A stretch of DNA of 52,492 nucleotides from a virus (lineage: Duplodnaviria > Caudoviricetes), in IMG/VR virus record IMGVR_UViG_3300027770_000074, positions 1-52,492 of that record. The stretch is one strand, 5' to 3'. The notes under the pieces are model-generated. The model worked only from the letters and a program-made list of their open reading frames with translations. It searched no databases and was not told the origin of the DNA. Each line of letters starts with the position of its first letter. The stretch's first letter is position 1. The translations under genes and the position numbers were made by a program. Positions 1 through 52,492 of this stretch are shown here, piece by piece.

Positions 1-276
1 GCAGATAAACAAACAAGAAAATATCTTAAGTCAATAGGAATAGATCCACTGGAAATTAAAAAAAATAAATCCTTAGACGAGAGAATATTAGAAGGTAAAG
101 AAAAACATCGTAAATTTTTGCAGAGTCAAAAAAATTTAGAGATAAAGAGGGATTACGATAAAAATCCTTTATCTGTTGAAAGACCGAATGTTTTTCTATA
201 TAGGAATATGACTCAAGATTCGGACTATTCGAATTTCAGAGATTTGCTTAAAACCAAAAACTGGGAAGACGAATAA
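1..276 (+). CDS. 3' end of a hypothetical protein (truncated by window start)
   Basis: Frame +1 is open from base 1 (ADKQTRKYLKSIGIDPLE...) to TAA at 274-276. Not in the ORF track because the start is missing. Confidence 0.7.
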   Translation, partial: ADKQTRKYLKSIGIDPLEIKKNKSLDERILEGKEKHRKFLQSQKNLEIKRDYDKNPLSVERPNVFLYRNMTQDSDYSNFRDLLKTKNWEDE

Positions 277-283
277 GAAAATT

Positions 284-291
284 ATATATAA
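284..291 (+). promoter_or_regulatory. Putative phage late-promoter motif ATATATAA
   Basis: Intergenic TTATATATAA just upstream of ORF 293/299; the same core recurs before many genes in this window. Confidence 0.4.
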
Positions 292-292
292 A

Positions 293-628
293 GTGCAGAT
301 GGGTAGGAAGCTGGTTTCTAATATCTATATTTCCCGTTATTCACCTAAGGAAGCTAAAAAAAGAGCTTCCCTTGGAATAGCTTTTTTTATCATAGATATT
401 TCAAAAATTATCAGGGATCTAGGGTATCAGGTAGAGAATTTGAGCTCAGAATCAGAGTTCGTTCTCAATTATACAATTCGCAACAAATTAATTCAGGGAA
501 TATATAGTACAAAGTGTGATAGCATACTCGTTTGTTATAAAAATGCAAGTCAGGAATTCCTTGAAAACCTAGAAAATTTTCTTTCAGAATTCTCAGATTC
601 ATACGAATATACTATTCACGAAATATAA
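293..628 (+). CDS. Hypothetical protein (start GTG 293 or ATG 299)
   Basis: 111-aa ORF tightly packed between neighbours; no family recognised. Confidence 0.7.
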   Translation: MQMGRKLVSNIYISRYSPKEAKKRASLGIAFFIIDISKIIRDLGYQVENLSSESEFVLNYTIRNKLIQGIYSTKCDSILVCYKNASQEFLENLENFLSEFSDSYEYTIHEI

Positions 629-639
629 TTTTTCGTTGA

Positions 640-2511
640 ATGCCAGGTTCTTTTGATAAATCGGAATACGGGGTACTGGATGAGGCTCTATTTCAGAGCA
701 ATGCGTCTAGTATAATCTCCCGATATTCTAATTTAGGATCAAATAATCCTAATAAAGGTCCAACAGCCAGAACTCTTTTTTATGAGGCTGGCAAAAGAAT
801 CCCCTCTAAGTATGGACAATTTCTATTCTATTCTTTAGGAAGTTACCAGAATGATTTCATAAATGCTTACTACAGATCTGAATCTAGAGATTACAATTTA
901 AGCGTTTCATCTCTTGCTTCTAAAAACCCATCTGCTGGTTTCTTGGTTAGAGAAACAATGGATAATGAATTAGTTGCAGCACAAAATACAGGAACCCTTG
1001 GTGGTCTAACCTCCTCTTTTTCGGGAAATATTATAGGCGGACTCTCTGCACCGTATTATTGGAAAGATTTCCTTTATTGCAAATACTACGGGACCATCCC
1101 TAATAACTATATGATAACTCTTAGGAGATTTCCAACGCCTGTCCTTGATAATTTGAGTGTTCCCTCAGTTATTCAAAGCTCTGAATCTTATCACAAAGAG
1201 GGAGTTGGTAGACCTGTTGCGCAAGCTGTTACTTGGTTTGGTGGAAACACTTCTAATACACTTTCAGGCCTATTAAAATTCACTACAGGGATAGCTTGGG
1301 ACGATAAGCCACAGGATACTCAAAAAGTCCAACAAGCTTTTTCTAAAGGTTTCTTTCAAGATGGTCCAATTAATTTTCTTGGGAAAGCTTTAGGATCGGG
1401 AAGTGGAGGAACGTACGATGCTATAGTAGGTGTTATTGAGGGGGTTACGAATGCAGCAGATCCACAATCCACGAATATTAATGCTATAAGAACTGCTAAA
1501 TTAAGAGACCGTGCAAAACAAGGTGATCTTGGATTGCTAAGTGAATACATTTGGGTACCTGTGGATGTTATACAAAATACAAAGGTTAGAAAGGTAGGTT
1601 TACCGTTTCAATGGGATTCATTAAGCGTGGTTTTCGAATATGAGCTATCCTCTGTTGGGGAGGTTAACTCAAAAGCTGCAATGTTAGATCTTCTTGGCAA
1701 TTTGTTGTCTATAGGTACTAATTATGGAAATTTCCTTACCCCGGATATTAGATACAACTCACAGTTTGCAGCGATCGGATTTCCAGGAGGTGCTGATGGG
1801 CTTGAGATGTATTATAAAGATCCTTTAGGATGGGTTATTAAATACGCATCCGAAATAGCAAATATTGCTTCAGCCGGTGGTGATTCTAGTGCAAATCAGG
1901 ATGTTACCACTGTAGGACCAGATTCTCAAGACACTGGGGGAACAGCAACAAGTTTGGAGGATTTAAAAGCCAAGATTACCTCAATCTTTAACAACGGAGG
2001 ATCTACCGCTGCTGATTATATAAATCTTGCAAAAGAGCTAGGTGAAACCCTAGGAGCTGCAGGCGGAAGACTTTTTAAAGCTGCAGTTACTGAAAGCTTT
2101 ATTGAACAGTTCCAGGCGCCTGTTTCTTTATTAACCGGAGCTCCTATAGGGGAATGGCATTTAACTATAGGAAATCCATGCAATCCTATTGCCATGATAG
2201 GTAATTTGATTTGCGATGGTGTATCTATAGAATTCAGTGAGAATCTTGGACCCGATGATTTTCCAACTGGTATAAAAGCTACTTTTACTTTAAAACATGC
2301 AAGGGATAGAGAAAGGGGAGAAATTGAAAGTATATTTAATCGCGGTGACGGTCGACTTTATCAAACCTCTCTTTCAACCTCCGCGTCTGCACAATCTTTT
2401 GCTGCCTTTGCTGATACTGAAGGTAATATACTTTCTGAACAAACCCCGAATGAGTTTTTTAATCAAGATGTTTATAAAGGTCAGCTCGGAGTAAACAATA
2501 TAGGAAGATAA
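640..2511 (+). CDS. Putative baseplate/tail-tube-initiator-like structural protein
   Basis: 623 aa. C-terminal beta-rich tube-fold-like segment (GEWHLTIGNP...GNLICDGVSIEF...DFPTGIKATFTLK). Sits immediately before a gp53/LysM-like gene. Function inferred from context. Confidence 0.45.
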   Translation: MPGSFDKSEYGVLDEALFQSNASSIISRYSNLGSNNPNKGPTARTLFYEAGKRIPSKYGQFLFYSLGSYQNDFINAYYRSESRDYNLSVSSLASKNPSAGFLVRETMDNELVAAQNTGTLGGLTSSFSGNIIGGLSAPYYWKDFLYCKYYGTIPNNYMITLRRFPTPVLDNLSVPSVIQSSESYHKEGVGRPVAQAVTWFGGNTSNTLSGLLKFTTGIAWDDKPQDTQKVQQAFSKGFFQDGPINFLGKALGSGSGGTYDAIVGVIEGVTNAADPQSTNINAIRTAKLRDRAKQGDLGLLSEYIWVPVDVIQNTKVRKVGLPFQWDSLSVVFEYELSSVGEVNSKAAMLDLLGNLLSIGTNYGNFLTPDIRYNSQFAAIGFPGGADGLEMYYKDPLGWVIKYASEIANIASAGGDSSANQDVTTVGPDSQDTGGTATSLEDLKAKITSIFNNGGSTAADYINLAKELGETLGAAGGRLFKAAVTESFIEQFQAPVSLLTGAPIGEWHLTIGNPCNPIAMIGNLICDGVSIEFSENLGPDDFPTGIKATFTLKHARDRERGEIESIFNRGDGRLYQTSLSTSASAQSFAAFADTEGNILSEQTPNEFFNQDVYKGQLGVNNIGR

Positions 2512-2512
2512 C

Positions 2513-3103
2513 ATGGCACTACTCATTGACACATTATCATCAAATAAGAACGTATTCAATCCTTCCGAAGGACTTGATTCCTCTCAATATGGAATATGGG
2601 ATTTGACAAAATCCTCCGTTTCTTTCCAGGGTGTAGATCCTCAATTAGCAAGCTTTGCCATAGTCCCTGAATATTTTCAGATGAGACCCGATCTTATAGC
2701 TACCCTCAAAATGGGAAGTCAAGGCAAGATGGGGAGTCTTCTAAAATTTAATGGGTTGAGTAATCCTTTTGCCGTTTACGAGGGACAAATATTGGCTGTA
2801 CCTACAGCTAATACTGTTGATGAGATCTTTAGATCCAAGAAGGTCAAAGAGCAAAGCGCATCAACATCAAACACAAATACTAACCCACTTAATTCTTTCA
2901 AGAAGAATCAGCAACAAAAAAAATTCCAGGTTAGCCCAGGAAGGAAGAAATTCCTCGATGAGAAAATCAAAAATAAACCCGTTGAAGTCCTTCCTCCCAA
3001 CATTACACAGCCGGGAGAAACAACAATTCTAAAACAGAATGGATTTATTGTATTTGCACCAAACTCCGGAGGCGGAGGATTTAATACACCAACTGCAATT
3101 TAA
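2513..3103 (+). CDS. Baseplate wedge protein, T4 gp53/LysM-like
   Basis: RPDLIA...LLKFNGLSNPFAVYEGQILAVP matches the gp53/LysM-type pattern (RPD.ia...l..N.i.nP..l..Gq.l.iP). Confidence 0.7.
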   Translation: MALLIDTLSSNKNVFNPSEGLDSSQYGIWDLTKSSVSFQGVDPQLASFAIVPEYFQMRPDLIATLKMGSQGKMGSLLKFNGLSNPFAVYEGQILAVPTANTVDEIFRSKKVKEQSASTSNTNTNPLNSFKKNQQQKKFQVSPGRKKFLDEKIKNKPVEVLPPNITQPGETTILKQNGFIVFAPNSGGGGFNTPTAI

Positions 3104-3106
3104 TAA

Positions 3107-4672
3107 ATGGTCACACAAGATCAAATACAAATAGTTACACTTGCTCTTAATAGCATGAAACTCGACGAGCTCGTTCAGGTTGATAGAGCAAACGGTTCTG
3201 ATGATGCAAGCGTATTGAGGGACACTGGAGAAACTAGTGTTAAGTCTACTGGATTAAGCGTTCCTTATATTTCAATAAACGGGTATAACGTTACGAAATA
3301 TCTTCTTAGATTTCATTTAGATCTTAGCGGATTCATACCAACTGTCAGGTTCTCCTTTATAGCTGCAGAAAGCATGTTTATAAGCGTCAATTATCCAAAG
3401 GATGGTGATATAGTTTCAATATACATGAGATCTCCTGGTGACTTCTATAAGCCTTTTAGGATGGATTTTAATGTTCTTAGTGTTATTAGTGAAACGACAA
3501 ATAGAAACTCTAAGGAGGGGATTGATTCTGAGGGTCTAGGAATAAATTTAAGATTCACCATTGAGGGAGAATGTAGAATCCCTGGGCTTTACACTGAGAG
3601 GATTAAATCCTTTCCAAATATTAATTCAAGCGATTGCCTTTTGGAGATTTCACAAGATTTAAATCTAGGTTTTTCTACTAATGAGAAACAAACCGACGAT
3701 AAGATGACATGGCTTTGTCCATCATATTCCTATTTTGATTTAATAAAAGAAGTTACATCAAGAGCTTACAAGGACGATAACAACAGTTTTTTTGATTGCT
3801 GGATAGATTCTTATTATAATTTGAATTTTGTAAATCTTGGAAACCAATTTTCATATGGTGCAATCCCTAAAGTTAATGCTACTTTTCTACCTGGACTGTC
3901 TCCGGGTGGTTTAAAACCCTCTGCAGCTTTACCAGGAACTCCTGATCCAGATCCAATTCAAATGCCTCTTATATTGACAAATCTTACAGGATTTGGTACA
4001 ATCCCGTATTTTATAATCGGGTACACATTAACTTCTCGCTCTGGCAATCTCACTAATGCTAAAGGGTATGTTACTGATTTTGGATTCTATGATGAAAGTA
4101 AAGCAACAGACAATCCCACAGAGAAATATGTTCACTATGATATAGAATCACAAACTCCTGAGGATATAGAAACTGGAATGATTTTACAAAAAGGTAGGGC
4201 AAGAGAAAACATATACAAGGAGGAGAGAAGAATCGATTGGCATGGGGTTTTAAATATTAGAAGCTCCGATACATCAGGGGGTGTTCATAAAAATTTTTTG
4301 CACGCTCAGGCTCAGAATGAAATAAATCTGATGGATTCCTACAAAATGACATTAGAGGTTGAGCTTGGAACTTATTTTCCTGGGATTTATAGGGGTCAGG
4401 TAATTCCGGTTCAGATATTTTTAACCAATAATGGTCTTAGACAACAGAATTCTGGCGCAATGGGAAATGGGCAGGCAAACACAACATCACAGCCAACACT
4501 TGATGTGTTTTTATCTGGCAACTATGTTGTCATAGGTATGCACGTAACGTGGAATTACAGCTCCGCTGGAATGAAACAAAGATTGATTTTAGCCAAAAGA
4601 CAATGGACTGCCAGTTCTTCTGGTATTATCCCTAAGGCCTTTCCGATTTCATTAACGAAGGGAATTCTGTAG
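3107..4672 (+). CDS. Putative baseplate hub protein (gp27/gpD-like)
   Basis: 521 aa between gp53-like and gp5-like genes. The C-terminus (PGIYRGQVI...FLSGNYVVIGMHVTW...QRLILAKR) resembles hub-protein C-terminal strands. Confidence 0.55.
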   Translation: MVTQDQIQIVTLALNSMKLDELVQVDRANGSDDASVLRDTGETSVKSTGLSVPYISINGYNVTKYLLRFHLDLSGFIPTVRFSFIAAESMFISVNYPKDGDIVSIYMRSPGDFYKPFRMDFNVLSVISETTNRNSKEGIDSEGLGINLRFTIEGECRIPGLYTERIKSFPNINSSDCLLEISQDLNLGFSTNEKQTDDKMTWLCPSYSYFDLIKEVTSRAYKDDNNSFFDCWIDSYYNLNFVNLGNQFSYGAIPKVNATFLPGLSPGGLKPSAALPGTPDPDPIQMPLILTNLTGFGTIPYFIIGYTLTSRSGNLTNAKGYVTDFGFYDESKATDNPTEKYVHYDIESQTPEDIETGMILQKGRARENIYKEERRIDWHGVLNIRSSDTSGGVHKNFLHAQAQNEINLMDSYKMTLEVELGTYFPGIYRGQVIPVQIFLTNNGLRQQNSGAMGNGQANTTSQPTLDVFLSGNYVVIGMHVTWNYSSAGMKQRLILAKRQWTASSSGIIPKAFPISLTKGIL

Positions 4673-4676
4673 ATTG

Positions 4677-4684
4677 GATAAATA
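4677..4684 (+). promoter_or_regulatory. Putative late promoter GATAAATA (one mismatch to T4 TATAAATA)
   Basis: Lies in the 34-bp gap before ATG 4707. Confidence 0.35.
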
Positions 4685-4706
4685 CTCTATACATTTCTAT
4701 TTTTAA

Positions 4707-7103
4707 ATGGCAGCTACTGATCAATTAAGGAGTCTGTTTCTCAAGGGGTTTAAATTATCTAAGCAGGGAAACTATGAAGATCCAACATATCTTGGATTTA
4801 AGATTGTTTTGGATTTTGGTACCCTCCCCATTGGTACTGAAGACGGACTTCCTCCTAGTCCTTTGCTTAAACAGGGAAACTATTTAGCTGACACAGGGTT
4901 CAACACCTTGGTTAGTAGAAATCCGTTCGGACAGCCTCAATATGATTACAAAACGAATGGGGAGAACGGTGCTATCGCTTTCTATTCTGCACCTGGATAT
5001 TTAGCAGAGAGGGAAAGCGAATTTCCTATAGGGGGAAAGAGATCTGATATGCTGATACAATTTCAGAATAATTTAAGTGATCTTCTAAACAACTATCCGT
5101 GGTTTTTACAGTCTATATCAGGGCTTGATGCATTATACAAAGTTGCAAGAAGCGGATTTCCTGATTCTCCGGAAAGCACTTTTAATGCTCAGAGAACAGC
5201 TGGGAAAACATTAGATTTCACAACTCTTGAAGCTCTAAATTTAAGAATGTCTGCCTTAGCAACATTATACAATCAGGCCACATTCGATTTTGATAACATG
5301 CGGGAGCTACTCCCAAGAAATTTGAGGAGATTTAAAATGTTTATCTTCGTATCCGAGATTAGAAATTTTTTCAAAACATCAAGACTTGTTGGATCCTCTG
5401 CTGCTCTCTCTACGATAACTAATTATGCTTCATTGCTAGGGAATGGAAATAATCCTGGCTCAAATTTAGGAACAAGCACTATCAATCAGGAATACCCAGC
5501 GGAAGGATCAAATACAAATCCTGCAAGTGCTTTTAATTCTTTTGTTGGAAACATTGTAAACAACTCTGGTCTAACCGATGAATTATCTCTTTTTCAAAAT
5601 CAGCAGGACCAAACTGGAATTAAACCAGTAATAGTTTTCGAATGCAGCAATTGTGAATTTGATTTTTCAGACAGCTCCCCGTTAGGTGCAACAATTAGTC
5701 AGGGTTCAGATTCCCCTGTGGCATCAACCAATAAATTTAAAATACATGTTGGTAGGGTCAGGATGAAGTCACAATTCCCGAATATTAGACAAGATGGAAA
5801 ACCTCTGGTTCTTGCTGATAGCTGGGATGGTGCAAGATCATCGGTTCAAAAAAATCCAAGGAATGCTGAGGACATCTTATCTATTGGCTCTGAGATGCTA
5901 ACCAATTTCATAAGCAATTCATTGAATGATCTGATTAATGAAGGTGTAGCTAATTTAAGTAATAATATTTCAGGGATAGATCAAGCATTGCTAGGAAATA
6001 TTTATAGTTTCAATCCAGGGGAAATCCAAGCACAGCTATCTTTTAACAACGCTCAGAATTTTTTAAACGGTCTAGGAAATGTGAATATTGGGGTTCAAAA
6101 TACTACATTACCAAATCCACAAAACGCAGGTCTTGGAGGTCCACCTCAAAGAGTATATCCAAAACCTTCAGGAGATGTTTATGTTGAAGTTCCTGGGAGG
6201 GATCTTGGTGTTCCTGATAGGGTTTATCCGCCAGTCTCTGGGGATCTATTTCCAAATTCCCCTGGAAGTGATTTAGGTGTTCCCGATAGGATTTACCCTC
6301 CGGCAGACGGTGACGTTTACGGAACAGTACCTGGACCAGATCTTGGAGTTCCTGACAGGGTTTATCCGGAGCCAGATGGTGATGTCTATGCAGATGTCCC
6401 AGGTAGTGATCTTGGGGTTCCTGATAGAATTTATCCAGAGCCAAATGGGGATGTTTATCCAGACGTTCCTGGCTCGGCATTGGGTGTACCTGATAGAATA
6501 TATCCTTCCCCACAAGGTGATGTTTATCCAGATGTTCCTGGAAGGGATTTGGGTGTACCTACAAGGGTTTACCCTGGAATAAATGATGATGTTTATCTCG
6601 ATGTTCCTGGCGGTGATCTTGGTGTTCCTCAAAGAGCTTATCCTGGAATATCTGATGATGTTTATAAGAACGTTCCTGGCCCAGATCTAGGGGTTCCACA
6701 AAGAAGATATCAAGAACCTGCTGGTAAGGTTTATCCTGAGGAAGTCCCTGTGGATTATTCTGATAAATTAGGGGATTCTAAAGTGTATCCGCAGGAAGTT
6801 TTCTCCCCAGAGATTACTTCCATAGAAAGTGGAAGCATTTATCCCGCTTCTCAAAAGCTTAACATAAATGGGGAATTAAGAGACCCTTCTAATTCTTTTT
6901 TGCAGACACCTAGCCCAGTTTATCCACCTTCCCAAGTATCTTCAGCTAGCACTAAGCAAAGAGGCGATATTGGAAAAGTTTATCCGCCAACAAGTGGAGA
7001 CTTTACACTGGAAACACCTATAAATCTAGGAAACGCTAAGCCTGCAAGTAAGTTTAATGTAAGTACAGGCGAATTTAATAGAAATGAATCTGAATTCTCA
7101 TAA
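4707..7103 (+). CDS. Putative baseplate/tail structural protein with C-terminal 23-aa Pro/Gly/Asp-rich repeats
   Basis: 798 aa. Globular N-terminal half, possibly tube-like. Eight tandem 23-aa repeats. Stop overlaps the start of the spike gene (TAATG). Confidence 0.55.
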   Translation: MAATDQLRSLFLKGFKLSKQGNYEDPTYLGFKIVLDFGTLPIGTEDGLPPSPLLKQGNYLADTGFNTLVSRNPFGQPQYDYKTNGENGAIAFYSAPGYLAERESEFPIGGKRSDMLIQFQNNLSDLLNNYPWFLQSISGLDALYKVARSGFPDSPESTFNAQRTAGKTLDFTTLEALNLRMSALATLYNQATFDFDNMRELLPRNLRRFKMFIFVSEIRNFFKTSRLVGSSAALSTITNYASLLGNGNNPGSNLGTSTINQEYPAEGSNTNPASAFNSFVGNIVNNSGLTDELSLFQNQQDQTGIKPVIVFECSNCEFDFSDSSPLGATISQGSDSPVASTNKFKIHVGRVRMKSQFPNIRQDGKPLVLADSWDGARSSVQKNPRNAEDILSIGSEMLTNFISNSLNDLINEGVANLSNNISGIDQALLGNIYSFNPGEIQAQLSFNNAQNFLNGLGNVNIGVQNTTLPNPQNAGLGGPPQRVYPKPSGDVYVEVPGRDLGVPDRVYPPVSGDLFPNSPGSDLGVPDRIYPPADGDVYGTVPGPDLGVPDRVYPEPDGDVYADVPGSDLGVPDRIYPEPNGDVYPDVPGSALGVPDRIYPSPQGDVYPDVPGRDLGVPTRVYPGINDDVYLDVPGGDLGVPQRAYPGISDDVYKNVPGPDLGVPQRRYQEPAGKVYPEEVPVDYSDKLGDSKVYPQEVFSPEITSIESGSIYPASQKLNINGELRDPSNSFLQTPSPVYPPSQVSSASTKQRGDIGKVYPPTSGDFTLETPINLGNAKPASKFNVSTGEFNRNESEFS
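6150..6701 (+). repeat. 8 x 69-bp in-frame tandem repeat, consensus R[VI]YPxxxGDVYxxVPGxDLGVPD
   Basis: Eight units of exactly 23 codons counted from AGA 6150 to CAA 6701, with synonymous divergence between units. Confidence 0.95.
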
Positions 7104-7810
7104 TGCCAAGTGAAAGAACATACCTAGGTACAGTCGTCGATAACAAAGATCCCTTATATCAAGGTAGATGTAAGGTTGAGGTCTTTGGAATTTTTGATAA
7201 AATACCATCTCAGGATTTACCCTGGGCAGAACAAATTACAGGCTTAACCTTTGGAGGTGAATATGGAAATGGTAGTATATCAATTCCTAAAATAGGAACG
7301 GTAGTGGCAGTTCACTTCGAGGAGAAGAACTACTACAAAATGACCTACCATTATATTAAAGAAGTATCCCCTGCCCTTATCGAGGAGCTGAAACAAGAAA
7401 ATTCTTACGAGGGATCGCAAGCAATTTTATTTGACAGTGAAGCACAACCAGGACTTCTTAAAATAATGTACACAAGAAAAAAAGGTTTAGTTTTTCAACT
7501 TGGCGATGCATCCGTACAGTTTGATACTCAAAATGGCGGGACTAGCAAGGAGAAATTAAGGATTGTGATTAAGATGAACGAGGATGAGATCCGAATGGAA
7601 AAATCCGGGGGAAAACAAAAGGTTATAGTTAATTCTAAAAATATTGAACTTGGCGAGGGTGCTGCTGAAAAATTGGTTCTAGGAAACACTTTTTTACAAT
7701 TTTTTAATACTCATACTCACCCAACTGGTGTTGGCCCTTCGGGAGTTCCAGTTCAACCCATGGTTGATGCTCAACATCTCAGCCAAATCTCTAAAACTAA
7801 ACCGAGGTAA
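7103..7810 (+). CDS. Baseplate central spike, gp5/gpV-like (OB-fold, no lysozyme domain)
   Basis: YLGTVVDNKDPLYQGRCKVEVFG...LPWA...IPKIGTVVAVHF is the gp5 OB-fold signature. C-terminal HTH (HxH apex motif) followed by PTGVGPSG. Confidence 0.85.
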   Translation: MPSERTYLGTVVDNKDPLYQGRCKVEVFGIFDKIPSQDLPWAEQITGLTFGGEYGNGSISIPKIGTVVAVHFEEKNYYKMTYHYIKEVSPALIEELKQENSYEGSQAILFDSEAQPGLLKIMYTRKKGLVFQLGDASVQFDTQNGGTSKEKLRIVIKMNEDEIRMEKSGGKQKVIVNSKNIELGEGAAEKLVLGNTFLQFFNTHTHPTGVGPSGVPVQPMVDAQHLSQISKTKPR

Positions 7811-7812
7811 AA

Positions 7813-9396
7813 ATGCCTGCAGACTGGTCTTCTTTTATTAGTAATGTTTCAGACAAGCTTTCTTCTCAGTCTTTGAAAAGTAACCAGGAAACTGCTAACT
7901 ATATAACTGATCAATATGTTTCTTCAACTGTTGGAAAAGCACAGAGCCCTTTTGGAAACACCCATCAGAGTGGACAAAAGACAATCATGTCTATTGCACT
8001 TAAGAAAGGTATGGACGAGCTTGCTAAAAACCCATCTCCAACTTTTAAGCAGCGAGAGGAGGATCCGGCATTCTCTGATTTAACAGGAGGAATACCATCG
8101 GGTCCCAGTGGGGGATATGAAGTAATTAACGAGTACATAAAATGGGCTAAAGAGAATCCAACGCTTGCTCCTGCTTTTAAATTTACTGCACTTTTCGAGG
8201 ATCCTTCTGTATACCCCTCTAGTTTAGATAAGGCAATACCTTTACTTGCACAGAAAGTTCTTTCCCAATATGACGGAACTGAAGAATTTAATCAGTGGGT
8301 AGGAACACTCCCGATCGTACTTGGAGATTTGGGAAAAAGAATATATGACCAGTATATAAATATCATAACAAACAATAGAAGTTTAAACGTTGGCGTTGAA
8401 GTTACTGCAAATGTTGTGTATAGAAATGAAAATTATAACTATGCTGAGGTAAAAGCATTATCTGATAATATCATATACGATAACATTACCTCCGGAAGAA
8501 TTAGTAGTAGGGGAAGTAGCTCAGTCGAAGTTAGAGGGAAAATATCGAAAATAACTGTTGATAAACTAACAGGAAGACCTAAATACTTTGTTGCATATCA
8601 GAAAGATTTTTCCTCCAGGGGGATTATAACAGTTAACAAAGAAGTGTATACCGATACAATAAACGTGATTGTAGAAAGCGACTCCGTGAGATCGAGAGCA
8701 CTTTCTTTAAAATCAAATTTAAAATATACAAACAAGGTTTTTCAAGTTTCTTCAGAATATGATACAAATAATATACCACTTTGGGTTAACGAGAATTTGA
8801 TAGTAAAACTTAACTATTTAAAGCCTATAGATAAAGGATATTTAGATCAAATATATGATTTTATAGATCCACAGAGAAGCAAATTAATAAACATCCGAAA
8901 TTCTATAAACTCTAAAAAGAGTCTCTATGGGAATTCACAAAGTGGTGAGGTTAAAAAATGGTTTGATGCTTTAATTACCTGGGGTAATTCTTTGGCAGAT
9001 GAGGCCAAAAAACTCAATAATACCCAACAGGGTGATCAAAATGATCCCTATGAGATAATGGCAAAGGGTGTTATTGGGTACTGGATTTCAACACTGGTCC
9101 AGCCCTTAAGTGCATCACCTCCGGTTCCCCCTTGTAGCATTCCTACTCCTGGTGTGTATATTGGCTTGTTTTACGGTAATCAAAAATTTCTTGCTGATAA
9201 TTTAAGAAGAGCTTTTAATACTGGTAAAACTTTCAAAATCCCAGGATTAGAAAAAACAGCTGCACAGGCAGTTTCTAATGCTCTTGCTATATCCTTTGCC
9301 TTACATTTAGCTGAATTAAAGTTCCTCTATAATGGACAAATCACAACCCCTGGTGGACCAGTTCCTATGATAGGCTTTATTCCACTTGTTTATTAA
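7813..9396 (+). CDS. Hypothetical protein, probably baseplate-associated
   Basis: 527-aa ORF 2 bp after the spike gene; no family recognised. Confidence 0.6.
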   Translation: MPADWSSFISNVSDKLSSQSLKSNQETANYITDQYVSSTVGKAQSPFGNTHQSGQKTIMSIALKKGMDELAKNPSPTFKQREEDPAFSDLTGGIPSGPSGGYEVINEYIKWAKENPTLAPAFKFTALFEDPSVYPSSLDKAIPLLAQKVLSQYDGTEEFNQWVGTLPIVLGDLGKRIYDQYINIITNNRSLNVGVEVTANVVYRNENYNYAEVKALSDNIIYDNITSGRISSRGSSSVEVRGKISKITVDKLTGRPKYFVAYQKDFSSRGIITVNKEVYTDTINVIVESDSVRSRALSLKSNLKYTNKVFQVSSEYDTNNIPLWVNENLIVKLNYLKPIDKGYLDQIYDFIDPQRSKLINIRNSINSKKSLYGNSQSGEVKKWFDALITWGNSLADEAKKLNNTQQGDQNDPYEIMAKGVIGYWISTLVQPLSASPPVPPCSIPTPGVYIGLFYGNQKFLADNLRRAFNTGKTFKIPGLEKTAAQAVSNALAISFALHLAELKFLYNGQITTPGGPVPMIGFIPLVY

Positions 9397-9415
9397 ATAT
9401 CCCTAATCTTTTTTA

Positions 9416-9424
9416 GATATATAA
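9416..9424 (+). promoter_or_regulatory. Putative late promoter GATATATAA
   Basis: Intergenic, about 36 bp upstream of the S1-like gene. Confidence 0.5.
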
Positions 9425-9460
9425 AGGGATATTTTTTCATTAACTTTAAAAAAACAAAAA

Positions 9461-10621
9461 ATGAACGACTTTCAAGTTGAAAACTTTGATTGGACTTTAC
9501 CGAATAAAAGAGCGGTAAATAAAAAAATTAAATCACCTGATGATTCTAAAGTTTATTGCCACGAGTCCTATGCTCAGGAATTAAGTAATCTTTATTTCTC
9601 TATCCATAGAAATGAAAATATAAGTGAGGGTAAGGATTTATTAGAAGGCGAGATGTACCAGTGTAAAATTACACATATCTCTAAAGACGAAGCACTTGCT
9701 CAGACCGTGTCTGGACAAACTGTTTATATAGATATCAGAAAAGAGCTAAGAGATGCTCAAAAATTTAATCTACAAAACGTAGATTTTAAAATTGATGACA
9801 TAGTAAAGGTGCGTGTTAGGAAAACCGGTGGATCTTATTTAGGATCTATGGTAGAGTGCTTTATGCAGAGTGTTAAAGCAGAGTTATTTGAGCAAATACG
9901 TCAAGAAAGTACTGCTTATACCGTTAAAATCGAAAGTGTTAATAAAGGTGGCTATATAGTGGATCTCTCTGGTATTAAATGTTTCTTACCTGGATCTTTG
10001 GCTGCAGCAAACAGGATAAAAGATTTTGATTCATACATCGGAAAGGAGATCCAAGTTATGATCGAGGGTTATGTTGAAGCTAAGGATATTTTTATAGTTT
10101 CTTATAAAAAGTATATCAATAAGATAATGCACTCTAAAATACAAGAGCTTGATCTGACTAAAAAATACAAAGGAACTGTAACAGGAACTAGCGAATTTGG
10201 TGTGTTTGTTGAGTGGGAAGAAATTTATACTGGATTAATACATAAAACAGAATTTGAAGGTGAAGGTCATGTTTTAAACTTCATCCCAGGTGATGAAATC
10301 GAATTCTACATCAAGGAGATTAAGGAAAAAAATAGATTAACACTAACATTAGAGCAACCTTTAGAAAGAAATGTGATATTCTCTGACTTGGAAAAACAGG
10401 TGAATGATGGAATATCCGAAGAATTTATAGCAAAAATTAAACACAGAAGAAAAAATGGAGCTTTGGTAGAAATTATTTCTTTGGGAGTTATGGCTTTAAT
10501 CCCGCAGGATAGACTGGAGAAGAAATACAAAAATGCTAAAGTTGGTGATGAGATAGAAATTCGTGTTTATGAAGTCGACCCTATAGCAGGAAAAATATTT
10601 GCACATCCGGTAAATGAATAA
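9461..10621 (+). CDS. rpsA: Ribosomal protein S1 (bS1)-like protein with about four S1 domains
   Basis: VNKGGYIVDLSGIKCFLPGSL...IKDFDSYIGKEIQV...IVSYK resembles bS1 domain 2. YKGTVTGTSEFGVFVEW..YTGLIHKTE..PGDEIEFYIKEI is a classical S1 domain. There is a further domain at the C-terminus (GVMALIP...VGDEIEIRVYEVD) and a degenerate one at the N-terminus. Confidence 0.8.
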   Translation: MNDFQVENFDWTLPNKRAVNKKIKSPDDSKVYCHESYAQELSNLYFSIHRNENISEGKDLLEGEMYQCKITHISKDEALAQTVSGQTVYIDIRKELRDAQKFNLQNVDFKIDDIVKVRVRKTGGSYLGSMVECFMQSVKAELFEQIRQESTAYTVKIESVNKGGYIVDLSGIKCFLPGSLAAANRIKDFDSYIGKEIQVMIEGYVEAKDIFIVSYKKYINKIMHSKIQELDLTKKYKGTVTGTSEFGVFVEWEEIYTGLIHKTEFEGEGHVLNFIPGDEIEFYIKEIKEKNRLTLTLEQPLERNVIFSDLEKQVNDGISEEFIAKIKHRRKNGALVEIISLGVMALIPQDRLEKKYKNAKVGDEIEIRVYEVDPIAGKIFAHPVNE

Positions 10622-12017
10622 CAGTAATCATTTTGATACTATGCATGCTTTGAGCTCTTCTGTTATAGGATTCGAATTTGAATTTTATACAGATATGCTC
10701 AAAGGGCGTGTTGCGGATGAGCTCGAGAAATTACTGAAGAAGAAGGTGGTGGTTTCGGAGAAGTACCATTCAAAAACACCTATAGATAGGAATACATTTA
10801 AGCTCGAGCCTGATTATTCGGGTGGAAGTAAAATGGTGGAATTTATTACCGGCCCATTACCATATGACGAGGCAATTCCGATTATGATCAAAACCCTAAA
10901 ATGGATTGATGAAAACGGATGGACTAACGATAGATGCGCATTTCAATTCTCAATTAGCTTCGATAAATTCAGACCTGATATAAAAGATAGAATGGAAAAC
11001 TTAGATAAACTAAAGTTTATTTTAGGTTTGGATGAAGGTAGAATTTATGATAAATTTGGTAATAGAGCTAAAAATGTATATGCCAAATCTATAAAGAGAG
11101 TAGTTCCTAGGAATAGGTTTTCTATACTTGAAAACATTACCTCTATTGATCCGAGAATGTTTAAAGTTCCAGAGGACAAATACTATGGTGTGAATTTTAC
11201 CAAGTTAAAGGAAGGTTATCTTGAAATAAGATATCTAGGGAATAGGGATTATCAGAAAAAGATCAAAGAAATAAGAGAGATCGTAGATTATGTTATATTG
11301 TATCTCTATGATATACTTTCTAGAAGGATCTCAGGATATACTAAAGATGATGTTGCAAAGCTCCAGGTAATGATGAACGACTATGCTAAAGTTGTAAGAT
11401 CTTTTAACAATCCCGAATTCTTTTTTAGGAACTACCCCAACTTTCATCTTTTTGTTGATCTTAAGGGATGGGACGAAAATATTAGATCCTATTTTCCGGT
11501 GATTAAGAATAAAGTTTTTGATCTTATTGTTGAGGGTAATATAACCTCTTGTTATTTTAACTATGACACTACTACTGGGAGATATCAAGTAAAAGAAGCA
11601 AGGAGTAGAGATGCTTTTATTATAGAGGACGTTGATCTAATTCTAAGCGATGTTAAAAACGGTCTTATAGTTAATTGCAATCTTTATGATTGTGAAATTA
11701 AGAAATCGCATCTTGATAATTGTCAACTTCTCTCAGGTACCACTGTTTCCTCGTCTAAACTTAAAGCTACTAAAGTTGATTACACAAATACACTTAAGGA
11801 TTGCTTTATAGATTGTGAGGGAAAAAATTTAAACTGCAAAATAGAAGGTGGCGTTTTAAGAGGTGGTACCGTTGGTGAATATGCTGAGATAAGTGATGAT
11901 ACCATGAAGGTAAAGGGATGGGACGAGCTTAGAAAGCAGAGATTTATCTCAGATAAAAGACTTAAGGATTTGAACGATTCATCCCATATACCAAAGTTCA
12001 AAAACATGAACTTTTGA
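10614..12017 (+). CDS. Putative amidoligase (COOH-NH2 ligase, GS/GCS-fold) with C-terminal beta-helix-like repeats
   Basis: Ordered motifs GFEFEF, EPDYS, VEFITGP, CAFQFSIS, KYYGVNF, YLEIRY. C-terminal ~90 aa shows 5-6-residue periodicity (IVNCNLYDCEIKKSHLDNCQL...). Confidence 0.7.
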   Translation: MNNSNHFDTMHALSSSVIGFEFEFYTDMLKGRVADELEKLLKKKVVVSEKYHSKTPIDRNTFKLEPDYSGGSKMVEFITGPLPYDEAIPIMIKTLKWIDENGWTNDRCAFQFSISFDKFRPDIKDRMENLDKLKFILGLDEGRIYDKFGNRAKNVYAKSIKRVVPRNRFSILENITSIDPRMFKVPEDKYYGVNFTKLKEGYLEIRYLGNRDYQKKIKEIREIVDYVILYLYDILSRRISGYTKDDVAKLQVMMNDYAKVVRSFNNPEFFFRNYPNFHLFVDLKGWDENIRSYFPVIKNKVFDLIVEGNITSCYFNYDTTTGRYQVKEARSRDAFIIEDVDLILSDVKNGLIVNCNLYDCEIKKSHLDNCQLLSGTTVSSSKLKATKVDYTNTLKDCFIDCEGKNLNCKIEGGVLRGGTVGEYAEISDDTMKVKGWDELRKQRFISDKRLKDLNDSSHIPKFKNMNF

Positions 12018-12027
12018 TTTGACCCAA

Positions 12028-12037
12028 AATATATAAT
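12028..12037 (+). promoter_or_regulatory. Putative late promoter AATATATAAT
   Basis: In the 25-bp gap upstream of the neck gene. Confidence 0.45.
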
Positions 12038-12042
12038 ATCCT

Positions 12043-12840
12043 ATGATACTAGATGCTTTAATAAAAGAAATTGAGGATGCGTTATCATTTAGCTGTGCAC
12101 TCCCGTATAATCTTAATAGAAGTGAGATAGAAAGAATTATAGGAAGGGCTAAAGCTTGGATGTACGATAACTACCAATATGCTGCAGAGGACAGAGTTTT
12201 CGTGATACAGAAACAAATTTTTGATAACAGGAATTTTCTTTCTACACGTCAAATAAGACTGCCCGATTCTATAGTTAGTATCTACGATGTTCGAGATGTC
12301 GGGGGATCTGGGATATCAGGAAATCCAGATAGGGATTTTGGAGATTCTAAGCTACTTGGATCTGAACTTCTTTTATCACCCTTCGTTGGAGATAACCTTG
12401 TATATAGAACAGTGATGTATTCCTATTTTGATTTGGCAAGGGCTTATATGTTGAACAGCTATGCTTTTAAATGGAATAAAAATACAAAAAAACTTACCAT
12501 TCTAGGTAGAGACCCTGGAAGATCCGGGGGTAGCAATCAATCAGCGAAGTCTCAGCAGGCACAGGGATTTTCAGGTGGAGGTGGTTATGACGTAGCGATT
12601 AGATGCTATGTTGCTATAAACGATGAGGATTTATATAACGATGAACTCTTTGTTAGATATTGCATAGCTAAATGTAAAATAGCATTGGCGCAAATGCTTG
12701 GTGTTTTTTCTTATAATTTACCGGGAGGTGTTCAGATTAATGCTTCCGAAATAGGTAATCAAGGTGCAACAGAATTACAGGAGGTTATGGATATGATAAA
12801 CGGCGAAAACACTCCTTCTTATTTCTTACAGTGGAATTAA
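12043..12840 (+). CDS. Neck / head-tail adaptor protein, T4 gp13-like
   Basis: C-terminal FVRYCIAKCK...LGVFSYNLPGGVQINASEI...EL matches the gp13 family pattern (Y..A..K...G....LPGGV.ln). Confidence 0.8.
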   Translation: MILDALIKEIEDALSFSCALPYNLNRSEIERIIGRAKAWMYDNYQYAAEDRVFVIQKQIFDNRNFLSTRQIRLPDSIVSIYDVRDVGGSGISGNPDRDFGDSKLLGSELLLSPFVGDNLVYRTVMYSYFDLARAYMLNSYAFKWNKNTKKLTILGRDPGRSGGSNQSAKSQQAQGFSGGGGYDVAIRCYVAINDEDLYNDELFVRYCIAKCKIALAQMLGVFSYNLPGGVQINASEIGNQGATELQEVMDMINGENTPSYFLQWN

Positions 12841-12861
12841 TTTACAATACATAGACCCAAA

Positions 12862-12891
12862 AATAAAGGCCAGGATATCCTGGCCTTTATT
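12862..12891. terminator. Bidirectional intrinsic terminator (perfect 30-bp palindrome)
   Basis: AATAAAGGCCAGGATATCCTGGCCTTTATT is its own reverse complement, has a GC stem with A/T flanks, and lies between convergent genes ending at 12840 and 12909. Confidence 0.85.
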
Positions 12892-12908
12892 GCAATCTAA
12901 AAAATGTT

Positions 12909-13475
12909 TTATGCTAATCTGAAAATTCTATAGAATTTTTTATCTCTGTTTGTAGCACAGATTCTAATTCTGTAAGATTCAAACTCTTTTAAAACTAAGT
13001 GTTTGGTTACGTGTGAAAGATTTCTAGGTACTACAAAAGATTGCCCAACATTCATAGATTCCAATAGAATCCTAAGCTTCTCTCTTGCCATTAGATTTTC
13101 TGTTCTTCCAGATCTTGAAGGTAAAGGAATACCCGTTTCTAGTTTAAAAGTTTGAACAGTTTGAACAGTTTGCATTTGACCTGAGAATGCTTCAGTTTGC
13201 TGTGAAATCTGAGATACTGGATTAGACGTCTCTAATTTTTTAGCGTTAGATCTTACGTCTCTTCCAAAAGCTCCTTCAATTTTTAGAACATACTTTCTAA
13301 AGACGATTGAATCCTTAGTTCTTCCTAATCTTCCCGCTACTACGGATTTAGGAATTTTCTGTTCTACAGCCAACCTGAGGAAATTATCCTCTTCTGGTGT
13401 CCATGCTTTGTGTTTGTTCCCCTTTGATGATGTGCGGCCAAGGGGCTTGCCGTTTTTTGAAAATTTTCTTGCCAT
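12909..13475 (-). CDS. Putative DNA-binding regulator: N-terminal Myb/SANT-like HTH plus a small C-terminal domain
   Basis: KAWTPEEDNFLR...VAGRLGRTKDSI is Myb-like. C-terminal KLETGIPLP...LESMNVGQSFVVP is a motif type seen in small phage DNA-binding proteins. Very basic protein. Confidence 0.7.
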   Translation of the reverse strand: MARKFSKNGKPLGRTSSKGNKHKAWTPEEDNFLRLAVEQKIPKSVVAGRLGRTKDSIVFRKYVLKIEGAFGRDVRSNAKKLETSNPVSQISQQTEAFSGQMQTVQTVQTFKLETGIPLPSRSGRTENLMAREKLRILLESMNVGQSFVVPRNLSHVTKHLVLKEFESYRIRICATNRDKKFYRIFRLA

Positions 13476-13501
13476 AAAAATATAGGTTTTAAATTATGAT
13501 C

Positions 13502-13509
13502 CAAATATA
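13502..13509 (-). promoter_or_regulatory. Bacteroidota-type housekeeping promoter -7 element (TAnnTTTG)
   Basis: Minus strand reads TATATTTG 26 bp upstream of ATG 13475. No clear -33 TTTG. Confidence 0.5.
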
Positions 13510-13625
13510 TGGAACCTTTTCGAGAAAAAAAAATTATAAGTGTTTTTTCCTTAAAAAAATCAAAAAAAATATTTTTTTGTTTAAATAAATTGGCACCTCC
13601 CTTTTTATCCCCGTCAGGGACAAGG

Positions 13626-13635
13626 GATATATAAT
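13626..13635 (+). promoter_or_regulatory. Putative late promoter GATATATAAT
   Basis: 14 bp upstream of the gp25-like gene, at the start of a new + strand unit. Confidence 0.55.
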
Positions 13636-13649
13636 CAGAATATTAAAAG

Positions 13650-14021
13650 ATGAGAGAAATCTACAACAGGGATCCCGATGATCCAAAATACAATCCATTT
13701 CAACTTGAATCACTAGATCCTGTTGAGATTTGTGTTGGCCAATTAAAGATGGTATTACTTACTAACAAGGGCGAGGTTTTAGGTGATCCCAAATTTGGGT
13801 TAAATATGGAGGATCTTATCTTTAATCTTGGTCTATCTGAGTCTAGTATAAAAAAAGAATTAGACCTTTTTTTAAAAACGTATGTTCCCCTTTTTGGAAA
13901 GCTCGGTGGTACATATACGCTTGAGTTTTATAAAGGAACCGAAAGGGATATAGCAACCCTAGATTTTTCTATACCCTCAGACGGGGGTTTAAGCCCAGTA
14001 GTAACTTTAAGAATAACCTAA
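13650..14021 (+). CDS. Baseplate wedge subunit, gp25-like
   Basis: LKMVLLTNKGEVLGDPKFGLNMEDLIF is the gp25/GPW signature; directly precedes a gp6-like gene. Confidence 0.85.
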   Translation: MREIYNRDPDDPKYNPFQLESLDPVEICVGQLKMVLLTNKGEVLGDPKFGLNMEDLIFNLGLSESSIKKELDLFLKTYVPLFGKLGGTYTLEFYKGTERDIATLDFSIPSDGGLSPVVTLRIT

Positions 14022-14028
14022 ATTTAAT

Positions 14029-15756
14029 ATGAATATTTACCGGAAGAATAACATCCTAATAAATGGATTACTGAACGACACCTTTGTATTTTTACAAGAT
14101 ACGTATAATCAGACTGTTAATCTTTTTACAGTAGCTTCAGCTTGGGGACAGGTCTTGTTCGTATTGCAGAATCTTTCACAGATGATTCTTTACTTTATAG
14201 AGGATTCTATAACTGAACTTAATATAGAGCAAGCATCCAGAGATTATTCTGTTCGAAGTCTTGCTAGAATATCAGGGTACAATCCTGCAAGGTCTATGGC
14301 TGCTCAGGGAGAAGTCCAAATAGGGTGGAATAGAACAAACTCCGATGCCGGAGGAGGAGCGATAGTTTTATCTAATTACACACAAATAAAAAACCAGAAC
14401 AACGGTAAAAATTATTCATTAATACTATCCTCTCAAAAAATAACAATACCACTTACCGGCGGATCTAGTCCGATAAGAGTGAAGATAGCGGAGGGTGCTT
14501 TTCAAACACAGGTAGTAACCGGAACAGGTCAGTTACTTCAAAGTTTTAATTTACCAAGTCAGTCCGGATCATATATTGATCAATTCTATGTTGATGTTTA
14601 TGTGAATGAAGAGAGATGGAAAAGATACGAGTCTCTTTATGATATCCCTCTCAACGGAAAGGGATATCTAGTTAGAAGTGGAATTCAGGAGGGACTTGAC
14701 ATTTACTTTGGCAATTCTTTCTTTGGCGCGATTCCGCCAAGAGGATCAAGAATAAGAATTCAATATCTTCAAAATACTGGCGCTGCTGGAAACACAAAGG
14801 ATAACAAGCAAAGTCCTCTTAGTTATAGATGGGCAGATCCAGGAACAGATCTTTTTGGAGCGGAGGTTGATTTAAATGATTATATCCTTATAACGTCTAC
14901 GCTTAATCCAATGTTTGGTACTAATCCAGATTCTATTAATCTCATAAGATTGGTTGCACCTAAAACTAGTAGATCTTTCGTTTTTGCAAATGCACAGAAC
15001 TATGAGATATTTTTGGATAAGTTGCAAATATTTTCTCAGATCCAGGCTTTTTCGACCTTTGATGACGAGTACCTAGACGATGATAATATTGTCTACCTAT
15101 ATTTAATTCCGGATATCACTTTAAATATTTCTTCCAATGAGGATTATTTTAGCATACCATTAAATCAATTCCTGTTAACCTCTGATCAAAAAGCAATGAT
15201 TCTTAATTTGCTAGAGCAATCAGGATCTATGATTGCAACAACTGTGGTTAAGATAGTAGAGCCAGTAATTAGTAGATACACCGGTAATGTGATTATGACG
15301 ATCTTTGCTGGATTTGATCCGGAAACTATAAAAAGGGAGATTAGGAAAAGAATTTCAGAATACATGCTTAATGTGAAAAGACGAGACACCATACCAAAAT
15401 CTGACATAATTGCTATTATAGAAGGAATAGACGGTGTCGACTCAGTGAATTTCTTTTTTGTTGGTCAAAAAAATGAAGCTAACCAAACAATCATGCAGAA
15501 TATGACCAACGTTTCCACAGTTCAGCAGGATCAGCTTTTGGGACTAAACGAGTTCGGAGATATCGTAATAGGTAGAAACGAGCTTGTGGTACTTAGAGGT
15601 GGATGGTCCGATAGGAACGGAACTCTTTTCACTGAAAGTATAGTTGAGGGAAAACCTGGGCCACTTAATATTAGTATTTCTGCTATCGTTCAGCCTAACT
15701 TTAGAGCGGAGCTTAATGCTGAGCTTAAGGCCGCAATTCTTAAATCACAAGATTAA
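14029..15756 (+). CDS. Baseplate wedge subunit, T4 gp6-like
   Basis: E..I..A....SVRSLARISGYNP....AA; IYFGN..FGAIPPRGSRIRIQYL...G..GN; D...IR..AP......NYE. All are gp6/baseplate-J motifs. Confidence 0.85.
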   Translation: MNIYRKNNILINGLLNDTFVFLQDTYNQTVNLFTVASAWGQVLFVLQNLSQMILYFIEDSITELNIEQASRDYSVRSLARISGYNPARSMAAQGEVQIGWNRTNSDAGGGAIVLSNYTQIKNQNNGKNYSLILSSQKITIPLTGGSSPIRVKIAEGAFQTQVVTGTGQLLQSFNLPSQSGSYIDQFYVDVYVNEERWKRYESLYDIPLNGKGYLVRSGIQEGLDIYFGNSFFGAIPPRGSRIRIQYLQNTGAAGNTKDNKQSPLSYRWADPGTDLFGAEVDLNDYILITSTLNPMFGTNPDSINLIRLVAPKTSRSFVFANAQNYEIFLDKLQIFSQIQAFSTFDDEYLDDDNIVYLYLIPDITLNISSNEDYFSIPLNQFLLTSDQKAMILNLLEQSGSMIATTVVKIVEPVISRYTGNVIMTIFAGFDPETIKREIRKRISEYMLNVKRRDTIPKSDIIAIIEGIDGVDSVNFFFVGQKNEANQTIMQNMTNVSTVQQDQLLGLNEFGDIVIGRNELVVLRGGWSDRNGTLFTESIVEGKPGPLNISISAIVQPNFRAELNAELKAAILKSQD

Positions 15757-15758
15757 AA

Positions 15759-16304
15759 ATGGCAACTTTAAAACAAGAAAGATTTTCACCGTTTTTTGCT
15801 GATCCTGAGGGTGGTCTGAACTACAATAAATCCCTTGTAATTCCTTCCACAGCAAACACAACATATTACAATCCCGCTGAGGTTTACGCTACCATACAGG
15901 AAGCTTCAGATCGTGCTTATAATATAGGGTGCTCAGGGTACAGACAAGTTTTAGTCTCCTCACAGGGGGAGTATAAATATTCTCCATGCACAAATTCTTC
16001 AGATTTCAAAATATTAATGAAAGAAATGCCAAGCTTTTCTGTAGAAAGAAGGTATTATCAATACGACCCCCGGGAAAATATTTATGATATAAGGGATAGC
16101 TTCAACGACGATCAGCCTAATGGCTTTGATTATAAGGGGAAGATTTTAAATAGAACACTTTCAAATGTAATGTTTAGAGATCCTATTAAAGATGGTATTT
16201 TGCAATATTTCGAAAGAGTAGTGTATGCATTGGTTGAAACAACAAAACAAATTAAAAACTTTTTCAATTACACCGTTAAGGGAAATAACAGAAGAGTATT
16301 CTAA
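15759..16304 (+). CDS. Hypothetical baseplate-region protein with a small Cys-containing domain
   Basis: 181 aa. YATIQEASDRAYNIGCSGY...YSPC resembles the short 'T..EA...A...GC.G.H....MPC' (DUF3721-like) module, with the His not conserved. Confidence 0.55.
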   Translation: MATLKQERFSPFFADPEGGLNYNKSLVIPSTANTTYYNPAEVYATIQEASDRAYNIGCSGYRQVLVSSQGEYKYSPCTNSSDFKILMKEMPSFSVERRYYQYDPRENIYDIRDSFNDDQPNGFDYKGKILNRTLSNVMFRDPIKDGILQYFERVVYALVETTKQIKNFFNYTVKGNNRRVF

Positions 16305-16309
16305 TTAAG

Positions 16310-19300
16310 ATGTCAAATTTTTTTTATAGAAGATTAAATTTTTTCAATAAAAGGGGTAATCCCCTAAATTTTGATTATATCGGACCTACCGGTGCGACTG
16401 AGCTTGAATCTACATTCATATATTTGAGCAACTCCAGCGTAACATCTATAGGTGATATAAATGTAAATTCTTTCGACCTTGAACCTGCTACCCTCACACT
16501 TTACTTTGAGGACTTAAACGGATTCACGATTATTGATTGGGCAAACGAGGTTCAAACATTTTTACAACAAGGTGCAGAGGTTTTTCTCAATGGCCGTGTA
16601 GCAGGACAACAGCAATTCAAGGGAAAGATATTTTCAATTACCCCCTCCGGATCTACATATATCATACAGTTCTTCCCCGGAAAGTCTGAGGGGCAAAGAA
16701 TTATAAGTAACGGTAATAAAATTTATTTTAATACAACCTATAATTTTAGACCTGGTGGGTATTATAAGGGTAACATTTATTTTGATCCTGTCTCAAGTGG
16801 ACTCTATGAGAATGAGCAGATATTCATAGTTCAAGAATTCTATGATCAAAACACATCTTCTTTCAACTATGGACTTCCACACACAGGAATAACTGGAGCT
16901 ACTGCAGGAAAATGGAGAACCAGATGGTACAACAACAAATACGGTGAAACTGATGTCTCTGAGATAATTTTCACATACCAAATATATGATGATATTAGTG
17001 GTGGTGATGGACAGCCTCTTATAATAAGCTATCCCAATATTGTTTATAGCGTTGATGTTGATGCAAATGACACCTACTATGGTGCAAGCGGAGGGTATAT
17101 TCAAACATCATCTGTTTCATCTGAGACATTGTCTATTAGTGTAGCATTGAATTGCGGTGATCTTAATGGTAATATTTACGAGAGAAAGTTGATTGTTGAA
17201 GATATAACCGGAGGGACAGGATCTGCACCAATAAAGGTTATAGAAGTTGATTTTTACGGGGAAATAGTTGGTGAGGATCCTAGATTTGATGTGATGCTCA
17301 AGAATATAGGTAGAGCATTTTACCCGTCGGATTCTGTAATACTGAGAGATCACGATCCTGCCGAGCCTTCCCCTAACTATCTAGAGATCAACGATAAAAG
17401 AAAAGAGCTTTTAGTTGCAGGTGAAGAGATCTTCCCTTATGCTGGAGCTTATCGTGGTCTAATTGCAGCTATTAAGTTTTTTGGATATCAAGATCTAAGA
17501 ATAAAAGAGTATTGGCTTAATCTAGAATATCGCAGGTTACAGGTCGAATCCCCTCTCCAGAAGAATAAGCAATTCCTTGATGAAATAAAAGCTCAGCAAT
17601 CCATCAACGGATACACCCAATCTATTCAGATTGCTGATGTACTGGATAATCCAAATAGCGGTAAATATAGACTTACGCAAACATACGGGCCAGATAAAGA
17701 GGGTAATTATGTTCTGGATATTTCTTCTGAGGAGTCTTTAGTTCCTTCTAGAACATATAAAAAAACTTCTCTGTTTGGTCTTTATTATGATTTAAATAAA
17801 GATAATGGTGATGTTGATGAATACGGATATCCTGTTGTTATTGATGCTTTTAAATTTACCCAGGAGGAGGTTTTACTAAAACTATTTGCACTTAAGGAGA
17901 GATTAAAAAGGGATTACCTCCCATTAAATGCAAGGATTGTTGATATAACCGGGGAGGGCATTTATTTCGAGGTTTATAATACACGTGCATGGACTGATGT
18001 GATGCAGAGACCCCAGATTGAAACCGGGATTCATTTTGATATCGTACCAAATCCCGATTTTGGATTCATCGAGGATTTAAGAAATTTCTCAATCCGTCCT
18101 TCACAAACATCTATACAAACACCGGAATCGTATTTTAATTCTTTTTCTTCTAATGTAACCGTCCAGGGTGGAACTGGCTCTGGCGTTTATTTCACATTAA
18201 CCGGAGCTACTGGTCCGAATCCAAGTCTTTCTGTTACCTCTGGCTATTCTTATACTTTTACCATAGGTACAACTGGATTTACTTTTTATATCACTACAGA
18301 TTCAACTCTATCCACTGTAATTTCACCGGTGGGTCTGGAGAATAACGGGGCAACTGCTGGAGGGGATCCTTTACAGTGGTATGTGAATCCAATACAGACT
18401 ACCCCAGTTTACTACTTTATAGCTGAGAACACCTCTTTAAACGGGATCGTAAATGTAAGTCCGTCTACATTATCTGATTTTGGAAACATTATCAACCCCC
18501 TTGATTTTGCCCAGAACTATTCGGTTTCCCAAAATGATTCACTCTTAACTGCAATTAATCAATTTTATGATTTAAAACAACAAGGTGAGATCGTTGAGCT
18601 TGGTGATGGAAAATACGACCCTCCAGCTTTAATTGATCCTGACACCGGGCTTTTCTATAGAACCCCTATAGGGATGCCAGTTGTTTTAGAGATGCTAGTT
18701 GACAGATGGACATGGGATGAATTCAATATCAACTGGTCCTCTGTGAATATTCCAGCCTTTAAGACTGGCGACAGGGTTCAGATTAAAAAAATAGATGCCT
18801 CCATATCTTTAGGTATAAGCGGTGGACAAATTTCCTCTGCTACTATTAACGGGTCAGGTCTAGGGTACGCAACAACACCAACACTCATTATTACAGGTGG
18901 TGGTGGAGCTGGTGGAGCTGTTTCGGCAACGGTAACCGGAACAAGGATAACCTCTATTTCAATATTATCTGTTGGGTCTGGCTACACTTTCACCCCTAAC
19001 TTATCAATCCCATCCCCTAGTGGAGATTTCGGTACTGTTACTGCAGTAAGTTATTCTACAGGGGTTTACACCGTTTTATTAGACAGTGGATCGACTTCAA
19101 CATTTGATTCTACTGAACTGTTTGCCACATCTCAGGATTACAGTTTGCTGAACTGGAAAAATATAGATTTTTCAAATCTTGTTGACATAGAATGGACGGT
19201 AACAAAATCAGCAACACAGCCAGGAAGTCCCTATAATTTCGTATTTAGAGGCTCAATAGTGGACTTTTATAAGTTAGCCCACTTTGTACCATTCACCGGG

Positions 19301-21352
19301 GAATATGACGTTAAATGCGGCGTGTATGATGGCTTTAATGTTCAGAGTTTATCCATATTGCCTAGAGCTATAACTGTTGCACCTAAAATAATAGAGATAG
19401 ATTCATGGACACGCTATCGTGAGGTTGAAGATTATTTATGGAGGACGACAACAAGAAGCTGGGAGGTTTATCAATCAATCTGGGAATACCCAGCTGAGGG
19501 AGAAACTATGGGGGAACTGCAGAAGACAATTCCTGCTGAGATTTTAGATTTTGCTACCTATGGAAATAAGTCTCAAGAGGGACAAGATGTTTATGTAAAA
19601 GTAGAATCAGCAGCTGCTGGTGCAACTGGGTACATCTCATTTACCCAGAACAATTATCAAATTACAGATATCTCTTCTTTTGAAATTATATCAGGCGGAC
19701 AATATGGATTTGCAACAATTACAACATCAGTCGCTCATAATTTAGAGACTGGTTATGAGGTTAGAATATTTGGATCTATAGATCAAATTAACGGTAGATG
19801 GAATGTGATAGTTCCAAGCGGATCTACAACTACATTCAAAATTCCTCTTGTTTTACAAAACACCTGGAACGGAATACTTTTCCAATCATCTCCAAACAAA
19901 CTCTACGTTGACACCTCAACAATTAGTGGATACCCTAACATGTATTTTACAGGTTCTGGGGTTATAAGTGTCTCTGTTGACGGAAGGGAGATAGGATCAG
20001 CAGATGCTGGTGATTCTTTATATAGAACTGCTAATGCAATAGTCTCTGCTATTAACTCGTATATTACATATCCAGATTACTTTGCTTCCTGTGTTGATCC
20101 TTCGCAAGATCCAGTAACTGTTTTGATATCAGCGCCAAGTGATCTTGGTGCAACTCAAAATGGAGTTCCTATTAGTTTTACTCTTACAGGATCACTTTCC
20201 GAAACCCCTTCATCCCCCAATCTTGACTTTGGTGTTAATCCAGAGGACAGCTTTGTTTTCTGGAGTGAATCTCAGACAGATCTGCCAAATGCAAATCTAA
20301 AATACTGGGGAAGTAAAAGACTTACGTGGGAAATTTTTACAAACAACACATGGGAGGATGCTTACGCCCATGGATGGTATGATTTTGAGTATAACAATGA
20401 TTGGCTTGGCGGGTATGAGCTACATAATATACAACCTGGTGATTATATCAAATTAAGCACAGGAAACGAATCATTCCCGTTCCCAATAGGAGCAACAATT
20501 CAGCCTGGGGTTTCGCCACTTACTGTTCAAAATGTTGCAGATCAATTAAATGCCTCAGATGATCGGTATATTACTGATTTCTATTACAGACCCATCCCTA
20601 ATGAATCTGGGGATCTGCCTATGGATTCACCTCCAATAAATCTGGTTGTGTCCAATTTTGCAGTGCCTGTTCCTTCTCTGCCAGCGCCAGTTTCTTTGCT
20701 TGGCGGATCTTCGTTGTTGATACCGATAATTGGTGTTAGTGGGCCGAGTTTAACAACAACAACCACTACAACATCAACTTCGACAACATCAACTTCGACC
20801 TCGACATCGACAACCTCGACCTCGTCGACTTCGACTTCGACCTCGTCGACTTCGACTTCTTCGACTTCGACCTCAACCTCGTCGACCTCAACCTCGTCGA
20901 CTTCAACTTCGTCGACTTCAACTTCGACCTCGTCTACATCGACATCGACATCCACGTCTACATCTACGTCGACCTCAACGACAACTGAGTTTATAGTTTT
21001 CGGGGAGCTTGTGATAGACAATCAGGTAGGATTTGGTCCAATTATTACTAACTTGTCTCAATATACAACTTATACCACTGGTTTCTCATTCCCTGTAAAC
21101 TCTGGTAGCTCGGAAACAGGGACATTAACTGCATCAGGTCCACCTGCCCCTTGGAGAATTACATATACCCCAGGATCTGCAGGAACTTTTAATTTTGAAG
21201 TATTTAAGGCAGCAACATTAGGAGGAGCATGGATTTCCCAGGGAAGTGCAACAGATAATGCACCTAGCGGTGCCTCAAGAAATGTTAATCTAAGTGGTTT
21301 GGTTAGCTGGGTTACTGGAAATAGTATCATGATAGTACTCACCCAGCCCTAG
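16310..21352 (+). CDS. Large multidomain baseplate wedge protein (gp7-like) with C-terminal mucin-like Ser/Thr stalk
   Basis: 1680 aa, two genes downstream of gp6. Contains GAYRGLIAAIKFFGY, a GSGY-type Gly-rich insert (18797-19018), a PKD-like stretch (GEYDVKCGVYD), a 78-aa S/T tract and a terminal ~120-aa beta-rich domain. Confidence 0.6.
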   Translation: MSNFFYRRLNFFNKRGNPLNFDYIGPTGATELESTFIYLSNSSVTSIGDINVNSFDLEPATLTLYFEDLNGFTIIDWANEVQTFLQQGAEVFLNGRVAGQQQFKGKIFSITPSGSTYIIQFFPGKSEGQRIISNGNKIYFNTTYNFRPGGYYKGNIYFDPVSSGLYENEQIFIVQEFYDQNTSSFNYGLPHTGITGATAGKWRTRWYNNKYGETDVSEIIFTYQIYDDISGGDGQPLIISYPNIVYSVDVDANDTYYGASGGYIQTSSVSSETLSISVALNCGDLNGNIYERKLIVEDITGGTGSAPIKVIEVDFYGEIVGEDPRFDVMLKNIGRAFYPSDSVILRDHDPAEPSPNYLEINDKRKELLVAGEEIFPYAGAYRGLIAAIKFFGYQDLRIKEYWLNLEYRRLQVESPLQKNKQFLDEIKAQQSINGYTQSIQIADVLDNPNSGKYRLTQTYGPDKEGNYVLDISSEESLVPSRTYKKTSLFGLYYDLNKDNGDVDEYGYPVVIDAFKFTQEEVLLKLFALKERLKRDYLPLNARIVDITGEGIYFEVYNTRAWTDVMQRPQIETGIHFDIVPNPDFGFIEDLRNFSIRPSQTSIQTPESYFNSFSSNVTVQGGTGSGVYFTLTGATGPNPSLSVTSGYSYTFTIGTTGFTFYITTDSTLSTVISPVGLENNGATAGGDPLQWYVNPIQTTPVYYFIAENTSLNGIVNVSPSTLSDFGNIINPLDFAQNYSVSQNDSLLTAINQFYDLKQQGEIVELGDGKYDPPALIDPDTGLFYRTPIGMPVVLEMLVDRWTWDEFNINWSSVNIPAFKTGDRVQIKKIDASISLGISGGQISSATINGSGLGYATTPTLIITGGGGAGGAVSATVTGTRITSISILSVGSGYTFTPNLSIPSPSGDFGTVTAVSYSTGVYTVLLDSGSTSTFDSTELFATSQDYSLLNWKNIDFSNLVDIEWTVTKSATQPGSPYNFVFRGSIVDFYKLAHFVPFTGEYDVKCGVYDGFNVQSLSILPRAITVAPKIIEIDSWTRYREVEDYLWRTTTRSWEVYQSIWEYPAEGETMGELQKTIPAEILDFATYGNKSQEGQDVYVKVESAAAGATGYISFTQNNYQITDISSFEIISGGQYGFATITTSVAHNLETGYEVRIFGSIDQINGRWNVIVPSGSTTTFKIPLVLQNTWNGILFQSSPNKLYVDTSTISGYPNMYFTGSGVISVSVDGREIGSADAGDSLYRTANAIVSAINSYITYPDYFASCVDPSQDPVTVLISAPSDLGATQNGVPISFTLTGSLSETPSSPNLDFGVNPEDSFVFWSESQTDLPNANLKYWGSKRLTWEIFTNNTWEDAYAHGWYDFEYNNDWLGGYELHNIQPGDYIKLSTGNESFPFPIGATIQPGVSPLTVQNVADQLNASDDRYITDFYYRPIPNESGDLPMDSPPINLVVSNFAVPVPSLPAPVSLLGGSSLLIPIIGVSGPSLTTTTTTTSTSTTSTSTSTSTTSTSSTSTSTSSTSTSSTSTSTSSTSTSSTSTSSTSTSTSSTSTSTSTSTSTSTSTTTEFIVFGELVIDNQVGFGPIITNLSQYTTYTTGFSFPVNSGSSETGTLTASGPPAPWRITYTPGSAGTFNFEVFKAATLGGAWISQGSATDNAPSGASRNVNLSGLVSWVTGNSIMIVLTQP
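20753..20986 (+). repeat. Low-complexity tract encoding 78 consecutive Ser/Thr residues
   Basis: Degenerate TCGAC[TCA]/TCAAC[TC] hexamer repeats in frame within 16310..21352. Confidence 0.95.
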
Positions 21353-21374
21353 TAATTTTCTTTAAATTTTTTTT

Positions 21375-22340
21375 ATGAAAAGAATTATTTTCATTAGCGT
21401 ACAACCGGATGATTTTTATTTTTATTGGCAGGTTGAGGTTTTTATACACAACGCAATAAAGAACGGGATAAACCCAAAAAATATCCAGATACTTTTTTCT
21501 TGCGTCAAAGGACCTAAACAGGAGCTAATTGATCTCTCTAAAAAATATAATTTTGTAAAATTTTATTTCTATGAGAGAAATGAGTTTATTAACTACGGAT
21601 ACGTTTCAGCTTTAAGACCTGATGCTTTGGAGCAGCATTTTTCTAAGTATCCAGAACTGAGGGGCGAAGTTCTTTTTTATCATGATTCTGATATAATTTT
21701 CAAAGAACTACCCGACTTTGATTCTATGCACGATGATAACTTTTGGTATTTGAGCGACACAGTTTCCTATATAGGTGCAAACTATATTAAATCTAAATCT
21801 GATCAGCTGCTAACAGATTTATGTGATATTACTGGTGTTAAGAGGGAAATTGTTGAAAGTAATGAGAATAATTCTGGGGGAGCTCAGTATTTAATGAAGG
21901 GTGTTAATGCTTCTTATTGGTCTGATGTGAAAGAAACCTGTTTAAATCTTTATAAATACATGGCTGAGAGGGAGGAAGAAGAAAGAAAGACACTGACTCC
22001 AGAGCAGCTTGAAACATATAATCCAATACAAAAATGGTGCTCTGATATGTGGGCAGTTTTATGGTGTGCCTGGAAAAGAGGTTACCAAACAAAGATATCA
22101 AGAGAGCTTGGCTTCAGCTGGGGATCTAGCGATCACAAAGAATGGGATTGTCATAAGATTATGCACAATGCAGGGGTTCTTGAAAAAGATAAAGATCGTA
22201 AATTTTTCAAGGGTGAATTTATAAACAAATCACCATTTGATCGCGACCTAAGCTATGTCGAGCCTTATTCGAACAGCTGGCACTATGCCCAAGCAATAGA
22301 GTATGCAAAAATTCAGAGGAAAGAAATTTTCGGGTCATAG
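21375..22340 (+). CDS. GT-A fold glycosyltransferase, similar to peptidyl-Ser/Hyp O-glycosyltransferases (SERGT1/HPAT-like)
   Basis: DXD motif in LFYHDSDIIF. N-terminal YFYWQ, central YVSALRP, GGAQYLM, WCSDMWA and IMHNAG occur in the same order as the YFDWQ / Y...NKP / DAD / W.SEMY / H motifs of SERGT1/HPAT. Confidence 0.7.
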   Translation: MKRIIFISVQPDDFYFYWQVEVFIHNAIKNGINPKNIQILFSCVKGPKQELIDLSKKYNFVKFYFYERNEFINYGYVSALRPDALEQHFSKYPELRGEVLFYHDSDIIFKELPDFDSMHDDNFWYLSDTVSYIGANYIKSKSDQLLTDLCDITGVKREIVESNENNSGGAQYLMKGVNASYWSDVKETCLNLYKYMAEREEEERKTLTPEQLETYNPIQKWCSDMWAVLWCAWKRGYQTKISRELGFSWGSSDHKEWDCHKIMHNAGVLEKDKDRKFFKGEFINKSPFDRDLSYVEPYSNSWHYAQAIEYAKIQRKEIFGS

Positions 22341-22347
22341 CTTTCTG

Positions 22348-22355
22348 AATATATA
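22348..22355 (+). promoter_or_regulatory. Putative late promoter AATATATA
   Basis: 14 bp upstream of ATG 22370. Confidence 0.5.
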
Positions 22356-22369
22356 GATCGTAAATAGTT

Positions 22370-24175
22370 ATGGCAAATCAAGTTGTTATCAACCAGGGTG
22401 ATTATGTTTATTTTTATGACCTTTCAATAGGTTCGGTTATCTCTAGGGACTGGTTATTCCCTGGAGGAACTCCAACAGGGGGAACTGGTTTTGCCCAGGC
22501 GGTTCAGTATACTGGGGTAAATTCTTCAGGTTATTCTGTAAGCTTAACCATATTTGATTCATCAACTTCAAAATCTATTACAGAGCCTAATATAGTATCA
22601 GTTTCACCACAGAATTTTTTTGTATCTCTTCAAATAACAGATGGAACAAATCCCATTTCATCTACTGATATGTCTAGAAATGTTGTGTTCACCGCAACAG
22701 GTCCAACAGGTACCGGCATTTCACAGTACACGTGGAGCATTCCAGGCACAGCAGGATTCACTGGCACTAGCAACACTTATTCAATCTCCCTTATAGATTG
22801 GAGCAATTTAACGGGATCTAACCTTGGAGCTGTCTATACACCCTATGTGACAACCCCAACGGTTATAGCCACGACAGTTTTGGGGCAATCTGCCAATTCA
22901 TATCAAACATTAACTTACAATAAATCTGGCTATGAGGAGGAATTAAATTTGTGTGATTATCCCGGATCAACTGGATCGCACTACACCCCATATATTACTA
23001 ACACTTTAGTAGAAGACCCATCAAATACATCAGGCTTCTCTATTGGCGCAACGAGTTATTACCTGACTTCAGCTTTTGGGTTTACTGGAAATGGACTCTT
23101 TGTTCAGACTGATCAAAGTACTCCTGTTTTTAATAATGCATATTTTCATGCACAAGGTGAGGCAATGACGCTACTTTCTCCAAGCTGGGACGTTAGTTCT
23201 GGAAGTGTTCCCGGACAGGTAGTGGCGTCATATTCAGCCTATAATTCGATGGGTCTGTCTCCTGCGGCGGCCGTGAGCTCACTCCCCCGATACACCATTG
23301 GTAATTACATGTATCCTGGCGACATATCTGTGGTTCAGGGAGATTTCTTTTATTTCGCTGATACCTCAAATGTTTTAAAGACGCTGGGAGTTGCTACCTC
23401 AAATCCTCCTGTATCGTCTTCTAGATACTGGTCAGCAGAATCAATCGGAGATTATCTAAACGACATATCATTTGGATCTATTTCATCTAGAAGTTTCGAA
23501 AAAAATGTATCGTCTTCAACATCAACTTGGCTTCCTGGATATAGAGATTCTACTGGTGATCTATCAGAATTTCCTAACTCTGTAGCTTATGGAGGTCCTT
23601 GCATACCGTTTGATGTTGATATAGCACCTTTAAACTGGACAGTTAGCTTCTATACTTCTAATACGAGAAGCTTAGATGATTTAACTCTTAGAGGTCCTTA
23701 TGATATTGAACTCTACGGGGTCTCAGATACCGGAAATTCTCCATCAGGAAAAATGTTTGTTGCTGGTGATAATGTTCATGGACAGGGTATAGCTTCTGTT
23801 ATAGAGAATTGGATTTCATCGAACAATCTCTCCCCTTATATAGGTGTAACAGCAGATCAAAAATATTGTACTTTTGAAAGGGCATATGAGGTTATAGGTG
23901 GTCAGTATCCAGATCCCTCTGAATTTAATGGCTTAAGTATTTTTATTAAAGAGGATTATATTAGTAATTCTTACCCATATCCTATAGGGATAACGGGCAA
24001 TACCTTTCTTCTCAAAATGGTTTTTTCTGGGAACGTTCAGAACACACACGTCTCTCCGAACACAAACTATTCGATTGCTTCATGGTTAGGATTTTCACAG
24101 GATTATATTTCAAATCCATATCAAGAGCAAAACGATCCAGATCAGCCAAAGAGAGGATGGCAATTTAATGGTTAA
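22370..24175 (+). CDS. Putative virion protein with N-terminal PKD (Ig-like) domain(s)
   Basis: YFYDLSIGSVISRDWLFPGGTP...VQYT...YSVSLTI is a PKD pattern; a second repeat has FTAT...YTWSIPG. Ser/Thr/Gly-rich. Confidence 0.65.
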   Translation: MANQVVINQGDYVYFYDLSIGSVISRDWLFPGGTPTGGTGFAQAVQYTGVNSSGYSVSLTIFDSSTSKSITEPNIVSVSPQNFFVSLQITDGTNPISSTDMSRNVVFTATGPTGTGISQYTWSIPGTAGFTGTSNTYSISLIDWSNLTGSNLGAVYTPYVTTPTVIATTVLGQSANSYQTLTYNKSGYEEELNLCDYPGSTGSHYTPYITNTLVEDPSNTSGFSIGATSYYLTSAFGFTGNGLFVQTDQSTPVFNNAYFHAQGEAMTLLSPSWDVSSGSVPGQVVASYSAYNSMGLSPAAAVSSLPRYTIGNYMYPGDISVVQGDFFYFADTSNVLKTLGVATSNPPVSSSRYWSAESIGDYLNDISFGSISSRSFEKNVSSSTSTWLPGYRDSTGDLSEFPNSVAYGGPCIPFDVDIAPLNWTVSFYTSNTRSLDDLTLRGPYDIELYGVSDTGNSPSGKMFVAGDNVHGQGIASVIENWISSNNLSPYIGVTADQKYCTFERAYEVIGGQYPDPSEFNGLSIFIKEDYISNSYPYPIGITGNTFLLKMVFSGNVQNTHVSPNTNYSIASWLGFSQDYISNPYQEQNDPDQPKRGWQFNG

Positions 24176-24190
24176 ACGAAATTTTGAATA

Positions 24191-27100
24191 ATGCCTAATG
24201 CTTCTTTATACATAAACCAAATTGACACAGATAATGAATTCTATGTTTGGGGATCAGGTAATAATATCTCCCTTTTCACTGAGGGTGCCTGGCAAACATA
24301 CGATTACACAAATTCTGTGGTCCCCTCAGATTATGGAGGATCCTATTATCTAGACACAAGGTGTCTTTCAATAGATCCTGAAGATATTCTTTGGTGTGGA
24401 GTAGCACAAGGACCAACATCTGGATTCAACGAGGTTGCAGTTTTCAGCATAAACACGAATGATGTCTATGAAGGCCAAACATACTTATTCTCAGATATTT
24501 CAAATTTCAACGGGGTTCAACAAGAAGTTTGCACTATTTACGCTTCTCCCTATGGAAGTGAGGTTTTAGCTTTTGTTTGTCCGTTAAACGGGATTGGCGG
24601 TACCGCTGGTATAACTGCATATACTAAGTTTTATGGTGTAACCGGTGGAAGATTATTTTATCTCAATTTATTCACCGGCGAGTGGAATGAGAATGTGCCA
24701 AATTATACATGGCCTCACATTTACGATATTAAGGCTAAAGGTTTTGACGGTAATAGATACCTTTATTATCTTGGTACTGAAGAGGGATTATATGAGATAT
24801 CTCCAGAAATACTTGAAACTTTTCAACTGAACTATGGTGGTGAGACTATTAAACAGGCACAGATCTTTAACACTAACACCTCTGGTATAATCTCTGACAA
24901 GGTTTACTGTATAGATCTTGATGAGGACTCCAATTTGTGGGTAGGTACTGATCAAGGTCTTTCTTTTTATAATGGTTACAAGTTCTGGAATTATGGTACA
25001 TCAGGACCAGTAACCTCCATAAAATCTAGACCTAATGGACATGTATTTTACGGGATGGGCGACGGGGAATTAGGACAGGGGACTGGATTATGGCATTTCA
25101 ACGGAAGTACACATACTCAATTTACTCCTGCTAATTCTGATCTAGGTAATTCCAATGTGTTAGGGCTAGGATTGATTGGACATAATATTCAACAGGGAGA
25201 TTTATTAGCAACCGAAAACTCATTATGGGTTTTGGAAAATAACAACCTATCCCTATTCGAATACGATATCCCACACGTTTACGCTTCCTCGAATTATGCT
25301 GGAGCTACTGGATGGAATTTTGTTTATTATTCGCCAACAGGAGCCACAAGTGCACCTCTTCCTAAAGTAAATAAGTACACGTGGGATTATCCCGAATGGA
25401 GGGTATATCAAGATGAGTATCTTGCACAAAAATTTCCAGGACTTGACCCTAGAAATCTTTTCTTAACCACTAGTCTCAAGGAGATAGCAAACGGAAGAGC
25501 TGGAAGACAGCCATGGTGGAATGACTACCCTATTCCAAGTTTCGAGCAGGAACAACAATTGGAAAGTTTTGTAACCCCTTCTTGGGTTTCGGATCTTACC
25601 GTTTACCAGGGAACCTCTGGTTCGACCGGATCTGGTGTTTTCTTAGAAACACAAACTGTTTTGAACATTAACGGGGTAGATAAGCTATACATTGGCGGAT
25701 ACCTTAAAGGAAATATTACAGTTAAACTTGGTTATTATAATGATTCAGAGGAGGCATTAGTTTCAAACACTAATCCAACTTTCCTTGGGAGAGCACAACC
25801 TGATCAATCATCTAGCGATCCTGTAGATATGGGATTTGTTGTTTGCTATAACGAATCTGGTGCTGTTGAATCTTTTGTAAATTTTCCTGGTTATTCAACT
25901 AGAATACAATCTATCTTTCCAAGCAAAGATGGTAGCTCAATCTATGTTACTGGGACTTATTTAATGCTTATAGAAAACGGACCTTTTATATTCGAAGGCA
26001 CGATAGATAATGTGATTAATTCCGGAGGTCCTACCGGTGCTCCTGCTGGATTAAATACAGATTTATATCCTGGATCAACAAGTGGTACCTTCCCTTGGAT
26101 ATACAGTGCAACTGGAGCTACCGGTTCAACATATGTCTTCAGTTACGGAACAACAGGGCCAACGTCTGGTGTTATCTATAATTATTCACAAGGGTCTACG
26201 GCTTCATCGCCTGGCCTATGTGATTTCAATGACATTTCTAATCCTGCAAGCACCTACGATGAAATTTATACCGTCAGACTTAATTTCGCAGATGTTAATT
26301 TTACATGGTGGGAGATAGATTATACACAGATTCCAACAGGCTACGTTTTAGAAATACAAGACACCACTAGCCCATCAACATACTCCTATTTCCATATCAA
26401 TAAAATATACCTGAATGAAAGTGCAGGTATCTTTGAATCTTCCCCTCAGACAGCAAACTTTGATGTGATATATTCGGGAGGATCCGGATCTCAATCTATA
26501 CCAGCTAGCTCACTTAGGTTTAGTTTCGTCTCGTATTTAAATGGGACATTCCCTCTTCTTCCATCAATAGATCAGATGATGTCTGATATAGATAATGGCT
26601 ATTGGCACCCTGGATTTTTTGGAGCTCAGATAGATAAGGATCTTGGTGACTTTAGTACTTACACAGGACTCACATCAGGTAACTATCAATCAGAAATAGA
26701 TAAAGGATACAAGTTCTTAAACTTCAGACAATTCCCATCGGAGGGACAGTATGATCAATCTGTATTCGATTCTCTATACTCTATTGGAGACGCTGGAGAC
26801 TATTCTTTAAACGTATCGATAGCTTCATTTGCAGATCAAATAACACCTGAAATCCCTAATTTTTGGACATTAAAAAACGAATGGGATAGAACTTCAGATC
26901 TTACAACAACGCTCGATAGATTAGTAGATCCTGATTATTTGTCAGTTTCTCAAACAACAGGGTTACTCTCTTTTATTAGATTAGATTCTTCGAATTTTTC
27001 TCTTCTGAGTACCGTTTCAGCTGCTGGAGGTACCACTGGTTTTGTTGATTATAGTATAACCTCAGTAGAATCACTTTCTACTAACAACACAACTTTAATC

Positions 27101-28303
27101 ACTGGATCATCAAACTATTCCTTTAGCTTTGGAGGGATTAATCTATCTCAGGGTTCTACTGGTTCAACCGGCCCTTATTATTTAATTGTAGATAGTTCAG
27201 GTAACGGAGTTACCGGAGGATTTATTCCTAATTATGTTGATATAGATATCCCGATAAAAGCATCTAAAACTGAATCCACTTATTTTGTAACTACCGTTGT
27301 TGGATCCTCTGGATATTATTTTGGTGACTATTTTACTGCTGGGACAACCGGAACATACTTCTTGACTGCTGAAATTACTGAGCAGGGGGTGTCTAAAAAT
27401 ATTTTTGCACCGAAGTTAGAGGTTGTATCGGGGAACGGTCAGAATGTTATAAATATTCTAGACCAGAAAGTTTTACCTGATGGGCTATTAGTTTTTGCAT
27501 ACCAATCCAATACCAAGCCTTATATAAACATCTTCAAAGCAGATCAAACTGGTAGGATCACAAATCAAAAAGATTTTGGGGATCTAAACTGTGAGCCTGA
27601 ATCTTTTTCTTTGACCTTTGATAATCAATCAAACGTTTATATAGCAGGATTTAATTCAACAGGTTTAACCGGGGATTCATTTATTGTTTGTGGACCGACG
27701 TCAGCCTTCGTTCTCCAGTCTGAAAAATACAACTTCGACCCAGGGATAAATTTGGGCGATATTATTTCAAGGCCAGGATCTGGTGCATGGACTTGGTGCG
27801 ATGTACACTCCTCTGAAAATTACTTAGACCTTCCGTTGATGTCAACTGTTGTTTTTAGTAATTACAATTCTTCTATTTACGGAAAATCAAATAACACATG
27901 GTCTTTAATAGATTCTATTACAGGTAATGATCTATTGACAGTGAAATTAACCCCCTATTTCATTTACACGTTTACTGAACCTGGATATTTCACAATTTAT
28001 AACATGGTAGAGGATTCACAGGGTAATGTTTACGAGATATCTAAACCCGGATTTATAGAAATAAAAGATCACAAAATTAAAACTCCAGAAGATCCTAGAC
28101 CTGATTTTGTTGATTCCCGAGACTATGGATTCCCAGACCCTCCTTTTGAGTCTAGAGATGTTCAGTCACAAAAATTAGCCAAACAACTTTTAGAGGACGA
28201 AGCTCAAATTTTGAATAACAATAAACAGCCATTCGGATCGAGCCTTATAATTTTTGATGACCCTGATGCAACATTCAGGGATTTGAGTGATAATACAGTT
28301 TAA
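24191..28303 (+). CDS. Large putative virion protein with beta-propeller repeats (two-component-regulator-propeller-like) and a C-terminal PKD-like domain
   Basis: NTNTSGIISDKVYCIDLDEDSNLWVGTDQGLSFYNG and FTPANSDLGNSNV are Reg_prop-like. Further propeller-like blades follow (LTFDNQSNVYIAG). YTFTEPGYFTIYNMVEDSQGN is PKD-like. Confidence 0.65.
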   Translation: MPNASLYINQIDTDNEFYVWGSGNNISLFTEGAWQTYDYTNSVVPSDYGGSYYLDTRCLSIDPEDILWCGVAQGPTSGFNEVAVFSINTNDVYEGQTYLFSDISNFNGVQQEVCTIYASPYGSEVLAFVCPLNGIGGTAGITAYTKFYGVTGGRLFYLNLFTGEWNENVPNYTWPHIYDIKAKGFDGNRYLYYLGTEEGLYEISPEILETFQLNYGGETIKQAQIFNTNTSGIISDKVYCIDLDEDSNLWVGTDQGLSFYNGYKFWNYGTSGPVTSIKSRPNGHVFYGMGDGELGQGTGLWHFNGSTHTQFTPANSDLGNSNVLGLGLIGHNIQQGDLLATENSLWVLENNNLSLFEYDIPHVYASSNYAGATGWNFVYYSPTGATSAPLPKVNKYTWDYPEWRVYQDEYLAQKFPGLDPRNLFLTTSLKEIANGRAGRQPWWNDYPIPSFEQEQQLESFVTPSWVSDLTVYQGTSGSTGSGVFLETQTVLNINGVDKLYIGGYLKGNITVKLGYYNDSEEALVSNTNPTFLGRAQPDQSSSDPVDMGFVVCYNESGAVESFVNFPGYSTRIQSIFPSKDGSSIYVTGTYLMLIENGPFIFEGTIDNVINSGGPTGAPAGLNTDLYPGSTSGTFPWIYSATGATGSTYVFSYGTTGPTSGVIYNYSQGSTASSPGLCDFNDISNPASTYDEIYTVRLNFADVNFTWWEIDYTQIPTGYVLEIQDTTSPSTYSYFHINKIYLNESAGIFESSPQTANFDVIYSGGSGSQSIPASSLRFSFVSYLNGTFPLLPSIDQMMSDIDNGYWHPGFFGAQIDKDLGDFSTYTGLTSGNYQSEIDKGYKFLNFRQFPSEGQYDQSVFDSLYSIGDAGDYSLNVSIASFADQITPEIPNFWTLKNEWDRTSDLTTTLDRLVDPDYLSVSQTTGLLSFIRLDSSNFSLLSTVSAAGGTTGFVDYSITSVESLSTNNTTLITGSSNYSFSFGGINLSQGSTGSTGPYYLIVDSSGNGVTGGFIPNYVDIDIPIKASKTESTYFVTTVVGSSGYYFGDYFTAGTTGTYFLTAEITEQGVSKNIFAPKLEVVSGNGQNVINILDQKVLPDGLLVFAYQSNTKPYINIFKADQTGRITNQKDFGDLNCEPESFSLTFDNQSNVYIAGFNSTGLTGDSFIVCGPTSAFVLQSEKYNFDPGINLGDIISRPGSGAWTWCDVHSSENYLDLPLMSTVVFSNYNSSIYGKSNNTWSLIDSITGNDLLTVKLTPYFIYTFTEPGYFTIYNMVEDSQGNVYEISKPGFIEIKDHKIKTPEDPRPDFVDSRDYGFPDPPFESRDVQSQKLAKQLLEDEAQILNNNKQPFGSSLIIFDDPDATFRDLSDNTV

Positions 28304-28305
28304 TT

Positions 28306-28962
28306 CTAGGTATCCTTTAATACTTGAAGAATCTCTTCAACTATCGGATCCCTATGATTTGTTTTAAGACTGATGACAGAAATTCCCTCTATAAAGCTTA
28401 ATTTTTTTGATAACCAATCAAATCCACTAAGCCTTTTATCTCGAAGATCTATCTGAGAGTTATCACCGACAAAGATCATTCTAGCTCCGAAACACAAACG
28501 TGTTATAATAAGCTCCAATTGACTCTGTGTAATATTTTGAGATTCATCTATAACAACACAGCAATCAGAGAAGTTTCTTCCTCTCATAAACCCAATAGGT
28601 ATAACTTCAATATTTCCCTCAGCTATTTCTTTGTCTATCTTTTCCTTATTGTAAAGCATGTACATGTTATCGTAGATTGATGCAGTATATGGTGCTAACT
28701 TTGCATCTTTATCTCCTGGTAAAAATCCTATATCCTCACCTGCTGTAACCGCTGGTCTGGTCAGGATTATCTTTTTAACATCCTTTTTAAATAACATATC
28801 AAGAGCGATCTGTGCTGCTAATAACGATTTACCACTTCCAGCTTGTCCTTTCAGAAAGGATATCTTGGAATTAAGTATTTTTTCTTTAGCCTCTTTTTGT
28901 TCCTCGTTTAAAGTAACATTAAATCTAATCGAGTTCTTAGGTTTTTTGACCTGTGTTTGCAT
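28306..28962 (-). CDS. phoH: PhoH family ATPase
   Basis: Walker A GQAGSGKS, plus IILTRPAV, IGFLPG, FMRGRNF, IDESQN, TRL, GDNSQID and HRDPIV. Confidence 0.95.
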   Translation of the reverse strand: MQTQVKKPKNSIRFNVTLNEEQKEAKEKILNSKISFLKGQAGSGKSLLAAQIALDMLFKKDVKKIILTRPAVTAGEDIGFLPGDKDAKLAPYTASIYDNMYMLYNKEKIDKEIAEGNIEVIPIGFMRGRNFSDCCVVIDESQNITQSQLELIITRLCFGARMIFVGDNSQIDLRDKRLSGFDWLSKKLSFIEGISVISLKTNHRDPIVEEILQVLKDT

Positions 28963-28995
28963 AATCTGTGTTTTTTTGTTTAAGCAGATGGTTTT

Positions 28996-29127
28996 TTATT
29001 TCACCTTTTGGTTTTGAAATGGCATGTTATTTATAAAATATAGATTTTTTTTGGAATAAAACATAGATTCCGTAGTTAAAGAAGAGTATAGAAAATCTTT
29101 TACTAGTTCTAAATTGAAATCAATCAT
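28996..29127 (-). CDS. Possible 43-aa small protein (MIDFNLELVK...) upstream of phoH
   Basis: Internal ATG of the track ORF 28996..29259. This start avoids overlap with 29192 and lies 24 bp downstream of an AATATATA motif on the minus strand. Confidence 0.3.
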   Translation of the reverse strand: MIDFNLELVKDFLYSSLTTESMFYSKKNLYFINNMPFQNQKVK

Positions 29128-29150
29128 ATTTAAGAGTTGTCTGAGATATT

Positions 29151-29160
29151 GATATATATT
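29151..29160. promoter_or_regulatory. Putative bidirectional late promoter GATATATATT / AATATATATC
   Basis: Matches [G/A]ATATATA on both strands in the divergent gap between the phoH unit and 29192. Confidence 0.45.
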
Positions 29161-29191
29161 TAGCTTAATTAGAAATAAAAAAAACCATAAA

Positions 29192-30109
29192 ATGGCAACA
29201 GTAAACACAACAGAAATTTTAGGATCGGATTCCATTTCAGGATCTCGTATTACTATCAATTCGAACTTTCTTCTTCTTCAAAACTGGATTAATGGATTTG
29301 TTACGGTTTTTGGAGTGGATAGTGTTAATGGAATTATGGACCTAAGTTCAGCCTCTACTGGAAAGGTGATGGCTAAAATAGGGTCTTTCAATTCGATACA
29401 AGTACCGGCAGCAGGTGTTGCCACAGCAACTATAAATTCATCAGGTCAAGCTAGTTTTAGCTCAGTACAAACAACATCTTTAACCGCATCAGGAGCGGTT
29501 ACCCTCTCTGGCGCTGTAGTTTTGGGTAGCGGTGGATCTTTAACTGTTGGTGCAACAGCAAGCTTTAACTCAACAACCACATTAAACGGAGGAGTTTATT
29601 TAGGTCCTCTTGGTCATATAGTTAGCCAAAATAAAACATATTTAACCGGACTTACCTCTGGATCAGCATTCCCTGCAAACACTTCAGGTGGAGGAGGATA
29701 TTTCACGGCAAATGTGAGTTCACCTTATGCCTTAACTGGCCTTGAGGATGTCATTTATGCTAATTGTGCTGGGCCCACAGGTTTCTATATGAAAGTAGTA
29801 GATGGGGTTTCCCCATTCGGAGGCACAGTTTCTAATATCCCTGCAGGATCCAGATTAACTATAGTAAACACCTCTGCTGCAACCGGATATATTTGGACTG
29901 GAGTAACAGGATCATCGCCTTATTATACAGGATTTAATACAAACGCTAGCTATGGTGGATTCCCATCTAACACAACAGGTATAATAGTAAATCAAAATAA
30001 AGCTTATCGCTCGTCTATACAGTTACAATGGGAGCCTCAGGTTGCCTTGAATCAAGCATCTGAAACAGGTTCTTGGATAGTTTTATCGGCAACTAACGTG
30101 ACAGTGTAA
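29192..30109 (+). CDS. Putative fibre/appendage protein with gp9/gp10-like N-terminal anchor
   Basis: EILGSDSISGSRITINSNF resembles the D.....KIN.NF trimer anchor; the body is Gly/Ser/Thr-rich and beta-like. Confidence 0.55.
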   Translation: MATVNTTEILGSDSISGSRITINSNFLLLQNWINGFVTVFGVDSVNGIMDLSSASTGKVMAKIGSFNSIQVPAAGVATATINSSGQASFSSVQTTSLTASGAVTLSGAVVLGSGGSLTVGATASFNSTTTLNGGVYLGPLGHIVSQNKTYLTGLTSGSAFPANTSGGGGYFTANVSSPYALTGLEDVIYANCAGPTGFYMKVVDGVSPFGGTVSNIPAGSRLTIVNTSAATGYIWTGVTGSSPYYTGFNTNASYGGFPSNTTGIIVNQNKAYRSSIQLQWEPQVALNQASETGSWIVLSATNVTV

Positions 30110-30124
30110 AAGAAATAAAAAAGA

Positions 30125-32332
30125 ATGTCAAAAACACCATTTATACGGCCTTTACAAGTTCAGGGAGGCACATTTTATTCATTCAGTTCAGCCGCTGAAG
30201 ATTTATCTTTTACTTTCAACAATTCAGTAAACAAATTCAGGTTTTCTAAATTTGCTTTGCTGAATCTTCCAAACATCGACAATGGCTTTAGCTCTCAATC
30301 CCAAGATAATATAATTAGGCTTAGCGCTCCTGACAGTGCTTTTCTTGACTATGCAACTTCTGCCGGAAAGATTATTACGGGTAACGGTAATATAGATTTT
30401 TCACAGAGCTTCCAAAGCTATTGCTTAAACCTAGAATCAACTATATTTTCAACTGACGAATATGATTCTACGTTAAAACAAAATGTATCTGAGAGAGTTT
30501 TTTTCAAATGGATTAGAGAAATTGGTGCGATGAGATTTAGACCAGCAAACTCATCTGAGGTATCCCCTTCCTTAGATCAAAATTCAGTTGTTACAGTAAA
30601 CGATCTCCCTGTAACACAGAAAAGATATGTAGAGGGAGATCAGCCTCTTGGAACTACTGGTTCTTATGGTATTCAATCTGGAACGTATAACAGAGTTGTT
30701 CAATATATTGGTAATCTTGATATAGTAAACAGTGTTAAGAATTCGGATAACTCTTATTCAGAAGTTTATGTTTACATTCCAACAAAAGATGGTAACACCC
30801 CTACTGTTTTATTTAAAAACGTTGTAGATAAAAATTATTATCAGGATTTTCAATGGACTAACAATCCAAATAATCCTCTTAATGATGAATATCTAAATGA
30901 CAGAAATTATGATGAAATTAACCCTAGCGGATTAACAACTCTAGCAATTTTTGACGACGATGTTTTAGGTGCGCCAACATCATCTTTCTTTTACACTGGA
31001 TTAAATGGTGCCACTGCAGCTGGAAACTGGTACACCCCAAGAGATACTGCAAACACCTACTTTACTGATGAACTTTTCACAGATCCCTCTAATGATATAC
31101 TTTATAAAAGCTATAATGGTATAGATCTTACGTATATAAGAAGTAGACTTGACTCCATAGGAATAGATTTCGATCCAAATTCATACCAGGGGATTCTAAG
31201 TAATCCTAGTATTAGCACTCTTGAAGAGTTCAACTCGACACCTGATGCTGCGGATTTTGAGTTCAACTGCGTTCTGATATATTATGACGTATACGATCCT
31301 GCGATACCTTCAGATTCTGCAACTAATCTTTTTGGAGTTTTATTTTTGGACGATGTCAATTCATCAGGTGGTGACGTCTTTATTCCTAGATTAGACAAGT
31401 TTAGACCAAATCCGGTTACTAAGCTTAACGGAAACTCTTATGGATTTAAGATTAATCTCAAATTTGACACAGACATAGATCAAACCGGCGTTGAGCAGGC
31501 AATCAATGATTACTCTCCTTTTTCTTTATCGATGTTCATGGATGCCATGAATGTTCTTCAAGACGCAAGCTCTACCCTTAATAACGCTTCTGTTGATTTT
31601 ATACAGCTTTCTGATAGGGTAACTAACATTGAAAATATTACTTTAACTACACCAACATCTATTAATTTAGACAGGAGAATACTTTCTATAGAGCAAACAC
31701 TAGCAACAAACCAAGCTCTTTTAAAAAATAGTGCTTCTATAATGCAGTTAATAAATCAAAATTACGATCTTGTTAGATCTATTTTGAATAACCAAACTAG
31801 CGTAGAAGTTTCTTATAATTTAGATTTAGTTAAGCAAGGTAAGGGCATCTTTGTTGATAGAAGCACACCTAATCAGCTTTTTATAGATAATATAAATCAG
31901 GATTTCAATATCGGAAAGGATTATGCATATGGTACTTTTACACAGAACGGTACAAACGTTATTCCACTGAATGATTTTTCAAATTATTTCAAGCATATCA
32001 ATGCTAGTACTGGATTAACTCTTACCGCTGATATGACTATCCGAATTAACGATACAAACGTTAACTGGAAAAATGGGCAGAGATTTAGATTATCTTTCGG
32101 CGACCCTATCTATCCTGGAAATTTTGTAATAAAAATATTAACAAATGCAACAGGTCTTTATCCAATAAGCAATCCTTCATTGATTCAATATTCTACGACG
32201 ATTGTGACATTCACATCCTCTGAATTTTCTTCCAATTCTTATGTCCCAGTTTTTGATATAATCTGTATCGATCAGGACAATTTAAGATTCCAGGTTGATA
32301 TGATAGGAAAAAGTATAACTAACACACAATAA
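30125..32332 (+). CDS. Putative virion structural protein
   Basis: 735 aa in the structural operon, with a coiled-coil-like segment near residues 475-555. No family recognised. Confidence 0.6.
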   Translation: MSKTPFIRPLQVQGGTFYSFSSAAEDLSFTFNNSVNKFRFSKFALLNLPNIDNGFSSQSQDNIIRLSAPDSAFLDYATSAGKIITGNGNIDFSQSFQSYCLNLESTIFSTDEYDSTLKQNVSERVFFKWIREIGAMRFRPANSSEVSPSLDQNSVVTVNDLPVTQKRYVEGDQPLGTTGSYGIQSGTYNRVVQYIGNLDIVNSVKNSDNSYSEVYVYIPTKDGNTPTVLFKNVVDKNYYQDFQWTNNPNNPLNDEYLNDRNYDEINPSGLTTLAIFDDDVLGAPTSSFFYTGLNGATAAGNWYTPRDTANTYFTDELFTDPSNDILYKSYNGIDLTYIRSRLDSIGIDFDPNSYQGILSNPSISTLEEFNSTPDAADFEFNCVLIYYDVYDPAIPSDSATNLFGVLFLDDVNSSGGDVFIPRLDKFRPNPVTKLNGNSYGFKINLKFDTDIDQTGVEQAINDYSPFSLSMFMDAMNVLQDASSTLNNASVDFIQLSDRVTNIENITLTTPTSINLDRRILSIEQTLATNQALLKNSASIMQLINQNYDLVRSILNNQTSVEVSYNLDLVKQGKGIFVDRSTPNQLFIDNINQDFNIGKDYAYGTFTQNGTNVIPLNDFSNYFKHINASTGLTLTADMTIRINDTNVNWKNGQRFRLSFGDPIYPGNFVIKILTNATGLYPISNPSLIQYSTTIVTFTSSEFSSNSYVPVFDIICIDQDNLRFQVDMIGKSITNTQ

Positions 32333-32345
32333 TTTTTAAAATAAA

Positions 32346-35300
32346 ATGGCAGGTACACAAAATTCAATAAGTTCAATGCTTGCGCAGTTTTTAAGACTGC
32401 AAAAAAATTCGTTGGAAATTTTAAACGGTCTAAACGAAGCTGCTATTTCAACTAATAACACTGTCACTATTGAGGTTTTAGACGAGGCTGGACTTCCTAA
32501 AAATGCAAACATACCTTCTTATGGGTATATTAGGGGAGAAATACAAAGAATAGACAGCAACGTTCAAGCTCTAGCGGGATTGGGTAATAATTCAGCCACA
32601 ATAAGAAACCCTGACGGGACTTATTCCCAAATTTTTAAATCTGAAACATTAAAAGAGCCCACACCTCTATCCGGATTATCTGTGCCTAGCACATTTTTTA
32701 TTAGAGACAATTGGTTTTTTGAAAGCTTCTTAAGCCCACTTCTTTATATTAATATTAATGTAACCGGTAAAATATCGGATTCTTCCGATAGAATAAAGGT
32801 TATTCGGGTAATTGCTAATACAGATACTGAAGATAAAAGATCCTTCTTTGATTTAAATCTAAAAGGAAGAAACGATTTGACTTATGAGCAGTACATAAAC
32901 ACTTTAGAGGGAGCGGGTATTGGATATTTTACTGATGAGGATGTGATAGATCTTCCCCTTAGAACATTAAGATTTATTGGTAACTTTGGTGTAACCTCTT
33001 ATTACGATGACGTTGTTACTGTAACTAATCAAAATGCAAATCAGGTTGAAACAAACAACCCTCTAAACGTATCTGCCAGTTACCAAGAAACTAGAAGGAA
33101 TTACAAGTTAACTACTCTTAATTATACAGACACACTCTCTAATGTAAAAGATGGTAGAACACTAGATATTGGGGATAGAATTTCAACACCTGATGGAACT
33201 CTTTATCAGGTTACTGCGGTAAACGTAGATCAAGGATCTATACAAGCAAAAAGATTATCCGGCTATGAACCAATAAAGCTAGGTGCAAACACTATTCAAA
33301 TAGCATCTACTGATTTTGGTCCAAGATATGCTCAAGTAAACATCGGTTATAATGAGAGACAAGGTATTTTCTTTAAAACGATAGATGATAATTTTAATAT
33401 AGTAGGAGCAACCTGGTCTACTGGAGTAATACTTTGGACGAATGATTTGGTAACTAAAAATCCTGACGGCGAGGTAGTTTCCCTTGAGCAATACTATTTA
33501 AGCGACGTTTCCGATATTGGTAAAATTCTATTAGGAATGGCAAAAGATAAAACCGTTCCAGCAGTTCAAGGATTAATTCCTGATGTCCCTCTAGTTGTTC
33601 CTGATAATTTCAAGGTGGTTCAAATAAATAAGCAGGTAACTGAATCCACTAGCGTTAAAGTAATAAATGATAAATTACAGGTCAAGAGCACTTTAAAAAG
33701 TGAAATAAACTCTTTGGATGATGCAATAAACAACACGAAGATCCAGCTCAACACAGGGCTTGCAACATCAAATCAGCAAAATTCAAGAGCTGCGTCTCTA
33801 CTCTCTAGATTAAGCGGGATAAGTCCTGTAGATATCCCATCTAGTGAGGGAAGCTTAGCACAAACAAATAATCGGATAGGTGTAAATACGAATTCCCTTC
33901 AGGCTGATCTTAGTAATTTGATTGACGAAAGGGTAAAGAAAGTAGCTTTGTATTCCTCTATTGTTGATGAAGTTAGTACTCTTTCCCAGGATGTACCACA
34001 AGTTTTAGAACCTCCTAAATACAGAGTCCGCGGGTTTTGGGCTATTCCAGCTCCTAAATTAAGTCCTGCAACAGGGGAGCAGGCTGTTATTCAATTCTCC
34101 GTAAGATACAGATATCTTACTGATTCTGGATCAGCTCAGCCATCAGAACAGATAGAATATCTTGACGTTGATAACGTTAAAAAAGTTGGTGCTTTTTCAA
34201 ACTGGGTAGAGTATAAAACGGATATTCGTAAAAAAGTATACGACCCAAATACTGGATTTTATGTTTGGACACCGGAGGTCACTGCTGATTCGAATGTTCA
34301 GAACATAAACCAATTGGATATACCTATTACAAAAGGTGAGAAGGTAGAAATTCAAATAGCTTCAATATCCGAAGCTGGTTGGCCAAATAATCCACTTACC
34401 TCTGAATATTCAACCTCAGTTGTTATCTCATTTCCTGATAATCTTACAGTGACAGGTTCTGCAGAATTAATTAAAACTAATAACGAGGATTCTGCGGTGG
34501 TAAAGGTTCAGGCAAATCTGAATGCACAGGGTCTTCCTTCTCACCTTTCAGAACAGTTCACTGCTGCAGATAGAACTTATTATCATACTGCGGTAGGAAT
34601 ATCAAGTGGATTTTATTCCACAGCTGGATCTGTTTTAAGTTTATACGATAAACTGGTAGATTTACAAAATCAACTAAACCAATTAAAGGCAAGTGTTAGC
34701 GCAGTAGTTGGTGTTCTTGAAGTCTACCTTGTTGATTCGTCCGGAAACAAAGTAAAAGCTACTAGAGGAACAACGATCAGCTTGAATGCAGGATTTTATG
34801 CTGACTTCTTCTCTGCTCCGTTAACAAATGATGCTGGTAAAGTGGCTTCTGTAATTTACAGCATTCAGCTTGTTAATATAGAGGCATCTGCGCTCGAGCT
34901 TGCATCTTCCATACCTGGAGGTCTTCAGACTGCAGCACCAACCTTTATCGGAACTAATAATCCTCAGGGATATAATACCAATTTGAGATATTCTGATGGA
35001 CCTATTTCTGTTACCTCATTAACAAGACCTCAGGTTATATCCAATCAAGAAATTAGACAGGCTCCTCCGTTTGCATCTCAGAATGCATATTCTCAGTACA
35101 TTTACCCTAGATATAAAAACGTGGGATTCAACCAGATACTTTTGAATAATCCTAATCCCCCATCTGGTGTTGAAAACCTTGCAGCTAATTTTACTGCAAT
35201 ATACTCTTCAACATACTCATATGATGGCGTTTCGTCTTCGACACAACAAAATTTCGGTGTTTCTGGGGTATATCCACAGAATGGAACGATCTTTACCCCT

Positions 35301-36053
35301 TATGATCCAACATTATATGCTAACTATTCCTCTGTAATTGGAGGAACAGCTGCTAACGTTTGGAACGGAACTTTTACTGGCGTTACAGGTGGTGATCCTG
35401 TAGGGGGAGGATTTATTTCTGAATTTTGTATTGATAAAAGACATCCATATCTCGTAGAGGTTGGTGCTACGACTACATTCACAACCTATGGTGATTTAGT
35501 TAAACCTTTTGCATCGTCTGGGGTTTCTTATGCACCATTCAGGCACACACAATCATTCTGGGGCGATACCTCTTTAAATGTGAATTACGTTCAGCAGGCT
35601 TTTAGAGTGCCATTATCCTTTCCTTCTGCTTCGACTGATCCAAGAGAGGATGACATGTACCCAGATAAACTTGGATTCTCTTCGAATGATGAATATCTAA
35701 TCGGGAAATTTTCATGCGGATCTTACTTATTTTTAGCACCAAGCTCTGGTGATTTATTACAAGTAAGCGGCACAACTAGCTTATCATATAGAACTTTATT
35801 AGGAGGGGAAACTAACGCAATAAATATACCAATGGTATTCCAGTTTAGATGTGTTGATAAAGCTGGCTATATAGGGGGATGGAGAAAATCTGGAAATCTT
35901 ACAAACATCAACTATACAAAAAAAATAGGAATAGATATACAAGTTGCAAATAGCGATATTTTTTCTTTCGATGTTATTGTCAGTGGCGGATACCAAAATG
36001 ACACTTTGGTCGCTCCTAATTTCTCAGGCGGAACAAGATCGCTATTTGTGTAA
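32346..36053 (+). CDS. Large putative virion structural protein
   Basis: 1235 aa with coiled-coil stretches (LKSEINSLDDAINNTK; LYDKLVDLQNQLNQLK) and a fibronectin-like beta segment. No family recognised. Confidence 0.6.
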   Translation: MAGTQNSISSMLAQFLRLQKNSLEILNGLNEAAISTNNTVTIEVLDEAGLPKNANIPSYGYIRGEIQRIDSNVQALAGLGNNSATIRNPDGTYSQIFKSETLKEPTPLSGLSVPSTFFIRDNWFFESFLSPLLYININVTGKISDSSDRIKVIRVIANTDTEDKRSFFDLNLKGRNDLTYEQYINTLEGAGIGYFTDEDVIDLPLRTLRFIGNFGVTSYYDDVVTVTNQNANQVETNNPLNVSASYQETRRNYKLTTLNYTDTLSNVKDGRTLDIGDRISTPDGTLYQVTAVNVDQGSIQAKRLSGYEPIKLGANTIQIASTDFGPRYAQVNIGYNERQGIFFKTIDDNFNIVGATWSTGVILWTNDLVTKNPDGEVVSLEQYYLSDVSDIGKILLGMAKDKTVPAVQGLIPDVPLVVPDNFKVVQINKQVTESTSVKVINDKLQVKSTLKSEINSLDDAINNTKIQLNTGLATSNQQNSRAASLLSRLSGISPVDIPSSEGSLAQTNNRIGVNTNSLQADLSNLIDERVKKVALYSSIVDEVSTLSQDVPQVLEPPKYRVRGFWAIPAPKLSPATGEQAVIQFSVRYRYLTDSGSAQPSEQIEYLDVDNVKKVGAFSNWVEYKTDIRKKVYDPNTGFYVWTPEVTADSNVQNINQLDIPITKGEKVEIQIASISEAGWPNNPLTSEYSTSVVISFPDNLTVTGSAELIKTNNEDSAVVKVQANLNAQGLPSHLSEQFTAADRTYYHTAVGISSGFYSTAGSVLSLYDKLVDLQNQLNQLKASVSAVVGVLEVYLVDSSGNKVKATRGTTISLNAGFYADFFSAPLTNDAGKVASVIYSIQLVNIEASALELASSIPGGLQTAAPTFIGTNNPQGYNTNLRYSDGPISVTSLTRPQVISNQEIRQAPPFASQNAYSQYIYPRYKNVGFNQILLNNPNPPSGVENLAANFTAIYSSTYSYDGVSSSTQQNFGVSGVYPQNGTIFTPYDPTLYANYSSVIGGTAANVWNGTFTGVTGGDPVGGGFISEFCIDKRHPYLVEVGATTTFTTYGDLVKPFASSGVSYAPFRHTQSFWGDTSLNVNYVQQAFRVPLSFPSASTDPREDDMYPDKLGFSSNDEYLIGKFSCGSYLFLAPSSGDLLQVSGTTSLSYRTLLGGETNAINIPMVFQFRCVDKAGYIGGWRKSGNLTNINYTKKIGIDIQVANSDIFSFDVIVSGGYQNDTLVAPNFSGGTRSLFV

Positions 36054-36055
36054 CT

Positions 36056-36063
36056 GATATAAA
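36056..36063 (+). promoter_or_regulatory. Variant late-promoter-like motif GATATAAA
   Basis: In the 19-bp gap before ATG 36073; one mismatch to the consensus. Confidence 0.25.
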
Positions 36064-36072
36064 CAAGAGAAA

Positions 36073-39000
36073 ATGTCTCAATCTAAATTATTTGATTATA
36101 ATTCTTCTTTCGCTCTGACTAGAACGAATCCTAAATTATCTGGTAATTATAAAATTACTTTAGATTCAAGCGGAGGTGTCTGGTTTAATTCGATAGACGC
36201 AAACCAAACTTTAAGCGACTCCAGATTTAAAAAATATAACATAACGGGGGAGAATAATCTAGCTAAGGATCTGTTTAATTTCTTTGATCAAGGTCAAACT
36301 TCAAAAGATCTTGTATTTGAAGTAAGTTCCAGTGTGAAAGGAGAAACCCAGTCTGCAGAAAATTTTTCAGGTCAGTATGATTTTTTTTACGGGAGCGGTG
36401 CAAATGTTTTAGCTGATAAGAATTACACAGAGGATTTTAGATACTTTGCCCCACTTTGGCTAAAAAGTGAAATCCCAGATTTTTTTGTGATCTTTAAAAC
36501 CCCTGGACCTCTAAATTATCCCTATTCACAAAATGCTACCAACATATCATCGGGTGTTGTTTATAAAGTCATACAGGATTTTGACAGCGACGGTAATTTT
36601 GTGATTAATTACGGGAAGAATGCAGCAGGTGCTGATGTTTTCTATGCTGCAGGTGAGACTTTTATAGGAAACTCCAATTATACTGGATATTCAATAATCA
36701 GTGGATCTGGAAAAATTGCAATATTTGATGAGCTTGCATACATCTCTTTATCTGATGATGTTCAATATACTTTTGAGAACAAGATTCTCCCTAATTGCTC
36801 TGTTATTAAAACCTTCGACCTTAGGGAAAATACGAAAATTGGAAAATATATTAGACAGATATTCAACAATCCAGGATTTTCAAATTCTCCAATCGAAGTT
36901 AGCTGGGGATTAAACTCATATAGTTATTTCAAGGGTGTTAGTTATGCTGATGGTGTTTACACTAGAAAAGCAGAACTACTTACTGAATTTCTTTCCTCGA
37001 GTAGCTCTGACCCTATGATAGATTTTGAGGATTATGTCACTTCTGGATTTTCCAGAAATGGAGTAATCTGTCCTAATCTCTTGAATTTAGAATTTCTTTT
37101 CAATGATGACGAGTCTGAGAATTTCACAATTAACAGGTATTTTGGTTTTTATGTCTCTAGAAATGATTTTGCTAAATTTAGACTTAATGGAAATTTTTTC
37201 TATGAATATAGAAATATACAAGGTAATGAAAATTACCCTCAACCCTCGATTAACAACGTAGGTTATTATGATAATAATTACTCAGATGTCATTGCTGCTA
37301 CCTCTGGGGTCAGAATATTCTACGAGGATGCATCAGGATTCTTACCTGGATCTGATAATGTTAATCTATATGATTCTAATAAAATTTTTTATGTAACTGA
37401 CAAGTATGATAATTTTTATACCTTAAAAAGATCTGAGACTTATACACAAGCTGGCGGAAGCGGTCCGGAGTATACATACGGACCTTATGACTATTCTCTA
37501 GGTCAATTCACAGCAACGGGATCTAGCGGAGCAACCTCTGGGTCTTTCGTTTTAGGGAATTCTTTTGTTGATCTGCTATCTTTCACTGGAAATGACGATC
37601 CTATTCAAAAAATAGGAACCGTGTCTGCTGAAAAAACCAAGGAAAGCGGTAAAGCATATATTGATATTAAATTTTTAAAGAATTACGATTTACCCAATCC
37701 GTTAACATTTAAGATATTCTGGCCGAACGGATCGCAAAAAGAGGGATCACGTAAATTTGATATAGTTAGATCCGGTGATTTCTCTGCTATACTGAGATGG
37801 GTTGGCGGATCATATTATTCCTCTGGTAATTCCTATTATTTCAATGCAGAAACAGGAACTACAGGAGATGTTGCTAGAGCTTTCTCTGATGTACTAAAAG
37901 ATGTTGATGATATAATATGGGATACCGGATCAAACGGGAATTATTCAATAATAAGAGTTACTAGCTCAGGAACTTTCGGTAATGATAATTTCTCTATAAC
38001 TGCTTTTGATAACTATTCAGCATTCACACAGGTTTATAAGGGAACCTGGTCAAATATTTCTGGCTATACCTCAGGCGATGTTGTCTTGTATAATAATAAT
38101 TATTTCGAGGCTAATATAAACATCCCAGCATCTTCTTCGTCTTTAAATACCGAGCCTGGCGGTACTGTTTGGAATCCATACAACACATTCTCTAGTTCTG
38201 GATATGTTGAAATCTGCGGGGTTGATGCCTCAGAAATAACCTCAAACTCTCTATTCAGAGGAGGTACCATTTTACCCAACAATAGGATCATATTTCCACT
38301 TTCAGATTCTAATATAATTCAGCCTGGGTATTTTATTCCTACAGTTAAAGGATATGTTGAAGTTAATCAGATTACCAGATATGTTGATTCTCCAATAAAG
38401 AGTACGGATACTGAGAAAGTTATCTCGTTCGAAAATTTCGAGACCTTACTTGTTGCAAACCTAAAAAATGATTATGCTGAGGTAGATCTAGGAACAGATA
38501 AATCTGTGAGCATATACTCGACATCTAATACGGGAGTTGGTGTTTTTACCTTCTTTGATACTAAAGAATTTGATTTTGATTTTTGGTCATCTGATTATTC
38601 TTATAATCCCAATCCAGAAACTTTTAGATACTTTCAGATTCTTGCAGATACCGATGGTGTTATTTATCCAAATTCCCCTTATTTTGTTAAATCCGGACAA
38701 ATCGTTTATAGCGGAACATTATATAATCAGGGACAAATATTCTACGGAGCAACAGGTAGTACTTCTTTCCAAAATATAAATCCTGGTCCTGATTCTTACC
38801 CAGTAGTTTTCCCTGCTCAATTTTCTGATGTAACTTTCGATTCGTCTGCTACATCTTATTCTAACATAGGCTATTACAAAGATTTTGAAGCATTCCTAGG
38901 ATTTATTGGAATACAGGATTTGTTTCCTGGAACATTAAAACAAAGTGCTTCTAAGGAACAAGCATTTGAGCTAGGAAAACTTGCAACAGAATATGATTAC

Positions 39001-41556
39001 CTAAAGGAAAATTACACGACATCCAGATCCAATATTTCTAGAATAGTCCCTTATATTAATAAATGGGGTTACTCTGGAGGATTGGATGCTAGGGGTAACC
39101 AGTACAGATTAAATTCAAGCCCTGCATTCTCTCCGCTTAATTTTTCACCGAGCCTTGAAAGGATTTTACCCGATCCTAAATATCTTAATCATGAGTGGTT
39201 TTTATTAGAGCAACCCCCGATAGATTTTCCTGTAGAATTTATGAATTCACAAAAGAGCTATCTACCGGGTAAGATCGATCTAAATAAACTAATAGATGCT
39301 GATCCGGCGAATTCTTTATACACCTCATCTTATTTTACGGTTGAGCCTCAGGATTATTCCCAGGATTATAGGGATCTTAGATCTTACACCAAGGAATTGT
39401 TTACCCCTCTTGTTTATAATCAGGCATCTGGATATTATGAAACACTATTTAGAGGTGTTAAGGTTGTCTTCAAGAAGAGATCGTCACTTGCAAGTAGCGA
39501 AACCGATTCCTTAAATAGATATATTCAATTCTCTAGATCTTACGAGGGATATAACTTCTCCGCTATAATAAGAGCAATACCTGAAGATTCAACAACAATC
39601 CAATCCCCGATCAAATATCAATTTATAGAAAATACCCAACAGAAATTTATAGTTTTTATCTGCGATTTGGTAGTTAAAGACCAAAGGGTTTTTGAAATTG
39701 GATATACTGGAGGAACTGGTGGAAATCCTATACTTGATTATACTACACTATACTCAATGTCAGATAAAACTAAGCTGACATATCCTCTTTTTTCCGGACA
39801 GGATTTTACAACTATTGACACGATCAAATTAAGTTGTGGACTCGACCTTTCACTTTCGTCGGGTAGTTATGTAACTACAACATCTTCCGGAAGAATTAAC
39901 ATTGTAGAAAATCCAGATTATGACACTGATCTTAGGGAGGAGATTAATACATTTTTCGTGGAGAATACAGTTGGAGCCACTGCTGGTCTAAGTCCAACCG
40001 GGCTAGGAAGTTTTAATGTGCCTACTATATCTTCAACTTATCCATGGCCTATAGGAATTGGTCCTAAATTTGTACAATTCGGCCTGATCTCGACAACCTC
40101 GAATTATACTTTTTCTATACCTTTTGCAACAAGTACCCCTGCTGAGGTTCCTGTTGGCCCTTCATCTATTTATAAAACTTCTCCAGTTTTTCAGGTATCT
40201 GGGGGATCCAAATATTTTAGTTCCTTATTAAATAGAGTAACTGTTTCTTATATCTCTAAAATAGCCAATGCTAGATCACCATACATAAAATACAGAACAT
40301 TCTCATGGGATAGCCTAAATAGTGTAACTGTTGAAAAAAGTGACGACTTTGAGGTTTATTTTGAATCACCTACTAGGATACTTAAGCCGCTAGGAACCTC
40401 TTATTCCGAATCCTTCGAAGGACCTCAAGAGTTAAAGGGTAACTCTGTTGCTAGTAGCTATGTGTTGCGACCAAATCAGCCAAATCTTCCTTCAACTTTA
40501 CTGAGATATTCTGGTGGCTATGAGCCTCTTTTTAGAAAGGTTATTTTCTTTGACCTTGATAAATCAGATACAATATTTGGATCAGGCTCATTGATAGATT
40601 TATCTTTTAGAAATTGCAATTTCGCACCGAATAAGTACTACTTCGGGGTTTCAAGAAATTTATCATACACAAAGGTTTCACTTGGAAACCAAATTCTTGC
40701 ACTTTCTAGTAAATTCCCGGAGGGAGCAGTTTACCCTTTAATAAATCAAACCCCTATTGCGAAAAAAGATTTTAATTTATTCTCTTCTTCCTGGGACCCT
40801 GGATATTATGAAAGATATTTGAACGCTAAAGATTTTGAGAGAGTTGCAGGAACAAGGTCTATGACGGAGTATAATACATTCTTTGGGTCTAAAATAATGC
40901 AAACCCCTGACCCAGTTCTTTCCTATAATTATATTACACTCCAAATATCTAGAACAAGCGGAACTACCAGTGTTGAACAAATAAATAATGAAATATTTAG
41001 TGCAATATACCCTGTTCAGAATATTTCCTCTACTAACTCTGGAACTGGTGTAGGAAGAATTGGACCATATCTTTCACCTGTTGATTTCAATAAGATAGAT
41101 CCGAATATTTTTCCAAGTGCTGAAGTGATCTGGCAATATTTTCCTGATACCCTGACAGTATCTGGAACTCTTAGACTAGATAGAGTATTAAGAAGACAAT
41201 TATTGAATTCCGGCGTTAAGAAGGAGTTTATAAATAATATGATTTCGGATTTTGGTGTGGGTAATCCAGATTCTATTGATGACGACGTTATAGACTATAT
41301 AGAAGCAAATGTAGTTCCTATTTACGAGGGAAATCAGCTAAATCTGTACGTGAAAAAAAATGGGTCGGAAACACTAGACGTTAATCTTTTAATCAGAGGT
41401 GATATCTATAAATCTGATCTACTTACCTCTGGATATGTTTTAGATCCTAATTTTAAATTGACACAAAATAGTAATCTAATTTATGATTTCTCGTTTCAAC
41501 TTGAAAAATCTTATTCATATTCATTGCAGTTTAACTTTTATATTACTAAATTGTAA
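36073..41556 (+). CDS. Very large putative virion protein containing a CBM5/12-like module
   Basis: 1827 aa, rich in aromatic, Ser and Gly residues. YKGTWSNISGYTSGDVVLYNNNYFEA...W at 38035-38178. Confidence 0.6.
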   Translation: MSQSKLFDYNSSFALTRTNPKLSGNYKITLDSSGGVWFNSIDANQTLSDSRFKKYNITGENNLAKDLFNFFDQGQTSKDLVFEVSSSVKGETQSAENFSGQYDFFYGSGANVLADKNYTEDFRYFAPLWLKSEIPDFFVIFKTPGPLNYPYSQNATNISSGVVYKVIQDFDSDGNFVINYGKNAAGADVFYAAGETFIGNSNYTGYSIISGSGKIAIFDELAYISLSDDVQYTFENKILPNCSVIKTFDLRENTKIGKYIRQIFNNPGFSNSPIEVSWGLNSYSYFKGVSYADGVYTRKAELLTEFLSSSSSDPMIDFEDYVTSGFSRNGVICPNLLNLEFLFNDDESENFTINRYFGFYVSRNDFAKFRLNGNFFYEYRNIQGNENYPQPSINNVGYYDNNYSDVIAATSGVRIFYEDASGFLPGSDNVNLYDSNKIFYVTDKYDNFYTLKRSETYTQAGGSGPEYTYGPYDYSLGQFTATGSSGATSGSFVLGNSFVDLLSFTGNDDPIQKIGTVSAEKTKESGKAYIDIKFLKNYDLPNPLTFKIFWPNGSQKEGSRKFDIVRSGDFSAILRWVGGSYYSSGNSYYFNAETGTTGDVARAFSDVLKDVDDIIWDTGSNGNYSIIRVTSSGTFGNDNFSITAFDNYSAFTQVYKGTWSNISGYTSGDVVLYNNNYFEANINIPASSSSLNTEPGGTVWNPYNTFSSSGYVEICGVDASEITSNSLFRGGTILPNNRIIFPLSDSNIIQPGYFIPTVKGYVEVNQITRYVDSPIKSTDTEKVISFENFETLLVANLKNDYAEVDLGTDKSVSIYSTSNTGVGVFTFFDTKEFDFDFWSSDYSYNPNPETFRYFQILADTDGVIYPNSPYFVKSGQIVYSGTLYNQGQIFYGATGSTSFQNINPGPDSYPVVFPAQFSDVTFDSSATSYSNIGYYKDFEAFLGFIGIQDLFPGTLKQSASKEQAFELGKLATEYDYLKENYTTSRSNISRIVPYINKWGYSGGLDARGNQYRLNSSPAFSPLNFSPSLERILPDPKYLNHEWFLLEQPPIDFPVEFMNSQKSYLPGKIDLNKLIDADPANSLYTSSYFTVEPQDYSQDYRDLRSYTKELFTPLVYNQASGYYETLFRGVKVVFKKRSSLASSETDSLNRYIQFSRSYEGYNFSAIIRAIPEDSTTIQSPIKYQFIENTQQKFIVFICDLVVKDQRVFEIGYTGGTGGNPILDYTTLYSMSDKTKLTYPLFSGQDFTTIDTIKLSCGLDLSLSSGSYVTTTSSGRINIVENPDYDTDLREEINTFFVENTVGATAGLSPTGLGSFNVPTISSTYPWPIGIGPKFVQFGLISTTSNYTFSIPFATSTPAEVPVGPSSIYKTSPVFQVSGGSKYFSSLLNRVTVSYISKIANARSPYIKYRTFSWDSLNSVTVEKSDDFEVYFESPTRILKPLGTSYSESFEGPQELKGNSVASSYVLRPNQPNLPSTLLRYSGGYEPLFRKVIFFDLDKSDTIFGSGSLIDLSFRNCNFAPNKYYFGVSRNLSYTKVSLGNQILALSSKFPEGAVYPLINQTPIAKKDFNLFSSSWDPGYYERYLNAKDFERVAGTRSMTEYNTFFGSKIMQTPDPVLSYNYITLQISRTSGTTSVEQINNEIFSAIYPVQNISSTNSGTGVGRIGPYLSPVDFNKIDPNIFPSAEVIWQYFPDTLTVSGTLRLDRVLRRQLLNSGVKKEFINNMISDFGVGNPDSIDDDVIDYIEANVVPIYEGNQLNLYVKKNGSETLDVNLLIRGDIYKSDLLTSGYVLDPNFKLTQNSNLIYDFSFQLEKSYSYSLQFNFYITKL

Positions 41557-41558
41557 AA

Positions 41559-43151
41559 ATGCCAAATACAAATATTTTATCTTTAAATTATTCAGACAAT
41601 CAACCAGAAATTATTAGTAAGATCAATAATAATTTTGATGAAGTTGTAGAGTTTCATGGAGGCAGCCAGGGTTTAACCGGTCCTACCGGTGCTCAAGGAG
41701 CAATAGGTGAAAATGGACTGAGAGGAGAAGTTGGAGTTACCGGATCTCGTGGAACTAGATGGTTTGTGAACAACCCCGCACCTCTTGGAGGATCTGGCGA
41801 AGTTATAATAGAGGGTGACTATTGGATAGATTCAATTAACGGGGAGATCTACATTTTTACACAAAGCGGGTGGGCTGATACAACGTATAATCTTAACCCA
41901 TCCGGTGCTGTTTTTAGCTCACTTTTGAGCACATTTTCTCCTTCGATAGGAGGGACCGGACAAGCTATAGTTGAAAACCAGCTGTTTCCAAATAACTATA
42001 CATTCAATGTCTCTGACGTTACCCCAGAGTCTCAAATAATATCTGAATCTCTTTCTAAATTTCTCGTGTCTACTAATCCTTTAATAGATCCATACCCGCT
42101 CTTAGAATTTTCTAGAAGCAATTTAGAAAATGGTCAGATATCCGATTACTCCTTGCATCCCATATTCAGATGGTTTAATTTTACCTCGGGTGACAGCTCA
42201 CTAGTCTTAGAATCACCAGGAGGAAGTTTTAATATTGGAGCAAGCGGAGGATTTGAATCTAATTTTGGAGTATCTAACATAAATTCTTCCTCTAATTTTA
42301 CCATAGATTCATCTTCAGGCGCAAACTCTGGTATTTTTTCAACTGGGGGATTTCAATTTGTTGCTCCCTCTGGGGATTTATATTTTTCAAGCACACATTT
42401 TGGTATTACTGGTGGATCTGGTTATTTCTCTAAATCAGTAGGTATGACAGCTTATATAGAATCACAGATACCCATGGTTTATGTTTACTCTGCAGGAAGC
42501 ACCGGGTTTAAAAGTCAAAGATCTGGTGATACCTATAATACTTTGTCCAATTCTGTTTATCACCTAAAGCTAGAGAATAATATCGATACCCAGTTATATC
42601 TTAACACAAAAGGTAAACTGAAGATTAATAAAGTAACTGATGGAATCGCATATCCTAATAATTCAATCGGAGCTACAAGCACTTCCAATTTAAGATGGTA
42701 TTTCCTTTCTGTCCCAGGTAGTCCATCTCCATATACCCCGTTAACTTCGGGCAATACTATTATAATTTCTCCGGAGGGGACTACAACCTCTCAGGATGTT
42801 GGAATTTGTTTTGGTACAGACTCATATGGATGGGGATCTACTGGTACCATAAGGCCTTATCTGCAAAACGGTGAATCCATAGATGTAAATCTTTTTGTTG
42901 CAAATAATTCGATTGGTGGGTACTGGAATAACTCCTCTGGTGTTACTGCAAGCAATTCTTACGGGGTTAGGTATATTGGTTACGGTACAACTGGTTCTAT
43001 TAGTACCCAGGCAACTTTCCCTTTCAGAGCCCAAGCGATTGATTTTACTATAGCTAAGGGGGTTACTGGATCAAAATTGACTGTTTATTACAAAGCGTAC
43101 AATTGGGGAACAGGAGGGTATGGATGTTCCGGGGGGTATTTCACTTTTTGA
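41559..43151 (+). CDS. Fibre-like protein 1: gp9/gp10-like anchor, collagen-like segment, beta-rich body
   Basis: SDNQPEIISKINNNFDEV; 11 Gly-X-Y triplets (41661-41759) then W; GDYWID. Confidence 0.75.
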   Translation: MPNTNILSLNYSDNQPEIISKINNNFDEVVEFHGGSQGLTGPTGAQGAIGENGLRGEVGVTGSRGTRWFVNNPAPLGGSGEVIIEGDYWIDSINGEIYIFTQSGWADTTYNLNPSGAVFSSLLSTFSPSIGGTGQAIVENQLFPNNYTFNVSDVTPESQIISESLSKFLVSTNPLIDPYPLLEFSRSNLENGQISDYSLHPIFRWFNFTSGDSSLVLESPGGSFNIGASGGFESNFGVSNINSSSNFTIDSSSGANSGIFSTGGFQFVAPSGDLYFSSTHFGITGGSGYFSKSVGMTAYIESQIPMVYVYSAGSTGFKSQRSGDTYNTLSNSVYHLKLENNIDTQLYLNTKGKLKINKVTDGIAYPNNSIGATSTSNLRWYFLSVPGSPSPYTPLTSGNTIIISPEGTTTSQDVGICFGTDSYGWGSTGTIRPYLQNGESIDVNLFVANNSIGGYWNNSSGVTASNSYGVRYIGYGTTGSISTQATFPFRAQAIDFTIAKGVTGSKLTVYYKAYNWGTGGYGCSGGYFTF

Positions 43152-43159
43152 TATATAAT
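43150..43159 (+). promoter_or_regulatory. Putative late promoter GATATATAAT
   Basis: Overlaps the TGA of the preceding gene; 22 bp upstream of ATG 43182. Confidence 0.5.
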
Positions 43160-43181
43160 CTAGTAAAATCTAGTTCTAACG

Positions 43182-44899
43182 ATGCCTGACTTAAAACTTG
43201 TGAGAATTGAAAACGGTGACTCACAAAAAGTTTTTATAGACAAAATAAATCAAAACTTCAATAATATTTTGGGGTTTGGAGGAGGACCTTACGGTAAAGT
43301 TGGCCCTCAAGACCTCAGGGTCCAGCGGGGATCACAGGTCCAATCGGTTCTTTTGGAGACCCTGGAATCCGAGGCACCCTTTGGAATGTTGGTGCAACAC
43401 AGCCTTCTGCTACTGGATCTATATCTGGGGACTATTGGCTGAATGTGAACTCATCTAATAGAATCTACACATTCACAACAAATGGATGGGAAATAACAGA
43501 TTCAAGTATATCCTCTCAGGATTTATTTAGAATATCTGGACCTCTACAAACATCTTCCGGGGTAAGCTCTAAATACGGGTATTTCATAACACCAACAAAT
43601 CCTGAGAATTATAGTATTGTTTTGAATGATTCCACTTTCAACCCTGTGAGTAGCATTTACTCGTACAATCCACAGTATTCTAAGATGGTTATTTCAGTTA
43701 ATAATGTAATTAGTCCATCTAAAAGATTGATTGAATTTGGTAAAACAATTAATCAATCCTCTTCGATATCGTCAAAAAATCCTAATTTTTATTTCCTTAG
43801 TCCAGGAGCAACTGCTGGTCAATATGGACTTGGATTAAGCTCACAGGACGGACTTGAGATTAATGTAGGGACTTCTGATCTTAATCTTAACTCGAGAACC
43901 TCTTTTGTTAAATTTAATACCTCTGGATTTAATATAAATTTAAATTCATCTTTACCCCTTGCAGTAAATACCGCAGCGGGTAACATATACTTTAGTTTTG
44001 GTGGAACTGCTTATTTTTCTAATACTAATTTTAATTTAGATACAAATTACTATATTCCATTAAGCAGTAGTTTTTTCCAGACCAGCGCAACAGGAGCAAA
44101 TGCACCTCTGCTTATCCAAACAACGAATTCACAAACATCCAATATTAGACACAAATCTAATATTGGATCATCAAGAGAATCTTTTCTTTTAAGATCAACA
44201 GACGTTACTGATTCAGCATCTTCGAAGTCTATTTTTAATGTTTTTGGGAATGGAGATGTTTTGCTAAACAGATCAGTAAATTCTTTTGAGAGCTCAAAAA
44301 CAGTTACACTTTCCTCTACTTCTCCCGTAAATATAGGAGCTACCGCATCCGTTTACTGGGTTTCTATTTTACCTAGCATAGCTTTAACTGCAGCTGCTTC
44401 TTCTAGTTCTGCTGTTCTAAATAATGGAATAGATGTTGTTATAGATCCGGATAAATATGGACCTACTGATCAGATAGGTATTTCATTGTGGACCCCTTCA
44501 TCTTTTACATATGCTGCATCCCCTTTAAATAGCAATGGTGGATGGCTTTCTCTTTTAAATGAAAATGAATGTTTAACCGTTAGAGTTAAAATGGCTCACC
44601 CGGATAGATATTTTAGATTTCTTGGATTATCTACCGGAAACCAAACTTCAGCTCCTACCGGAACATTTGGTTCGACAGCGGGGAATGGACAATTTGTAGA
44701 TTTGTCAGGAAATATTGCATATGGAGCAACTCAGGTGGAGTTTACTATAATGAATATCTCAAACCCAGCAAGCACATCAGCGTCAAGATGGTTTAAAGTT
44801 TATTACTCTGCTTACGGGGGAAATCTGGGAGGATATTCTACTTGGGACGATACAACTAAATGCGGAACCCTTTATACATATAATTCAACACCTTTTTAA
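43182..44899 (+). pseudogene. Fibre-like protein 2, a single gene interrupted by a 1-nt frameshift near 43311 (sequence error or real lesion)
   Basis: Restoring one G (CAA GAC to CAA GGA C) joins ORF 43182 to ORF 43445 via GPQGPAGITGPIGSFGDPGIRGTLW...GDYWLNVNSSNR. This gives 572 aa colinear with both flanking paralogues. Confidence 0.85.
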
Positions 44900-44902
44900 A
44901 AA

Positions 44903-46720
44903 ATGCATTTTAACACTAAATATATTTTTCAGGGGGACGATAAAACAGAGATCGGTGGCAAGATCAATTATAATTTTGATCAGATACTTTCATTTGCTGT
45001 TGGTCCGAACGGTCATCAAGGGGAAAGAGGTCCAACAGGGATACCTGGACCAGCTGGAAAAAAAGGATTTATTGGCTCAAATGGGATAAGAGCAAACCGA
45101 TGGGTTACCAGTATCATCCAGCCATCTTCAGCATCCTCTATAGAGTATGATAAATGGGTCGATCAATCAACAAGCGATTATCAGATAAAAGAGTATAGTG
45201 CAACCGGATCTTGGAATTACACTGGATATAGCTTGTTCTCATCAAACTTTTTCAGGTCTTACTCCGGTGTATCTGGACCAGCTGGTGTTACGGATCGTTT
45301 TGCTATAGGTCTTTCCAATACTGGTATATTATCCCCGTATAACGAGAGCGGGACAAATTTAGTAATTAGTGACGCTACCCCAAGCGCTTCGAATTCAAAT
45401 CCAAATAATAGTAAGCTACTTGTAGTTACTGATGACCAAACAAGCATACCTATTTTTTCTTTTGTTAAATCAACAAATGTTGTTTCAGGAGCTCCTTCTT
45501 TTTATTGGTCATCTGCAGGGTCTTCTTTGAAACTTAAATTTCTATCCTCTTATAATTTTACCATCAATTCACTACTTGGTATTACCATAGATTCTGCTAC
45601 TTCTAGAACTTTGTTAACCGGTAATTCCATGAATATTTCAGCACCTTCCGGTTTTTATATTAATCACCCAGGTGACTTTTTTTTCAATTCTAATACTACT
45701 GTAGGATCTGGAAACTTTTTCTCAGTATCCTCCAGAAATTTTAGATTGGGATCATCTTCTCTGACATCTATAGCCCCTTTTAGAATCACAAGTTCTTCAG
45801 CTGGATTTGCTTTTAGCACAGATAAATATCCTGTATCCACCGGGACATCTTTTGGACTTGATATACAAACAACAAATTCGAGTCTATACCAGTTTCAATT
45901 TTTAGATTCTAATTCTGCAACTATTTTTGGAGCAATGCCAAGCGGCAATCTTACTGGGCAATACTCTCAAACATTTTTCGGATCTACTGGTGGATTAACC
46001 CCTGGGGGAACTGCTGGACCTTATTTTTACAAGGTTCAAAAATTTAGAGAAATCCGAAGCAGTAATTACTCAACCCAAAGCTGTGTTTCTTACGGGTCAC
46101 CTATACTTTTTTCTGGTAGCAATCTTTCAACACCTAGACAGAGTATTAGCCCTGTTTTGGATATAACCCCAATTCAAAATTGGGACACCAATTATATTAT
46201 AGTAACTCCTGGAAGTACCGGACCTTCAGTTTATTTATACGTTCCAACAATTCTTGAACCTACTCCTCCGCTTTTTTATAGAGATCAGAATAACACATAC
46301 CGTATTTTTATAAACGACATTTCACCAGTTGCATCATCACATATTCCCCCTAATTCTGACTCTAAGATCTTTGGTATTGTATGGGATTATTACCATTTCA
46401 CATCTTCTTCTAGTACAACCCCAGTGGTTGTGAAGATGTTTATGAATTTTCCGATCTCTAGAGATACAACAGCAGGTGCTTATACCGGGTTTGGCTGCAG
46501 CTATATAGATCTTACCTATTCTTATATCACAAGTAGCACCAATGCTAATCCTATAATTCTTTGGAAAACGTGCACTGGTAGCGCAGGTTTTATAAACATA
46601 ACAAACAAATATGCGGTTGGTTCAACCACACCACCTCCTAGAGCAACAACACTCCCACCTAGATTTGTAGGATTTTTAAGCGGGCCGATTGTTTTTACCG
46701 GAACCTTTACACCTGAATAA
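44903..46720 (+). CDS. Fibre-like protein 3: gp9/gp10-like anchor, collagen-like segment, beta-rich body
   Basis: GDDKTEIGGKINYNFDQI (cf. T4 gp10 GD.LRKGG.KINENFDEL); 10 Gly-X-Y triplets plus ANR, then W (45002-45103). Confidence 0.75.
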   Translation: MHFNTKYIFQGDDKTEIGGKINYNFDQILSFAVGPNGHQGERGPTGIPGPAGKKGFIGSNGIRANRWVTSIIQPSSASSIEYDKWVDQSTSDYQIKEYSATGSWNYTGYSLFSSNFFRSYSGVSGPAGVTDRFAIGLSNTGILSPYNESGTNLVISDATPSASNSNPNNSKLLVVTDDQTSIPIFSFVKSTNVVSGAPSFYWSSAGSSLKLKFLSSYNFTINSLLGITIDSATSRTLLTGNSMNISAPSGFYINHPGDFFFNSNTTVGSGNFFSVSSRNFRLGSSSLTSIAPFRITSSSAGFAFSTDKYPVSTGTSFGLDIQTTNSSLYQFQFLDSNSATIFGAMPSGNLTGQYSQTFFGSTGGLTPGGTAGPYFYKVQKFREIRSSNYSTQSCVSYGSPILFSGSNLSTPRQSISPVLDITPIQNWDTNYIIVTPGSTGPSVYLYVPTILEPTPPLFYRDQNNTYRIFINDISPVASSHIPPNSDSKIFGIVWDYYHFTSSSSTTPVVVKMFMNFPISRDTTAGAYTGFGCSYIDLTYSYITSSTNANPIILWKTCTGSAGFINITNKYAVGSTTPPPRATTLPPRFVGFLSGPIVFTGTFTPE

Positions 46721-46728
46721 AAAAATTA

Positions 46729-46738
46729 AATATATAAA
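46729..46738 (+). promoter_or_regulatory. Late-promoter-like motif AATATATAAA
   Basis: Immediately abuts ATG 46739. Confidence 0.3.
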
Positions 46739-46978
46739 ATGAAGAAAATAAATGGGGTAGATCAAGCTAAAATTTTAAAAATTTCTAAAAAATATTTAGA
46801 AATTCATCAAAACATTTCTATAGTAGAAAAAAAAATGCAGGATCTCCAGAATTTATCATCAAAGCTTATCAGTGAGCTTGAAGATTGCAGAAATGAGGAA
46901 AATAATTTAATGGGGGATATGGAAAAAACTTACGGAACTGGAAAATTAAATCCACTAAGTTTTTGCTGGGAAAAATAA
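46739..46978 (+). CDS. Small coiled-coil protein, possibly a fibre chaperone
   Basis: 79 aa with heptad-like pattern, ending YGTGKLNP; follows the fibre genes. Function inferred. Confidence 0.6.
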   Translation: MKKINGVDQAKILKISKKYLEIHQNISIVEKKMQDLQNLSSKLISELEDCRNEENNLMGDMEKTYGTGKLNPLSFCWEK

Positions 46979-46998
46979 AATAGGAAATAATTTATAAG

Positions 46999-49629
46999 AT
47001 GGCTTACACATCAACATCAAAATTTGTTCAGCTCACTCCATATTTATTAATGGAGTATATGTATGCTGATCAGCCTACGCCAGAGAGCTACTTTACCAAT
47101 TCTGGAGGACAGACCGTTGGATATAATAAACTAATAAATGGATATCAAAGCGATTCTGTTCAAAATTTTAATCCTACAGCAGACGCCTCTATAACTAATA
47201 ATACAACATTAAACAGTGTTGTTAAAATAGCAGTAAACTCTTTTGTAACATTAGATTCTAATTTAATCATACCCTTTAATGATTATTCAGATGAGCTTAC
47301 CAACACATCAAGTCTACCTGTTGTTTTTCCTAGCAATCTCTCTGTTGTTTATGACACTGTGAGATATCATGTAAGAGCTGGTTATAACCTACAGAATATC
47401 GATGGTATAGTCGTGGGTATTGATTTTCAGGATTCTAATTTGAATTTTGTGACTATGTCACAAATTTTTATACAGAAGGGAACAGATCAAACGTATATTC
47501 TTAATCCAAATCCGGTAACAATTGGTTCTAATATTTATGACAAATATGTTCAGATAAAGATCCCGAGTTTGCAAGATATGAACAACAAGTTCATAAATAC
47601 ACCTTCTAATTTCATATCTCAATCCCTTGGTGGTCTTTTAAGCCAAAGTGGAAATGGATTTTTCTATGGTGCTCCTATGGTAGTGTCAGTCTGGCAAGTT
47701 CAAAGCACGCAAAGCTTTGCTGGTTATCCAAGATATGATTGTATTAAAATAGGGACTCTATCTTTAGAGGAGGAAGACCAATTTGCAAACATTGGTGCAA
47801 TCATACAAGAGTCAGATCAAGGACAGTTTTTTGAGTATTTTGCTACCGATAACGAGGGATTTATAGAGGATTTTATATTATTCCAAAATTCTATTGGAAA
47901 TCAGTATTATATAAATCATCAGATAGAAGTACTAGAACAAATCGGAGCTGCTATAATAGAGACTTCTAGATTTGAACAAATTCAAACCACCGCCTACGAT
48001 ACGCCAAACTATTATAGACCAATAGTTAAAAATGCAGCTTATGCTGCAACATTCTTTTTGAGATATACAATGTCTCTAGTTAATGCGGTGGATCAATCCA
48101 GGATTACTAGGATATCTACTTATTCATCAAATAATCCCGCTGAATGGGGATTAACTATAACCCCAATACAGCTAAGCAATTTTCCACAAGTACAAAAAAT
48201 TTACAATCGGGTTTACAACCAACCACAAATTAAGCTTGGCGGATTTGTTGCTCCCCCGCCAAGGGAGATTTATAAATTTACTAATGTTTTTATACAGCAG
48301 TATCAAATCTCCGCGGTATTTAAGAATCTAGTTTTTCAGGCTGGTGTGCTAACTGATAATGCTAGCTCTACAATTTCAAACCCAACTTCATCAACTACAG
48401 CTTTATCTAGCGGGAATCTTACCATCAGTATTTCACCTTTTGATAACTACTACAAGTTTCAATTTTTAAAGCAGGGATTAGATGGGAATCCAGCCTCTAT
48501 TGATTTAAGTACCTCTGGAAATTATAATATGTCTTTTCTTGATGACCAGGGTAATAAAATTTACATACCAGCTTTATTAGATCCAACTATTGCAAGATCT
48601 AGTGTTGGCGAACTTGCGTTCAAGGTGGATGAGTCTACTTCAGTAAAAATAGTATCTTTCACAGATAGAAGATTTTTTATCGTTAACGGGGGTCAAACAC
48701 CAGTAGGAGCAACTGGAACCAATTTAATAGGGATTGCACAGAATACTGACTCTATTTCTGGTAATCCTCAAAGAACAACAGATATCTTATCAAGTGCGAT
48801 AACTACAACAAACAACGTTCCTGTGAATTCTAGTCTTCCTGCATCGGTTGTTTACTGGGGTTATTGGAAAAAGGAGGGGGAGATAACCCAGATCCTTCAA
48901 CCTGAACCAATCCCATCTGCTACAGGACCAGCAGTTATCCCGGCAGCAACAGGACCAACAGGACCTGTTATAAATATACTGGATGAAATTGTAATCATAA
49001 GACCCAAGAAACCGATAATTAAATCAGTTCCTCCTGCTGCTCCTAGTGGAGGAGGTTGCTTTGTTGCAGGAACCTTAATAACACTATGGGACGGGTCTAT
49101 TATACCCATAGAAGAAGTGTGCATTGGCGACACCATCAGATCCTTTAATCTATTGGAAAATGTATTTGAACCTGGAAATGTCCTTAGTCTGATAAATGTT
49201 TTCCATGATACGCTTATCAAATTAACTTTGTCTGATCAAACGGAAATAACAAGTTCTCTTACTCACCCGTATTGGAGCTCTAATAAAAAATGCTGGGTTT
49301 CATATAAACCAGAAAGTACTTTTGAAATTCATGGAATAGAAAGTCAAGCTATATGTGTTGGTGATATTCTAATGAATTCGGATAGCGGAGAGAATATAGA
49401 AGTAACTGTTGACAATATAGAAATCATTAATACTGATGAAGATGTCTTGACATACAATTTTGAAGTTTCAGGTAATCACTGTTACTTCGCAAACGGAATT
49501 CTTGTTCACAATAAAGTTGCACCAGAGCCACCTAATAACGATAGACCAGCAAGCACACGTCCACAAACTAGAAGATCATATATTGGAGAAGGTGATGACA
49601 CTACCGGATCTGGATTTAATACGGCTTAA
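46999..49629 (+). CDS. Putative virion protein with Pro-rich linker and C-terminal Hint (intein-like) domain
   Basis: 876 aa; Hint domain at residues 687-838. Confidence 0.8.
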   Translation: MAYTSTSKFVQLTPYLLMEYMYADQPTPESYFTNSGGQTVGYNKLINGYQSDSVQNFNPTADASITNNTTLNSVVKIAVNSFVTLDSNLIIPFNDYSDELTNTSSLPVVFPSNLSVVYDTVRYHVRAGYNLQNIDGIVVGIDFQDSNLNFVTMSQIFIQKGTDQTYILNPNPVTIGSNIYDKYVQIKIPSLQDMNNKFINTPSNFISQSLGGLLSQSGNGFFYGAPMVVSVWQVQSTQSFAGYPRYDCIKIGTLSLEEEDQFANIGAIIQESDQGQFFEYFATDNEGFIEDFILFQNSIGNQYYINHQIEVLEQIGAAIIETSRFEQIQTTAYDTPNYYRPIVKNAAYAATFFLRYTMSLVNAVDQSRITRISTYSSNNPAEWGLTITPIQLSNFPQVQKIYNRVYNQPQIKLGGFVAPPPREIYKFTNVFIQQYQISAVFKNLVFQAGVLTDNASSTISNPTSSTTALSSGNLTISISPFDNYYKFQFLKQGLDGNPASIDLSTSGNYNMSFLDDQGNKIYIPALLDPTIARSSVGELAFKVDESTSVKIVSFTDRRFFIVNGGQTPVGATGTNLIGIAQNTDSISGNPQRTTDILSSAITTTNNVPVNSSLPASVVYWGYWKKEGEITQILQPEPIPSATGPAVIPAATGPTGPVINILDEIVIIRPKKPIIKSVPPAAPSGGGCFVAGTLITLWDGSIIPIEEVCIGDTIRSFNLLENVFEPGNVLSLINVFHDTLIKLTLSDQTEITSSLTHPYWSSNKKCWVSYKPESTFEIHGIESQAICVGDILMNSDSGENIEVTVDNIEIINTDEDVLTYNFEVSGNHCYFANGILVHNKVAPEPPNNDRPASTRPQTRRSYIGEGDDTTGSGFNTA
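49057..49512 (+). other. Hint domain (152 aa, BIL/pretoxin-Hint-like, no endonuclease)
   Basis: Block A CFVAGTLI...IPIEEV.IGD, block B SLTHPYW, blocks F/G TYNFEVSGNHCYFANGILVHN. The +1 residue is Lys. Confidence 0.9.
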
Positions 49630-49644
49630 AAAAAATATCAAAGG

Positions 49645-50202
49645 ATGCTTATAAATCCAAAATTAAACAGCTTTTATTTTAATTTTCCTAAGGGTTTTTT
49701 TAGTGAAAGGGTTACCGGTAAATACGAGGCTTATATAAAAAAACAGCCGATACCTTTTGACAATGTACAGCAATACGTAAATAGTACTATTCAGTCTATA
49801 AACATTCCTGGCTTGTCTATTGATTCTGTTGAACAAGTTAGATATCTTGGAAAAAAAGCCAACTATAAAAGTTCAACACCTATACAGGATTTATTCTCAA
49901 AGGATTTCACCATAGGATTTAAAGAAACAGATGGATTTATTAATTATTTTATAATGCTAGACACTGTTTTAGATTTTTTAAATTTTGGAAATCCCCAGAT
50001 TTTTATCCAGGATTTACCGGTTAGAATCATGGACAGCGAAGGAAATGTAATTGTGTCTCTCACTTTTAAGGAGGTAATATTCACATCTTTTTCTGAGATC
50101 TCTTTTAGCTACACAGCTAACAATCCACAATTCCAAAGTTTCTCTCTTGGCTTTAAATGCAACTATCTTGACTATCAATACGAAGCAAGAAAAGATATAT
50201 AA
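49645..50202 (+). CDS. Tail-tube-fold protein, T4 gp3 (tail completion/terminator)-like
   Basis: IQSINIPGLSI..VEQ and LTFKEVIFTSFSEISFSY.....FSLGF match the gp3/gp19 tube fold; 185 aa. Confidence 0.6.
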   Translation: MLINPKLNSFYFNFPKGFFSERVTGKYEAYIKKQPIPFDNVQQYVNSTIQSINIPGLSIDSVEQVRYLGKKANYKSSTPIQDLFSKDFTIGFKETDGFINYFIMLDTVLDFLNFGNPQIFIQDLPVRIMDSEGNVIVSLTFKEVIFTSFSEISFSYTANNPQFQSFSLGFKCNYLDYQYEARKDI

Positions 50203-50203
50203 T
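50194..50203 (+). promoter_or_regulatory. Putative late promoter GATATATAAT
   Basis: Overlaps the end of 49645..50202; 16 bp upstream of ATG 50220. Confidence 0.45.
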
Positions 50204-50219
50204 GTAAAGAAACATAAAT

Positions 50220-50453
50220 ATGAGAACATTAACTGAAAAATTGGTGGAAATGAAGTACGCTTCACCTTTTGGTACAGAGAAGGATAAAATAAAAAATTTA
50301 TTGATCGCAGCCTCTGGAAACGACCAAAGAGTTTTAAACGATCTTGTTGATTGTCTTTCTGAGGAGCAACTTGTGAAATGCTTCGATAAGCTTTCTAAAG
50401 TCTACGGTTACACCGGTTCTTATGGACAAGTAGTAAGTCCAAAAATTAAATAA
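50220..50453 (+). CDS. Hypothetical protein
   Basis: 77-aa ORF with an A-rich start context. Confidence 0.7.
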   Translation: MRTLTEKLVEMKYASPFGTEKDKIKNLLIAASGNDQRVLNDLVDCLSEEQLVKCFDKLSKVYGYTGSYGQVVSPKIK

Positions 50454-50457
50454 TACT

Positions 50458-50796
50458 TTGGATCATATAAAAGAGTTTAACTTTTTTTCTCAGCAGAAAG
50501 AAGATCCAGACCCAAAAAATCCTCTTGATAAATTTTTAAGGGAGAATTGGGATTGGATCGGAAAGCTTTTTGAAAAACACGGACTACGTGCTATCAACTA
50601 CGATGTTGTTAGCACTTTAATGTTTATGACTGAATTCGATCCTCCCAGGGATGAAATGCCTAAGGATATCTCTTTTCTGGTAAATGATATCCGTGATTCT
50701 ATATCATTCAAAATGGGAGACACCTCTCTAGATTGGAGATTTGGTATTGGCGATCCATTTTTATTAAGGTTTTTTACAGAAACTCCTTTTACTTAA
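50458..50796 (+). CDS. Hypothetical protein (TTG start)
   Basis: 112-aa ORF filling the gap between neighbours. Confidence 0.65.
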   Translation: MDHIKEFNFFSQQKEDPDPKNPLDKFLRENWDWIGKLFEKHGLRAINYDVVSTLMFMTEFDPPRDEMPKDISFLVNDIRDSISFKMGDTSLDWRFGIGDPFLLRFFTETPFT

Positions 50797-50812
50797 TCTT
50801 AAATTTTTATCG

Positions 50813-51496
50813 TTGGAAGAAACATTAATAGGAATAGATTTCTCCTTGAATTCCCCTTCTTTTTGTATATTATCAGATAACAATTTTTCATGGACCTCTA
50901 TTACGAGGTCAGATAGAAGTGCTGATTCTTTAACGAAAAACAAGAAGAAGCCTTTCTCCGTTTTATCTGAAACAGATGGATTTGAGATTATTTTTATAGA
51001 TAGGAAACAAATCCCTGATGACTATTCAGGTAGGGAAAGAACTAAGATAATATACTTTTATGAAATAGCGGAATTGATTTGGAACAAGATTTTAGAGAAA
51101 GTTGGAGACAGAAATTTCAAGGTTGCAATGGAGGGATTAAGCTTTTCCTCGAATGGAAACTCTCTCATCGATATCTCAATGGCCACTGCTTTTTTAAGAC
51201 TACTTATTATAAAAAAAATAGGTTCGGAAAATTTCCATGTTTTTTCCCCAACCTCTATAAAAAAATTCGCAATGAAGGGTAATGCAAAAAAAGACCAGCT
51301 CTATGATGCTCTAATTGCATTAAAAAACGATGAAACCAATTTAAATAAATTTACTAGTATTCTTAAAGACAATAGATCAGAGTGGATTACCCCAGCGGGG
51401 CAGGTTAATAAGCCACTTGACGATTTAGTCGATTCAACCTGGATTACCCTTTATTTGGATAATCTGATAAAAAATAATTACGATACCCCGAAATAA
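50813..51496 (+). CDS. RuvC-like Holliday junction resolvase (RNase H fold; TTG start)
   Basis: LIGIDFSLNSP, VAMEGLSF, SPTSIKKFA..GNAKKDQL and DDLVDS give the acidic catalytic pattern of phage RuvC-like enzymes. Confidence 0.8.
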   Translation: MEETLIGIDFSLNSPSFCILSDNNFSWTSITRSDRSADSLTKNKKKPFSVLSETDGFEIIFIDRKQIPDDYSGRERTKIIYFYEIAELIWNKILEKVGDRNFKVAMEGLSFSSNGNSLIDISMATAFLRLLIIKKIGSENFHVFSPTSIKKFAMKGNAKKDQLYDALIALKNDETNLNKFTSILKDNRSEWITPAGQVNKPLDDLVDSTWITLYLDNLIKNNYDTPK

Positions 51497-51585
51497 AATA
51501 TTTATTGGAAACTAAAGAATACAAATTGCATAAAAACTTCAATAGGATCATACATTTATAAAAATTAAAAATTAAAAAACAATTT

Positions 51586-52492
51586 ATGGGAAATTTAGAC
51601 ATTTTTAACTTAGACGCAGAAACATTTGTAACAAAAACAAATCAAAATCAAGGAAAGGATCTGGACTTTTATAAGCCGTATCCTGAAGACGGAAAGGATG
51701 GGGTTTATAAATCTTTAGTGAGATTTATTCCGAATCCAGCTAATCCGTCGAAATCAAAAATCCACAAATATTACGTTTACCTGAAAGATCCAGTAAGCGG
51801 AAATAGCTTTTCGGTAGATTGCCCTTCAACTGTTGGAAAAAAATCTATCCTAAAAGAGCTTTTTTGGAAGCTTAAAAACTCACACTCAGCAGCAGATCAG
51901 GAGATTGCAAAAAGTTTTTCTCGAAAAGAAGATTACTATTCATTGATCCAGATAGTACAGGACAAGAATAAACCAGAAATCGAGGGTAAAGTAATGCTTT
52001 TCAAATTCGGTAAAAAACTAAATGATCTTATAGAAGCACAGCTTCAGCCAGAATATGGCGATCCATGTAACCCATACGATCTTTTCGAAGGAAGAGAATT
52101 TGCAATTAATGTAAGAAAAGTTGGGGAGTGGAACAACTACGATCTTTGTGGTTTTGTTGGGGAAAAAACACCAATTAAAGTTAATGGTGTTCAGATGAAG
52201 AAAACTCAGGAGGACATGGAAAAAATCCTCGAGTATCTTAATAAAGATCCAAAAAATCTAACTTCGTTTGATTACAAGGACTGGGACGATGAGGTTACAG
52301 AAAAAGTAATGGGTGTTATTAGAAACACCATTCCTGAAAGCAGATTAATAAACGAGATCGTTGGATCTGTGTCTTCTTCTCCTTCTGCTAAAAATCAATC
52401 TTCGCCAGCGGAATCAAAATCACAATCTCAAGAGATATATCAGGACTCTTTTAACAGTTCTGCAGATATGGAGACCAAGCCATCACAAGCAA
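51586..52492 (+). CDS. Single-stranded DNA-binding protein, T4 gp32-like (truncated by window end)
   Basis: ATG 51586 is open to the window end: FYKP...DG.YKSLVRFIP, DCPSTVG, RKEDYYSLIQIVQD...PEIEGKVMLFKFGKK, PCNPYDLFEGREF...KVGEWNNYD. Not in the ORF track because the stop is missing. Confidence 0.9.
   Translation, partial: MGNLDIFNLDAETFVTKTNQNQGKDLDFYKPYPEDGKDGVYKSLVRFIPNPANPSKSKIHKYYVYLKDPVSGNSFSVDCPSTVGKKSILKELFWKLKNSHSAADQEIAKSFSRKEDYYSLIQIVQDKNKPEIEGKVMLFKFGKKLNDLIEAQLQPEYGDPCNPYDLFEGREFAINVRKVGEWNNYDLCGFVGEKTPIKVNGVQMKKTQEDMEKILEYLNKDPKNLTSFDYKDWDDEVTEKVMGVIRNTIPESRLINEIVGSVSSSPSAKNQSSPAESKSQSQEIYQDSFNSSADMETKPSQA

Follow-up and report, generated by a model that had tools for sequence, protein, structure and literature searches.

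The 52,492-nt stretch of phage DNA analysed here (the window) encodes, directly after the gene for a gp7-like baseplate protein, a 321-aa protein which is probably a soluble, cytoplasmic, metal-dependent retaining GT-A transferase, adding sugar onto the Ser/Thr residues of a stalk in that baseplate protein, with the stalk as a cassette-borne spacer. The pairing of this enzyme with a stalk is common to many unrelated phages, and because it recurs in this way the enzyme most likely provides parts of the virion with a coat of sugar. Sequence comparisons and structural models support the virion O-glycosylation reading that had been put forward in a preliminary description of this DNA, and the two computational checks suggested there, on structure and on joint gain and loss, both turned out in its favour.

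Organisation of the baseplate locus

The gene at the gp7 position lies downstream of a gene for a gp6-like wedge protein (phrog_219, E 7e-32), from which it is separated by a 181-aa ORF (15759-16304); the position call follows the T4 gene order. The 1680-aa product showed a weak, short match to the 'baseplate wedge subunit' phrog_438 (E 7.8e-6, ~80 residues, 815-895), and no Pfam family was found in it except a sub-threshold SOG2 match over the S/T tract. The gp7-like label given previously is backed mainly by position and also by the weak phrog_438 match. The gp7-like core is 53-68% identical to its relatives (tblastn segments). The enzyme gene is flanked by this gene and by further large structural-type ORFs, and no excess of terminator-like or promoter-like signals was found in the 22 nt (21353-21374) between the two genes. 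A Pfam search of the 23 window ORFs, in a window representing ~19% of the genome (CheckV estimate), detected neither a nucleotide-sugar gene nor a second glycosyltransferase. The features of the locus are listed in Table 1.

Table 1. Features of the baseplate protein and of the adjacent enzyme gene (positions in the window).
Feature	Position	Strand	Basis or remark
1680-aa baseplate protein, gp7 position, proposed acceptor	16310..21352	+	ORF; conserved core ~residues 1-1478, S/T stalk, tip
Proposed O-glycosylated stalk, 78 uninterrupted Ser/Thr (aa 1482-1559)	20753..20986	+	Longest S/T run
C-terminal tip domain, 121 aa, all-beta sandwich (predicted)	20987..21349	+	AF2 single-sequence model
321-aa predicted GT-A glycosyltransferase (phrog_4417), proposed peptidyl-Ser/Thr O-glycosyltransferase	21375..22340	+	ORF, AF2 model
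DxD motif D104-S105-D106, presumed metal/NDP-sugar site	21684..21692	+	D104, D106 invariant
H264-N-A-G267 motif, H264 presumed third metal ligand	22164..22175	+	H264, G267 invariant

The stalk, composed of 37 Ser and 41 Thr, is the sole strict S/T tract of the window (at least 13 S/T per 15 residues), and its coding DNA consists of imperfect tandem repeats of TCN/ACN codons. Since the tract begins at 20753, the start given in the preliminary description is exactly its first Thr codon. The 145-aa ORF on the minus strand at 20584..21021 (VEVDVD...) is a shadow frame of the stalk.

The 61 residues preceding the tract contain 11 Pro (18%, vs 5.4% across the whole protein). The segment had been called Pro-rich, which is true, but the enrichment is modest and the Pro-containing segment also occurs in relatives without a stalk. 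The tip was modelled from a single sequence as nine strands, all beta (mean pLDDT 68). Its structure search gave a best match at background level (Z 7.7), and tip homologues were found neither among the 924-2940-aa proteins nor in 180 loci (L001-L180); tip domains vary among related phages. The uninterrupted run of 78 Ser/Thr, the beta-rich tip of ~120 residues and the enzyme gene 22 bp after the baseplate gene, all claimed from the letters of the sequence, were borne out.

Conserved residues and predicted fold of the enzyme

No match to Pfam (E<=0.1) or to NCBIfam was found for the 321-aa protein. Its longest hydrophobic run is 9 residues and residues 5-11 form the first core strand of the AF2 model, and the enzyme is predicted to be soluble, with no membrane segment. 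D104 and D106 were conserved without exception, both in the 48 aligned homologues and in the 85 fused ones; W18, Y76, Q219, M225, H264 and G267 were likewise invariant in all 48. Given this invariance, the motif series noticed earlier represents real conserved positions (W18, Y76, D104, D106, Q219, M225 and H264). The ligand roles of the DxD motif and of H264, as third metal ligand, are presumably those of GT8-type enzymes.

The AF2 model (pLDDT 97.1, pTM 0.93) identifies the protein, by its predicted fold, as a GT-A glycosyltransferase. Foldseek against the PDB returned 191 matches at E<=0.001, and the top matches listed were all glycosyltransferases, mostly of GT8/GT24/GT6 type. With VIA-align over residues 1-321 the neighbours ranged from Z 13.1 to 14.8 and included glycogenin (3u2t, Z 14.8, 227 residues aligned, 3.5 A), UGGT (6fsn, 14.5), AgtA (6mw8, 14.3), LgtC (13.9), WbbM (13.8), GlyE (13.1) and also LARGE1. 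The top structural neighbours belong to retaining families (CAZy), and they suggest a GT8/GT24-like, retaining-type chemistry for the phage enzyme. GT95 and GT96 were represented by no solved structure among the PDB search matches.

In the ESM Atlas, the named family closest to the enzyme was PF23452 (HPAT), with TM 0.75/0.74 by query over 288-289 aligned residues and predicted models on both sides. Of the two matched Atlas clusters, one has 100% and the other 99% PF23452 members. When named clusters are ranked by features, 20 of the closest 30 have this family in at least 10% of their members. With HMMER, the window protein had no match to PF23452 (gathering score 23.9 bits), and one of the 48 homologues reached E 0.23; an HPAT family search of the window at E<=10 gave no match, as was also the case for that search's own controls. 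Since HMMER gives the enzyme no place in the HPAT family, the link to SGT1/HPAT is at the fold level only: the parallel with SERGT1 and HPAT drawn in the preliminary description holds for the predicted whole-domain fold, but family membership has no HMMER support.

Association of the enzyme with Ser/Thr tracts

Homologues of the enzyme were found in 77 of 50,697 phage records (tblastn). An S/T run ([ST]6+) was present near the enzyme in 79 of the 82 phage loci with a homologue, strict tracts were present in 62, and in 60 the gene directly upstream carries an S/T run; three loci (L025, L044 and L054) showed no S/T run in the DNA examined. The controls were 80 loci anchored on PhoH (1.2 Mb, one PhoH lineage), of which one had strict tracts; as this sole tract-bearing locus is also the only control locus with the enzyme, the count for enzyme-less controls is 0/79. 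The difference in strict tracts between enzyme and control loci gave a Fisher p of 2e-27, for loci that are not phylogenetically independent. The control count uses a shadow-ORF filter added after the first pass, without which 25 of the 79 control loci show opposite-strand poly-Ser frames. With their tracts masked, the 117 S/T-run proteins located at most three genes from the enzyme fell into 24 similarity groups.

Stalk and enzyme were also found to be present or absent together in the gp7 lineage, a point raised in the preliminary description. All nine related gp7-like proteins with the enzyme have the stalk and all six without it are stalkless (15/15). Eighteen loci were anchored on the gp6-like gene, and among the 12 extending beyond the gp7 end, three have enzyme and stalk and nine have neither. 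In those nine the protein ends ...GGSGLLIAGF.., where the window's protein runs on into the stalk, and in relatives without the enzyme the end lies at ~residue 1471-1478. Of the contigs lacking the enzyme at this locus, the four longest (71-173 kb) have no homologue of it elsewhere either. The tree of the 15 gp7 cores requires at least two state changes, with the stalk tracking the enzyme both times; with only two independent changes a sign test cannot reach significance (p 0.5). A folded domain follows the tract in 9/9 of the window's lineage, and two stand in series in L003 and L020. The stalk, the tip and the enzyme make up one portable cassette, which is added behind the gp7-like core and is missing as a unit from sister phages. 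Comparative genomics supports the candidate enzyme-substrate pair.

The enzyme family is also present, among structural genes, in siphophages of 36-40 kb. In the annotated isolates, the product of the upstream gene has either a Thr-rich end or S/T tracts (7/7); in the Gram-positive isolates it has a Thr-rich tail (6/6), and in five of the six it is a major capsid or tail protein. In phiFL1A, iLp84 and CHPC836 the major head protein and the major tail protein each have a Thr tail, and in phiCTP1 and RQ1 the tail tube protein has one. These tails are C-terminal, contain 5-21 Thr and have no tip domain after them. In the Gram-positive siphophages the enzyme gene lies within the head-tail morphogenesis operon, straight after the capsid or tail-tube gene.

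Many homologues are fused to other domains, with 98 of the 149 representatives listed having at least 400 aa. Pfam domains in 85 of these 98 were GT7C (11), GT2 (4), GT2_2 (2), GT6 (3), GT29 (1) and GT25 (1), where a protein matching two families may be counted twice. In Bacteroidota, the fused homologues are found within RiPP-like clusters: LanC-like genes were found in 18 of 80 loci, and small double-glycine-leader precursors with S/T-rich cores in 13 of 80, vs 0/80 controls. In two annotated bacterial loci, the fused enzymes are located in peptide-modifying, not polysaccharide, clusters. A long tract is not a universal partner of the enzyme family, since 46 of 49 fused bacterial homologues had no long S/T run nearby.

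Proposed role and comparison with known systems

We propose that the enzyme would use a host nucleotide-sugar as donor and glycosylate the 78-residue tract directly at its Ser/Thr hydroxyls, either ahead of virion assembly or while it proceeds. Dense O-glycosylation would make the tract an extended spacer of mucin type, hydrophilic and resistant to proteases, which could keep the small, fast-evolving beta-sandwich domain off the baseplate rim; like the preliminary description, we infer a rigid bottle-brush projecting the tip. The enzyme family may serve many virion proteins in unrelated phages, among them the capsid and tail-tube proteins of Gram-positive siphophages, which would be modified at their C-termini.

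A possible, although less likely, reading is that the S/T tracts are glycosylated, not as a rigid projecting stalk, but as a shield from proteases, host surface enzymes or immune recognition, as a solubility or anti-aggregation coat, or as the ligand of a host or environmental lectin. The short tipless Thr tails, placed on every capsid or tail-tube subunit, look like a coat, and shielding is reported for mycobacteriophage glycans in an excerpt of PMC12619734. The folded domain that follows the tract throughout the window's lineage, twice in two loci, fits a spacer instead, and the two roles are mutually compatible.

The acceptor cannot be named from the fold alone, because polysaccharide enzymes are among the solved neighbours: WbbM (O-antigen; Foldseek E 5.5e-8) and LgtC (lipo-oligosaccharide) score as high as protein-directed enzymes. 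Together with the many homologues that carry fused GT2/GT7C/GT6-type domains, of a kind typical for enzymes that build glycans, this would suit an enzyme that modifies a host surface polysaccharide, teichoic acid or lipo-oligosaccharide, with a role in serotype conversion or superinfection exclusion and with the S/T tract as an unmodified flexible linker nearby. We consider a non-protein acceptor improbable, as it leaves unexplained the S/T runs around the enzyme and directly upstream of it, the loss of the stalk along with the enzyme and the 24 unrelated groups of tract-bearing proteins. The siphophage gene lies in a morphogenesis operon and not in a lysogenic-conversion module, the enzyme is without a predicted membrane segment, and the two annotated bacterial loci are peptide-modifying clusters; these also argue against it.

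The adjacency of enzyme and tract could be a by-product of shared ancestry or of the modular transfer of one cassette, given that close relationship is frequent among the 82 loci, several of which are near-duplicates (such as L004/L005 and L013-L016), and that the gp7 lineage holds only two independent changes. This is very unlikely in view of the unrelated tract-bearing groups, of enzymes in other cassettes, spread over Bacillota, Bacteroidota and aquatic phages, that share only 31-42% identity with the window's, and of tips and intervening genes that differ from cassette to cassette. Glycosylation of phage DNA bases against restriction, as in T4, is often assumed for phage glycosyltransferases (excerpts of PMC12619734 and PMC12801897) and its other genes could lie elsewhere in a genome of which the window is a part, but it is the least credible reading, having no place for the tight S/T-tract link, with the family found between structural genes of 36-40-kb siphophages and in RiPP-like bacterial clusters, and, as weak evidence, with no DNA-modifying glycosyltransferase among the structural matches listed.

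In comparison with known systems, the proposed peptidyl-Ser/Thr transferase resembles GT8/GT24-type enzymes (glycogenin, the UGGT catalytic domain, LgtC and GlyE) in structure (Z 13-15) and in its DxD-plus-His pattern, but shares 6-12% sequence identity with them and has no Pfam GT8 match. In GT8-type enzymes this pattern binds metal. Several of these neighbours have proteins or protein-bound glycans as substrates. GlyE decorates the serine-rich-repeat adhesin in the pneumococcal serine-rich-repeat protein pathway, an adhesin link also present in the title of its structure entry; it extends a protein-attached sugar, whereas the phage enzyme would need to start the chain.

The capsid glycans of Chlorella virus PBCV-1 are N-linked at atypical sites. 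Its A64R is likewise a virus-encoded soluble GT-A enzyme, cytoplasmic and for the major capsid protein (entry title), but the structural match is moderate (2p6w, Z 10.6, 190 residues aligned) and the virus is eukaryotic. Glycocin-type RiPP glycosyltransferases (SunS-like, GT2) are cytoplasmic and modify ribosomal peptides. The relatives found in RiPP-like clusters of Bacteroidota resemble them in this setting, but the conserved N-terminal domain of the phage enzyme family has no GT2 Pfam match.

By predicted structure, the nearest named family is that of the plant enzymes HPAT1-3 (CAZy GT95) and SGT1 peptidyl-serine alpha-galactosyltransferase (GT96). According to an excerpt of PMC8012813, HPAT enzymes glycosylate peptide hydroxyls and the plant ones are Golgi type II membrane proteins; excerpts of that source and of PMC4908140 describe plant enzymes initiating O-glycans on hydroxyls in the repetitive Ser-Hyp tracts of extensins. 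In contrast, the phage enzyme is predicted to be soluble rather than membrane-anchored, has no HMMER-level similarity to them, and its acceptor would be Thr/Ser, not Hyp.

To our knowledge, phage virion glycosylation has so far been known from actinobacteriophages. That system is attributed by citing papers to Freeman et al. 2023 (Cell Host Microbe), and a glycoprotein stain on ten other phages revealed no glycoprotein (PMC12894461). The present enzyme belongs to another family, none of its 77 homologue-bearing phage records (of 50,697, tblastn) being from Mycobacterium, and its putative acceptor is a recognisable poly-S/T tag, borne in the window by a myovirus baseplate protein with a tip domain; glycans are reported for actinobacteriophages and are predicted for this family. 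In both systems the phage itself encodes a glycosyltransferase, its gene lying within or beside the virion structural genes, with virion proteins as the target (predicted here), and the glycans reported at the C-termini of mycobacteriophage capsid and tail-tube subunits (an excerpt of PMC12619734) match in position the C-terminal Thr tails of phiFL1A, iLp84, CHPC836, phiCTP1 and RQ1.

The stalk protein and the adjoining enzyme gene

CheckV placed the completeness of the 52,492-base record at about 19%, and a copy of the enzyme 99% identical was found on a 285 kb contig, so the phage is probably large. Nearly all long ORFs of the window lie on the plus strand, and they include baseplate and tail genes (see the feature table). 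The preliminary description had reported an uninterrupted Ser/Thr tract in a gp7-like protein, followed directly by an enzyme gene, and this arrangement was borne out position by position. The tract is the sole one of its kind within the window, and its coding DNA consists of imperfect TCN/ACN repeats. No excess of terminator-like or promoter-like sites was found between the gp7-like gene and the enzyme gene.

The tip, that is, the 121 residues behind the tract, was modelled with nine beta strands (single-sequence AF2, pLDDT 68). No tip homologues were found among proteins of 924-2940 aa or in the comparison loci L001-L180 (best E 2.4). The best structural matches of the tip model (YajI and ToxA, Z 7.7) are background by the tool's own rating and the pLDDT is moderate, and for these reasons no fold family is named.

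Other ORFs of the window deserve mention. The 145-aa minus-strand ORF across the tract is the shadow of the Ser/Thr repeat and not a gene. The ORF with S1 and OB_cyt-4 domains sits among baseplate and tail genes, which is surprising for a structural gene block. Only two long minus-strand ORFs interrupt the plus-strand structural run, one of them the PhoH-like gene, relatives of which (64-91% identical) occur frequently among IMG/VR contigs. The propeller-type repeat in the 1370-aa protein suggests a beta-propeller in a tail or baseplate protein.

Features of the window and of selected comparison loci
Locus	Coordinates (strand)	Feature	Basis or remark
Window		gp5-like OB-fold protein	Phage_base_V
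Window		gp6-like wedge protein	phrog_219, E 7e-32
Window		181-aa ORF	separates gp6-like gene from gp7-like ORF
Window		tail-fibre-like proteins and tail tube protein	
Window	9461-10621 (+)	386-aa ORF	S1 RNA-binding domain (E 1e-16), OB_cyt-4 domain
Window	12909-13475 (-)	long ORF	
Window	16310-21352 (+)	gp7-like ORF, 1680 aa	short baseplate-wedge match, phrog_438
Window	20584-21021 (-)	145-aa VEVDVDVD... ORF	
Window	20753-20986	S/T tract, residues 1482-1559	78 uninterrupted Ser/Thr: 37 S, 41 T
Window	21375-22340 (+)	enzyme ORF, 321 aa	starts 22 nt past gp7-like stop codon
Window	24191-28303 (+)	1370-aa structural-type protein	'two component regulator propeller' repeat (Reg_prop, E 1.5e-6)
Window	28306-28962 (-)	PhoH-like ATPase gene	phrog_170, E 2e-61
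L003	4404-9926	gp7-like protein	two stalk-domain units
L020	4534-9921	gp7-like protein	two stalk-domain units
L085	17129-18124	extra gene between stalk protein and enzyme	332 aa
L100	17114-17770	extra gene between stalk protein and enzyme	219 aa
L187	6179-6373 (+), with 6559-14104	RiPP-like cluster with fused homologue	Bacteroidota chromosome; likewise L200, L210, L215, L218, L220, L221, L224, L228, L229, L234, L240, L249
L263 (phage RQ1)	6223-6925	major tail gene and 103-aa near-pure poly-Thr ORF	ORF overlaps 3' end of major tail gene in other frame

Family and fold of the enzyme

The enzyme matched no family in Pfam or NCBIfam and, by sequence, no solved structure in the PDB; its sole family match was phrog_4417 (E 3e-64), annotated as 'unknown function'. 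A PDB profile search returned TAL-effector repeat proteins only, through a 29-residue stretch, with no single stretch passing by itself, and these were taken as spurious. Relatives numbered 1208 at E<=0.001 in a 90%-clustered collection, none with a name past 'hypothetical protein', and the family comprises 819 representatives at 50% clustering. Megablast of the 8.5 kb surrounding the stalk and the enzyme gave no match in the phage collection. Since its hydrophobic runs never exceed nine residues, the enzyme is taken to be soluble.

An alignment of 48 homologues (32-81% identical) revealed W18, Y76, D104, D106, Y132, G169, Q219, M225, F247, H264, G267, F277 and K279 as invariant, and all the motifs singled out in the preliminary description are among these residues. 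The AlphaFold2 model built from this alignment (pLDDT 97.1, pTM 0.93) had 191 Foldseek matches in the PDB at E<=0.001. The top matches listed were all glycosyltransferases, namely WbbM, the UGGT catalytic domain, the Skp1 alpha-galactosyltransferase AgtA and GT8 proteins, and further top matches listed were LARGE1, XXYLT1, glycogenin, LgtC and GlyE. VIA-align, which compared the model with 48,161 chains, agreed with Foldseek, giving Z scores of 14.8 for glycogenin (227 residues, 3.5 A), 14.5 for UGGT, 14.3 for AgtA, 13.9 for LgtC, 13.8 for WbbM, 13.6 for LARGE1, 13.1 for GlyE and 10.6 for the PBCV-1 capsid glycosyltransferase A64R. The CAZy families of the top structural neighbours are retaining and bind the Mn-UDP-sugar through a DxD motif and a His; from the alignment, D104/D106 and H264 would fit this DxD-plus-His pattern of retaining GT-A enzymes.

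A likeness to the plant HPAT and SGT1 peptide-hydroxyl glycosyltransferases had also been proposed, and at the level of the fold it stood. In an ESM Atlas structure search, enzyme residues 1-321 aligned with two eukaryotic clusters from Streptophyta and Chlorophyta, 100% and 99% PF23452 'HPAT', at TM 0.75 and 0.74 over 288 and 289 residues, well above the solved structures (TMq <=0.49). When named clusters were ranked by language-model features, 20 of the nearest 30 had PF23452 in at least a tenth of the members, and six had DUF7164. Membership of the Pfam family did not stand: HMMER gave no match between the enzyme and HPAT, one of the 48 homologues reached E 0.23 only, and a direct search of the window for the HPAT family found nothing. 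As described in PMC8012813, HPAT1-3 (GT95) are Golgi enzymes that transfer arabinose to peptidyl hydroxyproline, and GT95 is kin to GT96, which contains SGT1, the serine galactosyltransferase that acts on extensin; a GT-A-like fold was predicted for GT95 by a deep-learning study (PMC8476585). The plant HPAT enzymes are membrane-anchored, whereas the phage enzyme is without a membrane anchor.

Pairing of the enzyme with Ser/Thr tracts

The pairing of a soluble GT-A enzyme gene with an S/T-tract virion protein recurs across many unrelated virion proteins. The best 80 IMG/VR loci with a homologue and two annotated phages (n = 82) were compared with 80 control loci anchored on PhoH (1.2 Mb), using the longest non-overlapping ORFs of each locus and defining a strict tract as at least 13 S/T in 15 residues. 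Strict tracts were found in 62 of the enzyme loci and in one control locus, and runs of at least six S/T in 79 and 11, respectively; L025, L044 and L054 were the three enzyme loci without any S/T run. The sole control locus with a strict tract was also the sole one with the enzyme, leaving 0/79 among controls without it (Fisher's test of tract against enzyme, p 2e-27, with loci that are not independent). The S/T run was held by the same-strand gene immediately upstream of the homologue in 60 of the 82 loci. An initial pass with stop-to-stop ORFs had shown opposite-strand poly-Ser frames at one fixed place in 25/79 control loci; these were gone once the longest non-overlapping ORFs alone were kept, and are read, collectively rather than case by case, as shadow frames. 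The same filter changed the enzyme set from 63 to 62 of 82.

With tracts masked, the 117 S/T-run proteins located up to three genes from the enzyme fell into 24 similarity groups, indicating that the enzyme partners the tract and no single protein family. Three of ten examples from recurrent neighbour families of the enzyme matched Pfam, as GT2 (locus L027), Amidoligase_2 (L022) and SprB repeat (L075), and the other seven had no Pfam match. An S/T-tract gene also lies immediately upstream of a homologue (58% identical) on a 254 kb MAG contig (L181, CAIWBA010000291.1) binned as uncultured Bacteroidetes; the contig may belong to a large phage that was binned wrongly, or it may point to the host group.

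The gp7 lineage allowed gain and loss to be followed. The gp6-like protein led to 18 loci (68-78% identical), of which four were too short and two break inside gp7, leaving 12 usable. In three of these (L084, L085 and L100) the enzyme is accompanied by an S/T stalk that bears a tip, and nine have neither enzyme nor stalk. In the nine, the gp7-like protein stops at ...GGSGLLIAGF.., the exact point where that of the window runs on as the stalk; a homologue of the window's 601-aa ORF comes next. A search along the whole length of the four longest enzyme-less contigs (71-173 kb) detected the positive control but no enzyme homologue. A core tree of 15 sequences, obtained by adding gp7-like genes from the enzyme set and removing four duplicates, required the enzyme state to switch two or more times, on branches with good support, and the stalk state tracked the enzyme state in all 15 rows. 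As these amount to two independent pairs alone, joint gain and loss is not significant (sign test, p 0.5); in the gp7 lineage the data are consistent with it rather than proof of it.

The tips are unrelated in sequence across cassettes. In L003 and L020 two stalk-domain units follow one another like beads on a string, and this C-terminal module is thereby shown to be open to duplication or extension. The extra genes of L085 and L100 had no Pfam match.

By tblastn, the enzyme family was found in 77 of 50,697 phage records, with hosts mostly Lactobacillus, Enterococcus, Staphylococcus, Lactococcus and Clostridium; no Mycobacterium phage was among the 77. The seven phages whose loci were inspected are given in the following table. 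In RQ1, the poly-Thr ORF lies immediately before the glycosyltransferase homologue and might extend the tail tube protein by frameshifting. PMC12619734 reports mycobacteriophage glycans at the C-termini of capsid and tail-tube subunits.

Cultured phages with an enzyme homologue
Phage	Immediately upstream of the homologue	Thr runs or S/T tracts
Enterococcus phiFL1A	major tail protein	Thr runs of 5-21 end major head and major tail proteins
Clostridium phiCTP1	tail tube protein	C-terminal Thr runs of tail tube protein
Staphylococcus RQ1	short Thr-rich ORF overlapping major tail gene end	C-terminal Thr runs of major tail protein
Lactococcus CHPC836	capsid protein	Thr runs end both capsid and major tail proteins
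Lactobacillus iLp84	125-aa mostly poly-Thr protein, after major head gene	Thr runs end both major head and major tail proteins
Lactobacillus 521B	Ig-domain protein	TTV(K/A)P repeats at end
Chryseobacterium MA9V-3	two S/T-tract proteins	long S/T tracts

When 185,579 species genomes were scanned, 127 bacterial relatives came to light, of which 80 were kept. Forty-nine of the 80 are fusions of at least 420 aa, nearly all from Bacteroidota, with fused forms in Chitinophaga, Pedobacter, Sphingobacterium and Mucilaginibacter. An S/T run of at least six was found near 3/49 fusions, in contrast to 22/31 single-domain forms. The fusions without S/T runs first suggested a polysaccharide role, but this is countered by their RiPP-like neighbours. 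At L187, the fused homologue is accompanied by a radical-SAM enzyme, a LanC-like protein and a GT1; LanC-like genes are present in 18/80 bacterial loci, and small double-glycine-leader ORFs with an S/T- and Cys-rich core in 13/80 loci against 0/80 controls. One such ORF resembled TIGR04149 (rSAM-modified RiPP precursor) at E 5e-4, below the cut-off. The Bacteroidota loci thus look like RiPP clusters in which the family again stands beside S/T-rich peptide substrates, and may encode glycosylated peptides not yet described. Among 149 representatives listed, 98 are at least 400 aa long. For the 85 of these that were scanned, the Pfam tally, where one protein can count under two families, was Glyco_transf_7C 11, GT2 4, GT2_2 2, GT6 3, GT29 1 and GT25 1, in keeping with the fusion of an initiating module to an extending one.

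A predicted virion glycosylation system

Comparative genomics gives good support to the prediction that the enzyme and its S/T tag form a virion glycosylation system, and is consistent with, rather than proof of, the two being inherited and lost together. Drawing on a host nucleotide-sugar donor, the enzyme would glycosylate the tract's Ser/Thr residues in the cytoplasm, and the transfer would probably be retaining. No second glycosyltransferase was found among the scanned ORFs of the window, outside which four fifths of the genome lie, and the simplest guess is therefore that single sugars are added. A dense cover of O-glycans would make the 78-residue spacer stiffer and protect it; going by mucin values, the spacer would measure about 20 nm in extended form. 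It would hold out the variable tip, a beta-sandwich, at the edge of the baseplate. In siphophages whose capsid and tube subunits all end in short Thr tails, the same chemistry would produce a glycan coat.

Candidate targets seen include capsid, tail tube, baseplate, SprB-repeat and Ig-domain proteins, and the family is carried by phages of Bacillota and Bacteroidota and by large aquatic myoviruses. A wider joint reading is offered tentatively, at somewhat less than even confidence: an ancient soluble peptide-hydroxyl O-glycosyltransferase family, HPAT/SGT1-like in structure, would constitute a general 'glyco-tagging' system, in which whatever phage protein gains a poly-Thr/Ser tag is mucin-coated in the cytoplasm, the tag and the enzyme travel jointly as a portable cassette, and the Bacteroidota fusions, in which this domain is joined to another glycosyltransferase, give rise to glycosylated RiPPs.

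If glyco-tagging is true, virion glycosylation would be widespread well beyond actinobacteriophages, reaching dairy, enterococcal, staphylococcal and clostridial phages and large aquatic myoviruses, and it could be predicted from one signature, an enzyme gene adjoining a poly-S/T tract. A large unnamed family (819 representatives, phrog_4417) would gain a function. The system would be relevant to phage stability, to immune recognition in therapy and to host-range modules borne on glycosylated stalks, would help in interpreting densities and mass shifts that virion proteomics has left unexplained, and would offer glyco-engineering a soluble enzyme whose acceptor tag is short and genetically encoded. 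The plant HPAT/SGT1 kinship and the Bacteroidota RiPP setting could interest glycobiologists and natural-product chemists.

A full-text search of the main texts of openly available papers found neither the enzyme family nor poly-Ser/Thr tagging of phage proteins described. Within that literature, virion-protein glycosylation is documented for some actinobacteriophages only. The predicted system resembles theirs in being a phage-encoded glycosylation of virion proteins, but differs in its enzyme family, which is unnamed, HPAT-like by fold and found by tblastn in no mycobacteriophage record; in its acceptor, an explicit poly-S/T tag; in the placement of this tag, which is borne by the tip-bearing baseplate protein of a myovirus; and in the taxonomic breadth of the enzyme family, with Bacteroidota relatives in RiPP-like clusters.
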